Positions 1-64,000 of a DNA stretch of 64,000 nucleotides are shown piece after piece. The first letter of the stretch is position 1; every line of letters begins with the position of its first letter. This DNA comes from an uncultured Candidatus Rokubacteria bacterium (GTDB lineage Bacteria > Methylomirabilota > Methylomirabilia > Rokubacteriales > CSP1-6), in NCBI GenBank assembly GCA_963721815.1, contig CAVRLO010000024.1, positions 806,475-870,474 of the forward strand, written 5' to 3'. The translations under genes were made by a program, and so were the position numbers. Below the pieces are notes generated by a model that was given only the letters and a program-made list of their open reading frames with translations, made no database searches and was not told the DNA's origin.

Positions 1-611
1 ATGTCGGCGAGGCTCAGGGCCAGGGGATGCCAGGCATCGCCGAGCAGCGCGACGCGCTTGAGCGCCGGCGACGAGATCGTGCCGGGCAGACCGCCGACCC
101 AGATCGGCGGGTGCGGCGTCTGGGAGGGCCGCGGCGCGAAGGTAGCGCCGGAGAAGGTCAGGTACTTGCCGGAGAAGCTCGGCTGGTCCGCGCTCCACGC
201 GGCCTTGATCACGCGCAGATACTCGTCGGTCTGCGCGCCACGCTGGCGAAAGGGCAGCCCGAGGTTGCGAAACTCCTCCTCGTCCCAGCCGACGCCGATG
301 CCGAAGATGAAGCGTCCGCGCGAGGCCTGGTCGACCGTCGCGGCCGCTTTCGCGGTTACCAGCGGATTGCGGTACGGCAGCACGATCACGCTCGCGCCGA
401 CATGGATCCGCTGGGTGCGCCCCGCGATGAACGCCAGGAGCGAGAACGGATCGGGCCAGTTCGGGCCGTAGTGCTGGGTGGTCGCCGGTGGCGCCAGGAT
501 GTGATCGGGCACGAACACGCCGTCCAGACCGAGATCTTCGGCTCTCAGCGCCAGGGTCTCCGCGTCGCGCACCGACAGTTGCCAGATCGGAAGAACCACG
601 CCGTATTTCAT
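1..611 (-). CDS. LLM-class (luciferase-like) flavin/F420-dependent oxidoreductase; C-terminus runs off the window
   Basis: Absent from the ORF track because there is no stop in the window. Manual reverse translation from ATG at 611-609 gives MKYGVVLPIWQLSVRDAETLALRAEDLGLDGVFVPDHILAPP...RFIFGIGVGWDEEEFRNLGLPFRQRGAQTDEYLRVIKAAW...HPPIWVGG. This is a typical luciferase-like monooxygenase N-terminal and central region, with GC-rich third codon positions. Confidence 0.75.
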   Translation of the reverse strand, partial: MKYGVVLPIWQLSVRDAETLALRAEDLGLDGVFVPDHILAPPATTQHYGPNWPDPFSLLAFIAGRTQRIHVGASVIVLPYRNPLVTAKAAATVDQASRGRFIFGIGVGWDEEEFRNLGLPFRQRGAQTDEYLRVIKAAWSADQPSFSGKYLTFSGATFAPRPSQTPHPPIWVGGLPGTISSPALKRVALLGDAWHPLALSLAD

Positions 612-778
612 CGCCGCCTCCAGATCTGCGACGGGCGCCATGCGGGCGTGCCGCCGCGATCGTCACGGTTTTGACCTGATCCGCGCCGCCGGCGTTACTC
701 TCCCACGCGGCCGCGGGGATGGCAATCTCGCCGTCCGGCTGCCGTGCTAGGCTCTCGATTCGTCACGCGGGAGGCGGT

Positions 779-1391
779 TTGACCAAGACACTGGATGAGC
801 TCCTGGCCGAGCTCGAGGAGTTCGGCAAGACCAACGACGGCTCGAACACCGAGCGGCCGCGGCGGATGCTGAACATCACGCGCGACACTGGCGAGCTCCT
901 GGCGGTGCTGGTCCGGGCGACCATGGCGCGGCGCGTGCTGGAGATCGGCACGTCGAACGGCTACTCGACCCTTTGGCTCGCGAGCGCCGCGCGTGCGATC
1001 GGCGGGTCGGTGACCACGGTCGAGCTCTCGGACGTACAAGATCGAGCTCGCCACCGCCAACTTCGCCCAGATCTGGCCTCGCCGCGCCTATCACGCTTCT
1101 CCATGAAGACGCCGGTCGCGTGCTCCAGCGCTCGGGCGACGGCGCGTTCGATCTCGTGTTCCTCGACTCCGAGCGCACGGAATATCCGGGATGGTGGCCG
1201 GCGCTCAAGCGTGTGCTGCGGCCCGGCGGGCTCCTGGTCGTCGACAACGCGACCTCGCACTCGGTCCGAGATGGCGCCGTTCGTGGCGCTGGTCTCGGCC
1301 GACGCCGCATTCGTCACGAGTCTCGTTCCCGTGGGCAACGGAGAGTTTCTCGCCGTGAAGGCCGATCAGGCATGGAGCGACCAGCACATGA
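779..1391 (+). pseudogene. class I SAM-dependent O-methyltransferase (caffeoyl-CoA OMT-like), reading frame broken 3-4 times
   Basis: A TTG start at 779 follows GGGAGG. The protein can be followed through three frames: [12 protein letters not shown]...[32 protein letters not shown] / [12 protein letters not shown] / [19 protein letters not shown]...[38 protein letters not shown] / [32 protein letters not shown]. The shifts lie near 1034, 1070 and 1262, all in the +1 direction. No in-frame stop precedes the next gene. Confidence 0.7.
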
Positions 1392-2369
1392 ACATCACGA
1401 TCCTCGACGACTACCAGGACACGATTCGCACGCTGACCTGCTATCCGAAAGTCGCCGGCCACCGGGTAACGATCTGGAACGATCACACCAAGGACGTCGA
1501 CGACGCTCGCCGGGCGGCTCAAGGACACCGAGGCGCTGGCACTGATCCGCGAACGCACGCCGATCCGCGCGCCCTTGCTCGAGCGTCTGGACAAGCTCCG
1601 GCTGATCAGCCAGGCCGGTGTCTTTCCGCATATCGACGTCGAGGCGTGCACGCGACGCGGCATCCTCGTGTGCTCGGCAGACCGGTCCCGGCCGCCCGTC
1701 GTACGCGACGGCCGAGCTCACGTGGGGACTGGTCATCGCGGCCTTCCGGCGCATCCCGCAGGAGATGAACGCGCTCAGGGCCGGCAAGTGGCAGGCCTAT
1801 CCGATCGGGATCGGCCTACGCGGCAAGACGCTCGGCATCTACGGCTACGGCAAGATCGGCGCGCGTCGTCGCCGGCTACGGCAAGGCCTTCGGCATGAAC
1901 GTGCTCGCGTGGGGCCGCGAGAACTCGGTGAACCAGGCGCGCGCCGACGGTTTCACGGTCGCCGCGAGCAAGGAGGCGCTGTTCGCCGAGTCGGACGTGC
2001 TCTCGCTGCACCTGCGGCTGATCGACGCGACCCGCGGCATCGTCACGGCCTCCGACCTGGCGCGCATGAAGCCGACGGCGCTGATCGTCAATACGAGCCG
2101 CGCCGGGCTCGTCGCGCCCGGGGCGCTCGAGGCGGCGCTCCGTGCCGGGCGGCCGGGCATGGCAGCCGTCGACGTCTATGAGGAAGAACCGGTGCTCGGC
2201 GGGCTCCACCCGCTGCTGTCGATGGACAACGTCATCTGCGCTCCGCACCTCGGCTACGTCGAGCGCGACGGCCTCGAGCACATGCTCGCCGGCATCTTCG
2301 ATCAGATCCTGGCGTTCGCCGGCGGCAAGCCGATCAACGTCGCAGAACCCGGAGGCGCTAAAGCGCTGA
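1388..2369 (+). pseudogene. D-isomer-specific 2-hydroxyacid dehydrogenase (phosphoglycerate dehydrogenase-like), 4 frame breaks
   Basis: The protein is pieced from ORFs 719.., 1575.., 1618.., 1895.. and 2142..: [16 protein letters not shown] / [46 protein letters not shown] / [22 protein letters not shown]...[14 protein letters not shown] (NAD-binding GxGxxG) / [10 protein letters not shown]...[11 protein letters not shown]...[13 protein letters not shown] / NPEALKR*. The shifts lie near 1505, 1685, 1865 and 2340. Confidence 0.75.
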
Positions 2370-3431
2370 CGGGAAGAGCGCGACGCCGAAGCGGGCAGCG
2401 ACAGAACGAAGCTCGTCGACGATCGGGCGGAACAGCGGGATGCCGTCGCGGGTGCGGGTGGCCAGCGTGCGACCGCCGCGCTCGCCGGGCATGAGGATTT
2501 CGATGACTCCCGGGGCCTCAGGCAGGGCCTTCAGCGCCGCGATCACGCGGTCGACCTCGGAGCGAAACGCGTCCGGGTCGCCGAATCGGCGCACATCGAT
2601 CGCGAGTACGAGTCCGTTTTGCCGATGGCGGTGCCCGTCGGCGGCGCCCTCGAGCGCCCCGGCGATGATCGGGTTGGCGACGAGCAGGCTCGTGATCAGC
2701 TCGATCATCAACGAGAGGCCGGAGCCCTTCGGGCCTCCGAGCGGCAGGGGGATCAGGGCGGCCTGAGGGTCAGTGGTCGGGTTGCCGTCGCGGTCGAGCG
2801 CCCAGCCCGCGGGAATCGGCTGCCCCGTCTTCTTCGCCTGCACGAGCTTGCCCCGCGCGACGACGCCCGTCGCCATGTCGAGGACGACGGGCCCGCGCTC
2901 GCCGCCCGGCACCGCGATCGAGATCGGATTCGTGGATACGCCTGCGGCGCGGGTGCCGTGATACGCCATGAATGGCGTGGACGCGGCGAGGGCGACCGCG
3001 GCCATGCCGGCCTCGGCCGCCATCAAGGTGTAGTAGCCGAGCGCCGCGGTGTGGGTCGTTGCCCGCACGAGGCCGAGACCCACGCCGGCGTCGCGGGCCT
3101 TGCGTACGGCCGCGTTCATCGCGGTGGTCATCGCGATAGGGCCGGCGGCGCGATCGGCGTCGACCAGGATCGAGGCGGAGGTCTCCGTGCGGATCTTGAT
3201 CGACGGCGTCAGGTTGAGGTCGCCGTCGTCGATGAGCCGCAGGTACATCGGAATGCGCGACACACCGTGCGTGTCGACGCCGCGCAGATCGGCCCACACC
3301 AGCACATCGGCCACGAGCGTGGCGTCGAGCTCTGCCATCCCGGCGCGCACGAACACCTCCCGCGTGAAGCGGTGGAGCGCGTCGGCCGTGACCGTCACGG
3401 CCGCCGGCGCCGCGCCGGGCCGCTCGCTCAT
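2358..3431 (-). CDS. Ldh family oxidoreductase (malate/L-lactate dehydrogenase family 2)
   Basis: Intact 357-aa ORF. It contains [35 protein letters not shown] and [18 protein letters not shown], which are characteristic of the Ldh_2 family. A 4-nt ATGA overlap links it to the upstream hydrolase gene. Confidence 0.8.
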
Positions 3432-4310
3432 CGCGAGCGGGGTGAGACCGGAAAGTACTTATCGAGCCAGTTGCGCAGGAGCGTGACGACCAGCGTGTTG
3501 CTCTCCGACAGCACGAAATGGTCGACCCCAGCGACCAGATGGAGGTCGGTCGGCTGACCGGCGTGGCGGAAGAGGTCGATCGACTGCTCGGTCGGCGTCA
3601 CCGAGTCGTTCGCGGGATGGAGCAGCAGGAGCGGCCGCGGCGAGATCTTGCCGACCACGTCGTTGGCCCGGAAGGCGTACATGCTTTCGACGACCTCGAA
3701 CGGAAACTCCATGATCGACCCCGGCGCCACGTTGCCGCGCAGGGCGGGCGGGATCGGCACGATGTCGTAGCGCTCCACCATGATCGATTCGCCCGTCTGC
3801 TCTCGGCGCCGGCGGCCCTCGGCTAGCATCGCCGTGAAGCGCGCCCACGCCTCCGGCGACTCGTGCTGCTTGCGAAACTTCTTCTCGCCGTCGCCCCAGC
3901 CGCCGGCCGAGACGCACGCGGCGACCCGCTGATCGACGCCCGCGGTGTAGACGGCGACCGCGGCGCCGAAGCTCGCCCCCATTACCCCGATGCGATCCGC
4001 GTCGATCTCGGGCCGGGTCGCGAGAAAGGCGAGGGCGCTCTGAGTGTCCTCGACCTGCTCGAGACAGATCACGCGCCCGCGCGACGCCCTCGCTCTGGCC
4101 GCAGCCGCGCATGTCGAATCGGAGCGCCGCATAGCCGAGCCCCGCGAACAGCTTCGCGCTGGCGACGCTGCCGCCGCTGTCCTTACTGCTGCCGAACCCG
4201 TGCAGGATCAGGAAGGCGGGCCGCCGCTCGCGCGGGCCGCGGGCGTCGGGCACGTGCAGCACGCCCGCGAGCTTCAGACCGCCGGAGACGAATGTGACCC
4301 GCTCTTCCAT
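3428..4310 (-). CDS. alpha/beta hydrolase, one frame break in this sequence
   Basis: The N-terminus (ORF 3459..4310) reads MEERVTFVSGGLKLAGVLHVP...AFLILHGFGSSKDS...RFDMRGCGQSEG. It continues in ORF 3428..4132 with RVICLEQVEDTQSALAFL...IGVMGASFGAAVAVY (GxSxG elbow)...LLLLHPANDSVTP...GVDHF. The shift lies near 4075-4085. GGGAGG precedes the ATG. Confidence 0.75.
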
Positions 4311-4326
4311 GGGGTCCTCCCGGCTA

Positions 4327-4690
4327 TCAGTTCTTCTTGAGGCGCACGTCTTCGAGCGGCGCCGACCACGGATACGGGTTGATCATCATGAGCGCTGGAT
4401 TCTCCGCGCGCGGCCCGATTCCGCTGGGCCAGATGTACTCGAAGATCGGCGCGATCCGCGTGCGCTCGTTCATGAGCTGCTGGATCTGGTGCAGGAGCGC
4501 CTCGCGCTTCTTCCGGTCCGGCTCGCGGCCCTGCTGCTTGTAGAGCGCGTCGTGTCCGGATAGCCCCGTAGGCAAAGGCGCCTTCGTTCGGATTCGTAGA
4601 GGTCGGCGGGGAGGTCCCGGTAGAACTGGAGAAGCTCGAGGGCGCTGGGCCGCGGACGGAACCCCAGCCCACATCCTCGACAGCGCAGCA
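4327..4690 (-). pseudogene. C-terminal remnant (about 110-120 aa) of a family-5 (peptide/nickel type) ABC substrate-binding protein
   Basis: Only the C-terminal end is present: ...NEGAFAYG / LSGHDALYKQQGREPDRKKREALLHQIQQLMNERTRIAPIFEYIWPSGIGPRAENPALMMINPYPWSAPLEDVRLKKN*. It is read across 2-3 frames. The remaining roughly 400 aa expected for such proteins are missing, and the preceding gene ends at 4792. Confidence 0.55.
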
Positions 4691-4791
4691 CGCGCCCCGG
4701 GGAGATGTCACGCCGCGAAGGACCGAAGGCCGACGGCGGCTCCCTCCTCTTGGCCCCCTCACGCCAGAGAGCGGACAGGGAGCTTCCCAGC

Positions 4792-6310
4792 TCACGAGGC
4801 GGGCGGGCGTGTCCCGGTCACGAGTTTCGCTCGCCGCGCGCGCCACGAGCCCCGTACGAGGCGCACGAGGGTAGAGAGGTAGTCCGGGCCCACGCGAAGG
4901 ACGCGGAACGAGGAACGTCCCATGTCGATTGTCCGGTTGATCCAGGACACAGGCACTTCCTGGATGTCGTGACCGGCCAGCAACGGCTTGAGCCCCGTCT
5001 CGACATTCGCAGCGAAGTGATTCTCCTCGAGGTCGAGATTCTTGAGGATGTCGGCCCGGTAGAGCTTGAGATTGTTGGAGATGTCGCGGACGCGGCTGGG
5101 GAGGAGCAGGTTCACGAGCAGGTGGAAGACACGGTTACAGAGGATTTTGAAGAAGGGATAGTTGATGAGCATCGACTCGTGAGAGAACCGACTGCCGATG
5201 GCGCCCGCATGTCCTTGCGCCACGGCGTCGAAGAGGTCCCGGAACTCGGGCACGATCTGCACGAAATCGCTGTCCGTGGTGAGAATGTAACGGCCGGTGG
5301 CCGCGGCGTACCCATCCCGAAGCGCACGTCCCACGCCGTTGGGCGGCTTGCGATCGACCAGCTTCACGCGGGGCTCCCGCCGGGCCACCTCCCGCGTGAC
5401 GTCCGCCGTCCGATCCGTGCTGTTGTCGTTCACGATGATGATCTCGTGCAGGTACGGCCCGTACATACCCACCAGCGCGTCCACGAGAGGCTCCACGTTC
5501 ATCTCCTCGTTGTGACAGGGGGCCACTACGGAGACGGAGGCACGCAACGCCTCGTGCTCGGCCAGGTTGACGAGGGGCCGGGGTTTTCCTCCCGGCTTCC
5601 GCGCCCATATGTAGAGCGTGCCGCACAGCTCGCGGATGAGGGGGGCGTGCTCCAGCACGAACCCGAGGGTCCGCACGACGGGAAGGAGGAGCCGAGGCGT
5701 GCGGGGATGCACGATGTCGTAAGGGATGACGTCGATGTGCGTGAATCCCTGATGCGAGCTCATCTGCATGAGGCGGTACTTGCGCAGCCCGATCTGGCAG
5801 CGCGCCTGCCCCGCCCACCGTCCGAGAGGCGGAATGGCGTTCTTGAGGAAGACCTGGGGATTCCAGTAGTTGGCCTCGAAGAAGATCAGCTGGCCGCCAG
5901 GTTTCAACACTCGCCAGAGTGCGCGCAAGGTCTGCGGGTACTGGTCGTGGCAAAGGATGGCAGTTCCCACATGCATAGTCGAAGGCGTCGGCGGGAAGAT
6001 CCTCGGTGAGGTCCGTGACCCCGCGGTAGGTCACGTTCGGCAGATGCCTCCCGCTTGCCCTGAGGAGGAGATCCTCGTTGAACACCGCGGCCGTGATGGG
6101 ATTCTCGCCCCGCAGGACGGCTGTGAGGTGCTCGGTCCAGAGCCCGCTGCCGGCACCGAGTTCAACGATGCTCTCCCCGGGCAGCACGTGGAAGCCATGG
6201 CGCACGGTGACGGCACGCCATCGCAGCTTCATGGGCGACGTGTGTGGATAGCGGAGCCAGTATGCCTCACGACTCCGCTCCATCTCGCGCAGGTTGGTCT
6301 CAACTGACAT
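4792..6310 (-). CDS. bifunctional class I SAM methyltransferase / family-2 glycosyltransferase (DPM1-like), one frame break
   Basis: The N-terminus (frame of ORF 5135..6343) reads MSVETNLREM...VELGAGSGLWTEHL...PADAFDYA. It continues in ORF 4792..5976 with VGTAILCHDQYPQTLRALWRVLKPGGQLIFFE, then a GT2 domain: VSVVAPCHNEEMNVEPLV...IIIVNDNSTDRTADV...GVGRALRDGYAAATGRYILTTDSDF. A single extra base lies near 5968-5972. An alternative start exists at 6343. Confidence 0.75.
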
Positions 6311-6367
6311 CGTTCGGCCGAGCGCGCGCGAGGTCGGGCCCATAGACAGGGCCGGCGCCCCCGAGAC

Positions 6368-6505
6368 GGATCATGACGACGCCGCCGCGTGGACGTCGCG
6401 GGCCAGCTCGTCCAGGATCGATGACAGCGATCGGGTGATGCGCCAGCCCGGGTAATCTCGCCGGAAGCGATTGAGGTTGCTGATGTAGCAGATGTAGTCC
6501 CCCAT
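6368..6505 (-). CDS. possible 45-aa hypothetical protein (below ORF-track cutoff)
   Basis: Manual translation gives [45 protein letters not shown]. It has GC-rich third positions and lies directly upstream of the MT-GT2 gene on the same strand. There is no clear RBS and I recognise no family. Confidence 0.2.
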
Positions 6506-6635
6506 CCGGGGCTGCTCTTCGTATCGTCACGATAGCTTCTCTGCTCTAGTTCATCAAGAGATGAGCCGGACGGTCCCGCGGCTGCGGCGAACGAAGCCTG
6601 TCCGACGAATGACTCGGCCGGCTAGCCCGATTGGC

Positions 6636-7125
6636 ATGGACGACGAAAAGAGGCTGAGAGACGAGCTGGACCGCGGGATGTCGCTGCCCGCGTCCTGGTA
6701 TACGTACCCCGCCCTGGCGGCGCGGGAGGACGATCGCATCTTACGCCGGGGCTGGCAGTACGTGAGGCGCGCCGAGCAGGTGCCCGCGTGGGCGACTTCT
6801 TCACCGGGGTCGTCGCGCAGGTGCCCGATCACTATCCTTGATCCTTGGCCCCGGGCCAACCGAACCTGTCGCTCGATGTCTGGATCCCCGCGGGGCCGGA
6901 GCGCACGCGGGGGTTCTCGGAGCACTGGTTCGGGCGGACGTGCCGGAGGCGTCGCGACAGGAGATGATCGCGTTCAATCGCCAGGTGAGCGGGGAGTACG
7001 ATCGCCTCACCGATTCCGTCCAGCGCGGCCTCCGGGCCGGGCTGCCCGCCCGCGGACGCTTCCTGACCCGGAGCGAGCACCTGATCGTCCACTTCCAGCG
7101 GCTCGTGCTGGATGCCCTCGCATGA
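6636..7125 (+). pseudogene. remnant of a Rieske-type aromatic ring-hydroxylating oxygenase alpha subunit (N- and C-terminal ends only; Rieske domain missing)
   Basis: The N-terminus reads MDDEKRLRDELDRGMSLPASWYTYPALAAREDDRILRRGWQYVRRAEQVPA. After frame changes the C-terminal part follows: SLDVWIPAGPERTRGFSEHWF.../ DVPEASRQEMIAFNRQVSGEYDRLTDSVQRGLRAGLPARGRFLTRSEHLIVHFQRLVLDAL. No CxH...CxxH Rieske motif appears in any frame. The total is about 165 aa, against the 350-450 aa typical of the family. Confidence 0.6.
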
Positions 7126-7228
7126 GGGCCCGGGCCGCGTGGACGAGGTCGACGCGTCGTTGAAGAGCTGGGTCCAGATCGGCCCGATGCCGAGATACGT
7201 CTACGCCGGATACTCGCGTGCCGTCCGG

Positions 7229-9128
7229 CTACGGCGCGATCTGACGCCGGCGCAGCTCCTCCAGGATCTGCCCCGCGCACTCGTCCGGCGTCGCGTCCGC
7301 GGTGTGGACCACGATGTCCGGGTGCTCCGGCACTTCGTAGGGAGAGTCGATGCCAGTGAAGTTCTTGATCTTGCCCGCCCGGGCGCGGGCATAGAGGCCC
7401 TTGGGGTCGCGCCGCACGCACTCCTCGATCGGAGTGTCGACGAAGATCTCGATGAAGTCGCCCGGTTCCACCAGGTCGCGCACCACGCGGCGCTCGGCCC
7501 GGAAGGGTGAGATCAGCGAACACAGCACGATCACCCCGGCATCCGCGAAGAGCCTGGCCACTTCGCCCACGCGGCGGACGTTCTCCACCCGATCGGCCTC
7601 GGTGAAGCCGAGGTCGCGATTCAACCCGTGCCGCACGTTGTCGCCGTCGAGGATGTAGGTGTGCACGCCGCACGCATGTAGCTCGCGCTCGACGAGATTC
7701 GCGATCGTGCTCTTGCCCGAGCCGGACAGACCCGTGAACCACAGGATGACCGCCCGGTGCCCGTTGAGGGCGACCCGCGCCGCCTTGTCGATCGATAGGC
7801 GCTGCGGGTGCACGTTCGTCGCCCGGCGCAAGCCGAAAGAGATCATTCCCGCGCCTGCCGTCGCATTCGTGAAGCGGTCGATGAGGATGAACGCGCCGGT
7901 TGCCCGATTGTCGGTGTACGGATCGAAGGCGACCGGGCGGGCGGTGGCCAGGTTGCACAGGCCGATCTCATTGAGGGTGAGCGTGCGCGCGGCGACGTGC
8001 TCGAGGGAGTTGGGGTCGACCTTGTGCTTCAAACGGGTCACCCGGGCGGGCACGTAGCGCGTCCCGATCCGCAGGAGGTAGGAGCGCCCGGGCAGCATCG
8101 CCTCGTCGGTCATCCAGAGCACGTGCGCGGCGAACTGGTCCACGACCTCGGGGCGCGCGCTCGCATGGGCGAGCACGTCGCCGCGGGCCACGTCGATGTC
8201 CTCGCTGAGCTGGATCGTCACCGTATCTCCGGCCCGCGCCTCCGGGCGATCGCCGTCATAGGTGACGAGGCGCGCTACCGTCGATTCCACGCCGGACGAG
8301 GCGACGACCACGCGATCCCCGCGCCGCACGACACCGGACACCACCGAGCCGGAGAGGCCGCGGAAGTCGGGATCGGGCCGATTCACCCACTGGACCGGGA
8401 ACCGAAAGGGCTTCGTCTTCCAGGGCGTGATACACCTCCACGGACTCCAGGTACTCCAGCAGTGGCGGACCGTCGTACCATCGCGTGCGGTCGGAGCGGC
8501 TCGTCACGTTGTCGCCGTGGCGGGCGGAGATCGGAATGGCCGTGATCGAGTCGAAACCCAGGGATCCGGCGAAGGCGAGGTAGTCCCTGACGATGTGATC
8601 GAAGCGCGCGCCCGAGTACTCGACGAGGTCGATCTTGTTGATTGCCACGACGATGTGACGGATACCGAGCAGTGAGCAGATGTAACTGTGGCGGCGCGTC
8701 TGAGTGAGGACGCCCTTCCGGGCGTCGATCAGGATCACGGCGAGGTCGGAGGTGGACGCGCCGGTGGCCATGTTGCGCGTGTACTGTTCGTGCCCAGGAG
8801 TGTCGGCCACGATGAACGCACGCCGGGCGGTCGCGAAGAACCGATACGCCACATCGATCGTGATGGCCTGCTCCCGCTCGGCCTCGAGGCCGTCCACGAG
8901 GAGGGCGAGATCGATTTCATCTCCGGTGGTGCCGTACTTGCGGGAGTCGCGCTCCAGCGCGCTCAGCTGGTCCTCGGGGATGAGCCGGGCGTCGTACAGC
9001 AGCCGTCCGATGAGTGTGGACTTGCCGTCGTCGACCGAGCCACACGTGAGGAACTTGAGCAGGTCCTTCTCGCCCGCGGCTGGCGCCGGTGGCGGGGCGG
9101 GCGGGCGAGGCCCCGGCTCGGCGGTCAT
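7229..9128 (-). CDS. cysNC: bifunctional sulfate adenylyltransferase subunit 1 / adenylylsulfate kinase (CysN-CysC fusion, NodQ-like), one frame break
   Basis: The GTPase motifs are [17 protein letters not shown] and NKIDL (ORF 8256..9287 from M54). The frame then shifts near 8408-8411 at a GGG/CCC run into ORF 7229..8386 ([20 protein letters not shown]...). The APS-kinase P-loop is [15 protein letters not shown], followed by [22 protein letters not shown] overlap links it to cysD. Confidence 0.9.
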
Positions 9129-10054
9129 CAGAAATACCCCTCCCGCTTCTTGCGCTCCATCGAGGCTGGCTGGTCGGTGTCGATGAGCCGACCCGATCGC
9201 TCGGAGGTGCGCGTCGAGAGCATCTCCGCGACGATCTCGTCGAGAGTGGCGGCCGTGCTTTCGATGGCGGCCGACAGGGGATAGCAACCGAGGGATCGAA
9301 AGCGCACCACGCGCACCTGTTCCACTTCCCCCGGGAGCAGCGGTAGACGGTCGTCGTCGCGCACGATCAGTGCTCCGTCTCGGGTGACCACCGGTCGCGG
9401 GGCAGCGAAATACAGCGGCACGACCGGGATGTTCTCGGCGCGCGTGTACCGCCAGATGTCGAGCTCGGTCCAGTTCGACAGCGGAAACACCCGAATGCTC
9501 TCGCCCCGGTTGATCTTCGTGTTGTAGAGGTGCCAGAGCTCGGGGCGCTGATTGCGCGGGTCCCAGACGTGTCCGGCCGATCGGAAGGAGAAGATCCGCT
9601 CCTTGGCCCGGCTCTTCTCCTCATCGCGGCGAGCGCCGCCGAAGGCCGCGTCGAAGCCCCACTTGTCGAGCGCCTGCTTCAGGGCTTCCGTCTTCATGAC
9701 CTGGGTGTGAAGCTCTGAACCGGAGGTGATCGGGTTGATTCCTCGCGCGACGCCCTCCGGGTTCGTATGGACGAGGAGCTTCAGCCCGCAGCGCGATACA
9801 GTCGAATCGCGGTGGCGGATCATGTCGCGGAACTTCCAGCCCGTGTCCACGTGCAGCAGCGGGAACGGCGGCTTGGACGGGTAGAACGCCTTCAGGGCGA
9901 GATGGAGCATCACGCCCGAGTCCTTGCCGGTCGAGTAGAGCATCACCGGGTTGACAAATTCCGCCGCCACCTCGCGGATGATCGAGATCGATTCGGATTC
10001 GAGCCGCTTGAGATGCCTGGACAGTGGCGGGGATTGGGGCTCCGGCGTACTCAT
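9128..10054 (-). CDS. cysD: sulfate adenylyltransferase subunit 2
   Basis: Intact ORF. From M31 of ORF 9128..10144 it reads [56 protein letters not shown] (PAPS-reductase-like SxGKDS loop)...[13 protein letters not shown]...RIFSFRS...[11 protein letters not shown]...[16 protein letters not shown]...[11 protein letters not shown]. Confidence 0.92.
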
Positions 10055-10373
10055 AGTCCGATCAGGCCTCAGGTGGCAGGGGATGGAGGTGTACGTCCGC
10101 CGGCCCCGTCGTTCGACTCTCGCCCCGTCTGCTGGCGCGTCCACTGGTCATTTGTTCTTCCGCGGGCACGACTCCGTCCCGGCCGCTGATCGGCGTGGCC
10201 GGCCACGGTGCGAGCCGACGGCGCGCGTGACACAGGATCCGATCGTGCGGTAGAGACGGCGATCGTGTCAAGGAGGACATGGCGCGGCGTTCGCGTGTCG
10301 TCGAGAAGGGGAGTCCTGGTCGAACGGGCATTGAGGCCCGGGACGCGCGGCCGAGCTCGTGTGGCAGGACTGC

Positions 10374-11999
10374 TCAGGGGCGTCGCACCAGGATCCGGTA
10401 ATCGTCCGTGTCCCGGACTGGGACGAACTCAGAGCGGAGGAAATCGTCCAGCACGAACACGTGGCTGGACACCGCGCTGAGATTCGGCTCCTCGGGCAGC
10501 ACGCCCTTCCAGACCACGATCGTCCGAACATTGTTCCTCCGCAGCTCCGCCACGATGCGTTCCTGTACCGCTTGCGTGGTGGTCAGACCCGGAATGAAGT
10601 CGTGGAAGTACGTTCCGCTGGCGCGGCCGGACAGGAAGTAGAGGATCACCGCGTTGTCGTGCACGCGGTCATGACGCATCGAGGCGACCAGGATGCGCGG
10701 ATCCGAATCCTTCGCGTCGATGTCGGCCACGGCACGCGATAGCCCGGCCAGCTGCTCCGGGACGACAATGCCGGTTGCCCTCGCCAAGCCCAGGGGGGCG
10801 TACCCGGCGACCGCGCTCCGCTGTGCCACGGACATCCCGACGAGCGCCACGCCGATGAGCACGGAGAGGCAGGCGCTGAGCAACCGGGCCTCCCAAGAGC
10901 CCGCACGCCGCTCCAGCACGGATGCCAGGATGAGAGAGGTCGCGCAAACGCACAGGACGTGGAGTGGGTAGACGTGGTAGAAGTCGGACCTTCCCAGCGC
11001 GTACATCGACAACCCGAGCGCCAGCGTCAGCACGAAGAGCAGCACCCGGGCTCGGCCCTCCATCTCGAGCGTTGCCCGACGCACGAGCGGTAGGGCCAGG
11101 CTCAGCACCGCGCCGAGTCCCACAAAGGGCGTGAGGAGGACGCCCGCGCGCACTGCCTGCACGACCGCGGGAGGGCCAATGCTCTCCATCGCTCGCAGGG
11201 ACCAGTACAGCCGTCGCAGTTCGTACGAGTACGGGAGATCCCGGTAGGCGAGCGAGGTCGCCGGGAAGACCACCAGCGCTTCGAGCACGCGCCACACGCC
11301 ACCCGCCGCGAGGAGGCCGTAGACGGGTCCCACGACGAGGGCAATGCCCAGCGCCAGACACCCGAGCGACCGCGCCACTGCAGCCAGCCCGACCCATCTC
11401 TGTCGGCGGCCCGGTCTGGACACAGCGATCCCCACCTGGATGACAACGGCGGCGACCGCGCCATACGCGCCGACGTCCTGGCGGAACAGCGCGGCCAGGC
11501 CCACGAGTAAACCAGCGGCCAGGCACCGGAGGCAGCCTCGGGGGACAAGGCCTCGGGTGGGCGCGGAGGTCCCGGTGAGCACGGCGCCCGCGGCCAGGAC
11601 CAAGGAGAACGCGGGGTCGCACGCATGGAGCAGGTCACCCCGATAGAGAGGTACCAGCAGGGCGACTACGGGCATCAACGACCAGCGCACTGGGAGAGCT
11701 GCACTCCGGCAGAGCGCGAAAAGTGCCGCCGCAGCCACCGCGCCGAAGAAGAGGTTTCCCAGGCGCGCCACCAGGACTTGGGTGCCGAAGAGCCTGAACA
11801 GGAGCGCCGGCCAGTAGAACTGGGCGGGGCCGTAGTAGGTGAAGACGTCACGGTAGGGAAGGTCTCCGGCCAGGATGCGCTGGGCGCCGTAGAGACGTAG
11901 GCCCTCGTCGTAGACATTGAGACCGGTCCCCGCGATCGGTAGCCAGTAGACGACCGCCAGCGCGAACACGCCGAGATAACCGATCGCGCTACGACTCAC
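10374..11999 (-). CDS. polytopic membrane protein, GT-C-fold glycosyltransferase-like (ArnT/PMT-type)
   Basis: Intact 541-aa ORF with a GTG start. It has more than 10 hydrophobic segments. Its first loop, LNVYDEGLRLYGAQRILAGDLPYRDVFTYYGPAQFY, resembles the acidic first loop of GT-C enzymes. A soluble C-terminal domain of about 120 aa follows. The family call is by resemblance only. Confidence 0.5.
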   Translation of the reverse strand: MSRSAIGYLGVFALAVVYWLPIAGTGLNVYDEGLRLYGAQRILAGDLPYRDVFTYYGPAQFYWPALLFRLFGTQVLVARLGNLFFGAVAAAALFALCRSAALPVRWSLMPVVALLVPLYRGDLLHACDPAFSLVLAAGAVLTGTSAPTRGLVPRGCLRCLAAGLLVGLAALFRQDVGAYGAVAAVVIQVGIAVSRPGRRQRWVGLAAVARSLGCLALGIALVVGPVYGLLAAGGVWRVLEALVVFPATSLAYRDLPYSYELRRLYWSLRAMESIGPPAVVQAVRAGVLLTPFVGLGAVLSLALPLVRRATLEMEGRARVLLFVLTLALGLSMYALGRSDFYHVYPLHVLCVCATSLILASVLERRAGSWEARLLSACLSVLIGVALVGMSVAQRSAVAGYAPLGLARATGIVVPEQLAGLSRAVADIDAKDSDPRILVASMRHDRVHDNAVILYFLSGRASGTYFHDFIPGLTTTQAVQERIVAELRRNNVRTIVVWKGVLPEEPNLSAVSSHVFVLDDFLRSEFVPVRDTDDYRILVRRP

Positions 12000-12169
12000 G
12001 TCGGTGATACCCTGCCGGGAGATCCAGCACGTGCACCACTCGCGCTAGATCGAAGCGACAACGTTACACCGGCGTCGCCGGTCGACCGGCCACCAACAGG
12101 ACACGAGAAAAGGGCACGGTGCAGGTACCGCCCGGGTCGGGGGCCGATCGGGACCGAAGGCCAGCCGCG

Positions 12170-12823
12170 ATGGAGTCCAAGCTCGTCGTCGTCATCGGGG
12201 GCGGGCTGTCCGGGCTGGCCGCCAGTTACGACCTGGCGCGAGCCGGTCACCATGTCGTCCTGCTCGAGGCGCTGCGAACTTCGGCGGCCTGGCCCGCTCC
12301 TTTCGCCTCGAGGGCCACCCGATCGAGCGCTTCTACCACTTCATCTGCCGTTCCGATCGCGATCTCCTGACTTTCGTCGACGAGCTCGGCCTCGGCGGGA
12401 AGCTCCATCGAGCAGACCAGCCTGAACCAGAACCTCCAGCGGGCCGGCCTCAACGTGGTCTATGGCCCTTCACCTGTCGACCACCGAGCCGCGCTACCGC
12501 GCCGCCGACCAGGACCTGTTCGCCGAGTACACCGCCATGCTGAAGCTCATGAATCCGGACTTCTCGGAGAGCTGGGTCAAGGAGTATCGCGTCTTTCGCA
12601 CGCCACATGCCCAGCCGGTCTTCACCACCAACTTCGTCGACCTCATGCCCGCGCACCGGACTCCGATCCGGGGTCTCTTCGTCACGGACCCACGCAGTTC
12701 TACCCGGAAGACCGCACGATCAGCCGGGCGATCCGCGAGGGCCGGACAGTGGCGGCCATGATCATGGCCGATTCGACGCCTCCCACTGGCGACGCTTTCC
12801 TGAGCCCAGGCGCGGCCTCGTGA
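12170..12823 (+). pseudogene. remnant of an FAD/NAD(P)-binding amine-oxidase/phytoene-desaturase-like oxidoreductase with an internal deletion
   Basis: The N-terminus MESKLVVVIGGGLSGLAASYDLARAGHHVVLLEA is a dinucleotide-binding fold. A shifted frame continues GGLARSFRLEGHPIERFYHFICRSDRDLLTFVDELGLGGKL. It then jumps directly to a C-terminal part: ALHLSTTEPRYRAADQDLFAEYTAMLKLMNPDFSESWVKEYRVFRTPHAQPVFTTNFVDLMPAHRTPIRGLFVTD / FYPEDRTISRAIREGRTVAAMIMA. About 215 aa remain, against the 430-450 expected. Confidence 0.55.
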
Positions 12824-13738
12824 CCCTGGTGGCGGCGACCTGCGTCGTGTGTGGGGGCGGCACCGTTGACCCCGTATACCACGGCAGCATCTCCCCGGCC
12901 GAGCCGCGCGACCCGGCGATCTACTTCTCGTCGTCCCGGCGGGTGGCCGGCTATCTCCCGATCGTGCGGTGCGCCCGATGCGGGCTCATGATGACGAGCC
13001 CTCGGGACGACGACGCGACCCTCGGCCGCATCTATGCGGACCTGGCGGATCGCACCTACGAGCAGGAAGACGAAGCTCGAAGCCGAAACGCGGGCGACCG
13101 CCTCGCGCTGGTGGCGAGCTACCGGCGGCCCCGGGGAACCTGCTCGATGTGGGCTGCGCAACCGGGCTCTTCGTATGCGCCGCCCAGAACGAAGGATGGG
13201 AGGCCACGGGCATCGACGCCTCGGCCTTGGCGGTGGCGCGGGGTGCGCAGCGGTGCCCCCAGGCCCGCTTCCGTGCGGGCCTGCTCGCGGAGATCGACTT
13301 CCCGGTCGGGAGCTTCGCGTGGTCACGCTGTCGGATGTCCTGGAGCACGTGCCGAGGCCGGTCGAGATTCTGCAAAAAATCCGGAGCTGGCTCGCCGTCG
13401 ACGGCTGGCTCTTCCTGAGCCTGCCGAACGCCGACAGCCGCATGGCCCGGCTGATGGGCAAGCGCTGGGTCCTGCTCCTGCGCGAGCACCTGTGGTACTT
13501 CTCGCCGGTCACGATCACCGCCCTGCTCTCGCGGACCGGCTTCACGCTCGCCGACGTGCGTCCGAAGCTCGACCGATTCTCCGTCGCGAACATCATGGAC
13601 CGTCTCGGCCAGTATCCGGGAGCGGCAGGGATGCTGGCCGGGCGCCTCTCGGGGGTCGGGGTCCTTCGACGTCTCATCGTACGCTTCCCCATCGGGGAGA
13701 TGTACGTGGTAGCTCGAGCGCCCGAAAGCCGATCGTAG
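12820..13738 (+). CDS. class I SAM-dependent methyltransferase with an N-terminal Cys-rich (zinc-ribbon-like) segment, two frame breaks
   Basis: A GTG at 12820 overlaps the preceding stop (GTGA). The protein reads CVVCGG...VRCARCGLMMTSP / LLDVGCATGLFVCAAQNEGWEATGIDAS (SAM motif I) / VVTLSDVLEHVPRPVEILQKIRSWLAVDGWLFLSLPN...MYVVARAP*. The shifts lie near 13125 and 13320. Confidence 0.7.
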
Positions 13739-13783
13739 ACCAGGCCAGCGCCGTCATGGACTGGCGCCTCATCCGACCGCAAC

Positions 13784-14893
13784 CTAGTGGCGCCGAGGCT
13801 CGTAGCCAAACTCTTGCGCCACCTCCTTCGTTTCCTCCGCAATGACCTCCGCGTCTTCCGCCGACAATTTCGGCCGATAGTAGTTCGGGGCCTTGATACC
13901 TTGGCCAAGGTTCGCGAGGAGTTGGTCGTTCTTGGGGAGAGCGCAGTGGGCGAGCACGTCGGCGGTTACCGCGGTCGGATCGGCACACAAATCCTCGTAG
14001 CGCACGACGCGGACAGCCTTCCGCATCGCTTCGTCAGAGGCCAGCAGATCGTGAACATGGCCATAGATTGACGCCCAGTAGCGCGCCCAACCGCGCACCT
14101 CGTCGCCGCCCTGCCACAATGCTTCGACGGAACGCCACGCGTCATTGTCTCCGGTGTTGATCGCGCGCCGGTCAAGTCCGAACTCAAAGTGACCCACCCG
14201 CCGCAAGTGTGCCCGAGCCCTGGGCTCGTCCGCTTCGCCGCGACAGAACAGCTCATGTTGCTTCATGAGGGAGCCGACATGCGCGTGGGGGTGGCGGATT
14301 GCGATGACGAACCGCGCGTCAGGGAAGAGTTTCTGGAGATAGGCCAGGCGGGTGACGTTGTAGTTTGCCTTGGCCACATATCGCGTACCGCCTCTGATGA
14401 ACAGGATCTTGCGGATGTGATCCGTGTAGAACGTCTCGAATGCGGGGTCCTCGACACGGCGGTCCAAGCGATCGACCGGCGGATGCGTCGGACTGAGCGA
14501 GGGGAAAGCCCTCCAGAGCGGCTCTTCCAGCGCTTCCGGACTTTCAGGCGTCACGTAGATGCCGTCCCTGTGAGCACGCTCTTTGGGGACTTGCGGCTTC
14601 GTGCGCGCGTGGTCCAGGAACCAGTTCCAGAGGATGGGCGTGAAGAGGCCGGGATAGTCGCGATATCGGTGCGAGATGACGCCGTCGATGCTGGCCAGCA
14701 CTTCCAGCAGCGTCGTCGTGCCCGCCCGGGCCAGGCCCGTGATGTACACAGGTCGGTCGATGGTGATGCCTTTGAGCTTTCTCCCGAGAAGCTGTGTCTC
14801 GACGCCGCCAAGGGCAAGCCAGAGGGGCGTGAAGCGTTCCACGAACCCGCCTATGAAATGAGTGACAGCGTCGATTTCGAAGATCTTGTCCAC
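13784..14893 (-). CDS. PAPS-dependent sulfotransferase family protein
   Basis: Intact ORF. The 5'-PSB-like loop is YITGLARAGTTTLLEVL and the 3'-PB-like segment is VIAIRHPHAHVGSLMKQH. I place the start at GTG 14893, which is preceded by GGAGG 8 nt upstream and lies after the stop of the upstream gene. The longest ORF extends to TTG 14965. Confidence 0.8.
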   Translation of the reverse strand: MDKIFEIDAVTHFIGGFVERFTPLWLALGGVETQLLGRKLKGITIDRPVYITGLARAGTTTLLEVLASIDGVISHRYRDYPGLFTPILWNWFLDHARTKPQVPKERAHRDGIYVTPESPEALEEPLWRAFPSLSPTHPPVDRLDRRVEDPAFETFYTDHIRKILFIRGGTRYVAKANYNVTRLAYLQKLFPDARFVIAIRHPHAHVGSLMKQHELFCRGEADEPRARAHLRRVGHFEFGLDRRAINTGDNDAWRSVEALWQGGDEVRGWARYWASIYGHVHDLLASDEAMRKAVRVVRYEDLCADPTAVTADVLAHCALPKNDQLLANLGQGIKAPNYYRPKLSAEDAEVIAEETKEVAQEFGYEPRRH

Positions 14894-14921
14894 TACCGTC
14901 GCCTCCGTATCGTACGCTCGC

Positions 14922-15698
14922 CTAACGAATATTGAAGGCACACTTGAGCGCAAGCGAGACGACAAAGGCCGCCACGATGAACAAAGACTCTGGGGACCGA
15001 GCCCAGGAGGGTCCGAGGGCCAGGAACTCCCTGGGCTTCAAATCAAAGGTGATCGACTCGACCCGAGTGGCGTGGGGGAGGTAGCCCGCTGGATTGCCGA
15101 GTAGCCAATTCCACCAGGCGGACTTCTGAATACGTGTGACCGGGTGGTCGCCGGTGAGCCGAACAAGGTTCCTTCCCTCAGTGTCAAGAAGGAGAAGCGG
15201 CCGTCCGGGTGCCGGCCACGCGATCGTCAGCCGCGAGGGGTCCTCAGATCGAAGGCCAGCCGGGACGCTCTGGACGCGAGTCCCTTCCGGCGTGACGGCG
15301 ACGGTCACCGGATCGCCGCCTCGCGGGAGCTCGTAGCCGTAACGGTCCGACACCCAGGTCAGGATCGCGAGGAAAGGCACGGCGGCAACGACCGCCGGCA
15401 AGAGCGTCATCAAGAGCTGCGCCCCCGACCACCGAATCAGCTCACCCGCGGCGGCCAAGCTCTCCGGGAGATCTGTCCGGCTGGTGTCCAGCAGGCGGTG
15501 ACGGCTTTCGCGGGACCGTCGCGCAATCTCGTGGAGCTTGCGTTGAGGCGAGACGAGCCAGTAGAGGGCCATCGAGCTAGCTCCGGCAACGCCCCCCCAC
15601 AACGACACCTGCGTGGTCAGCGAGGCCCATCCGACGCATGATGCGTTTAGCCAGTCGAAGACGGACGCCGGCGAGTTGAGAAGACCGTGTTCATTCAT
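14922..15698 (-). CDS. hypothetical membrane protein (3 predicted TM segments plus a soluble domain)
   Basis: From M72 of ORF 14922..15911 it reads MNEHGLLNSPASVFDWL.... Hydrophobic segments are VSLWGGVAGASSMALYWLV, LLMTLLPAVVAAVPFLAILTWV and LFIVAAFVVSLALKCAF. Codon third positions are coding-like. I recognise no family. Confidence 0.5.
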   Translation of the reverse strand: MNEHGLLNSPASVFDWLNASCVGWASLTTQVSLWGGVAGASSMALYWLVSPQRKLHEIARRSRESRHRLLDTSRTDLPESLAAAGELIRWSGAQLLMTLLPAVVAAVPFLAILTWVSDRYGYELPRGGDPVTVAVTPEGTRVQSVPAGLRSEDPSRLTIAWPAPGRPLLLLDTEGRNLVRLTGDHPVTRIQKSAWWNWLLGNPAGYLPHATRVESITFDLKPREFLALGPSWARSPESLFIVAAFVVSLALKCAFNIR

Positions 15699-15772
15699 CG
15701 ATACGCTAGGGTGCCATGCCGATCGCCTCGAGAGCTGCGCCGAGACCACCCTCCGCTGCCGGCGCGGTGGCG

Positions 15773-16027
15773 TCAGTCGCGTCCAGTGGTGGCGGGCCCG
15801 CGGGAGGGCTTGCGACGATCGCGCATCCTCGCGAGCAGGATCTTGAACGGCAGGTACAGGAGGACGCCGAGCGAGAGCAGGATCGCCCCGATGAGCCCGA
15901 GGAGGGCCCATAGGAAGCTCAAGCCCGCACCCGGACCGACATACGCCGACGCCGGGGCGACCCAGACGTGGAATGTAACGACGAACACCGTGAGAAGAGC
16001 CAGTGCGGCAACCCGCGTCATTGTCAT
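15773..16027 (-). CDS. small membrane protein (signal/anchor, YVGPGAGL motif, second TM, basic tail)
   Basis: The 84-aa ORF reads MTMTRVAALALLTVFVVTFHVWVAPASAYVGPGAGLSFLWALLGLIGAILLSLGVLLYLPFKILLARMRDRRKP.... It sits in the same transcriptional direction between the ASST-like gene and the membrane protein gene. Confidence 0.5.
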   Translation of the reverse strand: MTMTRVAALALLTVFVVTFHVWVAPASAYVGPGAGLSFLWALLGLIGAILLSLGVLLYLPFKILLARMRDRRKPSRGPATTGRD

Positions 16028-16058
16028 CCTCCCAATTGTATCCGCGGTATCCGCGTCC

Positions 16059-17393
16059 TCACCGTGGCACGGACGGCTCGAGGAAGGTCACCCCATCCCT
16101 CGGGATCCGCCCGGCACTGTACACGGCCGGAACCAAGGTGCGACCCTCATGCGTGATCACATCCGGGATGCGGTATTCCCAGACGACTCGCTTGTCTCGA
16201 TTCACCTCGATGATGCGGCCGCCCTCGGTTTCCGTGATCAGAATGTTGCCATTGGAGAGCTGCTGGACCGAGGAAATGTACGGGCTTCTCAGAGGCTCGG
16301 CCGATCGACCGCCGTAGCTCCAGACGATGGCGCTGTTCGTCGGCTTGACCTCGAGAACGCGTGACATGTACTGGCCCACCAACCCGCCCCAGTTGTCGAA
16401 GAGAAGCAGGTTACCGTTCGGAAGAGGGAGCGGGAAATGGGACATGATCCATGGCCCCGCGCTCGCCCACACGATGCGTTCGGCGTCGAAGTCCACGATC
16501 ACGACGGCGAGGAGATTTCGGATGTTGACAAGCACTTGTCCCGGCTTGGTCCATTCGTGATGCGCTGCGAATGCAGACGTGATGAACTTGATCGAGTTGG
16601 TGTGGAAGGGGTCCCACGCGGGTACCGCCGTCAGGCTATCGCGTGTGAACAACCGAGTCCGTTCGTCGAGTAGCCCGGCTTTGAGGAGCAGAGCGAGGAG
16701 AGATAGCTTCTTTTCGAGCACACCGTCATGGGAGAGCTTCACGAGATAGTCGTTCAGAATCCTGTCGGGAGTCCCTGGAACCGACAAGGACGGCGGAGTC
16801 TTCTCGAATCCCTGGGTCAGGGCGGCGATGCCGAAGTCGCGGGACACGTCGAAGTCGTGATGAAAGGCCTCGCCGATCTTCCAGATGACGTGCGAGGACT
16901 TGTTGACTTTGGCAAGGCCGCACCCATATGGAGTGAGACCATAGCAGGTAAACGCGATCAGTAAGCTCCCATCGTCGAAGACATGGATCCGCTGCAAATC
17001 GGCAGTGTGATCGGGTCGACGGACGGGGAGGTGGTCGGCGTCCGGCCACACCTTGGTGAAGGGAACGAACCACTCATGCACGACCTTGCCGTCCATGTCG
17101 AGGAGACGCGCATGGGGGCTGGCACCACGCGCGTAGTAGGTGTACCCGGGAGCATAGGCGGCGGGGTCGGAGCGAATGAGGCCGCCTCGCTCGACCGCGG
17201 GGACGGCCCAGCTGAACTTCTGGAACGGCTCTTGGGCGGCGAGGACGGCCTTGGCGGCCGTCATTCCACGAATGACATGTGGCGCGACCACCTGCACTCG
17301 GTAGGTATCGATCACACCGGCAATGAACGCCAGGACGGCAACGGCCAAGATACAGAGGGCAAGGTACCCCCAACGCACAGGACCTCCAGGCAC
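16059..17393 (-). CDS. arylsulfotransferase (ASST)-family beta-propeller protein with an N-terminal membrane anchor
   Basis: Intact 444-aa ORF. The N-terminal TM segment is WGYLALCILAVAVLAFIAGVI. Further segments are FHHDFDV, WDPFHTNSI, NGNLLLFDNWGG and QQLSNGNILITETEGGRIIEVNRDKRVVWEY. These resemble the PAPS-independent aryl-sulfate sulfotransferase family. The call is from motif memory and no HMM was run. Confidence 0.6.
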   Translation of the reverse strand: MPGGPVRWGYLALCILAVAVLAFIAGVIDTYRVQVVAPHVIRGMTAAKAVLAAQEPFQKFSWAVPAVERGGLIRSDPAAYAPGYTYYARGASPHARLLDMDGKVVHEWFVPFTKVWPDADHLPVRRPDHTADLQRIHVFDDGSLLIAFTCYGLTPYGCGLAKVNKSSHVIWKIGEAFHHDFDVSRDFGIAALTQGFEKTPPSLSVPGTPDRILNDYLVKLSHDGVLEKKLSLLALLLKAGLLDERTRLFTRDSLTAVPAWDPFHTNSIKFITSAFAAHHEWTKPGQVLVNIRNLLAVVIVDFDAERIVWASAGPWIMSHFPLPLPNGNLLLFDNWGGLVGQYMSRVLEVKPTNSAIVWSYGGRSAEPLRSPYISSVQQLSNGNILITETEGGRIIEVNRDKRVVWEYRIPDVITHEGRTLVPAVYSAGRIPRDGVTFLEPSVPR

Positions 17394-17759
17394 GTGTCCC
17401 CCCGCAGCTTCAAGCTCTTCAGCTCTCCCGCGCTCTGCCTTCCCGTGATCCGCAGGACGAGCCGATCATCGGGCAGGCTCGCGCCGGAGACGTGCCCGGC
17501 AACGCGGTCGCGCACGATCCACAGGCGGATACTGCCGGATGCGGCGCAGGGCTAGCGTAGCAGACGATGACGGTGGAAGGAAACTGGGCGCATCGACCCG
17601 AGACTTTGGTTACCGAAAGAGCGGTCTGAGATCAGAAGGGCCGGCTCTATGCGCAGCGCGAGCGGACCCCGAGGCGGCCGAGTACGTCTTCACCCGCCAG
17701 CAGCCGATCGCGAGACGTCGCTTGTCCTTCATGGGCTTTTTGTATCACATCGCCTCGCG

Positions 17760-17765
17760 TATACT
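17760..17765 (+). promoter_or_regulatory. possible -10 box (TATACT) 11 nt upstream of the ATG of the molybdoenzyme gene (near-leaderless transcript)
   Basis: TATACT lies at 17760-17765 and the ATG at 17777. The only -35 candidates are weak: TTGTAT at 14-nt spacing and TTTTGT at 17-nt spacing. No Shine-Dalgarno sequence lies between the box and the ATG. Confidence 0.25.
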
Positions 17766-17776
17766 CCCGCACCATC

Positions 17777-20138
17777 ATGGCCAATCCGGTGACCGTCGAG
17801 AAATTCGGAGTCGGGCAGTCCGTGCGTCGCATCGAAGACCCACGCTTGCTCCAGGGGTTCGGGCGCTACTCGGACGACGTGAACCTGCCCCAGCAGGCCT
17901 ACGCCGTGGTGGTCCGCTCTCCCCACGCGCACGCGGCCATCCGCTCGATCGACTCCTCCGCGGCCCGCAACGCGAGCGGCGTGCTCGCCGTGCTCACCGG
18001 CGCCGACCTGGCGTCCGACCGGCTCGGCGACTTGCCGACGGACAAGAGCCGCAAGCGGCGCGACGGGTCGGCGGCGTTCGCGACGCCTCGGCCGGCGCTG
18101 GTCCGGGATCGCGTCCGCCACGTGGGCGACCCGGTGGCGTTCGTCGTCGCCCAGACTATGGAGCAGGCGGTCGATGCGGCCGAGCGGGTCGCGATCGACT
18201 ACGAGCCGCTGCCGGCCGTCGCCGCGACGGCCGACGCGATCCGCCCGGGCGCGCCGGCGGTGTGGGCGGAGGTGCCGGACAACACCGCGTTCGTGTGGGA
18301 AGCGGGTAAGAAAGACGAGACGGCGCGCGCCATCGCCGGTGCCGCGCACGTCACCAAGCTGGATTTCGTCGTGACGCGCGTGGCCGCCGCGCCGATGGAG
18401 CCGCGCGGCGCGGTTGGCGAGTGGGATCGGCGCACCGGCCGTTACACCCTTCACACGGGCATCCAGGCGCCGCACGGCCTTCGTACCCTGCTCGCGGATC
18501 AGGTGTTCAAGGTGCCGCACAGCCATCTGCGGGTCGTCACCGGCGAAGTCGGCGGCAGCTTCGGCATGAAGAGCGGCGTCTATCCCGAGGTCGTGCTGGT
18601 GCTGTGGGCGGCCAAGCGACTGGGGCGGCCGGTCAAGTGGACCTCGGATCGCCGTGAAGGCTTCGTCACCGACGAGCACGGGCGCGACAACGTCTCCACG
18701 GCCGAGCTGGCGCTCGACGCCGACGGAAAGTTCCTGGCCTTGCGCGTGGCCATCAACCTGAACGTCGGCGCCTATCTCACGCCGCGCAGCGCCGGGCCGG
18801 GCACCAACAACGTCGGCGGCATCGCCGGGATCTACACGACGCCCGCGATCCACGTGCAGACGACCGGTGTGTTCTCGAATACGACGCCGACGGGGCCCTA
18901 TCGCGGCGCCGGCCGCCCCGAGGCGACGTACGCGATCGAGCGCGTCATCGACGTGGCGGCCATGGAGCTCAAGATCGACCCGATCGAGCTACGCCGTCGC
19001 AATCTGATCCCGGCCTCCGCGATGCCGTTCAAGACGGGGCTCGTCTTCACCTACGACTGCGGCGAGTTCGGGCGCGGGATGGACATGGCGTTGAGTCTGG
19101 CCGACCGCGCAGGCTTCGAGAAGCGGCGCGCCGAGGCCCGGCAGCGGGGCAAGCTGCGCGGCCTGGGCATCGCCAATCCGATCGAGGTCGCCGGCGGGCC
19201 GTACACCGCGATGAATCCGGATACCGCCGAGCTCAGGGTCAACGCCGACGGCTCGGTGTCTCTGTTCACCGGCTCGACGTCGATGGGGCAGGGCAACGAA
19301 ACGGCCTTCGCCCAGATCGTCAGCGAGAAGCTCGGCGTGCCGCCCGAGCGCATCCAGGTGTTCTGGGGCGACAGCGACTTGCTCGGCGCGGGCCGTGGCA
19401 ACGGCGGCTCGGGCGCGCTCACGGTGGGCGGCTCGGCCGTGACGCGGGCTACCGAGAAGATCATCGAGCGGGGACGCAAGATCGCAGCGCGGTTGCTCGA
19501 GGCCGCTCCGGAAGACGTGGTCCACCAGGATGGAAAGTTCACGGTGAAGGGCACGGACAAGGGCGTGACGTTCGCCAACGTCGCCCGCGCCGCGTACGTG
19601 CCGCGCCAGCTTCCCCAGGGGATGGAGCCTGGCTTCAGCGAAGAGGCCTCGTTCACGCCGTCGGCGGTGACGTTCCCCAACGGATCGCAGATCTGCGAGG
19701 TCGAGATCGATCAGGAGACCGGTGCGGTGCAAGGTCGTGCGCCACACCGTCGTCGATGACGTCGGGCGCATGGTGAACCCGATGCTCGTGAAGGGACAGA
19801 TCCACGGCGGCGTGGTCCAGGGGCTCGGCCAAGGGCTCTACGAAGAGCTCACGTACGAGCCGACGACCGGTCAGCTGCTCGCCGGCTCCTTCATGGACTA
19901 CGCGATGCCGCGCGCCGACGACATGCCCGCCTTCGACGTCGATTCCCACGAGGTGCCGACCGAGGTCAATCCGCTCGGCGCCAAGGGCGTCGGTGAAGCC
20001 GGAACGGTGGGTGCGCTGCCGGCGCTCCTGAACGCGGTCAACGATGCGCTGGCACCGCTCGGCGTCCGGCACCTCGACATGCCGGTGACGCCCGAGCGCG
20101 TCTGGCGCGCGATCCAGGACGGGAAAGCTCGCCGCTGA
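17777..20138 (+). CDS. xanthine dehydrogenase/CO dehydrogenase-family molybdopterin-binding large subunit (CoxL-like, AYRGAGR type), one frame break
   Basis: ORF 17777..19759 reads GQSVRRIEDPRLLQGFGRYSDD...GGSFGMK...TPTGPYRGAGRPEATYAIERVID...EVEIDQETGAV. It continues in ORF 19722..20138 with VVRHTVVDDVGRMVNPMLVKGQIHGGVVQGLGQGLYEE...NPLGAKGVGEAG. The shift lies near 19715-19730. Confidence 0.85.
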
Positions 20139-20154
20139 GCGGTCGGAGGGGCAT

Positions 20155-21645
20155 GTGGCGACGATCATTCGAGGCGGCCGCGTGCTCGACATTCGTGCCC
20201 ATCGCGCCGATGCCGCTGACATCCTGGTCACCGGCGACACCATCACCGAGATCGGCGCGCCGGGACTGCCGGCACCGCCGGACGCGGCCGTCCTCGACGC
20301 GCGGGGTACGCTCCTCCATCCCGGGCTGATCAACGCCCACACGCACGCCCACGGCAACCTCGCCAAGGGCATGGGCGATCGCTGGAGTCTCGAGCTCCTG
20401 CTGACCGCCGGGCCGTGGATCAGCGGCGGCCGCACGCTCGAGGACAAGCATCTCAGCGCCAAGCTCGGTGCCGCGGAGATGGTGCTGAAGGGCTGCACCG
20501 CTAGCTACGACCTGCCGCTGGAGTTTCCGGCGCCGACGCCCGAAGGGCTGGACGCGGTCGGCAGCGCCTACGCGGCGGTCGGCATGCGCGCGGTCGTGGC
20601 CCCGATGGTCGCCGACCGGAGCTTCTACGAGGCGATTCCCGGCCTGATGGCCGTCTTGCCGCCGGCGCTGCAACACGACGTCGAGAAGCTCCGCCCCGCG
20701 CCGTGGAAGACCAGTGTCGAGAACATGCAGCGAGCGCTCTCCGGGTGGAACCTCGACCGGGATCAGATCCGCCTGGCCGTCGCGCCGACGATCCCGCATC
20801 ACTGCTCGGACGAGTTCATCCGCGCGTGCGTGACGCTCGCCGCCGAGCACGGCGTCGGCTTGCACACCCACGTCGCCGAGTCCAAGGTGCAGGCGATCGT
20901 CGGGCTTCAGCGCTACGGCAAGACGCTCACCGCGCACCTCGACGACCTCGGCGTGGTCGGCGAGCGCTTCACCGTCGCCCACGGCGTGTGGCTCGACCAC
21001 GACGACATGCGGCGGCTGGGCGATCGCGGCGCCTCGGTCGCGCATAACCCCGGCAGCAACATGCGCCTGGGCAACGGTCTGGCAGACATGCGCGCGATGC
21101 TCGAGCGCCGCGTGAACGTCGGCATCGGCACCGACGGCGCCAACTGCTCGGACAACCTGAACATGTACGAGTCGATGCGCCTGGCTTCGTTCGCATCGAA
21201 GGCGCAGGGCCCCGACGTCGAGCGCTGGGTGACCACGGAGGAGGTCGCGCTGGCGGCGACGGAAGGGAGCGCGCGGGCGCTCGGATTCGACGGCGTGATC
21301 GGCCGGCTCGCCCCGGGCTACAAGGCGGACATCGTGTTTCTGGATCTGGGCCACGTCAACTGGATCCCGCTTAACGATCCGACCAATCAGCTCGTCCACA
21401 CCGAGGACGGCGGCGCCGTGACCCACGTGATGATCGGCGGCCGCATGGTCGTGCGCGATCGGCGCCTGACGACGATCGACGTGGGGGCGCTCGCCCGAGA
21501 GGCCGAGGCCGCGCGCGAGCGACTGGCGCGCCTCAACGCGCCGGGCAAGGAGCTCTACGAACGGCTGGCGGCCGTGGTCAGCCGGTTCTGCCCCGGTCTC
21601 GCCCACGTTCCGTATCACGTCACCCGCTACGTCGGCGGCGCCTGA
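20155..21645 (+). CDS. amidohydrolase family protein (aminohydrolase/deaminase/chlorohydrolase-like)
   Basis: Intact 496-aa ORF. The metal-ligand pattern is LINAHTHAHGNL, LHTHVAES, VAHGVWL, VAHNPGSNMRLGNG and GIGTDGANCSD. It starts 17 nt after the molybdoenzyme gene. Confidence 0.8.
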   Translation: MATIIRGGRVLDIRAHRADAADILVTGDTITEIGAPGLPAPPDAAVLDARGTLLHPGLINAHTHAHGNLAKGMGDRWSLELLLTAGPWISGGRTLEDKHLSAKLGAAEMVLKGCTASYDLPLEFPAPTPEGLDAVGSAYAAVGMRAVVAPMVADRSFYEAIPGLMAVLPPALQHDVEKLRPAPWKTSVENMQRALSGWNLDRDQIRLAVAPTIPHHCSDEFIRACVTLAAEHGVGLHTHVAESKVQAIVGLQRYGKTLTAHLDDLGVVGERFTVAHGVWLDHDDMRRLGDRGASVAHNPGSNMRLGNGLADMRAMLERRVNVGIGTDGANCSDNLNMYESMRLASFASKAQGPDVERWVTTEEVALAATEGSARALGFDGVIGRLAPGYKADIVFLDLGHVNWIPLNDPTNQLVHTEDGGAVTHVMIGGRMVVRDRRLTTIDVGALAREAEAARERLARLNAPGKELYERLAAVVSRFCPGLAHVPYHVTRYVGGA

Positions 21646-21650
21646 CCCGC

Positions 21651-21670
21651 GCACGCGAGGGATCGCGTGC
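21651..21670 (+). terminator. GC-rich hairpin directly after the amidohydrolase stop (no U-tract)
   Basis: gcacgcga-ggga-tcgcgtgc forms a perfect 8-bp stem with a 4-nt loop. It begins 6 nt after the stop at 21643-21645. Confidence 0.35.
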
Positions 21671-21772
21671 CGGCGGAGTGCTCAGTCCAGGAAGCGCTCA
21701 CGAATCTTCCGGCGCATCAGTTGCGGGGTGACGGCAGCGACGTCCTGGGGCGTCCGGCAGCACGGGATTCCA

Positions 21773-22030
21773 ATGCCTCAAGATGGTACCCAGGCACGAC
21801 GACGCCGAACGCTCGTTACGCTTGAGGACCGTGAGGCTTACCGAATCGAACTCGTACGGCGTCGGCTGCCGAGGAGAGGAGGCATGGCACTTCTTTACTG
21901 TTGCCCGTGGTGCCGAAAGCGCCGTCGCCACCTCTACCGCCTGACGTGTCCGGCAACAAACTGTCCAAGCGTCACGGCCTATGGTGCCAGCAATGTCCCC
22001 ATGATCGCCGGACACGAGACGGCCAGCGCC
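21773..22030 (+). pseudogene. degenerate zinc-ribbon hypothetical gene (frame-broken)
   Basis: The sequence reads MPQDGTQARRRRTLVTLEDREAYRIELVRRRLPRRGGMALLYCCPWCRKRRRHLYRL, then continues in another frame with ...SGNKLSKRHGLWCQQC.... The CxxC...CxxC arrangement resembles small zinc-ribbon proteins often found near mobile DNA. The end point is uncertain. Confidence 0.3.
21775..21878 (+). repeat. about 104-nt segment paralogous to 31681-31785 (inverted orientation)
   Basis: By hand alignment, gcctcaagatgg...acgcttgaggac...ccgaatcga.ctcgt.cg.cgtc.gctgccgaggagag is shared with the reverse complement of 31681-31785. Identity by eye is about 84% over the last 49 nt and lower in the first part. The encoded peptide VTLEDrEayRIeLVRRrLPRR compares with VTLEDsEvsRIdLVRRpLPRR. 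Confidence 0.6.
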
Positions 22031-22205
22031 GGCGCGGCGGTCTTCTGCGGACGCGAGATCACCGACGTGCGTCCGGCTGGTCGAGACGGTCGTCCGGGTT
22101 GCGCGGGCGACCTCGAAGGTGGGGGGCTACGGGTTTCCGCTGCCGAAGACCGTCCCGGGCTTCTCGCCGGGCGACACGGAGCCACGGTCGGCGTCGGGGC
22201 GCCGC

Positions 22206-23924
22206 TCAGGGGAAACGTCGCTCCAGATGCTCGAGGACGAGCGCGCTGAGCTGGCGCCGATCACGCGTTTGCGAGAACGCGTGATCGGCGCCCTTCACGA
22301 TCTCTACCCGGAATCCGGGCCGGCGGCGCAGCGCGGTCCCGCGTCTCCCCAGCTGGGCCTCCAGCTCCTCGATGCCGTCGTCGCCCTCGCCGAACACGAT
22401 CAGCAGTTCCGCTCCTCGCGCCAGCGGCGCCTCGAGCGCCACGCTCAGGGGGAGCGCGCTCGGGTCGGCCGGCAGCTGACGGAATGCGCTCAGCCAGGCC
22501 ACGCGGGCCGCCCGGCGGAAGAGCCCTGTCGCCACTCCCACGATGTCGATCTCGCCGCGGGCGATACGCTGCCAGGTGTCGCGCCGGCGCAGGGCCTGGC
22601 GGCTATAGCGCATGGTGCCTGCGAGCGCACGCACTTCCCGATCCCGCACTCCCGCCCGACGAACCGGGATCCTCGGGTTGATCAGGACCGCCCCGATCAC
22701 CCGCGCGTCGCACCACGAGGCCTGCACGGCGACGTGCGCGCCCGAGCACAGCCCCATGAGCACGAAGCGCGAGGCCACACCTCTGGACTCGAGGAAGTCC
22801 AGCGCCGCCCGCACGTCCTGCTGGCGAGCGTTCCAGTCGATCTGTTCCCAGGTGCGGTCCCCGAATTTCGCGGAATCACCCACGTCAATGAAGTCGAAGC
22901 GCAGCGCGGGGAATCCCCGGCCCGCCACGGCCCGCGCCAGCGGCACGTACATGCGGTGCGGCCCGACGCGATGGTCGAACGCAGCATTGAGAAAGAGGAC
23001 GGCCGGTCCGGTTGACCTCTCCCGCGCCGGGCGGCTGAGGATCCCGAACAGCGCGCCGTCGGGTCCGAATCGACAGATCTCTTCGTCCACGTCGAGACCG
23101 CCGAGTGTCGTGGTCGCTCGGCACGGGCGGGTGGGTGACGGCGCGACGTCGGTCGCGTGAGTGGTCGACATCCACCGCACGATCTCCTCGATCACGGCAG
23201 TGGGGACGACGGGCCTGATCCCATCGTGGCTCATCGAACCGTAGATGTCGCCGGCGGTCGAGTCGACACGGACGCCGGAGGCCTTCCATCGTCGCCCCAG
23301 CGTCCACATCGACGACTGCTGGTTTCGGTGAAGCAGCAGGATGCGAGGACAGGGGGCCGGAAGCGTGGACAGATCCAGGGTGAGCAGCGATTGCACGGTG
23401 GAGGCAGTGAAGAGAAAGCCGCCCGCCTCTTCGGCTCCCGGCGGCAGGTGATCGCGGTTCGGGTTCAGCGCGTGATATGCGCGCAGCGCCCGGACGTACT
23501 GGCGGCCTTCCAGCGTCGGCGCCCACAGGGCCAGGCTGGCGATGTCACGGCGGGCCGCGGCGGCGTACGCGGCCAGCGTGGCACCGATGCTCAGGCCGAA
23601 GAGGCCGACCTCGCTCACGCGGGATTGCGTGCGCAGCTCCTCGACCGCCGTGTCGATGCTCACCAGCCAGGCCTGCAGCCGGTCGGGATCCTCGTCGGTA
23701 CCGAGCGAGTCTCCGGTGCCATCGTAGTCGAACCGCAAGACGGCAAAGCCTGCTCGACTCAGCGCGTCGGCGAGCGCGCGATACGTACCGTGGGTGACGA
23801 GGCCCTCCCAGCCGAGCGGATTGCACAGTACCACGCCGCAGGAGCGCGGGGCCCCCGCGGGAGCGTGGTAGTGGCCGAACAACCGACGGTCGACCGGACC
23901 GAACGCCAGCGAAACCATCGACAT
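22206..23924 (-). CDS. fusion of two alpha/beta-hydrolase domains resembling exosortase-A-system-associated hydrolase 2 (N-terminal) and hydrolase 1 (C-terminal)
   Basis: Intact from M67 of ORF 22206..24122. The N-terminal half reads LFGHYHAPAG...VVLCNPLGWEG...LRFDYDGTGDSLG...VGLFGLSIGATLAAYAA...LALWAP. The C-terminal half reads LFGILSRPA...AVLFLNAAFDHRVGPHRMYVPLARAVAGRGFPALRFDFIDVGDS...FVLMGLCSGAHVAVQ...VLINPRI. Family names are recalled from TIGRFAMs-type annotation and were not searched. Confidence 0.65.
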   Translation of the reverse strand: MSMVSLAFGPVDRRLFGHYHAPAGAPRSCGVVLCNPLGWEGLVTHGTYRALADALSRAGFAVLRFDYDGTGDSLGTDEDPDRLQAWLVSIDTAVEELRTQSRVSEVGLFGLSIGATLAAYAAAARRDIASLALWAPTLEGRQYVRALRAYHALNPNRDHLPPGAEEAGGFLFTASTVQSLLTLDLSTLPAPCPRILLLHRNQQSSMWTLGRRWKASGVRVDSTAGDIYGSMSHDGIRPVVPTAVIEEIVRWMSTTHATDVAPSPTRPCRATTTLGGLDVDEEICRFGPDGALFGILSRPARERSTGPAVLFLNAAFDHRVGPHRMYVPLARAVAGRGFPALRFDFIDVGDSAKFGDRTWEQIDWNARQQDVRAALDFLESRGVASRFVLMGLCSGAHVAVQASWCDARVIGAVLINPRIPVRRAGVRDREVRALAGTMRYSRQALRRRDTWQRIARGEIDIVGVATGLFRRAARVAWLSAFRQLPADPSALPLSVALEAPLARGAELLIVFGEGDDGIEELEAQLGRRGTALRRRPGFRVEIVKGADHAFSQTRDRRQLSALVLEHLERRFP

Positions 23925-23953
23925 CCCGATCGGCTGGTCGGCCCTCGCAGCGC

Positions 23954-26473
23954 TCACGTTGCCGTCTCGCCCTCGTGCACTAACCCCGTCAGGTCGAGCT
24001 TGACCGGTGTCGTCGAGTTGAGCGCACGGACCTGGCCTCCAAGCCGGTCCGGCCGACCGCGGGCGGCGAGCGGCACCGTGACCTCCATTCCGGGGGCCAG
24101 GTGAAAATAGTTGTCCGCGCACTCGAACCCGGGTATGTCCAGGACGACCGACTGGGCGAAGCGGCGGGCGCGCAGTGTGACACGGGCGCTGGTGGCGGAT
24201 TCTCGCTGGGCGACGGCCTGCAGGCCGACGTCGGGGTCGATCTCGTTGGGCAAGCCGAGCGGAAAGTGGAAGGCGCTGGCCAGGCGGTGCCCGCCGGGGC
24301 GCTCGACGAGCTCGACGACGCTCACCTCATGGCTCGGGGGCCCGAAGCGATAGGCGTACGTCGTGTCCGCGAAGCGGCCGAGCATGCCCTCGACCGAATG
24401 GGCCACGGCCTCGTGTCCCGGGAGGAACAACGGGATCGTGGCGGACAACACCGGGACGTCCCCATCTCGCCAGGCGGTAAACCGGATCTCCGCGTCGAGC
24501 GCGCACTCGCTGTCGTTGACGGCGTGGACGACAAGGCCGTTGAGACCTTCGTCGAGGAGGAACACGGCCACGGGGGCGAGCGCGCGTTTCAGGTAATAGT
24601 AGGCGGCCTTGGGTCTACCGTCCGAATCGATGACACCCCAGCCGGCCCCCGGCCAGAGATCGCGGAAGAACCACACCAGGCCGCCCCGACACGACGAGCC
24701 GACGCGGCGCCATTCGGCAAACGTGCTCGCCATCAGCTCCCCCGTGGCGACGCGGCCGAGTTCCAGGTAGCGAGCCGGATCGCGATGCTGCAGCGTCAAC
24801 GGGTCGACCCGGAACAGCTGCTGGACATAGTGGTCGCGGACGTCCTCGAAATCCCAGCTCGCGCCAGCGTCGCGGGGCACCCGTTCCTTCCAGATGGGTC
24901 GGTGGATCGGCGCTGGAACGGGACCGAGGATCTTGTGGATCATCGTGTCGTCGGGGACGTTGGCGAAGGCGAGGCACTCGGACGCGAACCGCACGTGTGA
25001 GCGACGCGCGTCGTCGGGGCCGCGTCGGTACGCGCCGACGCCGTAGTAGTGACAGATGCCGGTGTCGACGTGGAACGGCAAGACACCACCGCTCGGCGTG
25101 GAGGCCACGTAAGGAATCTCGGGCACCCGAGCCCGACACAGGGCGGGGAGCACGTCCTCGAAGAGCGTGCCGCGCCCACGGCTGGCCGGCAGGCCGAGCA
25201 TCGCCGCCTGTTGCTCGACCTCGCTGTTGCCGCACAGCACCGCGAGAGACGGCCGAGCCGCGAGCCGGTCGAGCAGCTGATTTGCCTCCCGACAGATGTC
25301 CGCGGTGAAGGCGGGGTCGTCGCCGGGGTAGTCCATGCTGGCGAACATGAAGTCTTGCCAGACGAGGATTCCCAGCTCGTCGCAGAGATCGTAGAAGTCG
25401 TCCGCCTCGTAGAACATCGTGCCGCTCACGCGGAGCAGGTTCATTCCGGCCGCGCGGGCCGCCTCCAGCGCTCGTCGGTACGCTTCCCGGCTTCCCGTGA
25501 GCGTCGCCACGTCCGTGGTCGTCCAGCATGCCCCTCGCGCGAAGATGGGCACGTCATTGACCCGCAGCTCGAAGCCGCCGTGGTCGGTCGAGGTGGCCAG
25601 GGTCCGGAACCCGACGGCGCCGGCGCCCAGCACCACCTCCGCGCCGGCCACCTGCGCGGTCACCCGGGTCGGATACAGGCGCGGAAGTCCGTGGGTGTGT
25701 GGCCACCAGCTCTCGACCGAATCGAGCCGCACCGCGCCGCCGAGCTCGAGGCGCCCGCCCGGGACCGGACGGGTCTGGAGCCGCGCCGTCCGGTCCCCGA
25801 CCATGACCATCGCCGTGTCGATGGCCTGCCCCTCGAAGGGAGCAAGACGAGCGAGGACGCTGACCACGCCGGCGCCGCCGGCAACGCGCGCGTCGACGTG
25901 CAGCGCCTCGACCGTGCCGCCCACACGGTCATCGATCCACACCGGCCGCCAGGGTCCGACCGCGACGGCCGGTGGTGACCAGCCTGGCGTGCGGCCCAGC
26001 AGGGAGGTGCGAATCCAGCGCAGCCCCTGATGCCGGACCAGGCGCGTCTTCCAGCGCGGGCGCGAGCGCTTCTCCTGCAGTACCGCGTCGAGGGATGCGA
26101 ATCGGATCAGCAGCTCGTTGTCCCGCTCGAGCTGGCGGCTCACGTCGACCTCGTGCCCCACGAACATGCTGGTCGAGCGCAGCAGATGATGGCCGTTGAG
26201 CCACACGTCGGCCACGGTGGCCAGGCCGGCGAATCCCAGAAAGACGTGGTGACCGGGCGCCGGCGCCGGACCTGAAAACCTGCAGCGATACCACCAGTCC
26301 TCGGCGTCGAAATCCCGCCGACTCGACAGATCCCACTCGCCGGCCGCTCGCAGCGCGGAGGCCACGGTGCCAGGGACGATCGCGGGCCGCCACGACGGTG
26401 CGGGAGGAGCGGCCGTCGAACCGGGAACGGCCGGCGCGCATTCCCAGTGTGCGGTGAGCAGTCGCCGGCTCAC
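23954..26473 (-). CDS. glycoside hydrolase family 2-like protein (beta-mannosidase/exo-glucosaminidase-like), no signal peptide
   Basis: Intact. A GTG start at 26473 overlaps the stop of the upstream gene (GTGA). The sequence includes EDWWYRCRF, VADVWLNGHHL, ESWWPHTHGLPRLY, NLLRVSGTMFYEADDFYDLCDELGILVWQDF, LCGNSEVE (candidate acid/base) and RFASECLAFANVP (candidate nucleophile). Confidence 0.7.
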   Translation of the reverse strand: MSRRLLTAHWECAPAVPGSTAAPPAPSWRPAIVPGTVASALRAAGEWDLSSRRDFDAEDWWYRCRFSGPAPAPGHHVFLGFAGLATVADVWLNGHHLLRSTSMFVGHEVDVSRQLERDNELLIRFASLDAVLQEKRSRPRWKTRLVRHQGLRWIRTSLLGRTPGWSPPAVAVGPWRPVWIDDRVGGTVEALHVDARVAGGAGVVSVLARLAPFEGQAIDTAMVMVGDRTARLQTRPVPGGRLELGGAVRLDSVESWWPHTHGLPRLYPTRVTAQVAGAEVVLGAGAVGFRTLATSTDHGGFELRVNDVPIFARGACWTTTDVATLTGSREAYRRALEAARAAGMNLLRVSGTMFYEADDFYDLCDELGILVWQDFMFASMDYPGDDPAFTADICREANQLLDRLAARPSLAVLCGNSEVEQQAAMLGLPASRGRGTLFEDVLPALCRARVPEIPYVASTPSGGVLPFHVDTGICHYYGVGAYRRGPDDARRSHVRFASECLAFANVPDDTMIHKILGPVPAPIHRPIWKERVPRDAGASWDFEDVRDHYVQQLFRVDPLTLQHRDPARYLELGRVATGELMASTFAEWRRVGSSCRGGLVWFFRDLWPGAGWGVIDSDGRPKAAYYYLKRALAPVAVFLLDEGLNGLVVHAVNDSECALDAEIRFTAWRDGDVPVLSATIPLFLPGHEAVAHSVEGMLGRFADTTYAYRFGPPSHEVSVVELVERPGGHRLASAFHFPLGLPNEIDPDVGLQAVAQRESATSARVTLRARRFAQSVVLDIPGFECADNYFHLAPGMEVTVPLAARGRPDRLGGQVRALNSTTPVKLDLTGLVHEGETAT

Positions 26474-27447
26474 GAACCATACCGGGCGGTCAGCTGTGTG
26501 AGTCCTCGTTCCCAGTTCGCTTGCATGGTCGACAACATCGGCCCGAAGTCCACCGCCCTGTTCGTCGTGACCGCGCGGGCGGTCTTGAGCAGCATGGCCT
26601 TGGCGGTGACCGCGATCGCCTCGAACTCGGCCGCGGCCGCGCCGAGGCCGCTCTCGCCATGACGCTCGAGCCATCGAAGGTGCTGGGCGGCCAGCTCGAA
26701 GGCCCCTCCGAGCTGGCGCAACATAGCGAACGCATACCCATGGTAGGCGCCCGGCTCGAGCCGCAGACACGCTACGTCCTCGTGAACACGCTCGGCGAAT
26801 TTCGCGATGGGATTCGCTCGGGGCACGCGCGAGAGATGACCGGCCAGGAGCGCGAGCGAGGTCTTGACCAGCATGGGATCGGGTAGTCGTCGCCGGCTGC
26901 CCAGCTTGACGATCTCGACATAGGGCGGCAAGCCACTAGCGGACGGGTCGAGGGGCGGGAGGATACCGGTGTACTCCTCGCCGCCGAGCTCGAAGTAGCC
27001 GGCATTGTGGAAGTAGCCGAGCCGACGGGCATCGGGATCGATCGCCACGATGCCAATCGTGGTCTTGGCGTGCCGGGTTCGATAGTCGGTGCCGGCGGTG
27101 TCGGGGAGATGGAAGCTGTCCACCTCCACCAGCACCACCCGACCGTGCTGGATCTGCTCTATCGTGTGCGCCTGCAGGGAGCGCCAGATGGTCAACTCCT
27201 GCACGTCCACGCCATAGAGCTGGTACAGGTCGGCGTGCGAGGGCTTGAAGAACGTCCATTGATCACCCTCGAAATCGACGGCCACCGTGAAACCCAGGCA
27301 CGCCATAGGCTCGAGCTCGAGGGTGTGGAGCAGCTCGATCCACAAATCTGCGTAGCAGTTGGTCTCGGTCCAGGTTCGCTCGCCCTGGTGCAGCCCGTGG
27401 GGCGTCCAGGGGCGAGAATCGAGCGGGGCGACGGCGTGGTACTTCAC
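26470..27447 (-). CDS. DUF1839-like protein of unknown function
   Basis: Intact 325-aa ORF: MKYHAVAPLDSRPWTPHGLHQGERTWTETNCYADLWIELLHTLELEP.... I recall this type of protein being annotated DUF1839 next to amino acid:[carrier protein] ligase genes. An ATGA overlap links it to the ligase gene. Confidence 0.5.
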   Translation of the reverse strand: MKYHAVAPLDSRPWTPHGLHQGERTWTETNCYADLWIELLHTLELEPMACLGFTVAVDFEGDQWTFFKPSHADLYQLYGVDVQELTIWRSLQAHTIEQIQHGRVVLVEVDSFHLPDTAGTDYRTRHAKTTIGIVAIDPDARRLGYFHNAGYFELGGEEYTGILPPLDPSASGLPPYVEIVKLGSRRRLPDPMLVKTSLALLAGHLSRVPRANPIAKFAERVHEDVACLRLEPGAYHGYAFAMLRQLGGAFELAAQHLRWLERHGESGLGAAAAEFEAIAVTAKAMLLKTARAVTTNRAVDFGPMLSTMQANWERGLTQLTARYGS

Positions 27448-28361
27448 GTCCAGAGCCGGTGCCGGACCGGCTCCGGCCAGCGGTCGGGGTCGAAACCGTG
27501 AACCTGGAACAGGGCCAGAACGATGCGCTCCAGGCCGAATCCGAGACAGGCCGTGTGGGCGACGCCGCCCTCGGCGGTGACGATTCCGAACTTCGAGGCG
27601 AAGTGATCCTCATGGTAGTTGAGCGACATCACGGCGGTCGGCCGCTCGGACGACGTGATGGGCACGACGGCCTCGAGCTTGAGCTTCTGGTCTCGTTGAC
27701 TGCCGGCGAGCCATTTCCCCCGACGGCCGAAGAACGGATCGGAGGCGGGGACGACCTCGACCGCCAGTCCCAGCGCGCGCATGATCGAGGCCCCCCGCTC
27801 GATCCAGCGTGCCCGCCAGTCGAGGACTACCTCAGGCGAAGCGAGCCGGACGTGTTCGCGCATCCGGAACGCTTGCAGCCGCGCCGGGTCCGGGGAGGGC
27901 TCGCGGCGAAAGCAATATGAGGTCAGGTCGATCAGGCGTCCGGCGAACGGCAGGCTGCCCCGACAGGTCGGGTATGCGGGATAGCAGGCGGCGGACGACA
28001 GCGCGACGTCAGTCATCTTCAAGAACGTGCTCCAGTCCCCTCCTGCCGCCACCTGCGCCTGCAGCTCGGCGTGATCCGCGTCGTCTCCCTCGAAGCTGAA
28101 CACCGTTCCGGCCAGGTGTGGAAAGGAGCCCAGGAACCCGCTCTGCTCCACCAGCCGACGCGGGATGACGGGCGGAAAGTGCATGGCCTCGGCACCATCG
28201 TCGGCGACGGTGCGTGAGATGTGCTGGTTCACGCCGGCCAGCACCATCTCGAAGGTGTTGTTGCGCCCGACGACACCCGGGACCCCGAGTGGAATGATCA
28301 GCCCCCGGCCTACGAGCTCGTCGTGGAAGGGGGGTTCCTCGTCCCTGGACCTGACGATCAT
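27444..28361 (-). CDS. amino acid--[acyl-carrier-protein] ligase (class II aminoacyl-tRNA-synthetase catalytic-core homolog without a tRNA-binding domain)
   Basis: The C-terminal 305 aa of ORF 27444..28946 start at ATG 28361, which forms an ATGA overlap with the upstream gene. Class II motif 2 is LTSYCFRREPSPDPARLQAFRMREHV and motif 3 is HTACLGFGLERIVLALF. The segment ALSSAACYPAYP resembles the zinc-site region of methanogen-type SerRS. The protein is too short to be a real aaRS. Confidence 0.75.
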   Translation of the reverse strand: MIVRSRDEEPPFHDELVGRGLIIPLGVPGVVGRNNTFEMVLAGVNQHISRTVADDGAEAMHFPPVIPRRLVEQSGFLGSFPHLAGTVFSFEGDDADHAELQAQVAAGGDWSTFLKMTDVALSSAACYPAYPTCRGSLPFAGRLIDLTSYCFRREPSPDPARLQAFRMREHVRLASPEVVLDWRARWIERGASIMRALGLAVEVVPASDPFFGRRGKWLAGSQRDQKLKLEAVVPITSSERPTAVMSLNYHEDHFASKFGIVTAEGGVAHTACLGFGLERIVLALFQVHGFDPDRWPEPVRHRLWT

Positions 28362-29557
28362 GCGTCGGACTTGGACACGAGCAGCAAGGCGGCATTCGTG
28401 GCAAGGATCCGATCGTTGCCGATCATCAGAGGCGCGGAGTGCGCGTCGCGGAGCTGACGGCCGAGGCCGAACTCCGAATCGTTCGCATAGCCGGCCATGC
28501 CGCAGACGAGCAGAGCCTGCTGGACGATCTCGACGAGCTGGCGCGACGCCGTGAGCTTGAGCCCGTTCATCCGCACTGCGAAGCCGAGCCCTGGACCTGC
28601 CTGCTCTCCGTCGGTGGCGTCGAGCAGGTGCCGGTACTCGACGATCACGCCTTGCACCCCCGCGCGCATCGCCTGGAAGGTGGCGCACAGATCGGCGAGA
28701 CGCGCGGCGGTCGCGGGTACCGCTCCCGGCCGCTGGCGGGCCTGGTCGCGCACGAAGCTCCGCGCCCGCTCGACGGCGTCGCTCGCGAGCCCCAGCCACA
28801 CGTTGGCCCACAGGATGTGGGAGAACGGGACCATGGTGGCGCTGGCGATGTCCGCGAACGGTACCGTCAGGATCTGATCTAGCCGGCCGTGCCCGGTTAC
28901 ACGGAAGGCGGGACTGCACGTCCCGCGCATGCCCAGCGTTTGCCACGTACCCCGACGCTCGAGCGAGTAGTGGGGCCGTCGGAGCAGCAGGAGGACCTGA
29001 TCATTGCTGGCCGCGGCCGGCGACCGGCGGGCCGTGACCAGGACATCATCGGCCTCCTCGCCGTACGAGATGGCGGCGGCCACCTTCTCGAGCCGAAATC
29101 CTTCCGCGTCGGCCTGGACGGCGCACTGGCTGGTGCGCAGGTCGCCACCGACGCCGACTTCCGACGTGGCGGACGCGATCAGGAGCTGGCGCTCGGTGAC
29201 CTCGGCGAGGTACGCGCGGATCCAGGACGAACTCATGCCGTGGCGGACCAGGCAGGCCACCTCGATGTAGTGCATCGCCAGGACCATCGCGGTGCTGGCG
29301 CAGTACCGGCCCAGGAGCCGGCAGAGCGCGGCAAGCTCCGCGATGCCACAGCCCAGACCGCCGAGGTCGGTCGGTATCCCGGCGCCGAGCGCCTTCGCCT
29401 TCTTGAGCTCGGCCAGTGCCTCGTGGGGGAACCGCGCGTCGCGGTCGATCTCCGGGGCCAGTGGCCCCGCGACCTCGACGCCGATGCGCCGGACCTGCGC
29501 CTCGAGTCGATCACGACCTCGAGAAGCCTGCGGCGCCGGCGATGGCATCGGGGGCAA
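28358..29557 (-). CDS. acyl-CoA dehydrogenase family protein
   Basis: Intact 399-aa ORF with a TTG start at 29557 or an ATG at 29548. The sequence includes IPTDLGGLGCGIAELAALCRLLGRYCASTAMVLAMH, LIASATSEVGVGGDLRTS, WQTLGMRGTCS and CGMAGYANDSEFGLGRQLRDAHSAPLMIGNDRI, the typical ACAD architecture. Confidence 0.8.
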   Translation of the reverse strand: MPPMPSPAPQASRGRDRLEAQVRRIGVEVAGPLAPEIDRDARFPHEALAELKKAKALGAGIPTDLGGLGCGIAELAALCRLLGRYCASTAMVLAMHYIEVACLVRHGMSSSWIRAYLAEVTERQLLIASATSEVGVGGDLRTSQCAVQADAEGFRLEKVAAAISYGEEADDVLVTARRSPAAASNDQVLLLLRRPHYSLERRGTWQTLGMRGTCSPAFRVTGHGRLDQILTVPFADIASATMVPFSHILWANVWLGLASDAVERARSFVRDQARQRPGAVPATAARLADLCATFQAMRAGVQGVIVEYRHLLDATDGEQAGPGLGFAVRMNGLKLTASRQLVEIVQQALLVCGMAGYANDSEFGLGRQLRDAHSAPLMIGNDRILATNAALLLVSKSDA

Positions 29558-29558
29558 A

Positions 29559-29801
29559 TCAGCGGTGGAGCTGCAACTGTTCGATGGCTGCCCGGATCGC
29601 GTTGACGGATGCGAACGTCGCCCGGTTTAGCATCGAGTCGGGGAACTCCAGATCGAACGCCTCTTCGAGTCCCAGCATGACATTGACGCCAGCGTGCGAC
29701 GTCATCCCGGCCTGGTAGAGATCGGTATCGTCCTCCAGCGCCTCCGGAGGGACGCGCAGCCGACCGTGCTCGACCAGGACGACGCGAATCCGGTCATTCA
29801 A
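29559..29801 (-). CDS. acyl/peptidyl carrier protein (phosphopantetheine attachment site present)
   Basis: The 80-aa ORF has a TTG start that overlaps the PPTase stop (TTGAATGA). The motif DLYQAGMTSHAGVNVMLGLEEAFDLEFPD contains the conserved Ser for 4'-phosphopantetheine. Confidence 0.8.
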   Translation of the reverse strand: MNDRIRVVLVEHGRLRVPPEALEDDTDLYQAGMTSHAGVNVMLGLEEAFDLEFPDSMLNRATFASVNAIRAAIEQLQLHR

Positions 29802-30108
29802 CGCGGCGGCCTTTCCCGCGCTCCTCGGCCACGACCACCGCGGTCGCGTAGGTGCCGTCGTGACTCAGGCTGACTTCGAGCTCGCCCAGGCCCTGGGCGT
29901 CAGCCAGGGCCGCCGCCGCACCGCTGAGTCTCAGCTCGCACCATCCGCGAAACGTGCCGCGAGGCTTACCGGGCGCGACCTTCGCCGTCTCCCGCAGACA
30001 GTCAGCGCGCTCATCCTGGGTGAAGATCCGATCGAGGGAACGGGATCGGAAGCGGGGCAGCGACGTCGAGACCTCTTCTATGCACACGAGGTCGATTCCC
30101 ACTCTCAT
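29794..30108 (-). CDS. short AcpS-type 4'-phosphopantetheinyl transferase (holo-ACP synthase-like)
   Basis: The 104-aa ORF reads MRVGIDLVCIEEV...LDRIFTQDERADC...EVSLSHDGTYATAVVVAE, which matches the GIDxVxI / F...E / SLSH...A.A blocks of AcpS. The central region is shorter than in canonical AcpS. Confidence 0.55.
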   Translation of the reverse strand: MRVGIDLVCIEEVSTSLPRFRSRSLDRIFTQDERADCLRETAKVAPGKPRGTFRGWCELRLSGAAAALADAQGLGELEVSLSHDGTYATAVVVAEERGKGRRVE

Positions 30109-30390
30109 GAGCGCTTGTCCTGGGCCCTCCTGCGTTCACCATCCGCGGGAAGGACTGGTCCATCGGCTGGGCGGCGCCTAGCGTCGATGCCCCCCAGGGT
30201 CGAACCAAGGCGCTGCGGCCCAGTGGGGCGTAAGAGACTAGCACACCCTTGTGCTCATGACAATGCTGCGGGTGACGATGGCGCCGCTCTTGCCAATCGG
30301 CTCGAGGTCCATGGCCATCCCTCTAGCGCGGCCGCAATCGAACGGTGGATGCTGCTCGCGCCGCCCTCTCCAACGGGGGGCTTCAGGGAT

Positions 30391-30580
30391 TCAGGCGACG
30401 GCCACCGTGGCGCGCGGGCGCGCGCCCGTCCCCGGCGGATCGGGCAGCGCGAACGCCTCGAAGGGCCGGTTCACCAGCCGCCCGTTGTCGGCCGTCAGGC
30501 GCTCGCGCACGGTTCCCGCCACCCTGACGGTCTGCTCCACGTCGAAGGCGACCCTCTGGCTGCTGCGCCAGGTCGAGCAT
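30391..30580 (-). CDS. small hypothetical protein (about 50-63 aa), probable frame break near its 5' end
   Basis: The strongly GC3-biased frame gives ...VAFDVEQTVRVAGTVRERLTADNGRLVNRPFEAFALPDPPGTGARPRATVAVA*. The ATG at 30580 (MLDLAQQPEG) is in the neighbouring frame, and an in-frame GTG alternative lies at 30540. Before the IS insertion this ATG lay 3 nt after the TAG of the upstream gene. Confidence 0.3.
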
Positions 30581-30582
30581 GG

Positions 30583-30588
30583 CCTAGA
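30583..30588. repeat. target-site duplication CCTAGA (left copy)
   Basis: This copy is identical to 31617-31622 and directly abuts the IS inverted repeat. It fits the NCTAGN target known for IS481. Confidence 0.85.
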
Positions 30589-31528
30589 TGTGAACGAGCA
30601 TGAGGTTGTTCCCCCGCGGGAACCGACTCATGGGTGGCTGCCGGTTGAGACTCGTATGCGGTCGAGCGCAATTGTAGTGCTCCAGCCAGCCCGGGAGGAC
30701 CCGGCCACGATCCGCCGAGGTGTAGTAGGGCCGCCGGTACGCCCACTCGCGCAGCGCGGTCTGGATGAAGCGCTCCGCTTTGCCGTTCGTGCGGGGCGTG
30801 TAGGGGCGGGTCCGGCGATGGATCACGCGCAGGGCTCGACAGGCGGCCCGAAAGCTCCGGGAGCGATAGGCCGAGCCGTTGTCGGTCAGGATCCGGCGCA
30901 CGCGCACGCCGTGGGCGCGAAACCAGCGCAGCGCGCCCCGCAGAAAGCGACGGGCGGTCAGTTGGCCTTCGTCGGGGAGCAACTCCACGTAGGCGACGCG
31001 CGAGTGATCATCGACGGCGACGTGCAAGTATTCCCAGCCGGCGCCGCTGAACCGGTGGAAGCGCTGCCCGGTCACGCGGTGCCCCAGGCCGCGAATCCGG
31101 CCCAGCTTCTTGGAATCGAGGTGGAGCAGATCGCCGACCGCCGCGTGCTCGTAGCGCTGGGCGACCAGGGGGGCCGTGAGCCGCCCGCGCCGCGAGAGCC
31201 CACACCGCCGCAGCACGCGGGCGACGGTGGCCGCACTCACCTCGAGCGCGACCGCGATCTGCCCGCAGGTCCACTGCTGGCGCCGCAACACCTTGGCGGC
31301 GAGCTGCAGGCGCGCGGCCGTGAGCCGGGGACTGGTGTGGGGCCGGCTCGACCGGTCGGCCAAGCCGGCCCAGCCGTCGGCCTGATAGCGAGCGCGCCAC
31401 TTCCGGGCAGTATGGGCCGATACGGCGAACCCGCGCGCCAGGCGCTTGAGGGGTTCGCCGGCTTCCAGCCGCATCACCAGTTCTTGTCGACGGCGCAGCG
31501 TGAGTCGGGCATTCTTGTGGACGTTCAT
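30584..31528 (-). CDS. IS481-family DDE transposase (rve integrase core)
   Basis: From M84 of ORF 30584..31777 it reads MNVHKNARLTLRRRQELVMRLEAGEPLKRLARGFAVSAHTARKWRARYQ (HTH)...LLHLDSKKLG...ILTDNGSAYRS...YTPRTNGKAERFIQTALREW (D, D, E). The TAG stop at 30584-30586 lies in the flanking CTAG target duplication, outside the inverted repeat. Confidence 0.9.
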   Translation of the reverse strand: MNVHKNARLTLRRRQELVMRLEAGEPLKRLARGFAVSAHTARKWRARYQADGWAGLADRSSRPHTSPRLTAARLQLAAKVLRRQQWTCGQIAVALEVSAATVARVLRRCGLSRRGRLTAPLVAQRYEHAAVGDLLHLDSKKLGRIRGLGHRVTGQRFHRFSGAGWEYLHVAVDDHSRVAYVELLPDEGQLTARRFLRGALRWFRAHGVRVRRILTDNGSAYRSRSFRAACRALRVIHRRTRPYTPRTNGKAERFIQTALREWAYRRPYYTSADRGRVLPGWLEHYNCARPHTSLNRQPPMSRFPRGNNLMLVHI

Positions 31529-31616
31529 CCAGGCCTCCTGTCCCGGGTGAGTAATGACTTGGCAGCCACTACTTTCCCCAGGTCGGCCTGGGTGAACAAC
31601 CTCTTGCTTCGTCACA
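30589..31616 (-). mobile_element. IS481-family insertion sequence, 1028 bp, apparently intact
   Basis: The imperfect terminal inverted repeats are TGTGAACGAGCATGAGGTTGTTCCCCC (30589-30615) and TGTGACGAAGCAAGAGGTTGTTCACCC (reverse complement of 31590-31616), matching at 22 of 27 positions. They are flanked by direct CCTAGA copies. A single DDE transposase ORF fills the element. Confidence 0.9.
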
Positions 31617-31622
31617 CCTAGA
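31617..31622. repeat. target-site duplication CCTAGA (right copy)
   Basis: This copy is identical to 30583-30588 and directly abuts the other inverted repeat. Confidence 0.85.
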
Positions 31623-31952
31623 TCAGGTCGGACCCGAACCGGCGCGGCGCCGCCGCGTACTTCGCCACCACGCCCGGCAACTCTCCTCGGCAGCGGACGG
31701 CGGACGAGGTCGATTCGGGAAACCTCGCTGTCCTCAAGCGTGACCGGCACTGCGGCGCCGTCGTCGCTGAGCGCCATCTTGAGGCGTACTCGAGTTCGCC
31801 ATCATCGTCGGTCCAGAACACGAAGTATGGGCGTCGGCGGGGATCGCCGAAGACCACCGTGCGGGGAAGGTGGGAAGCCGAGGCCCGCTCTCTACGTTGA
31901 CGCGGACACCACAGAAATCCCCGTCGGAAACTCGCACCCCTGTTTTCTCCAT
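31618..31952 (-). pseudogene. hypothetical gene readable only across three frames
   Basis: The pieces are MEKTGVRVSDGDFCGVRVNVESGPRLPTFP / RTVVFGDPRRRPYFVFWTDDDGELEYAS / KMALSDDGAAVPVTLEDSEVSRIDLVRRPLPRR / ELPGVVAKYAAAPRRFGSDLI*. The TAG stop is the CTAG used by the IS as its target. I recognise no family. Confidence 0.3.
31681..31785 (-). repeat. about 105-nt segment paralogous to 21775-21878 (inverted orientation)
   Basis: See the feature at 21775-21878. The alignment was done by hand. Confidence 0.6.
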
Positions 31953-32194
31953 TCATTCCACGTGGTCGGGCTTTCGATAGAATTGCCACTGGGGCGCCGC
32001 GTTATCGAAGAAAGCGTCAAGGTCCTTCCGCCGGAACCTCCACCCTCCACCAATGACACGGCCCTCGAGCTCGCCGCGGCGCACATACTCGCGGACTGTC
32101 CGTGGTGAAGACGAAGCACATCGGCGGCCTCTTTGAGCGTCAGGAGACGCTCCAGATCGGGGACAGGGGAAGCCCCGGTCGTTTGCGATGTCAT
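31953..32194 (-). CDS. excisionase/MerR-superfamily helix-turn-helix DNA-binding protein (HTH_17-like), one frame break
   Basis: The protein reads MTSQTTGASPVPDLERLLTLKEAADVLR (ORF 31892..32194), then SPRTVREYVRRGELEGRVIGGGWRFRRKDLDAFFDN...* (ORF 31953..32204). The shift lies near 32105. This is the typical LT.KEAA..L.VS.RTV...V..G.L....G..WR....DL..F pattern. Confidence 0.6.
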
Positions 32195-32484
32195 AAATCT
32201 TCATGGGGACGTGGTGGTCCCCATCGGGTGTGATCTGGCTGGAACGCGAGTCCCGAGGTCGTGCGTTCCACGATGTTCCAGCGACCTACTGCGTTGTCGG
32301 CGATCTTGCTCGCCAAGTAGAGACCGGCAGCGGGCCCGCAGTCTGTCGGGAGCTGGCGACGCAACTTTCTCTGCGGTCATGGCTCGGCTTCGCTCGCAAC
32401 CGTGGACCGCGCTTTCTTCGCGGCCCGTTCGCGCCGTTTCCGGACGCGGTAGAGCACCGTAGGCCGGAACGATACGGCGCTACG

Positions 32485-33321
32485 TCACCCCTTCAGCCCG
32501 CCCGCCCCCCACCCGGCAATCAAGTACCGCTGCACCGCCACAAAGAACACCAGCGCCGGGATCGTCACCATCACCCCCGCCGCCATGATCAGCCCCCAAT
32601 CGACGACCGCCATGTGAAAGAACTCATTGATCCCGATCGCCAGCGTCTTCAAATCGTCCTTCCCGATCAGCACCAGCGCGAAGAGAAAGTCATTCCACGC
32701 CACGATGAAGGTGAAGATCGCGGTGGCGATGATGCCGGGCAGCGCCAGCGGCATCACCACATAGAGAAGAGCCTGGGCGCGGTTGGCGCCGTCGATCAGG
32801 GCTGCGTGCTCGAGCTCGATGGGGATGGACTGAAAGAACGCTCTCAAGATCCACAGTGCGTAGGGCAGGGCGAACGAGATGTAGGTGAGGGCGAGGCCCA
32901 GGAGCGAGTTGGTGAGGCCGAACTGGCGGGCCACTAGGAACAGCGGCACCAGCATGATGATCGGCGGGAACATGTAGGCCAGCAGTGTCAGGCGCGCCAC
33001 CAGGGTGCGGCCGCGGAAGGCGTAGCGGGTGAGGCTGTAGGCGCCGATCACGCCGCCCAGGATGACGATGATCGTCGTGATCGCCGAGACCAGGATGGTG
33101 TTCTGGAAGTAGACCCAGAAGTTGGTCTCGTAGAAGAGCTTGCGGTAGGCGCGCAGCTCCCATTCGTGGGGCCAGAACGTGGGGGGCGAGGCCAGCAGCT
33201 CGTGGCTCACCTTGAAGGACGACACCACCATCCAGTAGAGCGGGAACGCGCAGAAGACGAAGAGGCCGATGCGCAGGGCCCATGCGGCCGCCTTGGAGAC
33301 CCGCCGCCGTCGGCTACGCAT
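32485..33321 (-). CDS. carbohydrate ABC transporter permease (MalG/UgpE-like)
   Basis: Intact 278-aa ORF with 6 TM segments and the EAA-type loop ELEHAALIDGANRAQALLYVVMPLALPG. Confidence 0.85.
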   Translation of the reverse strand: MRSRRRRVSKAAAWALRIGLFVFCAFPLYWMVVSSFKVSHELLASPPTFWPHEWELRAYRKLFYETNFWVYFQNTILVSAITTIIVILGGVIGAYSLTRYAFRGRTLVARLTLLAYMFPPIIMLVPLFLVARQFGLTNSLLGLALTYISFALPYALWILRAFFQSIPIELEHAALIDGANRAQALLYVVMPLALPGIIATAIFTFIVAWNDFLFALVLIGKDDLKTLAIGINEFFHMAVVDWGLIMAAGVMVTIPALVFFVAVQRYLIAGWGAGGLKG

Positions 33322-34210
33322 CGGTGGCGTCCTCCGATGGCGGGAATGCGACGAAGTAGATCGTCACCGCCATGAGCAGCAGGGCGAGCATCACGTTGGA
33401 GAGCGCCGCTCCCATGCCTGCCTGGTAGTACGTGAACGAGCGCTGGTAGGTGAAGACCGGCAGCGTCCGGATGGCCTCACCGGCGCCACCGCCGAAGCCC
33501 AGCAGCCACGGCACGTCGAACTTGGTGAACATCCAGATGCCGCGCAACAGCAGGACGATCAGAAGCACGTTGCGGAGCTGGGGCAGGGTGACGTGGAAGA
33601 ATTGCCGCACGGCCGAGGCGCCGTCCACCCGCGCGGCGTCGTACAGCTCGGGCGAGATCGTCTGCAGGCGGGCCAGCACGTTGACGAGCACGAACGGACA
33701 GAACGTCCACACCGACAGGATGATGAGCACCCACATGATGGTGGTGTGGGTGAGCCAGGCTTCCGGCATGCCCGGGATACTCAGGGTGTTTAGCACGTAG
33801 GGGATCACGCCGTAGAGGTCGTTCATCAGCCAGCGCCAGACGAACACGGCGATGACTGTCGGGATCATGTACGGGAACAGGGCCACGCCCCGCAAGAAGT
33901 CGCAGCCCGCGAAGCGCTGGTGAAGGATCAGCGCGCCGGAGACGCCGACCACGATCTGGAGGATCGTGCTGCCGACGGCGTAGACGGTGGCGAGCCAGGT
34001 GCTGCGCCAGAAGTCGGGGTCAGCGAGGATCTGCGTGTAGTTGCCCAGGCCCACCCAGGTGCTGGTGAGGCGGAGCGAGTGCTTGGTGAAGAAGCCGAGC
34101 CACAGGTTGTAGCCGACGGGGAAGAGCGTGAACGCGAGGATCAGCACGGCAGAGGGCAGCAGCAGCCCCATGCCGAGCCAGGCCTCGCGCCTGTCTGCGC
34201 GGACGCTCAC
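33314..34210 (-). CDS. carbohydrate ABC transporter permease (MalF/UgpA-like)
   Basis: Intact 298-aa ORF with the EAA loop ELYDAARVDGASAVRQFFHVTLPQL. It overlaps the downstream permease gene by 8 nt and the upstream binding-protein gene by 4 nt. Confidence 0.85.
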   Translation of the reverse strand: MSVRADRREAWLGMGLLLPSAVLILAFTLFPVGYNLWLGFFTKHSLRLTSTWVGLGNYTQILADPDFWRSTWLATVYAVGSTILQIVVGVSGALILHQRFAGCDFLRGVALFPYMIPTVIAVFVWRWLMNDLYGVIPYVLNTLSIPGMPEAWLTHTTIMWVLIILSVWTFCPFVLVNVLARLQTISPELYDAARVDGASAVRQFFHVTLPQLRNVLLIVLLLRGIWMFTKFDVPWLLGFGGGAGEAIRTLPVFTYQRSFTYYQAGMGAALSNVMLALLLMAVTIYFVAFPPSEDATDA

Positions 34211-35619
34211 TTCGACTTGTCGATGATGTCCCGGACGATCTTGTCGCTGGCTTCCTTCGCGGCGGCCTTGGGGTCCTTGCCCTTCTCGACCACGGCCATG
34301 ACCATATCGGCCAGGATGGGTGTGGCCGCGACGTCACCGATCCACGGGATCACCATGTCTTGAGGGTTGCAGACCAGGAGCGGATGCGCGCGCCCGATCT
34401 CCACCCACTTGAGCTGGGCGTCGAGCCAGGGCTTCCACCGCTTGCGCTCGGGGTGGTTCAGGTAGCTCGGATCCTGGAAGTCGGACTTGAAGATCGACAG
34501 GATGTGGACGGGCACCGAGTCGCAGTACTTGCGGTAGTTCTCGGGCTTGAAGAAGAACTTCAGAAATTCCTTGGCCGCGGCCTTCTCCTCCGCGGGCGCG
34601 CCGGCGTAGATCACCCACGGCTCATTGTCGAACTGGGTGAGGGGCGCCTTGCCCAGCGGGCCGGTGGTCTTCGGCCAGACCTGGAAGACGTCCGGGTTCC
34701 GCTTGTCGGGCGGCGCGTACTGATCGATGTACCCGGCCGTCCGGCCCCACATGAAGACCGAGGCGGTCTTGCCCGTGGCCCACGCCGAGAGCGTCTCCAG
34801 GTAGTCGTGCGAGGCCCAGCCCGGGGGCAGGTACGGCTTGAGCTTCTTCCAGAACTCGAGCATCCCGAGCACCTGGGGGCTGTCGAGGGCGGGCTGGCCC
34901 TTGGCGTCGAAGAGGCTGCCTCCGTTGGCGCCGGTGAGCATGTAGACGTCCTCGTTCACGAAGAACGGGATGCCGGCCAGCGCCAGCCCGTAGTGCTGCG
35001 GGGCCTTGTTCAGCTTCGGCAGGTCGCGAAGCCAGTCATCCCACGTCTTCCACTTCTGCGGGTCGACACCTGCGGCGCTCGCGTAGTCGCCGCGGCCGCC
35101 GAAGATCTCCGCACCCCACGCGTGCGTGATGCCCCAGTACTTGCCGTCGGGGTACTTGAGCCACCGGAGCACGGAGGGGAAAATCTTGTCCTCGCCGATC
35201 GCCTTGATGACGTCGTCGACCGGCTCGATGAGGCCCTTGGCCCGGAACGAGGTCACCACGTAGGTCTGCGTGTGCGACGCGGTGGGCGGGCTCTTGGCGG
35301 CCATCGCGGCCTGGAGCTTTCTGTCCATGTCGCCCCAGCCCATGCCCTCGGCGTTGATCTCGATGTCCTTGTGCAGCTTGTGGAAGTCTTCGACGATCGC
35401 CTTCACCGCCGCCCGGGTCGCCGGGTTGGGCTCCGTGTCCCACATGGTGACGACGACCTTCTTCTGCGCGCCGGCCGGCTTCACGCCACCGACGAGCGAG
35501 GCCGCGGTCGCGCCGGCTGCCGTCGCACCGACCCGCGCCAGGAACTCGCGCCGGCCGAGAGCTCCTGTCTTTCGCTCCGCGACCAGCCGTTGGAGATCGG
35601 CGTTGCTGTCCTGGCGCAT
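34207..35619 (-). CDS. ABC transporter substrate-binding protein (family 1, sugar type) with a twin-arginine signal
   Basis: Intact 470-aa ORF. The signal LGRREFLARVGATAAGATAASLVGGVKPAGA is followed by a typical extracellular solute-binding fold. No ATPase gene is adjacent. Confidence 0.8.
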   Translation of the reverse strand: MRQDSNADLQRLVAERKTGALGRREFLARVGATAAGATAASLVGGVKPAGAQKKVVVTMWDTEPNPATRAAVKAIVEDFHKLHKDIEINAEGMGWGDMDRKLQAAMAAKSPPTASHTQTYVVTSFRAKGLIEPVDDVIKAIGEDKIFPSVLRWLKYPDGKYWGITHAWGAEIFGGRGDYASAAGVDPQKWKTWDDWLRDLPKLNKAPQHYGLALAGIPFFVNEDVYMLTGANGGSLFDAKGQPALDSPQVLGMLEFWKKLKPYLPPGWASHDYLETLSAWATGKTASVFMWGRTAGYIDQYAPPDKRNPDVFQVWPKTTGPLGKAPLTQFDNEPWVIYAGAPAEEKAAAKEFLKFFFKPENYRKYCDSVPVHILSIFKSDFQDPSYLNHPERKRWKPWLDAQLKWVEIGRAHPLLVCNPQDMVIPWIGDVAATPILADMVMAVVEKGKDPKAAAKEASDKIVRDIIDKSK

Positions 35620-35665
35620 GGTGTTCCTCCTCGTCGCCCAGCCCGGGGCCGGTCAGTACGGCTCG

Positions 35666-35947
35666 TCATCCGTGACCGCGCGATTGTGCCACATCAGGAG
35701 GGCGCGCGGAGGGCGGCGCGTGCGGCATCCTCCGCCGGTCGTGCTCCCGAGAGCGCACCGGTTGCCCGCGGCTCGCCCAAGCGATGAACGCCTCCATCGT
35801 GAGGACGGAATACCCGCGCTCGAGGAGCACCGACATCTGAGCGTGGAAGCGCTCGCGGCTTCGGACCTGGTGATGGCACAGCACGCGAACCTCAGACGAG
35901 GCGAACGACACGCCCATCTCGCGCAGGGCGCGCAGGGGCCCGGTCAT
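35666..35947 (-). pseudogene. N-terminal remnant of a polysaccharide deacetylase-like gene
   Basis: VRVLCHHQVRSRERFHAQMSVLLERGYSVLTMEAFIAWASRGQP matches the usual start of NodB-type deacetylases. The expected following TFDDG block and the rest of the domain are absent in all frames. Confidence 0.4.
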
Positions 35948-35956
35948 CCGATGCCG

Positions 35957-37032
35957 TCAGTGACTCGCGGGCGGGCGGACCTCACCACGCCGTCGCGATC
36001 GTCGCGGGCGGATCGCCGCCCCGGCAAACAGCTCGAGCGAGCGGCACACCTGCGCGTGCGAGAGGCCGCCGAAGCTGCACACCAGGAGGAGCGTGTCCAC
36101 GCCGATCGCCTCCAGCCCGGCGACCTTCTCGGCGACCTCGTCGGGCGGGCCGATCAGCATGCCGCCCACGGCGGCGAGCTCGTCGTAGGTCCGCCCAAGC
36201 GACCCGTTAGCTCCTTGAGCCGCGCGTCGGAATACTCGCTCGGAAGGGGCGGCGCGGCCAGCGACGACAGGTACCAGAAGCCCTGGAGCGCGAGCGCGCC
36301 TTCTGCGCGCGCCGTCGCTGCCGTGTCCGCGACGTAGGTCTCGCGGCAGAGCAGGAGCCGCGGTCGATACGGTCCCTGGCCGACGGCGTCTCCGCGCGCG
36401 GCGACCGCCGCCCGATACTCCTCCACGCAGCGCGCCACCACCTCGGTCGGCGTGAAGTGCATCGCGACCGGCCAGCCCCGCGCGCCGACGCGCGCGGCCG
36501 AGGCCGGGCGGCTCGCCACCATGTGCAGCGGCGGGTGAGGCCGCTGGAAGGCGCGCGGCCGCAGGCTCAGCTCGGGGAAGCGCCAGAAGCGCCCGTCGTG
36601 CGAGGCGGTGTCTTCGCGCCAGAGCCTGAGAAGAATGTCGATCGCTTCTTCCGTCATCTCGGCCGCCTCGTCGAAGCTCAGGCCGAGCTTGACGAACTCT
36701 CCCGGACGCACTCCCTTGCCGATCCCGAAATCGAACCGCCCGCGCGCGAGATTGTCGAGCGTTGCCGCCTCGGCGGCGAGGCGCAGCGGGTGATGGAAGG
36801 GCAGGACGTTGACGTAGTTGCCGAAGCGCATGCGGGTGGTGCGCTGAAGCGCCGCGGCGATCATCAAGTTGGGGCTCGGCAGCAGCGAGTAGTCGGTGAA
36901 GTGGTGCTCGGCGAACCAGCACTCGCCGAACCCGAGCGTCTCGGCCAAGGTGATCTGGTCCAGCATCTCGGCGTACGCCTGGTCGTGCGGAACGCCGCGC
37001 CCCTGGCAGTAGTAGAAGAGCCCGAAGTCCAT
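35957..37032 (-). CDS. LLM-class flavin-dependent oxidoreductase, one frame break (possibly a second near the C-terminus)
   Basis: From M68 of ORF 36154..37233 it reads MDFGLFYYCQGRGVPHDQAYAEMLDQITLAETLGFGECWFAEHHFTDYSLLPSPNLMIAAAL...FDFGIGKGVRPGEF. It continues in ORF 35957..36922 with GSLGRTYDELAAVGGMLIGPPDEVAEKVAGLEAIGVDTLLLVCSFGGLSHAQVCRSLELFA. The shift lies near 36205-36215. Confidence 0.8.
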
Positions 37033-37940
37033 CAGCGCCGGCTCGCCTCTTTGCGCACTCCCTGCAGAACCGATTTGTCTTCCTTGAATGCGGCGCGGAT
37101 CCAGTCGATCAGGAGTCGCACGCGCGGGACGGTCTTGAGGTCCGGGTGGACGAGCAGCCAGTAGCCGTCGCTGAGCTCGGCGAGGGGCGCTGTGAGCCGG
37201 ACGAGCGCCGGGTCCGGGTCGCCGACGAAGCACGGCAAGATGCCGAGCCCGGCGCCGGCGCGGATCGCTTCGAGCTGCAGCGAGAATCGCGAGGCGCGCA
37301 CGCGCGGCCGCCGATCGCCCAGGTGTCCCATCAAGAACGCCATCGTGCGGAAATATTCGTGGGGCGCGTCATAGGCCACCCACGGGCACGCGCGCCAGCG
37401 CGCCTCGGTCCGCGCCGCGGGCTGCGACTCGACGAGGCTGGTCGCGCCGTAGACCGCCGCCTCGATGGTTCCGAGACCGACGCGAACGAGGTGTCCCGCG
37501 GCCGGGAGCCCGTGCTGGATCAACAGATCGGCCTCGCGTCGATCCAGATCCGGCTTGTTGTGCGTCTCGGCCAGCTCGACCGTGAGCTCTCCGTGCTTTT
37601 CGCTCAAGCCGGCCAGCCGCGGTGCCAGGAAACGCGCTGGCCACTCGCCCGCGGACACGCGCACGACCCCGCCGCCGTCGTCGCCGAAGGCCATGCGCCG
37701 GCGGTCGATGGCGGTCGCCGCGTCCGCCATGCTCTGCGCCATCGGCATGAGGTGCTGGCCTCCCTTCGTCAGCCGGTGACCGTCCGGCGTGCGCTCGAAC
37801 AGCCGCGTGCCCAGGCTCTGCTCGAGCTGACGCAGGTGGCGGATGACGGTGGGCTGGCCGAAGCCGAGCACACGGGCGGCGCGCCGTAGGCTGCCGGCCT
37901 CGGCGATCGCCAGGAAGACACGGAGATCGTCCCACTGCAC
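37032..37940 (-). CDS. LysR-family transcriptional regulator
   Basis: Intact 302-aa ORF. The N-terminal wHTH is MQWDDLRVFLAIAEAGSLRRAARVLGFGQPTVIRHLRQLEQSLGTRLFERT, followed by a LysR substrate-binding domain. Its stop overlaps the start of the downstream LLM gene (TGATG). Confidence 0.88.
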   Translation of the reverse strand: MQWDDLRVFLAIAEAGSLRRAARVLGFGQPTVIRHLRQLEQSLGTRLFERTPDGHRLTKGGQHLMPMAQSMADAATAIDRRRMAFGDDGGGVVRVSAGEWPARFLAPRLAGLSEKHGELTVELAETHNKPDLDRREADLLIQHGLPAAGHLVRVGLGTIEAAVYGATSLVESQPAARTEARWRACPWVAYDAPHEYFRTMAFLMGHLGDRRPRVRASRFSLQLEAIRAGAGLGILPCFVGDPDPALVRLTAPLAELSDGYWLLVHPDLKTVPRVRLLIDWIRAAFKEDKSVLQGVRKEASRR

Positions 37941-38063
37941 GGCGCCAGATTAGCAACTTCAAAGGGCCCAACGCGCTCCGAATGCGGAGCGGGGCGCTCC
38001 GCACCTGGCGTCTTCCGCGCGCGCGGTGGTGATGGTGCACTGGTGCTACAAGGAGGACACGCT

Positions 38064-38294
38064 ATGTGTGACAACGAGTATCTGGCGCATCGGATGGTCC
38101 AGGAGCGAATCCGCGAAGCTGAGGCGCACGGCGCGCTCAACTCGATGCTCCGGGAGGCGTCGCGGCAGCGGCAGGCCCAGGACCCGGACCCGGGCCGCGA
38201 GCGGCCCCGCCCGGCGTGGCTCCAGCTCTGGCGGCAGGCGCCTGCCGCCTGGATCGCGCATCTCGTGCTTCCCAAGATGTGGAATAGGCTCTAG
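38064..38294 (+). CDS. small hypothetical protein (76 aa)
   Basis: The ATG at 38064 is preceded by AAGGAGG (38050-38056) at 7-nt spacing. The protein reads MCDNEYLAHRMVQERIREAEAHGALNSMLREASRQRQ.... I recognise no family. Confidence 0.45.
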   Translation: MCDNEYLAHRMVQERIREAEAHGALNSMLREASRQRQAQDPDPGRERPRPAWLQLWRQAPAAWIAHLVLPKMWNRL

Positions 38295-38303
38295 GCTAGC
38301 GGC

Positions 38304-40098
38304 GTGTACCTGGACCCGAGGCTCTGGGCGCTCACGTCGGGCGTCCGCGGTCGGATCGCCGCCACCGTTCTCGTCGGGCTCGCCGCCGTCGCGGCGGGTA
38401 TCGCGCGGCTCGCGCTGCTCGGCTGGCTTCTGGGCCGCGTGCTTGCCGGCGAGTCCCTCGCCTCGCTGACCCCCGCGATCGCGCTCACGGCGCTGGCCCT
38501 GGCGGCCCGGAGCGCGCTCGACTACGCGCGCACGATGGTGGCTCACCACACGGCCGCCCGGGTGCAGGAGCGCCTGCGCCGAACGCTCTACGCGCAGGTC
38601 GCCGAGCTCGGCCCCGCGCACTTTGTGCGCGCGCGCACCGGCGACGTGATGCTCTCGCTCGTCGAAGGCGTGCAGCAGCTCGAAACGTACTTCGGCCAGT
38701 ACCTCCCGCAGCTCTTCGTCGCCGCCATCACCCCGCTGCTCATCTTCGCGTTCGTCGCGTTCCTGGACCTGCCGGTCGCGCTCGTGCTGCTGGCGGCTGC
38801 GCTGGCTGCGCTGCTGGCGCCCGCCCTCTGGCACAGCCGCGATCGCTCGGCGAGCCTCGCCCGCAACCGCGCCTACGCCGCCTTCGGCGCCGACTTCCTG
38901 GACGCGGTCCAGGGCCTGGCGACCTTGAAAGCCTTCGGCCAGAGTGGCGCGCGCGCCCGCCAGCTCGAGGTGCGCGCCCGCGAGCTCTTCCGCAGCACGA
39001 TGTGGGTGCTCGGCAGCAACACGCTCGCGCGCGGCATCACCGACACGGTCATCGCGGTGGGCGCCGCGGCAGCGCTCGCGCTCGGCGCCTGGCGCGTGAG
39101 CAACGGCTCGATGTCGGTGCCGGCCCTGCTGGTCATCCTGATGCTCGGCGTCGAGGTCTTCCGCCCGCTACGTGAGCTGCGCATCTTGCTCCACCAGGGG
39201 ATGCTCGGCCTCTCCGCGGCCCGGGGCATCTTCGCCTTGCTCGACGCGAAGCCGGCCGTGTCCGACCGACCGGCCGGCCCTGAGCCGCTCGACGCCGGCG
39301 TGGCCTTCGAGGGCATCACGTTCGCCTATCCGGGCGCGCGGCGCCCGGCTCACGCAGAGCTGAGCTTCCAGGTGCGCCCGGGCGAGCGCGTGGCGATCGT
39401 GGGGCCGAGCGGGTCGGGCAAGTCGACGATCGCGCGCCTGCTGCTGCGTTTCCACGACCCGGATCGCGGGCGGGTCACAATCGGTGGCCGCGATCTTCGC
39501 GAGCTGAGCCTCGAGCAGATACGAAGCCGCGTGGCGCTCGTCAGCCAGGACACGTGGCTCTTCCACGGCACCGTCGAGGACAACATCCGCATGGGCAAGC
39601 CCGACGCGAGCGTCGACGAGCTGCAAGGCGGCTACCCGCGCGGCGAACGCGGAGGAGTTCATCCAGCGCCTGCCACAAGGCTACGACACCGTCGTCGGCG
39701 AGCGCGGCGTGCGGCTCTCGGGCGGCCAGCGCCAGCGCATCGCGATCGCTCGCGCGCTCCTGCGCGACGCGCCCATCCTGGTGCTCGACGAGGCGCTCTC
39801 GTCGGTCGACGCGGAGAGCGAGGCGCTGATCCAGTCGGCGCTGGACCGTCTCATGCGCGGCCGCACCACGCTCGTCTTCGCGCACCGCCTCTCGAGCGTC
39901 GTCGGCGCCGACCGGATCCTGGTGCTCGACGAGGGACGCCTGGTGGAGCAGGGCACGCACGCCGAGCTGATCGGTCGCGGCGGCGCCTATACGCGGCTGA
40001 TGGCAGGGCAGGCGAGGGACGGCGCCGGAGCGGTGGCGGTCGCGGCGCGGCCGAGCGCCGTGGCGTCCAATGGCGAATGGCGCGGTGACCGACGGTGA
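38304..40098 (+). CDS. ABC transporter permease/ATP-binding protein (CydD-like exporter half), one frame break
   Basis: It has a 6-TM exporter domain. Walker A is [14 protein letters not shown]. After a shift near 39628 come [51 protein letters not shown] (signature and Walker B) and H-loop FAHRL. Confidence 0.8.
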
Positions 40099-41896
40099 AG
40101 CGCCGGGAGACGAGCCGCAAGCCATCGTCGGCGCCGGAGCAGATCGGCTGGGGCGCGGTGCTGCGCACGCTCGTCGACAAGACCCGCGGCTACCGCGGCC
40201 GGCTGACTGTGACGTTCGTGCTCGGCGTCGCGCGCGTGACGGCTCTCATCGGCGTCGGCGTATTCAGTGCGCTCGCGGTGCGGGCCGTGAAGCGCGGCGA
40301 GCCGGCCGGGATGCTCGCTCGTGGGCTTGCTCGTGGTGGCGCCGCTCGCCGGCGATCTTGCACTGGGCCGAGTCGTGGCTGGCCCACGACGTCGCGTATC
40401 GGCTGCTCGCGGACATGCGTCTGGCGGTCTTCCACAAGCTCGACGCGCTGGCGCCCGCCTATCTCACCCGGCGCCGCTCTGGCGACCTGGTGGGCGCGGC
40501 CACCCACGACGTCGAGCTGATCGAGTACTTCTTCGCGCACACGGTCACCCCGGCGTTCGTCGCGGTGCTCGTGCCCGCCGCGGTGCTGGTCGCGCTCGAG
40601 GAGTTCGGCGCCGCCCTGGTGCTCGTGCTCGTGCCGTTCCTTCTGTACACGGCCCTCGTGCCGGTGCTCGGCCGCTCCCGCATCGATCGGCTGAGCTCGC
40701 GTGCGCGCGAGGCCTCGGGCGATCTGAACGCGCACGTGGTCGACACCGTTCAGGGCCTCGCCGAGATCGTCGCATACCGCCGCGTGGCCGCCTGGGGCGA
40801 GGCGCTCGGCGCCAAGGCTCGGCGCTTCTACGAGCTTCGCCTGCCGTTCCTGCGCGACCTCGCCCGTCAGACCGCGTTCCAGGAAACGGCCACGGGCCTC
40901 GGCGGCCTCGCGGTGATCGCGGCCGGCGCGTGGCTGGCGAATCAGGGGCGGCTCGACGCGGCGAGCCTGCCGCTGCTGACCTTACTGGCGCTGTCCGCCT
41001 TCGTGCCGCTGTGGGAAGTCGCCCAGGTCGGCCGGCAGCTCGCCGATACGCTGGGCGCCGCCCGGCGGCTCAGCGCCGTCGAGGCGGAGCCGATTCCGGT
41101 GACGGACGGACCGGGCGTGCCGGTCGGCAGTCCGCTCGCAACGGGCTCGCGGTCGAGCTCGTCGACGTTCGCTTCACCTATCCGGGTCGCACACGCCCGG
41201 CGCTGGACGGCGTCTCGCTCCGGATCGTGGACGGCAGCACTGTGGCGCTGGTCGGACCCTCCGGGCGCCGGAAAGACGACCGTCGCGAGCCTCCTCTTGC
41301 GCTTCTGGGACCCGCAGTCGGGCGTGATCCGCCTGTTCGGCCACGATCTTCGCGAGTACCAGCTGGACGAGCTTCGCCGCCGGATCGCGCTCGTCGCGCA
41401 GGACACCTATCTCTTCAACGACACGCTTCGCGCGAACGTCATGCTGGCGCGCCCCGACGCGAACGACGCGGCGCTCGGCCTCGCGATCGAGCGCGCAGCG
41501 CTGCACGATCTCGTCGCGGACTTACCCGACGGGCTCGACACGGTGGTGGGCGAGCGGGGAGCGCAGCTCTCGGGCGGCCAGCGTCAGCGCGTCGCCATCG
41601 CCCGCGCGTTTCTCAAGGACGCGCCCGTGCTGATCCTCGACGAAGCGACTTCGCATCTGGACGCCGTCAGCGAGGCCGCCGTGCGCTCGGCGCTCGACCG
41701 CCTGGCCCGCGACCGGACTACGCTCGTGATCGCGCATCGGCTCTCGACGGTGCGCGACGCCGACGCGATCGTCGTGCTCGACGACGGCAAGCTGGTCGAG
41801 GTAGGCCGCCACGCCGAGCTCTTGGCGCGTGGCGATCTCTACGCGCATCTGGTCGCCCGCCAGCTCGGCGGCGGCATTCCGGCCATTGCGGATTGA
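40095..41896 (+). pseudogene. ABC transporter permease/ATP-binding protein (CydC-like exporter half), about 4 frame breaks
   Basis: A GTG at 40095 overlaps the upstream stop (GTGA). The protein is followed through ORFs 40095.., 40321.. and 40070... The Walker A region is split (VALVGPSG / AGKTTVASLLLRFWDP), followed by [32 protein letters not shown] and IAHRLSTV. The shifts lie near 40315, 40350, 41135 and 41265. Confidence 0.75.
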
Positions 41897-41906
41897 GGAG
41901 GACGAC

Positions 41907-42503
41907 ATGGCGTTCATTCGCCCGATCCCGCCCGCGGCCGCGGAGGGGCCCGTTCGCGAGATGTACGAGCGGACTCAGGCGCGATACGGGTTCCTTCCGA
42001 ACTGGGCTCAGGCCTTCAGCTTGAGGCCGGGCGTCCTGGAGGGCTGGATCACACTCTTGAATTCGATCCGGTCCAATCTTTCCGTTCGGGCTTATGAGCT
42101 CTCGACGCTCGCGGCGGCGCGCGCCGTACGAAGCACGTACTGCTCGCTGGCCCACGGCAGCGTGCTGGCCACCAAGGTGTTCGATCCCGCGGCGGTGACG
42201 GCGATCGCGAAGGGCGCGCCGGAGGCTCCACTCGAACCGCGCGAGCGGGCGATGATGCAATTCGCCGAGAAGGTCGCGCTCAATGCCGACCAGATCAGCT
42301 CGGCCGACATCGATGGGCTCAGAGCTCACGGTTACCGGGACGAGGAGATCTTCGACATCGCGGCCTCAGCTGCGGCCCGCTGCTTCTTCAGCAAGCTGGT
42401 CGACGCCATGGGGGTTCAGGCGGACGCGAGCTTCAACGACATCGACCCGGCCATGCGAACGGCTCTGACGGTGGGAAGGCCGGTCGCCGCTCGGCAAGGG
42501 TAA
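41907..42503 (+). CDS. carboxymuconolactone decarboxylase (CMD)/AhpD-like peroxidase-related protein
   Basis: From M27 of ORF 41829..42503, after GAGGAGG. The protein reads MAFIRPIPPAAAEGPVREMYERTQARYGFLPNWAQAFSLRPGVLEGW...STYCSLAHGSVL...EEIFDIAASAAARCFFSK, which is typical of the CMD-domain family. Confidence 0.7.
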   Translation: MAFIRPIPPAAAEGPVREMYERTQARYGFLPNWAQAFSLRPGVLEGWITLLNSIRSNLSVRAYELSTLAAARAVRSTYCSLAHGSVLATKVFDPAAVTAIAKGAPEAPLEPRERAMMQFAEKVALNADQISSADIDGLRAHGYRDEEIFDIAASAAARCFFSKLVDAMGVQADASFNDIDPAMRTALTVGRPVAARQG

Positions 42504-42635
42504 GGACTCCGCCGTTTCGGCGACGACCGGCCCTCCAGCGACTAGACGAACTTCGCGTAGATCGCCTTGATCTTGTCCTCGGCCCACTTCATGGTCTGCG
42601 CCAGGTCCATCTTGTCTTGCGGAACCTGAACGAAA

Positions 42636-44019
42636 CTACAGAATCGGCCAGCGCGAGCGAGGGAACGTGGTGCCGGTCCGCGTCTGCAGCTTCTCGCCGA
42701 TCTCCTGCACCTTCGCGAAGAGCTGCGGCTCGTCCACGAACGTCTGGCGATAGGCGTCCACCACTACGCGGCCGTCGATGATGACGGTGTGCACGCTGCG
42801 GCCGTCGGCGTTGTAGACCAGGTTGTTGATCGGATTGAAGAGCGACTGCCATTCCGGCCGCTGCGTGTCGAAGAGCACCAGGTCGGCCTTCTTGCCGGGC
42901 TCGATCGAGCCGATCTCGCCGTCGACGCCGAGCGCCTGGGCGCCGACGAGCGTCGCCATCTCCAGCGCCGCCTCGGCCGGGATCATCCGCATGTCCTGGC
43001 GGGCGTCCTTGTACTGGATCGCCGCCATGTTCATCGCGCGCACGATGTCCAGATGGTTCGAGTTGTTGGGCGAGTCGCAGCCGAGCGCGACCTTCACGCC
43101 CTTCGCCAGCAGCTCCGGCATCCGCCCGTGCTCGGCGACGCCCGCGGCCGCCCTTCGCGGCGGTCACCGGACACATCGCGACCTTCGTGCCCGTACGCGC
43201 CAGACAATCGATCTCGGCGTCGTCCACGCCGAGCGAGTGCGCCAGGACCACGTTCGGCCCGAGCACGCCGATCGACTCGAGGTACTCGGTCGGGGAGTGC
43301 CGTGACGCGTCTGGGAGTCCTTGCGCGCCTGCGGCCCGCTGCCGTGGTGGAGCGTCAGGAACGTCTGATGCTCGTCGGCGACCTCGCTTGAGCGCGCGCA
43401 GGAGATCGGCGCTGCACGTCTCCGGCGAGAACGGCATGGCCCACGCCTTGATCCGGCCGTCGAGCCGGCCCTGCCACTTGCCGAGGAACGCCGCCGTGCG
43501 GCTGCACGGCCTCGTTCGTCGCGAATAGCGGGGCAGGGGGAAGGGCGCCTCCTGGTCGGTGACGCAGTCGCCGAGGATCACGCGGATGCCGGCGTCGTCG
43601 TAGGCCTGCAGGCACGCGTCCGGGAACTTCGTGCTGCCCGGGTCGACGAAGCAAACCGTGCCGCTCTTCAGGAGCTCCACGAGGCCCAGCGAGGTCGTGG
43701 CGTGCTCCTCTTCCTCGGTCATCGCCATCTGGAGCTTGAACACGTGGGCGAGCGGACTGCCAGATTGTCGGGAAAGATCCCGCGCACCGCGTGGGCGTAG
43801 CTGATGTGCATGTGGCCGTTGACGAACCCGGGGGTCACGAGCATGTGGCGGGCGTCGATCACGCGGTCGGCCGCGGCGCTCGCCAGCGCGGCCGCCTTGC
43901 CCACGCGGCTCACGCTGGCCGTCCTCGACGAGGATCGAGCCGTCCTGGATGATGCGCCGCTCGCGGTCGACGGTGACGACGTAACGGGCGTTGTCGATCT
44001 TCAGGCTCTGAGGCGGCAT
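42636..44019 (-). pseudogene. amidohydrolase family protein, at least 5 frame breaks
   Basis: The pieces are MPPQSLKIDNARYVVTVDRERRIIQDGSILVEDGQ / VIDARHMLVTPGFVNGHMHISYAHAVRGIFPDNL / LAHVFKLQMAMTEEEEHATTSLGLVELLKSGTVCFVDPGS / ...PTEYLESIGVLGPNVVLAHSLGVDDAEIDCLARTGTKVAMCPVTAAK / MPELLAKGVKVALGCDSPNNSNHLD...GSIEPGKKADLVLFD.... Confidence 0.75.
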
Positions 44020-44042
44020 GGCGCGTCCTGTCGCGACTGCGA

Positions 44043-44843
44043 TCACCGGCCCTGGAATTGCGGGCGGCGCTTTTCGGAGAAAGCCTTGACGCCCTCCTGA
44101 TAGTCCTGGCTGTTGAAGCAGTCCGCGATCAGCTTTTCGAGCATGGCCAGGTCGCGCTCGCCGTCCGGGACGCACGAGCTGATCGACGGTCGCCTTGGCC
44201 GAGCGGAACGTGAGCGGGGCGTTGCTTGGCCATCGTCAGCGCGTAGTTGCGCGTGAAGGTCTCCAGCTCCGCCTTCGGCACGACCTGGTTCACCAGACCC
44301 ATGCGGAGCGCGTCCTGGGCGCTGAAGTCGGTCCGGGCGGTGAAGAAGATCTCTTTCGTGTAGGCGGGGCCGACGAGCTTCATGAGCTTTTCCATGCCCT
44401 TGTAGTGGTAGCCCAGGCCCAGCCGCGCCGCCGGGATGCCGAAGCGCGCGTCGTCGGAGGCGATGCGCATGTCGCAGCCGATCGCGATGCCGACGCCGCC
44501 GCCGACGCAGTAGCCGTGGATCATCGCCAGGAGCGGCTTGGTCAAGCGTGCCGAGCGAGCTCTGACCCCGCGCTCCGAGATGCGACGCGTACTCTTCCTG
44601 GTCCGCCATGTTGCGCCGCCGCTCCTTGAACTGGGAGATGTCGGCGCCGGCCACGAACGCCTGGTCGCCGGCGCCGCGCAGGACGACCACACGGATCGCG
44701 TCGTCGCTGGCGAGATCCCGAACGTACTCGGGCATGAGCTGCCACATCTCCAGGCTCACCGCGTTGCGCTTCTCGGGCTGGTTGAAGATGATCCAGCCGA
44801 TCGGCCCGTCTTTTTCCAGCAGCAGCTTCGGCGTCTCGCTCAT
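44043..44843 (-). pseudogene. enoyl-CoA hydratase/isomerase family protein, 3 frame breaks
   Basis: The pieces are MSETPKLLLEKDGPIGWIIFNQPEKRNAVSLEMWQLMPEYVRDLASDDAIRVVVLRGAGDQAFVAGADISQF / KPLLAMIHGYCVGGGVGIAIGCDMRIASDDARFGIPAARLGLGY / NAPLTFRSAKATVDQL / CFNSQDYQEGVKAFSEKRRPQFQGR*. The shifts lie near 44575, 44215 and 44165. Confidence 0.8.
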
Positions 44844-45112
44844 GGCGCTCTCCTGGTCGGGTGACGTTAGAGCTACGTTTATCGCGTCGGGCGTTGGCGT
44901 CAAAGCTACCGGGGTGCCGGGCGCGCCGGGCGGGTGGCGGTGGGGGTCGAGACGACCACGCGGCACGCGTGCGCTGCCCCACTCGCCTGGGCTCCACCGG
45001 GCCACAACTCCGCGCGGTCGGGAACGTCCCATCACACCGCTCCGGCCGACGCCCGTGACCGGCGGAGCCCCAGCGTATCGGCACCGCTGGCCCAACTTCT
45101 TCGGAGGATCGG

Positions 45113-46056
45113 CATGGACCGTGGGATGGGGACCCCTGAGGTATCCGGATCCGGCGGTGCAGGTGCTCGACCCGAGCTTCGCGCAGTATCGGCTGCCGTC
45201 TCGCGGCGGTCGAGCGCCTCGCGACGGGCTTTCGCTGGGCCGAGGGGCCGGTGTGGTTCGGCGACGGGCGCTTTCTCTCTGGAGCGACATCCCGAACAAC
45301 CGCGTCATGAAGTGGGAGGAAGAGACCGGCGCGGTGAGCGTCTTTCGCAAGCCGTCGAACAACACGAACGGCAACACGCGCGACCGCCAGGGGCGGCTGG
45401 TGTCCTGCGAGCACGACGCGCGGCGCGTGACGCGCACCGAGCACGACGGCACGATCACGGTCCTGGCCGACCGCTATCAGGGCAAGCTCCTCAACTCGCC
45501 GAACGACCTCGTCTGCAAGTCGGACGGCTCGATGTGGTTCAGCGATCCGACCCTTCGGGATCCTCGGGAACTACGAGGGCCATGTCGCGACGCCGGAGCT
45601 CCCGACCAGCGTCTATCGGTCGATGGCCGCACGGGTGAGGTGACTGCGGTCACGACCGAGATTCGCGCGACCCAACGGCCTCTGCTTCAGCCCGGACGAG
45701 TCGAAGCTCTACGTCGTCGTGAGCGGCGCGATGCCGCGCGAGATCCGGGTGTTCGACGTCGTACGGCGGGACGACCCTCGCCAACGGCAGGGTGTTCGTG
45801 AATGCCGGCGACGGTGTGCCGGACGGCATGCGCTGCGACGTCGACGGCAATCTCTGGTGCGGCTGGGGCGGGGGCGAGGGGCTGGACGGCGTGTCGATCT
45901 TCGATGCGTCGGCGAAGCTCATCGGCCACATCTCGCTGCCCGAGCGCTGCGCGAACCTCTGCTTCGGCGGGCTTCAGGCGCAACCGGCTCTTCATGGCCG
46001 CCAGCCAGTCGCTCTACGCGCTCTACGTGAACACGCAGGGGGTTCAGGGCGGCTAG
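45113..46056 (+). pseudogene. SMP-30/gluconolactonase/LRE family protein, about 8 frame breaks
   Basis: The ATG at 45113 follows GGAGG. The pieces are TVGWGPLRYPDPAVQVLDPSFAQYRL / AAVERLATGFRWAEGPVWFGDGRFL / WSDIPNNRVMKWEEETGAVSVFRKPSNNTNGNTRDRQGRLVSCEHDARRVTRTE...LNSPNDLVCKSDGSMWFSDP / FGILGNYEGHVATPELPTSVYR / VDGRTGEVTAVTTE / RPNGLCFSPDESKLYVV / LANGRVFVNAGDGVPDGMRCDVDGNLWCGW...ERCANLCFGG / RNRLFMAASQSLYALYVNTQGVQGG*. Confidence 0.8.
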
Positions 46057-46078
46057 TCCGGGTTGAAGGAGGACGCAC

Positions 46079-47662
46079 ATGCGAAGTGGACGGCGCGGGT
46101 CGATCATGATCGCGGCCCTGGCGGCGCTCGTCTTCGTCGCGCCCGCGGCGGCGCAGAACCGCTACAGCTTCGTCGACGCCGAGAATTCGCCGATCAAGTT
46201 CGCGACGGCCACCGTGAGGCCGCAGATCGCCTGCCCTGACGTGCGCGGCCTGGTGGCGGGCGTGTCGATCGTGGCGGTCGAGATCATCGCGGGCGCGGAG
46301 GGCGTGCCGCAGCACTGCCGGGTCTCCGGCTCGATCGCGCCCGAGATCCGCTTCGAGGTGAACTTGCCGGCGGCGTGGAACCGGCGCTTCTACATGAACG
46401 GCAACGGTGGCTTCGCCGGCGAGAGCCCGGACAGCCCGCCGCGCGCCGCGATGCGCGCCGCCGCCTTGCGGCAGGGCTTCGTGACCGCTACGACCAACAC
46501 CGGGCACGACGCCACGAAGGAGCCGCTGGCCAGCTTCGCGGTCGATCCCCAGAAGGTCGCCGACTACGCGTTCCGGGCGGTGCACTTGACGGCGCTCACG
46601 GCCAAGACGATCGCGACGCGGTACTACGACCGTCCTGTCGCCTACTCGTACTGGGACGGCTGCTCCACCGGAGGCCGGCAGGGGTTGATCGCGGCGCAGC
46701 GATTTCCGGGCGACTTCGACGGTATCGTCGCCGGCGCACCCGTGCTGAACTTCGTCGACACGACGATCGCCGGGCTCTGGAACGCGCGCGCCGTGGCCGA
46801 CGGGCCGCTGACCCTCGAGACCATGAAGCTCGTCGCCGACGTCGTCTACGCCAAGTGCGGCCCCGACGGCGTCATCGACGACCCGCGCCGCTGTCCCTTC
46901 GATCCCGCGCGCGACTTGCCGAAATGCGCCGGAGCCGTGGGGTTGGGCTGCGTCACCGAGTCACAGGCCCGCGCGCTCAAGACGATCTACGGGGGCGTGA
47001 TCCGGGACGGCAAGCCCTACTTCCCCGGCCAGCCCATCGGCGCCGAGATCGCCGGCGCCTCGCCGCTCGGAGAGTCGCGGTCCTCGAGCGGCTGGGACCG
47101 CTGGTTGATCGGGCGCGACGGCGGCAAGTCGCTCCAGCTCGCGCTGGGGGAGTCGTTCATGCGGTTCATGGCGTTCGGAAAGCCGGACCCGAGCTACGAC
47201 TGGACGACGTTCGACTTCGCGAAGGACCCGGACCGGATGGCCGACATCCGCAAGCTCCTCAACGCGACCGATCCCGAGCTCGGCGCATTCCGCAGCCGCG
47301 GCGGCAAGCTGCTGATGTACTTCGGCTGGGCCGACGCGGCACTGAGCCCGTTCATGGCGATCGACTACTACGACAAGGCCCTGGCGGCGAACGGCCCCGG
47401 TACGCAGGACTTCTTCCGCCTGTTCATGGTGCCGGGCATGTTTCACTGCCGGGGCGGTGTCGGCACCGATCGGTTCGACGCGATGACCACCCTGATCAAC
47501 TGGGTCGAGGGGGGCGCAGCCCCCGACAGTATTCCCGCGGCACGCGTCGAAGGAAACCAGGTGACGCGCACGCGCCCGCTGTGCCCGTATCCGCGCGTCG
47601 CCCGCTACAAGGGCTCGGGCAAGGTCGCCGACGGCGCCAACTTCGCGTGCGCTGATCCCTGA
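46079..47662 (+). CDS. tannase/feruloyl esterase family alpha/beta hydrolase, secreted
   Basis: Intact 527-aa ORF with the signal peptide IMIAALAALVFVAPAAAQ. The nucleophile motif is YWDGCSTGGRQG. The sequence also includes GAPVLNF, MVPGMFHCRGG and RPLCPYPRVARYKGSG. Confidence 0.8.
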   Translation: MRSGRRGSIMIAALAALVFVAPAAAQNRYSFVDAENSPIKFATATVRPQIACPDVRGLVAGVSIVAVEIIAGAEGVPQHCRVSGSIAPEIRFEVNLPAAWNRRFYMNGNGGFAGESPDSPPRAAMRAAALRQGFVTATTNTGHDATKEPLASFAVDPQKVADYAFRAVHLTALTAKTIATRYYDRPVAYSYWDGCSTGGRQGLIAAQRFPGDFDGIVAGAPVLNFVDTTIAGLWNARAVADGPLTLETMKLVADVVYAKCGPDGVIDDPRRCPFDPARDLPKCAGAVGLGCVTESQARALKTIYGGVIRDGKPYFPGQPIGAEIAGASPLGESRSSSGWDRWLIGRDGGKSLQLALGESFMRFMAFGKPDPSYDWTTFDFAKDPDRMADIRKLLNATDPELGAFRSRGGKLLMYFGWADAALSPFMAIDYYDKALAANGPGTQDFFRLFMVPGMFHCRGGVGTDRFDAMTTLINWVEGGAAPDSIPAARVEGNQVTRTRPLCPYPRVARYKGSGKVADGANFACADP

Positions 47663-47667
47663 GCGGC

Positions 47668-48462
47668 TCAGCCGCGCGTGATCTGCGAGATCCCCGGCAG
47701 ACGCCCGAGGAAATTGCCGGTGATGCCCCCGTCGACGACGAGGTCGTGGCCGTTGACGTAGCGCGAATCGGGGCCGAGCAGGAACGCGATGACGTCGGCC
47801 ATGTCCTCGGGCGTGGCGACGCGGCCCAGCGGGACCAGCGCGTCACGCTCGGCGGCGATCCGCTGATCGGCGTAGACCTGCGCGGTCATGCCCGTGCGCA
47901 CCATGCCGGGGGAGACCGTGTTGACCCGGATGCCGTCGCGTCCGAGCTCCTGGGCGAGCACCCGGGCCAGCATGATGACCGCGGCCTTCGTCGGCCCGTA
48001 CGGGCCCAGGTTCGCGTGCGCGTTGCTGCCGGACATCGAGCCGACCGCGACGATGGCGCCGCGCGAGGCTTTCAGCGCCGGATACGCCGCCTTCGCCAGG
48101 AGCCACGTCGCGCGGGTGTTCACGGCGAACACGCGGTCCCAGTCGTCGACGGCGTAGTCGACCAGCGCACCGGGCCGATTGATCCCCGCGTTGCTCACCA
48201 ATCCGTCGAGCCCGCCGAACCGGCCGACGGCCTCCGCCACGACGCGCCCCGGCGCATCGACGCTTCCCATATCGCCGTGGAGCGCGAGCGGCTCCGCCTC
48301 CTGCTTGCGTAGCTCGTCGAGCAAACCGTCGAGGCCGGGCGAAGGGCCGATGTCAACGGCCGCGATCTGCGCTTTCTTGCCCTGGGCGCGGGCGTCGCGC
48401 GCCAGGCGCAGACACGTCGCCCGCCCGATCCCGCTCGCCGCTCCCGTCACGAGAACTCGCAT
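47668..48462 (-). CDS. SDR family oxidoreductase
   Basis: From M27 of ORF 47668..48540 it reads MRVLVTGAASGIGRATCLRLA (TGxxxGxG)...NAGI...SMSGSNAHANLGPYGPTKAAV (YxxxK)...IRVNTVSPG. Confidence 0.85.
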   Translation of the reverse strand: MRVLVTGAASGIGRATCLRLARDARAQGKKAQIAAVDIGPSPGLDGLLDELRKQEAEPLALHGDMGSVDAPGRVVAEAVGRFGGLDGLVSNAGINRPGALVDYAVDDWDRVFAVNTRATWLLAKAAYPALKASRGAIVAVGSMSGSNAHANLGPYGPTKAAVIMLARVLAQELGRDGIRVNTVSPGMVRTGMTAQVYADQRIAAERDALVPLGRVATPEDMADVIAFLLGPDSRYVNGHDLVVDGGITGNFLGRLPGISQITRG

Positions 48463-48533
48463 ACGCACCTCCCGCGCGAGAGTGTACTGCTGAATCGACG
48501 CGCCCGCCGCGGTCGTCTGAACACCAGACGACC

Positions 48534-49445
48534 ATGTCACCCGCGATGCGTCTCAGCGCTTGCGCCGGCGGAGCCGGCGGAAGCTGGTATGTCCTCATGG
48601 ACGGCCTGGCGCGCCTGGTCGGAGAGGCGCATCCGGACATTCAGATCGACGTCGTCGCGGGCGGCGGGGTTTCCAATCACGAGCGTGTCGGATGCGGTGA
48701 CGTCCCGATGGGCATTCTCAATCCGCCCATGACCGCGGCCGCCCTCGCGGGCCGACGGCCCTACGACCGGATGCATCCCGCGCTGCGTATCGGGGTCGCC
48801 AATCTCACCACGAACTACCTGCACTGCTTTGTGGAGCACGCGCTCCCCGTCGAGTCGGTCGCGGCATGGCTGGAGCAGCGCCGTCCGCTGCGGATGCCGG
48901 TCGACCGCGTGGGCACCGTCGATCGGATGGTCTTTCAGCTGGCTCTCGATCACTTCGGGGTCGCGGAAGCTGATGTCCAGGGGTGGGGTGGGGCGCTGGT
49001 GCCCGCGAACAGCTACGACGAGCAGCTCGCGCTCTACCGCGCCGGGGCGGTGAACGCTCTGTGGCAGTTCATGGCGATTCCGTCGCCCTCGATCGAAGCG
49101 GCCGGTGAGCTGCGCCCGCTCCGGCCGCTTCCGTTCGCGGAGAGTCTCGTCGCGACTCTCGAGCACCTCGGGTGGACGCCCGCGACATTGCCCGAGGGCG
49201 CGTACGGCATCGTCGACAGGCGAATCCCGACCGTCTCGATGGGCACCTCGCTCGGCTTTCACGCCGGTGTCGCGGACGACGTCGTCTATCGAATCGTCCG
49301 CACCATCTGCGAGCTTGGCGAGCGCGTCCGCCGGATCCACCCGGCCGCGTCCGGGTTCGATCCGGCGGCCGCGCATCGTCTGAGCCGTGGGCCGCTGCAC
49401 GCCGGCGCCGCGAGGTACTTCCGCGAAGCCGGGCTTCTGTCCTAG
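48534..49445 (+). CDS. TAXI-family TRAP-type solute-binding protein homolog without a recognisable signal peptide
   Basis: Intact 303-aa ORF: GGAGGSWYVLMDGLARLVGEAHPDIQIDVVAGGGVSNHERVGCGDVPMGI...GPLHAGAARYFREAGLL*. The terminal HxGAxxYFxExG block is typical of TAXI receptors. The N-terminus MSPAMRLSAC runs straight into the mature fold. Confidence 0.6.
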   Translation: MSPAMRLSACAGGAGGSWYVLMDGLARLVGEAHPDIQIDVVAGGGVSNHERVGCGDVPMGILNPPMTAAALAGRRPYDRMHPALRIGVANLTTNYLHCFVEHALPVESVAAWLEQRRPLRMPVDRVGTVDRMVFQLALDHFGVAEADVQGWGGALVPANSYDEQLALYRAGAVNALWQFMAIPSPSIEAAGELRPLRPLPFAESLVATLEHLGWTPATLPEGAYGIVDRRIPTVSMGTSLGFHAGVADDVVYRIVRTICELGERVRRIHPAASGFDPAAAHRLSRGPLHAGAARYFREAGLLS

Positions 49446-49465
49446 CGTCGCTCGGGCTGTCGGGC

Positions 49466-49840
49466 TCACGCGGGACGTGCGGCTTGTCTCACGCCGACGA
49501 ACTGCAGGACGGCGAAGACGAGCACCAGGGCCGCGACGAGCGCTACCAGGCCGGCCCCGATGCTGCTGAGAATTCCCAGCTCGACCACCGCGACGCTGCC
49601 CAGCACCCAGCCCAGGTCCAGCACGATCGCGGCCCACGCGGCCGCGCCGGGTATGGGCTGCCGGCGTGCGGTCCACACGAGGCCCGCGGCGTACAGGACG
49701 AGGCCCGCGCCCACGCCCGCGAGTATGGCGGGCGGCGAGCCGCCGAGAAGCTCCGCCAGCGGAGCGGGCGCCAGCAAGAGCGCCAGACCACAGAGAGCGG
49801 TGGAGATTGCGTTGATCACGAGCGTCGAGCGTAGAAGCAT
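49466..49840 (-). CDS. hypothetical 4-TM membrane protein
   Basis: The 124-aa ORF MLLRSTLVINAISTALCGLALLLAP... has four hydrophobic segments and GC-rich third positions. Confidence 0.5.
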   Translation of the reverse strand: MLLRSTLVINAISTALCGLALLLAPAPLAELLGGSPPAILAGVGAGLVLYAAGLVWTARRQPIPGAAAWAAIVLDLGWVLGSVAVVELGILSSIGAGLVALVAALVLVFAVLQFVGVRQAARPA

Positions 49841-49981
49841 GGTCGCACCTCCTTGGCTTCACGGTGCGACGGCCCATGGCCCGCGGCAATTACGCGCGAG
49901 GTAATGGCCGGTCATAGCGCGCGGAATCCCTCCCATCCATCCCGGCGTCACACGCTCGCCTGGCCGGCCGGCGCCGGTGAC

Positions 49982-50306
49982 ATGGCCGTCGGCCTCGCGG
50001 CGCCGTTCGTCGTGCTGGCGATTGTGCGCCGCAGCCCGACCTGGCGCCGTCAGGTTGCGCTTCTCAACGTCGCCGGGCTCGTCGACTTCGTCGCCGCCAT
50101 CGGGACCGGAGTGCTGACGAGCAACAATGCTGTCGGGGTGCTTTCGGATCGAGCCGCGCGCCTTCCTCGGAAGCCTGCCGGTGAGTCTCATCCGACCTTC
50201 GCGATGCCGCTGTGGACCATTTTCCACATCGTCTCGCTCTTACGGCTCGGTCGCATCACCCAGACCCTTTCGGCGGGGGACGTGCGGCGGCGAGCCCGTC
50301 GGTCTG
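49982..50306 (+). pseudogene. 5'-truncated, frame-broken remnant of a small membrane protein
   Basis: MAVGLAAPFVVLAIVRRSPTWRRQVALLNVAGLVDFVAAIGTGVLTS... / ...LPVSLI / PTFAMPLWTIFHIVSLLRL resembles the C-terminal half of a roughly 190-aa membrane protein family. The space upstream is occupied by the opposite-strand gene. The end point is uncertain. Confidence 0.3.
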
Positions 50307-50315
50307 ACGACGCGC

Positions 50316-50760
50316 TCAGCGCCCGATGCCGCGCGCCATCAGCACCGCCAGCAGCGGCATGAGCGCCAGCAGCGCCGAGCTCGATGTGGAGACGGCGTCG
50401 AGCCCCGGCGATCTCGTCGCGCGGCGGGCGCGCGCCCGCGGCGGCGCCCGCTTCCAGCGCTGAACGTCCGCGTCGGCTTGATCGAGAGAGCCGCGATGAT
50501 CACGTAGAGGGCCATCTTCACCCAGAACACCGGATTGCCCGATATAGAAGTCGACGCCCTTGGAGTAGAAGAACAGGCGCAGCAGGCCGGTGCCGAGCGC
50601 GGCCAGGGCCGAAACGAAGAAGACGACGTCGATCGCCGGCAGGCGCCGTCGCCTGGTCCGCCGTGATCTCCGGGCGGCACAGCACCAGCTCGCCGACCAG
50701 GAATCCGCCGATGAGAATGATGCTGAGGTAGTGGAGATAGGCGACCAGCGGTTCCATCAT
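50316..50760 (-). pseudogene. DUF2214-like membrane protein, at least 3 frame breaks
   Basis: The pieces are MMEPLVAYLHYLSIILIGGFLVGELVLCRPEITADQ / RRLPAIDVVFFVSALAALGTGLLRLFFYSKGVDFY / ISGNPVFWVKMALYVIIAALSIKPTRTFSA / ...ALLALMPLLAVLMARGIGR*. Confidence 0.55.
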
Positions 50761-50887
50761 CGTTCGCCTCCCGTTCGCCGAGGATTCTTCGAGAATCCGA
50801 GCGACGTCCGCCGTCGAGGACACGCCGGATCAATGTTCTGGGAGTAGAATGCGGGCCCGACGGTAACGAGGAGGAGGCTGAGCGTCC

Positions 50888-52060
50888 ATGACGATCAAGG
50901 GCAAGGCGTACATCGCAGGCGTCTACGAGCATCCCACCCGGAAGGCCGACGACAAGTCGCTGGCGCAGCTCCACGCCGAGTCCGGCCAAGGGCGCGCTCG
51001 GCGACGCGGGCCTGACCAAGGACGACGTCGACGGTTACTTCTGCGCCGGCGACGCGCCCGGGCCTGGGGCCGCTCTCCATGGCCGACTACATGGGGCTCA
51101 AGCTCCGGCACATGGACACGACGGAGACGGGCGGATCGTCGTACGTCATCCACGTCGCCCACGCCGCCGAGGCGATCGCGCTCGGCAAGTGCGACGTCGC
51201 GCTGATCACGCTCGCCGGCCGGCCCCGCGCCGAGGGCATGGCCACCGGCACCGTGCCGCGCGCGCCGGTCGCCGCCGCGCCCGACGCGCCGTTCGAGTAC
51301 CCGTTCGGTCCGACCGTCGTGAACCAGTACGCGATGGCCGCGATGCGGCACATGCACCAGTACGGGACGACGAGCGCGCAGCTGGCCTGGATCAAGGTCG
51401 CCGCCTCGCAGCACGCCCAGCACAATCCCCACGCGCTGCTGCGCGAGGTGGTCACGGTCGAGGAGGTCCTCAACTCGCCGATGATCTCCGACCCGCTGCA
51501 CCGGCTCGACTGCTGCGTCATCACCGACGGGGGCGGCGCCATCGTGGTCGTCAAGCCCGAGATCGCCCGGCGCCTGAAGCGTCCGCGCGTGACGGTGCTC
51601 GGCGCCGGCGAGGCGCCGAAGCACCAGATGGGCGGCAAGATCGACCTGACCTACTCCGGCGCCGTCTGGTCCGGGCCCGACGGCGTTCGCCGAGGCCGGC
51701 GTCACGCACGCCGACATCAAGTACGCGTCGATCTACGACAGCTTCACGATCACCGTGCTCATCACGCTCGAGGACCTCGGCTTCTGCGCCAAGGGCCAGG
51801 GCGGCAAGCTCGTCGCCGACGGCAACCTGATCTCGGGCGTGGGCAAGCTGCCGTTCAACACCGACGGCGGCGGGCTCTGCAACAACCATCCGGCCAACCG
51901 CGGCGGCCTCACGAAGGTGGTCGAGGCGGTGCGGCAGCTCCGCGGCGAGGCGCATCCCAAGGTGCAGGTGAAGAACTGCGACGTGGCGCTGGCGCACGGC
52001 ACCGGCGGCTCGCTCGGCACGCGCCACGGCAGCGCCACCGTGATCATGGGCAGGGAGTGA
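50888..52060 (+). pseudogene. thiolase-like (SCP-x/lipid-transfer-type acetyl-CoA acetyltransferase) protein, 3 frame breaks, all +1
   Basis: The pieces are MTIKGKAYIAGVYEHPTRKADDKSLAQLHAE / KGALGDAGLTKDDVDGYFCAGDAPG / LGPLSMADYMGLKLRHMDTTETGGSSYVIHVAHAAEAIALGKCDVALITLAG...DCCVITDGGGAIVV / DIKYASIYDSFTITVLITLEDLGFC...FNTDGGGLCNNHP...ALAHGTGGSLGTRHGSATVIMGRE*. The shifts lie near 50985, 51063 and 51680. Confidence 0.8.
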
Positions 52061-52064
52061 GGCG

Positions 52065-52457
52065 ATGACGACGACAGAGCGGAAGTACCCGGCGCCGGCC
52101 GTCAACCCGGAGATCAAGCCCTTCTTCGACGCGGCCGCGAAGGGCACGCTGATGCTCAAGAAGTGCGCGGCGTGCGGCCAGGCGCATCACTATCCGCGCG
52201 CGATCTGCCCGTTCTGCGCGAGCGACCGGACGGAGTGGATCACCGCGTCGGGCCGGGGCACGATCTACTCCTACAGCGTGATGCGGCGGGTGCCGGTGCC
52301 CTACGCCATCGCCTACGTGACCCTCGAGGAAGGCGTGACGATGATGACCAACATCGTCGACTGCGATCTCGACGCCATCCGCATCGGCCAGCGGGTGAAG
52401 GTGGTCTTCAAGCCGACCGACGGCGGGCCGCCGGTCCCGATGTTCACGCCGGCCTGA
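52065..52457 (+). CDS. Zn-ribbon/OB-fold protein (DUF35), usual partner of the thiolase-like protein
   Basis: Intact 130-aa ORF: LMLKKCAACGQAHHYPRAICPFCAS (rubredoxin-like CxxC...CxxC)...GRGTIYSYSVMRRV...VTLEEGVTMMTNIV. Confidence 0.8.
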   Translation: MTTTERKYPAPAVNPEIKPFFDAAAKGTLMLKKCAACGQAHHYPRAICPFCASDRTEWITASGRGTIYSYSVMRRVPVPYAIAYVTLEEGVTMMTNIVDCDLDAIRIGQRVKVVFKPTDGGPPVPMFTPA

Positions 52458-52475
52458 GCGGCCGGCGCGTCGCGG

Positions 52476-53230
52476 ATGGCGGAGCTGTACGACGAGATCG
52501 GGCCGGCTACCGCGCGCGCCGCCGCCCCGATCCGCGTCTCGCCGCGGCGATCATGCGCGCGCTGAAGGGGACGGAGACGGTCGTGAACGTGGGCGCCGGC
52601 GCCGGCTCCTACGAGCCCGCCGATCGCTGCGTGGTCGCCGTCGAGCCGGCGATGACGATGATCCGCCAGCGGCGCGCCGGCAGCGCCCCGGTCGTGCAGG
52701 CCTCGCCGCCGAGCTGCCGTTTCGGGACGACGGGTTCGCTGGCGCGCTGGCCATCCTCACCGTGCATCACTGGTCCGATCGGGCGCGCGGGCTCGACGAG
52801 CTCGGGCGGGTGGCTCGCGCCGGCGCGATCGTCATCGTCACCTGGGACCCGTCGGCCGCGGGCTTCTGGCTGGCCGACGATTACTTTCCCGACGTCGTCG
52901 ACATCGACCGCCGGCATCTTTCCGACGATCGACGAGTTCCGGCGCGCGCTCGGGCGCGTGTCGAGGTGCGCCCGATGCCGATTCCCCACGACTGCGTCGA
53001 CGGGTTTCTCGGCGCCTACTGGCGCCGGCCCCACGCGTATCTCGATGCGGGCGTGCGCGGCGCGATCTCCGCCTTCGCGAGGCTTCACGCCGTCGGCGGC
53101 GACCTCGAGGGGCTCGCGCGGCTGCGGCGCGATCTCGACGACGGCACCTGGGCGCGCCGTTACGGCGATGTCCTCGACGCGGTCGGAGATCGATCTCGGC
53201 TACCGGATCGTGATCGCCGCGAAACGCTGA
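52476..53230 (+). pseudogene. class I SAM-dependent methyltransferase, about 5 frame breaks
   Basis: The pieces are MAELYDEIG / YRARRRPDPRLAAAIMRALKGTETVVNVGAGAGSYEPADRCVVAVEPAMTMIRQR / LPFRDDGFAGALAILTVHHWSDRARGLDELGRVARAGAIVIVTWDP...FWLADDYFPDVVDIDRR / FPTIDEFRRALG / VEVRPMPIPHDCVDGFLGAYWRRPHAYLDAGVRGAISAF / SEIDLGYRIVIAAKR*. Confidence 0.7.
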
Positions 53231-53250
53231 CGCGAGCCGGGCGCCGCCCG

Positions 53251-54316
53251 CTAGGCGCAGGCGACGGTGTAGACGTCCTTGACCTCCGGCGGCAGCCGCC
53301 ATTCCTTCCAGGTCTTGCCGCCGTCACGCGTGCCGAAGACCTGACCCAGGCGCGCGACGCTGTAGACCTGCTCGGGATCGCGCGGGTGGAGCGAGACGGC
53401 CATCATCGTGCTCTCGGCCTTGATCGCCGTGGTCGATGCGCCGCCAGGTCTGTCCCAGATCGTCGCTGCGATAGAGCGAGCCGTCCGTGCTGCGCGCCGC
53501 CGGGCTGAGCGCGGCGACCAGGGTTCTCGGGTCGTGCGGCGAGACCACCACGTCGCGCGCGTACGTCAGCGGCGAGAAGCGGCCGATCTCCATGTCCTGC
53601 CACGTCTGGCCGCGGTCGGCGCTGCGGAAGAGGCCCATGCGCACGGCGAGGAACACGGTGCCGGGCAGCGCGCTCGACACGGTGAGGGCGTGGGTGTCGA
53701 GCATGCCCTCGTTCTCGGTGTCGCTGGCGATGCGGCTCTTGAGGTGCGGCCGCTCGGCGAGCTTGACGAGATCGTCGCCGATGTCTTCCCAGGTCTCGCC
53801 GCGATCCCGGCTGCGCAGCACGCCGTCGACCTCGAGCCCCGCGTAGATCTCGTCCGGGCTCGACGGATCGATCGCCAGGCGGGTCACGCGGCACGGGAAG
53901 TTCATCTTCACGCGTCCCGGCGAGGTCACGCGCGGCAGCTTGCGCCAGCTGTCGCCGCCGTTGTCGCTCCTGTAGACCGCGACAGGCGAGGTGCCGAGAT
54001 ACATGGTGCGGGGATCACGCGGATGAATCAGGATCGACCACACCTCCAGCCCCGCGTCGGGGAAGGGGAGCTTCTCCCAGCTCGCGCCGCCATCCCGGCT
54101 CCGGTACGGGCCGTCCTGGGACCCGGCGAAGATCAGGCTCGAATCGGTGGGATGAATGGTGATCGCCTGGACGTCCATGCGCTCCGGCAATCCCTTGCCG
54201 AGGCGCTCCCACTGATCGCTGCCCACGGTTTGCCGGAAGATCCCCGAGACGGCCCCAGGGACACGCGCCGCCGTACCGACGTAAACATGCGAGGTTCCTG
54301 ACGCGTTCGCCATCAT
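53251..54316 (-). CDS. BNR/Asp-box repeat (sialidase-like/Ycf48-like beta-propeller) protein, one frame break
   Basis: Repeated SxDxGxTW boxes are present: SRDGGASWEKL, SDNGGDSWRKL, SRDRGETWEDI, SADRGQTWQDM and SDDLGQTWRRI. After a shift near 53425 comes TRDGGKTWKEW, with the end at ...YTVACA*. Confidence 0.75.
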
Positions 54317-54532
54317 CGTCTCCTTGTTGATTCGCGCATCTCGGCCGGCGGAGCCCCGGCTCCGCGACGCACTCGTGGCCGCTGGTCAGAGGGACTCTAG
54401 CACAGCGTGAACTCTTTCCGTTCCCGCGGCTCGCCGACGAAGGCAGTTGACGCGGGCTCCTTTCCAGGCTTAATGAAGGCCCTACCCGCGTTGTGCGGGG
54501 CCGCTAACTCTCACCGGCGAAAGGAGTCGCAC

Positions 54533-55150
54533 GTGATTTACGAGATTCGCACCTACCAGATCGCGCCAGGCAGCCTGGCCGAGGTCGAGAAGCGCTTCGG
54601 CGACGCCTACCAGTACCGCAAGAAGTACTCTGAGCTCACGGCCTTCCTGCACACCGAGGTCGGGCCGCTCAACGAGATCGTCCACATCTGGGGGTACAAG
54701 GATCTTGCCGATCGCGCGCGCGTTCGCGGCGAGGCCTCGAAGGAGACGAACTGGCCGCCGAAGATCCAGGAGTTCATCCGCCAGATGCGCTCCGAGATCG
54801 TCGTGCCGTTCTCGTTCATTCCCGAGCCGCAGCCAGGGAAGCTGGGTCCGGTCTACGAGCTTCGCTACTACACCTTGAAGCCCGGCACCTTGCCGGACAC
54901 GGCGAAGGGCTGGGAGTCGAAGATCGGCGACCGCGCCAAGCTCTCGCCGATCGTGTTCGCCGGCGGCGTGGAGTTCGGCCGCGCGAACGGGTTCGTCCAC
55001 ATCTGGGCGTACTCGAGCATGGACAACCGGATGCAGGTGCGTGAAGAGGCCCGGAAGAAGGGCGTCTGGCCGCCGCCGGGCGGCGCCGACCGGCTCATCA
55101 CGCAGGAAAACAAGATCCTCCTGCCTTCCGCCTTCTCGCCGCTACAGTAG
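54533..55150 (+). CDS. NIPSNAP family protein (tandem dimeric alpha/beta-barrel domains)
   Basis: The GTG at 54533 follows AAGGAG. The first domain begins VIYEIRTYQIAPGSLAEVEKRF...EIVHIWGYKDLADRARVR. The second begins VYELRYYTLKPGTLPDTAKGW...FVHIWAYSSMDNRMQVRE. Confidence 0.75.
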   Translation: MIYEIRTYQIAPGSLAEVEKRFGDAYQYRKKYSELTAFLHTEVGPLNEIVHIWGYKDLADRARVRGEASKETNWPPKIQEFIRQMRSEIVVPFSFIPEPQPGKLGPVYELRYYTLKPGTLPDTAKGWESKIGDRAKLSPIVFAGGVEFGRANGFVHIWAYSSMDNRMQVREEARKKGVWPPPGGADRLITQENKILLPSAFSPLQ

Positions 55151-55171
55151 GGACGACTTCAGCGCGGAGCG

Positions 55172-55205
55172 CTCGCCGCGAGGCGCCGATCGGCCTCGCG
55201 GCGAG
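55172..55205 (+). terminator. strong GC hairpin after the NIPSNAP gene (possible intrinsic terminator without a U-tract)
   Basis: ctcgccgcgaggc (55172-55184) pairs perfectly with gcctcgcggcgag (55193-55205). The 8-nt spacer is itself partly self-complementary. The hairpin begins 22 nt after the stop codon. Confidence 0.4.
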
Positions 55206-55245
55206 CCGCTCGCCGCGTGCCTGTCCGTCCCGATGAGGAGCTGAC

Positions 55246-57319
55246 GTGGCCCTGAGGATCGGCGTCGACATCGGCGGCACGTTCACGGACCTGGTCGCGC
55301 TCGACGAGACCACGGGCACCGTGGTCACCAGCAAGGCCCTCAGCACCCCGCGCGAGCTCCTCGAGGGCGTCCTGCGCTGCGTGGATCAGGCCGGCGTGCG
55401 GCTGGCCGACTGCCGGTTCGTCATCCACGGCACCACCATTGGTATCAACGTGCTCCTCGAGCTGAAGGGGGCGCGCACCGGCCTCATCACCACCGAAGGG
55501 TTCCGGGACGTGCTCGAGATCGGGCGCGGCGACTTTCTGAAGATGTACGACGTGCTCTATCGACGGCCCGAGCCGCTGGTCCCGCGGGGCCGCTCTCGTG
55601 AGGTGCCGGAGCGGCTGACGGCGACGGGCGACGTGCTGGTGCCGCTCGACGAGGCCGCCGTCCGGGCGGCTGCCCGCGCGCTGCGGGCTGACGGCGTCGA
55701 GTCGGTGGCGATCGCATTCTTGTTCTCGTATCGCGATCCGGCGCACGAGCAACGGGCCGCTCAGCTCGTCGCGAGCGAGATGCCCGGCGTGTCGGTCTCG
55801 GCTTCACACCGCATCACGCAGGAATGGCGCGAGTACGAGCGGACGAGCACGACGGTCGTCAACGCGTACGTGCAACCGATCATGGACCGCTACCTGGGCG
55901 CGTTCGGCAAGGGGCTGGCCGGGCGAGGCTTTCAGGGGCAACTCCTCGTGACCCAGTCGAACGGCGGCGCGTTCTCGCTCGATGCCGCGCGCTCGAAGCC
56001 GGTGCACACGATCGAGTCGGGTCCCGCGGCCGGTGTGACGGGCAGCGCGAGCCTCTCGCGGGTTCTCGGCGTCGACCACTTGATCTCGTTCGACATGGGC
56101 GGCACCACCGCCAAGTGCGCGATCGTCGAGCACGGCCTGGTCCAGACCACCGCCGACTATCACGTCGACGGCCGACCATTGCGGATTCCGGTCATCGACA
56201 TCAAGGAGGTGAGCGCCGGGGGCGGGACGATCGCGTGGATCGACGCCGGCGGCGCCCTGGCGCTCGGTCCGCACAGCGCCGGCGCCGATCCCGGGCCCGT
56301 GTCGTACGCGCGCGGCGGTCACGAGCCGACCGTCACCGATGCGAACCTGGTGCTCGGCCGGATCGACGCGGCGCGCTTCCTCGGCGGCACGATGCCGCTC
56401 GATCTCGCCGGCGCGGTGCGCGCGGTCGACCGGAAGATCGGCGCGCCGCTGGGGCTCACGCGCGCCGCGGCGGCGGCCGGCGTCGTCAAGCTGGCCGACG
56501 TGAAGATGGCGCTCGCGGTGCAGAGCATCACCACCGAGCGCGGCCTCGATCCGAGGGACTACACCTTGCTCGCCTACGGCGGCGGCGGACCGCTGCACGC
56601 CGTCGCCATCGCGCGCGAGCTCGGTATCCCACGCGTGGTCGTGCCGTCCTCGCCATCGACCTTCTCCGCTTGGGGAATGCTCGCGACCGACCTCAGACAC
56701 GACCTGGTCCGCACCGTCCTGGTCCCGCTCGAGCAGGCCGACCGTGCGTGGGCGGAAGCGCGATACGAGGAGATGCGGCGCGAGATCGCGTCGATCCTGC
56801 CCGGCGCGGGCACCCCCGTCATGCACCGGGCCGTCGATCTGCGTTATCTCGGCCAGGAGCACACGGTGACGATCACGCTGGACACCCTCGACGACTGGGC
56901 CGAGCTCCGCGCGCGATTCGACGCGGCCCACACGCGCGCTTACGGCTACGCCGCACGCGACGTCGACGTCCAGCTCCTCAACCTCCGCCTCACCGTCGTC
57001 TTCCCCCTCGACCAACCGCGCCTGCCCACTCTGGATCGACGCGCCACCGGCACGCCACCGTTCGAGACGCGCAAGATCTACTCGGCCCTGGCTCGGCCGA
57101 CGACCATCGAGTATCGCGTCTATCAACGCGACAACCCTCAGGGCGGGCGACCAGCTCCAAGGTCCCGCCGCCATCGAAGAGCCCGGAACGACAACGATCA
57201 TCGACGCCGCCGACACACTTTCGATCGAAGACCACGGGTGCCTGGTGATTGACGTGGACGCAGCCGGAGCGATGGGGGGTGTCGGGGGGAGCGATGCTCG
57301 CTCCCCCCGACGTTCATGA
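55246..57319 (+). CDS. hyuA: hydantoinase/oxoprolinase family protein, A subunit type, one frame break near the 3' end
   Basis: The GTG at 55246 follows GAGGAG. The sequence includes RIGVDIGGTFTDLVALDE, ISFDMGGTTAKCAIV and LLAYGGGGPLHAVAIARELGI. After a shift near 57145 comes AGDQLQGPAAIEEPGTTTIIDAADTLSIEDHGCLVIDV. The stop overlaps the next start (ATGA). Confidence 0.85.
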
Positions 57320-59013
57320 CACCCGACGCCATCACGGTCCAGGTCATTCGCGCAGCGCTCAACGCCGCCGCACAGCGCATGCGCATCACCCTGATCAAAA
57401 CCGCGTACAACCACATCATCAGCGAGAGCCTGGACTTCGGCTGCGCGATCTTCGATCCCGACGTCCAGATGATCGCGCAGGGCATCGGCCTGCCGGTGTT
57501 CCAGGGCCACCTGGGGTTCCCCATCCAGGCGACGATCGCCGATCGCGGCATCGAGGCGTTTCGCGAGGGCGACGTCTTCATCCACAACGATCCCTACACC
57601 GGGAACGGCAACCATCTGAACGACGTCGCGATGACCGCCCCGGTGTTCTGGCAGGGGCAGCTCGCGGGCTTCGTGGCGGTGAAGGCTCACTGGACGGATG
57701 TCGGCGGACCCGTGCCGAGCTCGATGCAGGTGGGATCCACCGACTTCCGGCAAGAAGGCCTCCGCTTCCGATCCGTGCGGATCGTGAACCGGGGCGAGCT
57801 GAACGAAGAAGTGATGCGAATCATCGCCGGAAACATCCGCACCGAGAGCGGCACCTTGAAGGACATCCAGGCGATGCTCGCGGTGTGCCGCGCGGGCGAT
57901 CAGTTCTTCCGCGAGGTGCTCGCCAAGTATGGTCGCGAGGCGGTGCTGGAGTCGACGCGCGTCTACATGGCGCAGTCCGAGCGGCGCACGCGCGCGGCGC
58001 TCGCGCGCATCAAGGACGGCGTGTATCGGGCGGTCGGCCACTTCGACAACGACGGGATCGACCTCGACCGCCCGGTTCGCGTCGAGATGGCGATCACCGT
58101 CGGCGACGGGAGCATGATCGTCGACTTCGCGGGCTCCGACGCTCAGGTCAAGGGGCCGTTCAACTGTGGCGACGCGATCACGATCAGCGCCTGCCGGATG
58201 CTCATCAAGTGCCTCACGACACCGCTCGACCCGGTGGACGAGGGATGCTTCCGCCCGCTGCAGGTCGTGATTCCGCCGCGCTCGGTGCTGGCCGCCGAAG
58301 AGCCGGCGCCCACGGCCCGGTACTACGTGCCCGTCAACCTGCTGCTCGATCTGGGGCTCCGGGCCCTCGCGCCCGCGATGCCCGCCGACGTACCGGCGGG
58401 ATCGTACGGGGATCAGATGCCGACGATCGCGTTCGGCGCCCACCCCCAGACGGGCAAGCTCTTCATCCAGGGAGACCTGAACGCGGGCGGCACCGGGGGG
58501 CGGCCGACCTTCGACGGCGAGTCGGCGATGATCATCTTCGCGGGCTCCACGGCCCGGAACAATCCGGTCGAAGTCGTCGAATCGCGGCTGCCGACGATTC
58601 GCATCATGCGCTACGCGTTGCGCTGCGACTCGGGCGGAGCCGGGCGCCACCGGGGCGGGCTCGGCATCGAGCGCGACTATCACTTCCTGCAGCCGGCCTT
58701 CATCACGTTCAGCCTCGAGCGCAAGGCGACGCCGCCCTGGGGGCTCTGGGGCGGAAAGGACGGGGCCGTCAACGGCGTCGAGATCACGTCGCCGGACGGC
58801 TCGCGGCGCCACGTGCGCAAGGCGACCCAGCACCCGATCGCAGCCGGTGAGGTCGTACGCATCATGACCGGCGGGGGCGGAGGCTACGGCCCGCCGTCGG
58901 AGCGCGAGCCCGACGCCATCCGGCGCGACGTGCTCGAGGGCTACGTGTCTCGCGAGGCGGCCCGGCGAGACTATGGCGTGGAGGTCGCCGGACCGTCGGC
59001 CGAGCGGCGATGA
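57316..59013 (+). CDS. hyuB: hydantoinase B/oxoprolinase family protein
   Basis: Intact 565-aa ORF: DAITVQVIRAALNAAAQRMRITLIKTAYNHIISESLDFGCAIFDP...NDPYTGNGNHLNDV...GGGGYGPPSEREPDAIRRDVLEGYVSREAARRDYGV. Confidence 0.88.
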   Translation: MTPDAITVQVIRAALNAAAQRMRITLIKTAYNHIISESLDFGCAIFDPDVQMIAQGIGLPVFQGHLGFPIQATIADRGIEAFREGDVFIHNDPYTGNGNHLNDVAMTAPVFWQGQLAGFVAVKAHWTDVGGPVPSSMQVGSTDFRQEGLRFRSVRIVNRGELNEEVMRIIAGNIRTESGTLKDIQAMLAVCRAGDQFFREVLAKYGREAVLESTRVYMAQSERRTRAALARIKDGVYRAVGHFDNDGIDLDRPVRVEMAITVGDGSMIVDFAGSDAQVKGPFNCGDAITISACRMLIKCLTTPLDPVDEGCFRPLQVVIPPRSVLAAEEPAPTARYYVPVNLLLDLGLRALAPAMPADVPAGSYGDQMPTIAFGAHPQTGKLFIQGDLNAGGTGGRPTFDGESAMIIFAGSTARNNPVEVVESRLPTIRIMRYALRCDSGGAGRHRGGLGIERDYHFLQPAFITFSLERKATPPWGLWGGKDGAVNGVEITSPDGSRRHVRKATQHPIAAGEVVRIMTGGGGGYGPPSEREPDAIRRDVLEGYVSREAARRDYGVEVAGPSAERR

Positions 59014-59423
59014 GCCTCAAGGGAGTGGCGGTCGCGCTCGGAGCCTCGGTTCTGCTGGCGTTCGCTGTCGCCCACGCCCAGGACGCTACCGTCCAGAAGC
59101 TAGTTGGCCGCTGGGAGGGCCAGGTGGATGTTCGCGACGAACCCCAGCGGACCTTGATCATCAAGTCCATCCGCCTCCAGCGCGAACAGTGGTTCGCGAA
59201 TATCGACTACGGTCAGACCGGCACAAGCTTGAGCGCACTGGAGGCGCGGATCGAGCGGCAGGGCGAGAAGACGATCGTATCGTTCGGGTTGTCGACCACG
59301 CGGAAGGTCGAGCTCCAGCTGATCTCCGAGCGCGAGCTGCGGGGCTTGCTCAAGATCAGCGACAACGACGGCAGCTGGGTGGGCCGCAAGATGTCGTTGC
59401 AGAAGACCAGCGACAAGCCCTGA
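59010..59423 (+). CDS. small secreted hypothetical protein
   Basis: The 137-aa ORF has an ATGA overlap with hyuB. The signal peptide is MSLKGVAVALGASVLLAFAVAHAQD. The gene looks somewhat more AT-rich than its neighbours. I recognise no family. Confidence 0.55.
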   Translation: MSLKGVAVALGASVLLAFAVAHAQDATVQKLVGRWEGQVDVRDEPQRTLIIKSIRLQREQWFANIDYGQTGTSLSALEARIERQGEKTIVSFGLSTTRKVELQLISERELRGLLKISDNDGSWVGRKMSLQKTSDKP

Positions 59424-59452
59424 CGGCGGTGACCGGCTTCGGCGAAGCGGTG

Positions 59453-60707
59453 ATGGCCAAGCGTCTTACCGCGGTGCTGCTCGCGGTCATTCTCTCCGCG
59501 TGCGCGCCTCCGGCGCCGCGGTCGGATCCTGCTGGGCCCCGCTTCGCGCAGAGCGGCCCAGACGCGGATGAGCTGGGCGCCCGCGAGGGTTATCCGATCG
59601 GCGATCGTGCGACCTTCTTCCGCGTACCCTTCATCGTCGGTTCCCAGAGTCATCAGGACGAGATATTCCCGAGTCGGCTGGTCCGTGCGGGAACGCCATC
59701 GTCCCTCGCGAGGGCGGGGTCCGAGCCGGCGCTGCGCTACGACTACCAGGGACGGCACCTTCGTCCTCGACGACTATCTGGCACGCAACCCCGCGACCGG
59801 GCTCCTGGTCGCCCGCGACGACACGATCTTCGTCGAGCGCTACCAGTACGCGCGGACCGACCGCGATCGGTTCACCTCGTGGTCGATGGCCAAGACCGTC
59901 ACGTCGATGCTGATCGGCATCGCGATCGACGAAGGGCGCATCCGGTCGGTGGACGACCCCGCCGCGACCTACGTGCCCGCGCTCGCCGGTACCGAGTACG
60001 GGCGGACGTCGCTGCGGCACCTGCTGCAGATGTCGTCGGGCGTGCGCTTCGTCGAGGAATACCGGCCGGGCGACGACGTCTCGAAGCTGGCCAGCGACAC
60101 GTTCCGGCAGCTCGGGCCCGGCGGCGTCACCTCGGTGACCTCCTTCAACGAGCGCGCCGTCGCACCCGGCACCAAGTTCTCGTACGCGTCGGTCGAGACG
60201 GAGGTGCTGGGGCTCGTTCTGGTGTCGGCCGTCGGCGGCTCGATCTCCGAGTACCTGCAGGAGAAGATCTGGAAGCCGATCGGCGCCGAGGCCAACGCCT
60301 CCTGGATCATCGATCGCGCGGGCCAGGAAGTGACGTTCTGCTGCTTCAATGCGGTCCTGCGCGACTACGCACGGCTCGCCCTGCTGCTGGCCCACGACGG
60401 CAACTGGCGCGGGCGGCAGATCATCCCGGCGGCCTGGGTCCTGGAGGCGACCAGCGTTCGCGCCGACCAGCCGCACCTGCGCCCCCGCACCGCGACGCCC
60501 TTCTTCGGTTACGGCTACCAGACCTGGATCTTTCCTGGAGACCGGCGGATGTTCGCGCTTCTCGGCGTCCGCGGTCAGGCGATCTACGTCGATCCGGGGA
60601 GCCGGCTCGTGATGGTGACGACCGCGGCGCGCAAGCTCCCCGTCGACCCGGGCGTCGCGGAGGCCGGCGCCCTCTGGCGCGCCGTCACGCGCGATCTGGG
60701 CCGCTAG
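59453..60707 (+). CDS. serine hydrolase (beta-lactamase/transpeptidase-like) lipoprotein, one frame break
   Basis: The lipobox is MAKRLTAVLLAVILSAC. After a shift near 59750 comes DGTFVLDDYLARNPATGLLVARDDTIFVERY...FTSWSMAKTVTSMLIGIAI (SxxK)...FSYASVETEVLG...GYGYQTWIF...GQAIYVDP. Confidence 0.8.
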
Positions 60708-60711
60708 CGCG

Positions 60712-61809
60712 ATGGCGACGGCCTACCGCGCCGAGGTGATCGGCAGCCTGCTGCGCCCGACCTACCTGAAGGACGCGCGCCAGCGCCACGCCTCGCGATC
60801 GATCAGCGACGCCGAGCTCAAGCGTGCGGAGGACCGCGCCGTCGACGAGGCGGTGCGACTTCAGATCCGCGCGGGCGTGTCGGTGATCACCGACGGCGAG
60901 ATGCGGCGCTACGCGTACTTCGGACACTTCATCGACGCGATCGAGGGCTTCGACAAGTTCGGCGGCTGGGCGATTCCATTCCGGGACGCGCAGGGCAACG
61001 AGCTTCTCTTCCAGCGCCCCGTCGTGGTCTCGCGGCTCCGGCGCCGGCGCCATCTGTGCGCCGAGGAGTTCACCTATCTGCGGGCGCGCACCGAGCGTCC
61101 GACGAAGGCGACGTTGATCAGCGCCCTCAACACGACGTCGTACTACGACCCGGACAAGTCGACGGGCGCCTACCCGACACGGGACGCCTATCTGAGCGAC
61201 GCGGTAGACATCCTGCGCGGCGAAGTGGACGAGCTCGTGCGGCTGGGCTGCACCTACATCCAGATGGACGGGCCGCCCTACACGCTCTTGATGGATCCGG
61301 CCACCCGCGAGGGCTTCCGTCGCCGCGGGACGGACCCCGAGCGCCTCATCGATCTCGGCATCGAGATGGACAACGCCGTGATCGGCAACCATCCAGGGGT
61401 CACCTTCGCGCTCCACCTGTGCCGCGGCAACAACCAGAGCAAGTTCATCGGCAGCGGCGGCTACGATCCCATTGCGGCCAAGTTGTTCCGCGCGAGCCAC
61501 TTCGCGCGCTTCCTGCTGGAGTACGACGACGCCCGCTCCGGGAGCTTCGAGCCGCTGCGGAACGTGCCCGACGATCGCACGGTCGTGCTGGGGCTCATCA
61601 CGACCAAGCACGCCGCGCTGGAAAGCAGGGCAGATCTCGCGGGACGGATCCGCGAGGCGTCCGCCTTCGTGCCGCTCGAGCGGCTGGCACTGAGCCCACA
61701 GTGCGGCTTCGCGTCGACCCAGGAGGGCAACCTTCTGACACCGGCCGATCAGGACGCGAAGCTCGCGCTCGTCGCCGCGACCGCGCGCGAGGTCTGGGGC
61801 GGCTCGTGA
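60712..61809 (+). CDS. cobalamin-independent methionine synthase II (MetE C-terminal domain-like) family protein
   Basis: Intact 365-aa ORF: MATAYRAEVIGSLLRPTYLKDAR...VITDGEMRR...YIQMDGP...ALHLCRGN...ERLALSPQCGFAS. Confidence 0.75.
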   Translation: MATAYRAEVIGSLLRPTYLKDARQRHASRSISDAELKRAEDRAVDEAVRLQIRAGVSVITDGEMRRYAYFGHFIDAIEGFDKFGGWAIPFRDAQGNELLFQRPVVVSRLRRRRHLCAEEFTYLRARTERPTKATLISALNTTSYYDPDKSTGAYPTRDAYLSDAVDILRGEVDELVRLGCTYIQMDGPPYTLLMDPATREGFRRRGTDPERLIDLGIEMDNAVIGNHPGVTFALHLCRGNNQSKFIGSGGYDPIAAKLFRASHFARFLLEYDDARSGSFEPLRNVPDDRTVVLGLITTKHAALESRADLAGRIREASAFVPLERLALSPQCGFASTQEGNLLTPADQDAKLALVAATAREVWGGS

Positions 61810-61849
61810 AGGGCGACCGCGTATACTCGGGGCCCGGAGGCCAGGGCCA

Positions 61850-63043
61850 GTGAGCATCCGCGCGATCCGCTGCGGCACACTCTTCGACGGTGCTGGTGGC
61901 GCCCCGATCCGCGACGCGGTGGTCATCGTCGATGGCAACCGCATCACGGCCGTCGGACCGGCCGATCGCACGCCGCCGCCGCCGGGCGCCGCGACCCTCG
62001 ACCTCAGCAACCGGTTCGTGATGCCCGGGCTGATCGACTGCCACAGCCACGCCTCGATCGTGCCCGGCCTCGGCGATCAGCTGGGTCAGCTCTGTCGCGG
62101 TCCCGTGCCGCAGGCGCTCGCCGCGACGGCGAATCTACGAGCGGACCTCGCCGCCGGGACGACGACGATGCGGATCATGGGCGAGGAACACTTCCTCGAC
62201 ATCGAAGTCCGGGACGCCATCGAGGCCGGTGTGATCGCCGGTCCGCGCCTCCTGGTGGCGGGGCGCGGCCTTGCCGCCAACAACGGCCACGGCCGGGCGC
62301 TCGCCAGCTACGACGGCGTCGACGAGGTGCGCCGCGGCGCGCGCGAGAATCTCCGGCGCGGGGCGAATCACGTGAAGATCTTCGTCACCGGCGGCGTCAG
62401 CTCGCCCGGCGCGATGTCGACCTCGAGCGCGTACACGCGCGAGGAGATCCGGGCCGCCGTCGAAGAGGCGCACCGGGCCGGCACCTACGCAGCTGCCCAT
62501 GCGCACGGCGGCGCAGGCCTGCGGCTCGCGGTCGAAGAGGGAGTGGGCACGATCGAGCACGGCCTGCTGGCCGGCGACGAGGACGTCGCCCTGATGGTCG
62601 AGCGTCGCGTCTGGCTCATCTGTACGTTCTCGATCTTCATGCATCCGACCGGCATCGAGCAGGGCGACGGCCAGCGCCCGGCCATCATGGACAAGGTGCG
62701 CTGGGCCCGTCGCGTGGTCGACGAGACGTTCCCGCGCCATCTGGCCTCGGGCATCCGCTTCGCGTGCGGCACCGACAGCATGCACGGGCTGATGCCGATC
62801 GAGCTCGAGACGCTCGTGAGCTTCGGCGTGTCGCCGCGCGACGCCCTGCTGGCCGGTACGCGCTGGGGGGCCGAGGCTTGCCGGATCGACGACCAGATCG
62901 GGACCCTGGTGCCGGGCAAGCGCGCCGACCTGATCGCGATCGACGGCGATCCGCTGAAGGACATCCAGGCGATGCGGCGCGTAAGTCTGGTCATGAAGGA
63001 TGGAGTGCCCTACGAGGGAGTCTTCGGGAGGAATGGGCGATGA
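61850..63043 (+). CDS. amidohydrolase family protein (imidazolonepropionase/prolidase-like metal hydrolase)
   Basis: Intact 397-aa ORF with a GTG start. The sequence includes MPGLIDCHSHAS, HVKIFVTGG, AAHAHG, IEHG, CGTDS and PGKRADLIAIDGDPL. Confidence 0.8.
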   Translation: MSIRAIRCGTLFDGAGGAPIRDAVVIVDGNRITAVGPADRTPPPPGAATLDLSNRFVMPGLIDCHSHASIVPGLGDQLGQLCRGPVPQALAATANLRADLAAGTTTMRIMGEEHFLDIEVRDAIEAGVIAGPRLLVAGRGLAANNGHGRALASYDGVDEVRRGARENLRRGANHVKIFVTGGVSSPGAMSTSSAYTREEIRAAVEEAHRAGTYAAAHAHGGAGLRLAVEEGVGTIEHGLLAGDEDVALMVERRVWLICTFSIFMHPTGIEQGDGQRPAIMDKVRWARRVVDETFPRHLASGIRFACGTDSMHGLMPIELETLVSFGVSPRDALLAGTRWGAEACRIDDQIGTLVPGKRADLIAIDGDPLKDIQAMRRVSLVMKDGVPYEGVFGRNGR

Positions 63044-64000
63044 GCAGAGCGATCACGAGGCGTGAGTGGCTCCATCGGACGGGCGGGCTGGCGGTCGGCG
63101 CGGGGCTCGGCTCGCTCATCGGCGAGCAGGGCGTCAGGCCGGCGATGGCGCAGGGGCAACCCAAGCGGGGCGGCATGCTCCGCGTGGCCACCGTCGACAA
63201 GCCCGTGAACATGGATCCCGGCTACGCCCAGCTCTATTCGTCGCTCCAGGTTTATCAGAACGTTTACAACAAGCTCGTCTACGTGGACGAGACGGGCCAG
63301 TTCGTCCCCGGTCTGGCGAAATCCTGGAAGCAGGAAGACGACAAGACCTGGCTTTTCGACCTCGTCGACAACGCGGTGTTCCACAACGGCGAGCCGTTCA
63401 CGGCGAAGGACGTCGCTTTCACGTTCGCGCGCATCCTGGACGCGAAGAACAAGCTGCCGATGCGCATCTTCTTCACGCCGGTCGAGGGCGTGGAGGCGGT
63501 CGGACAGCATCAGGCGCGCTTCCACCTGAGCCGGCCCTGCGGCCCGCTCCTGGCCATGCTGTCCCAGGCCACCGAGATCGTGAACGAGAAGGCGCTCAAG
63601 GAGAAGGACCCCAAGCTCTTTCCGATCGGCACCGGGCCTTACCGCTTCGTCGAGTGGGTGAAGGACGATCACATCACGCTCGATCGCTGGGAGAAGTACC
63701 ATCGGCCCGGCCGTCCGTACCTCGATCGGATCATGTTCTACGCGCCCGCCGACGACACCGTGCGGCTCACCGGGCTACAGACCGGACGCTTCAACTGGAT
63801 CCAGACGGTTCCGCCGCAGCGCATCGGCGAGCTGGAGCGCTCGCGCGACATCAAGTCGTCGGCCGGCCGCCCGTACTTTCCGTTCTTCTTCATGCTCAAC
63901 GCGAGCAAGCCGCCGCTCGCCGACAAGCGCCTGCGCCAGGCGATTGCGTGGGCGCTCGACCGGACCGAGATCGTGAAGCTGGTCTACTACGGTAGCCACG
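63040..64000 (+). CDS. ABC transporter substrate-binding protein, family 5 (peptide/nickel type), Tat signal; 3' end beyond the window
   Basis: Absent from the ORF track because there is no stop in the window. The ATG at 63040 overlaps the upstream stop (ATGA). Manual translation gives MSRAITRREWLHRTGGLAVGAGLGSLIG...AQGQPKRGGMLRVATVDKPVNMDPGY...GTGPYRFVEWVKDDHITLDRWEKY..., in frame to position 64000. Confidence 0.8.
   Translation, partial: MSRAITRREWLHRTGGLAVGAGLGSLIGEQGVRPAMAQGQPKRGGMLRVATVDKPVNMDPGYAQLYSSLQVYQNVYNKLVYVDETGQFVPGLAKSWKQEDDKTWLFDLVDNAVFHNGEPFTAKDVAFTFARILDAKNKLPMRIFFTPVEGVEAVGQHQARFHLSRPCGPLLAMLSQATEIVNEKALKEKDPKLFPIGTGPYRFVEWVKDDHITLDRWEKYHRPGRPYLDRIMFYAPADDTVRLTGLQTGRFNWIQTVPPQRIGELERSRDIKSSAGRPYFPFFFMLNASKPPLADKRLRQAIAWALDRTEIVKLVYYGSH

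Follow-up and report, generated by a model that had tools for sequence, protein, structure and literature searches.

[quoted passage not shown] The gene lies in the window, i.e. the whole stretch of 64,000 nucleotides that was analysed (assembly GCA_963721815.1, contig CAVRLO010000024.1), and the coordinates of the features discussed below are collected in Table 1.

Table 1. Positions of the double hydrolase, its domains and predicted active-site residues, and the neighbouring genes in the window
Feature	Position	Strand	Remarks
Fused two-domain alpha/beta-hydrolase CDS	22206..23924	minus	572 aa + stop, single uninterrupted ORF
N-terminal hydrolase-2-like domain	23151..23924	minus	residues 1-258, limits from custom HMM; probably non-catalytic
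N-domain residues	Cys34 23823-23825; Ser112 (AGC) 23589-23591; His233 23226-23228	minus	elbow G110-L-S112-I-G114
C-terminal hydrolase-1-like domain	22209..23090	minus	residues 279-572, predicted Cys-Asp-His triad
C-domain triad	Cys393 (TGC) 22746-22748; Asp515 22380-22382; His548 22281-22283	minus	
GH2-like protein	23954..26473	minus	~839 aa; Pfam Glyco_hydro_2_N2 4.7e-24 and Ig_mannosidase; directly upstream of hydrolase
DUF1839 protein, papain-like fold	26470..27447	minus	PF08893 371 bits
Amino acid:carrier protein ligase, SerRS-like	27444..28361	minus	lacks tRNA-binding domain; NF005479 406.5 bits, above cut-off of 357
Acyl-CoA-dehydrogenase-like flavoenzyme	28358..29557	minus	Pfam Acyl-CoA_dh_N, _M, _1; named NCBIfam equivalogs matched weakly
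Dedicated carrier protein	29559..29801	minus	80 aa; NF005480 102.6 bits, above cut-off of 72
AcpS-type phosphopantetheinyl transferase	29794..30108	minus	104 aa; sub-threshold matches to holo-ACP synthase models
IS481-family transposase ORF	30584..31777	minus	operon flank, not part of the system; Pfam rve, rve_3, LZ_Tnp_IS481

The operon runs in the order phosphopantetheinyl transferase (PPTase), carrier protein (CP), acyl-CoA-dehydrogenase-like (ACAD-like) enzyme, aa:CP ligase, DUF1839 protein, GH2-like protein and double hydrolase. Its cassette genes are contiguous, their order is kept in other phyla, and 30 nt separate the stop codon of the upstream gene from the ATG of the hydrolase. Systems built on aa:CP ligases were reportedly described by Mocibob and colleagues in 2010 and 2013 (Bradyrhizobium Bll0957/Bsr0959, Agrobacterium Atu2573), and the ligases of the 2010 study are said to charge carrier proteins with Gly or Ala. 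The neighbourhoods of aa:CP ligase and CP genes have been linked to an oxidoreductase, to Atu2574 (now DUF1839), to a glycosidase and to surface-sugar genes, DUF1839 being predicted to be a papain-like Cys enzyme that acts as an amide-forming transferase (Aravind et al. 2010, PMC2922099); a later classification also places DUF1839 among papain-like proteins, with a C-(T/S)-H triad (PMC10318531). A 2022 review still listed the biological role of the ligases as unknown. In the window, both the ligase and the carrier protein score above the cut-offs of the curated models for these systems; the double hydrolase does not figure in the 2010 note (PMC2922099).

Both halves of the protein have an alpha/beta-hydrolase fold according to Pfam (Hydrolase_4, 72.3 bits; Abhydrolase_6, 70.2 bits; both above their gathering scores). 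An AF2 model of the fused protein reached a pLDDT of 86.7 and a pTM of 0.86, with a confidently modelled linker, and matched S33 lipases and esterases in Foldseek with a probability of 1.00; the fold search of the PDB returned generic single-domain lipases and esterases, with no two-domain template and no functional hint. The protein is currently named merely 'alpha/beta fold hydrolase' in RefSeq. An artefact of assembly or sequencing, with two genes joined by loss of the stop and start codons between them, can practically be dismissed as the origin of the fusion. A 97%-identical full-length fused homologue is present in another sample, full-length relatives with 35-44% identity occur in more than 300 protein clusters and in at least 596 species genomes, hundreds of genomes encode fused homologues at 30-44% identity, and the confidence of the modelled linker also argues for a genuine fusion. 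The survey for fused versions proposed in the initial annotation further revealed a second, independent fusion within the exosortase-A family. One Rhizobium lineage has gone further and joined the double hydrolase to a Polysacc_synt_3 flippase domain; GT4 genes flank it there. ORFs of ~1000 aa in Ideonella were considered as larger fusions and rejected, as they carry no extra domain and result from read-through upstream of the real start.

The conserved active site is kept by the second half only, as far as the aligned residues tell, with a Cys as its predicted nucleophile. The GLCSGAHVA motif reported for this half is present, with Cys393 at the elbow, and a helical cap spans residues ~420-502 in the secondary structure of the AF2 model. 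Among NCBIfam models, TIGR03100 (hydr1_PEP) is the best match to residues 291-568, aligned over model positions 13-273 of 274 with 141.2 bits against a curated cut-off of 168.45. The hallmark of that family, an elbow Cys with downstream Asp and His, is found in GLC393SG, D515 and H548, and these three positions are nearly invariant among 212 relatives (Cys in 209, Asp or Glu in 206, His in 206).

The elbow of the N domain, by contrast, varies among R, H, K, G and S. The FGLSIGATLA motif is there as annotated, so that the protein does have one Ser and one Cys elbow, but what had been described as a classical GxSxG motif is the exception in its family: Arg occupies the position in 189 of the 212 fused relatives, followed by His (8), Gly (7), Lys (5) and Ser (only 3). 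Residues 15-147 match best to TIGR03101 (hydr2_PEP), with 110.4 bits against a curated cut-off of 202.75 and over model positions 12-143 of 266 only. Genuine hydr2_PEP proteins also have an Arg at the elbow in five out of five cases (GLRLG in four, AVRHG in one), a feature inferred from these five members rather than taken from a published definition, and the window's protein departs from it by reading G-L-S-I-G. Across the family the N domain has neither a conserved Asp or His partner nor a conserved triad, and the catalytic-acid position of the window's protein is Asn201/Gln202. Only this protein and its 97% twin have His233; in P0049, the other relative with a Ser elbow, residue 233 is Arg. 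From these comparisons Ser112 is best read as a lineage-specific change from the family's Arg, its AGC codon being one base from CGC, and the N domain as probably a non-catalytic partner. A regained Ser112-His233 dyad is unsupported beyond one lineage because P0049 pairs its Ser elbow with that Arg. Cys34 was also considered as an alternative nucleophile of the N domain, being invariant in the first 62 sequences, yet genuine hydr2_PEP proteins have Val or Ile in its place, the Gly-elbow subgroup of the fused relatives has lost it, and it aligns with the residue preceding the oxyanion motif, which is Cys also in unrelated solved Ser hydrolases (e.g. 9pir); its role is probably structural.

The two halves had been annotated as resembling exosortase-A-associated hydrolase 2 and hydrolase 1. 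In HMM searches these are indeed the best-scoring families, in that order, but both scores stay below the curated cut-offs; genuine members reach 364-387 bits for hydr1_PEP and 226-363 bits for hydr2_PEP. In the C-domain tree the fused proteins of the aa:CP type form one clade (SH-aLRT 96) and those of the XrtA type another (99), with standalone proteins between them, and the window's protein falls outside the XrtA-associated clade. Therefore, given both the scores and the separate clade, it is not a member of the TIGR03100/TIGR03101 equivalogs. The GLCDAA elbow quoted for hydrolase 1 in the initial annotation was seen in genuine hydr1_PEP proteins, where SGxD and (A/E)NH motifs follow it. That the two hydrolases are normally encoded by separate genes holds for the exosortase-A clade, in which 8 of the 10 loci examined are split, and not outside it; the two fused members of the genuine family (L121 and L122) arose by a fusion independent of that in the window's clade. 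The order hydr2 then hydr1 is constant in split pairs, genuine fusions and the window's protein. Recurrent independent fusion, together with this constant order in the split pairs, suggests that the two halves work physically paired, which favours the pairing proposed initially, although not the Ser-to-Cys relay attached to it.

As first noted, the window contains no exosortase or PEP-CTERM gene, and family scans found in it no gene for exosortase A, ligase_PEP_1 or dCO2ase_PEP1. A search of the whole genome retrieved two exosortases and ~11 PEP-CTERM matches, each either on a different contig or at a distance of more than 350 kb; the exosortases, on contigs C13 and C23, scored 159 and 133 bits against XrtA (cut-off 208). 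The pair is thus in a different context from that of exosortase A, as the annotation had it, being tied to the carrier protein of an aa:CP ligase operon. The window's protein and the exosortase-A hydrolases have in common a Cys at the elbow of hydrolase 1, a family norm of Arg at that of hydrolase 2, linkage to genes for an adenylating enzyme and for a carrier protein, and the existence of fused members. They differ in the elbow sequence of the C domain (GLCSG instead of GLCDAA), in the Ser that replaces Arg at the N-domain elbow of the window's protein, in the loading enzyme, which is a SerRS-like aa:CP ligase here and the AMP-forming ligase_PEP_1 there, and in that the window has neither a PLP decarboxylase nor exosortase A. 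A 415-416-aa ORF beside hydr1 in XrtA-type loci was considered as this decarboxylase and discarded, the decarboxylase gene being on the opposite side of the locus; neither of the copies that were scanned, those of L119 and L122, had an NCBIfam match. The literature on TIGR03100 and TIGR03101 lists a TIGR03100 match in a Burkholderia EPS cluster, and no biochemistry of hydrolase 1 or 2 was found in it.

Cassette genes adjoin the fused hydrolase in ~54 of 83 loci belonging to many phyla, as well as in annotated plasmids of Azospirillum and Rhizobium, and in 9 of 16 ligase loci of Hyphomicrobiales. A GH2-like gene stands beside the hydrolase in 43 of the 83 loci, DUF1839 occurs in 34, and an ACPS gene takes the position of the window's PPTase in L008 and in 11 of the 83. 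Among cultured, non-pathogenic bacteria, Azospirillum argentinense Az39 has the full cassette on plasmid p2 (hydrolase gene ABAZ39_RS37580), and Sphingomonas aquatilis DSM 15581 has the minimal one described below. Around 28 of the 83 fused loci have no cassette gene within 10 kb; an AMP-binding enzyme was found in eleven fused loci lacking the cassette. The split hydr2-then-hydr1 pairs come after genes for an adenylation-CP protein or a CP, in polysaccharide loci, and in the genuine XrtA-type locus L122 the fused pair directly follows an ACP gene, the genes for ligase_PEP_1 and the PLP decarboxylase being close by. Whether fused or split, hydr2 and hydr1 consistently lie close to genes for an adenylating enzyme and for a carrier protein, in many cases within polysaccharide loci. 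The cassette in its minimal form comprises four genes, for the CP, the ACAD-like enzyme, the ligase and the double hydrolase, without DUF1839, the GH2-like gene or any further conserved neighbour. In such loci the hydrolase is the sole candidate for unloading the carrier protein.

In the pathway that we propose, the ligase would charge the holo-carrier protein with a small amino acid, which the ACAD-like enzyme may modify while it is carrier-bound. Cys393 would then attack the phosphopantetheine thioester to give an (amino)acyl-S-enzyme, from which the (amino)acyl group would pass to an acceptor, most likely a hydroxyl or amine of a sugar or glycan at the cytoplasmic face, or otherwise to water. 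The N domain, whose elbow pocket normally holds an Arg and here a Ser, would probably dock the carrier protein or the acceptor. SyrC and CmaE offer a precedent for a Cys nucleophile. Together with CouN7 and LgnA, the latter using a Ser, they form a set of alpha/beta-fold enzymes by which aminoacyl or acyl groups are taken from a carrier protein and handed on, in the case of CouN7 to a free-standing substrate and in those of CmaE, SyrC and LgnA to another carrier domain (PMC8748450). These four enzymes resemble the window's protein in fold class, and their covalent acyl-enzyme route may serve as an analogy for the proposed chemistry; however, they are single-domain proteins of NRPS pathways, and family scans revealed no sequence relationship.

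Transfer is not the only chemistry to be considered. The Cys domain might be a plain thioesterase that hydrolyses the thioester, either freeing a small-molecule product or clearing mis-loaded CP as in type II thioesterase-like editing, with DUF1839 doing the productive transfer. Cys nucleophiles in the alpha/beta-hydrolase fold are, however, typical of transfer chemistry, the pair recurs in polysaccharide loci and was joined to a flippase in one lineage, and no other transferase is conserved in the XrtA-type and A-CP loci. We regard simple hydrolysis as rather unlikely in spite of a fold like that of esterases and lipases, the transferase role predicted for DUF1839 (PMC2922099) and the fact that a free acid could be the product of the minimal cassette. 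As DUF1839, itself predicted to be an amide-forming transferase, shares the cassette, the double hydrolase might instead serve a secondary purpose, for instance proofreading or deprotection.

It appears improbable that the enzyme is independent of the carrier protein and merely co-transcribed, with a glycan or small molecule as the substrate of what would be an esterase or a dienelactone-hydrolase-like protein (e.g. a deacylase). Dienelactone hydrolases likewise have a Cys-His-Asp triad on an alpha/beta fold, residues 329-414 match Pfam DLH (PF01738) with 34.6 bits against a gathering score of 21, and 28 of the 83 loci lack cassette genes nearby. On the other hand, that match is partial (model positions 33-126 of 217), three different loading systems show the linkage to adenylating enzyme and carrier protein, with the ACP gene of L122 immediately upstream of the fused pair, and the context in the window suggests a CP substrate, not lactones. 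Slightly less probable still is the relay put forward in the initial annotation, with catalysis by either domain in turn, the acyl group travelling from the CP to Ser112 and on to Cys393, or in the reverse direction. A perfect G-L-S-I-G elbow and a His233 in the loop that usually carries the catalytic His would suit it, but it is opposed by the Arg at the elbow of most relatives and of genuine hydr2_PEP, by the Asn/Gln at the acid position, and by the restriction of His233 to a single lineage while the independent Ser-elbow protein has Arg.

With off-loading by the Cys domain as the favoured reading, the double hydrolase, as the sole enzyme in the minimal cassette that could remove the amino acid from the carrier, provides a direct experimental handle on the product of the pathway. 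Judged by its Arg or variable elbow residue, hydrolase 2 is not a serine hydrolase, and hydrolase 1 is, by its predicted triad, a Cys enzyme; together with at least two independent fusions, these assignments would recast the 'two hydrolases' encoded in exosortase-A polysaccharide loci as a single catalytic unit, made of a catalyst and a pseudo-enzyme partner. It can be speculated, as a possible though still doubtful extension, that the hydrolase-2/hydrolase-1 module, fused or split, is a general and unrecognised device for moving CP-bound (amino)acyl groups onto sugars or glycans, with the Cys domain as the catalyst and the Arg-elbow pseudo-hydrolase as its obligate docking partner. If so, one function would account both for the hydrolase pair in exosortase-A EPS loci and for the last step that is missing from the aa:CP ligase pathway.

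The double hydrolase of the window, a protein with an N-terminal hydrolase-2-like and a C-terminal hydrolase-1-like domain, is encoded by a single open frame of 572 codons, whose ATG lies 30 nt downstream of the stop of the preceding gene and whose GC3 (0.81) is consistent with the coding pattern of the window. The two elbow motifs reported in the initial annotation were both confirmed, i.e. FGLSIGATLA, with Ser112 encoded by AGC at 23589-23591, and GLCSGAHVA, with Cys393 encoded by TGC at 22746-22748. The top NCBIfam match of residues 15-147 was TIGR03101 (hydr2_PEP, the exosortase A system-associated hydrolase 2; 110.4 bits, first half of the model only) and that of residues 291-568 was TIGR03100 (hydr1_PEP, hydrolase 1; 141.2 bits, nearly the whole model). 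The proposed identity thus names the relatives of both halves correctly, but the scores lie under the curated cut-offs (202.75 and 168.45 bits, respectively) and the protein is therefore not a member of either equivalog. Pfam recognised two generic alpha/beta-hydrolase domains, and its dienelactone-hydrolase family matched the C half in part. In a confident AlphaFold2 model based on 62 homologues (mean pLDDT 86.7, pTM 0.86) a short linker connects two alpha/beta domains, and Foldseek searches with it retrieved only generic single-domain S33 lipases/esterases. The fusion is genuine, as protein searches recovered a 97%-identical twin in another sample and more than 300 clusters of fused relatives (~550-630 aa, 95-100% of the query aligned, 34-44% identity). 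Scanning one genome per species yielded at least 596 confirmed relatives in Myxococcota, Burkholderiales, Gemmatimonadota, Acidobacteriota, Acidimicrobiia, Alphaproteobacteria, Verrucomicrobiota, Planctomycetota and others, named in RefSeq merely as 'alpha/beta fold hydrolase'.

[quoted passage not shown] Cassette genes lie beside the fused relative in about 54 of 83 loci (carrier protein in 41, acyl-CoA dehydrogenase (ACAD)-like enzyme in 43, ligase in 41, DUF1839 in 34 and GH2-like protein in 43), and a search started from the ligase found the double hydrolase within a 20-kb stretch in 9 of 16 Hyphomicrobiales loci. Azospirillum argentinense Az39 and Rhizobium sp. NLR16a also carry this cassette, in both cases on an annotated plasmid. 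A minimal version, e.g. in Sphingomonas aquatilis, consists of carrier protein, ACAD, ligase and double hydrolase, with no other conserved genes in the surroundings of these loci. In a Rhizobium lineage a Polysacc_synt_3 (Wzx-like flippase) domain is fused N-terminally to both hydrolase-like domains in a protein of 1103 aa, whose gene is bordered by two GT4 glycosyltransferase genes within the ligase cassette. Three unrelated contigs have a Ser/Thr protein kinase gene beside the cassette or beside the fused hydrolase; none was seen in the window.

Coordinates of the operon genes and of related or neighbouring features (L numbers are loci from other genomes or contigs)
Locus	Feature	Position	Strand	Remarks
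Window	AcpS-like PPTase	29794-30108	minus	holo-ACP synthase matches, sub-threshold
Window	Carrier protein	29559-29801	minus	NF005480, 102.6 bits (cut-off 72)
Window	ACAD-like flavoenzyme	28358-29557	minus	Pfam Acyl-CoA_dh domains
Window	aa:CP ligase	27444-28361	minus	NF005479, 406.5 bits (cut-off 357)
Window	DUF1839	26470-27447	minus	PF08893, 371 bits
Window	GH2-like protein	23954-26473	minus	Glyco_hydro_2_N2
Window	Double hydrolase	22206-23924	minus	fused two-domain protein
Window	IS481 transposase	30584-31777		flanks operon
Window	CoxL-like ORF, first	17777-19759	plus	660 aa
Window	CoxL-like ORF, second	19722-20138	plus	138 aa
L121	XrtA-type fusion	8616-10367	plus	583 aa; both TIGRFAM models >300 bits
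L122	XrtA-type fusion	7470-9269	minus	599 aa; both TIGRFAM models >300 bits
L119	415-416-aa ORF	6689-7936		
L121	415-416-aa ORF	10364-11614		
L122	415-416-aa ORF	6223-7473		
L128	415-416-aa ORF	6833-8083		
L146	Triple fusion	9363-12674		1103 aa; Rhizobium sp. NLR16a plasmid p3
L137	Triple fusion	15388-18687		
L007	Ser/Thr protein kinase	2269-4056		
L008	Ser/Thr protein kinase	12841-15189		
L009	Ser/Thr protein kinase	8343-9734		
L067	Second, split hydrolase pair	11823-13405		254 and 292 aa

Key positions were scored across an alignment of 212 fused proteins. In the C domain Cys393 is conserved in 209 of them, and Asp515 (or Glu) and His548 in 206 each; standalone hydrolase-1-like proteins also carry a Cys-Asp-His triad, as does genuine hydr1_PEP, which has the GLCDAA elbow described in the initial annotation. 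The Ser nucleophile proposed for the N half did not hold across the family, since the Ser112 position is occupied by Arg in 189 proteins, by His in 8, Gly in 7, Lys in 5 and Ser in only 3 (the window's protein, its twin and P0049, which is unrelated to these two). His is found at the elbow of the nearest relatives (42-44% identity). Residue 233, the usual position of the catalytic His, is His solely in the window's protein and the 97%-identical twin, and Arg (also in P0049), Gln or hydrophobic elsewhere; the acid position of the window's protein holds Asn201/Gln202, and no triad is conserved in this domain across the family. The codons of Ser112 (AGC) and His233 (CAC) each differ by a single base from CGC, which encodes Arg. 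Arg also occupies the elbow of standalone hydrolase-2-like proteins and of genuine hydr2_PEP (over 300 bits; GLRLG in 4 and AVRHG in 1 of 5 aligned). The hydrolase-2 lineage overall is therefore predicted not to be a serine hydrolase, and the Ser of the window's protein is a local curiosity. Cys34 is invariant across most of the window's clade; it aligns one residue before the oxyanion motif, where unrelated Ser hydrolases also have Cys, and neither genuine hydr2_PEP nor the Gly-elbow subgroup has it. We take it as a structural residue.

Split hydrolase-2-like and hydrolase-1-like genes lie, in this order, directly 3' of an adenylation-carrier didomain gene, or of carrier proteins and a PPTase, in polysaccharide loci whose other genes include those for Wzy, flippase, glycosyltransferase and sugar aminotransferase, and 11 fused loci devoid of the cassette encode an AMP-binding enzyme. 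Genuine hydr2_PEP scored above cut-off in 40 of 201 Burkholderiales genomes; hydrolase 2 preceded hydrolase 1 in all 10 such loci fetched, being fused in two of them (L121 and L122). In L122 an ACP gene is immediately upstream of the fused gene, and AMP-forming ligase_PEP_1 (816 bits) and the PLP decarboxylase dCO2ase_PEP1 (632 bits) are neighbours. These exosortase A (XrtA)-type fusions fall inside the XrtA clade of the C-domain tree (SH-aLRT 99), apart from the window's clade (96), and fusion therefore arose at least twice. One pattern is thus common to three different loading systems, in which an adenylating enzyme is accompanied by a carrier protein, a hydrolase-2/hydrolase-1 unit and, optionally, a tailoring enzyme. 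In XrtA-type loci hydrolase 1 is immediately followed by a conserved 415-416-aa ORF, whose L119 and L122 copies gave no NCBIfam match and which may be one more component of the module not recognised so far. In four Paraburkholderia loci (L081, L085, L089 and L094) a fused hydrolase without the aa:CP cassette lies near an MprF-like gene of the same family (881 aa; LPG_synthase_TM and LPG_synthase_C by Pfam scan of L089), which hints at a lipid-aminoacylation context; L081 also has an AMP-binding enzyme nearby. L067 contains a second, split pair, preceded by the fused gene and a 1061-aa ORF.

The host assembly encodes two exosortases, both short of the XrtA cut-off, and has about 11 PEP-CTERM matches. 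The reported lack of such genes in the window was borne out by a search of the whole assembly, each of them lying either on a different contig or at a distance of over 350 kb; the genome has no second strong hydrolase-1-like gene. A relative of the double hydrolase was found in 1 of 16 same-genus genomes (34% identity) and in none of the 14 genomes that represented other genera in its family and order. Given this rarity and the IS481 transposase flanking the operon, the cassette (21660-32484) looks like a horizontally acquired island. GC3 is 0.81-0.86 in its genes and higher (0.88-0.94) in several neighbouring genes. Outside it, a CoxL-like molybdopterin subunit (17777-20138) is split into two overlapping ORFs, the first stopping at position 219 of the MoCoBD_2 model and the second resuming from 218; this continuity indicates a frameshift or sequencing error near 19730.

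The double hydrolase gene is tightly linked to those of the carrier protein and its loading enzyme. Cys393 would attack the phosphopantetheine thioester of the aminoacyl-carrier protein, possibly modified by the ACAD, forming a thioester acyl-enzyme to be resolved by an acceptor, and the N domain would serve as a non-catalytic partner binding the carrier protein or the acceptor. We lean towards transfer to a sugar over hydrolysis because polysaccharide loci repeatedly contain the pair, one lineage has it fused to a flippase and the cassette also encodes a GH2-like sugar-binding protein, and because alpha/beta-fold enzymes such as CmaE, SyrC, CouN7 and LgnA are acyl/aminoacyl transferases acting on carrier proteins (PMC8748450). 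Aminoacylation of a cell-surface sugar was proposed for the aa:CP pathway in a 2010 note that does not mention the double hydrolase and assigns amide formation, as a prediction, to DUF1839 (under the name Atu2574) (PMC2922099). The presence in the full cassette of DUF1839, a papain-like Cys enzyme (PMC10318531), is the main caveat to an unloading/transfer role, and the double hydrolase might there act in proofreading or deprotection. DUF1839 is missing, however, from the minimal cassette and from loci of the XrtA type, an argument that the double hydrolase is able to unload its carrier protein unaided.

The double hydrolase is related to the exosortase-A-associated pair and is predicted to work like it, but its scores, its place in the tree and its gene neighbourhood set it apart from that pair. 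The clade of fused proteins to which it belongs is linked to aa:CP ligases and is distinct, widespread and uncurated. Part of the operon-level association had been published in 2010. The predicted pseudo-hydrolase nature of the hydrolase-2 part, the recurrent independent fusions and the double hydrolase as sole downstream enzyme of the minimal cassette appear to be undescribed. The main value of these findings is that they make the function of aa:CP ligases accessible to experiment.
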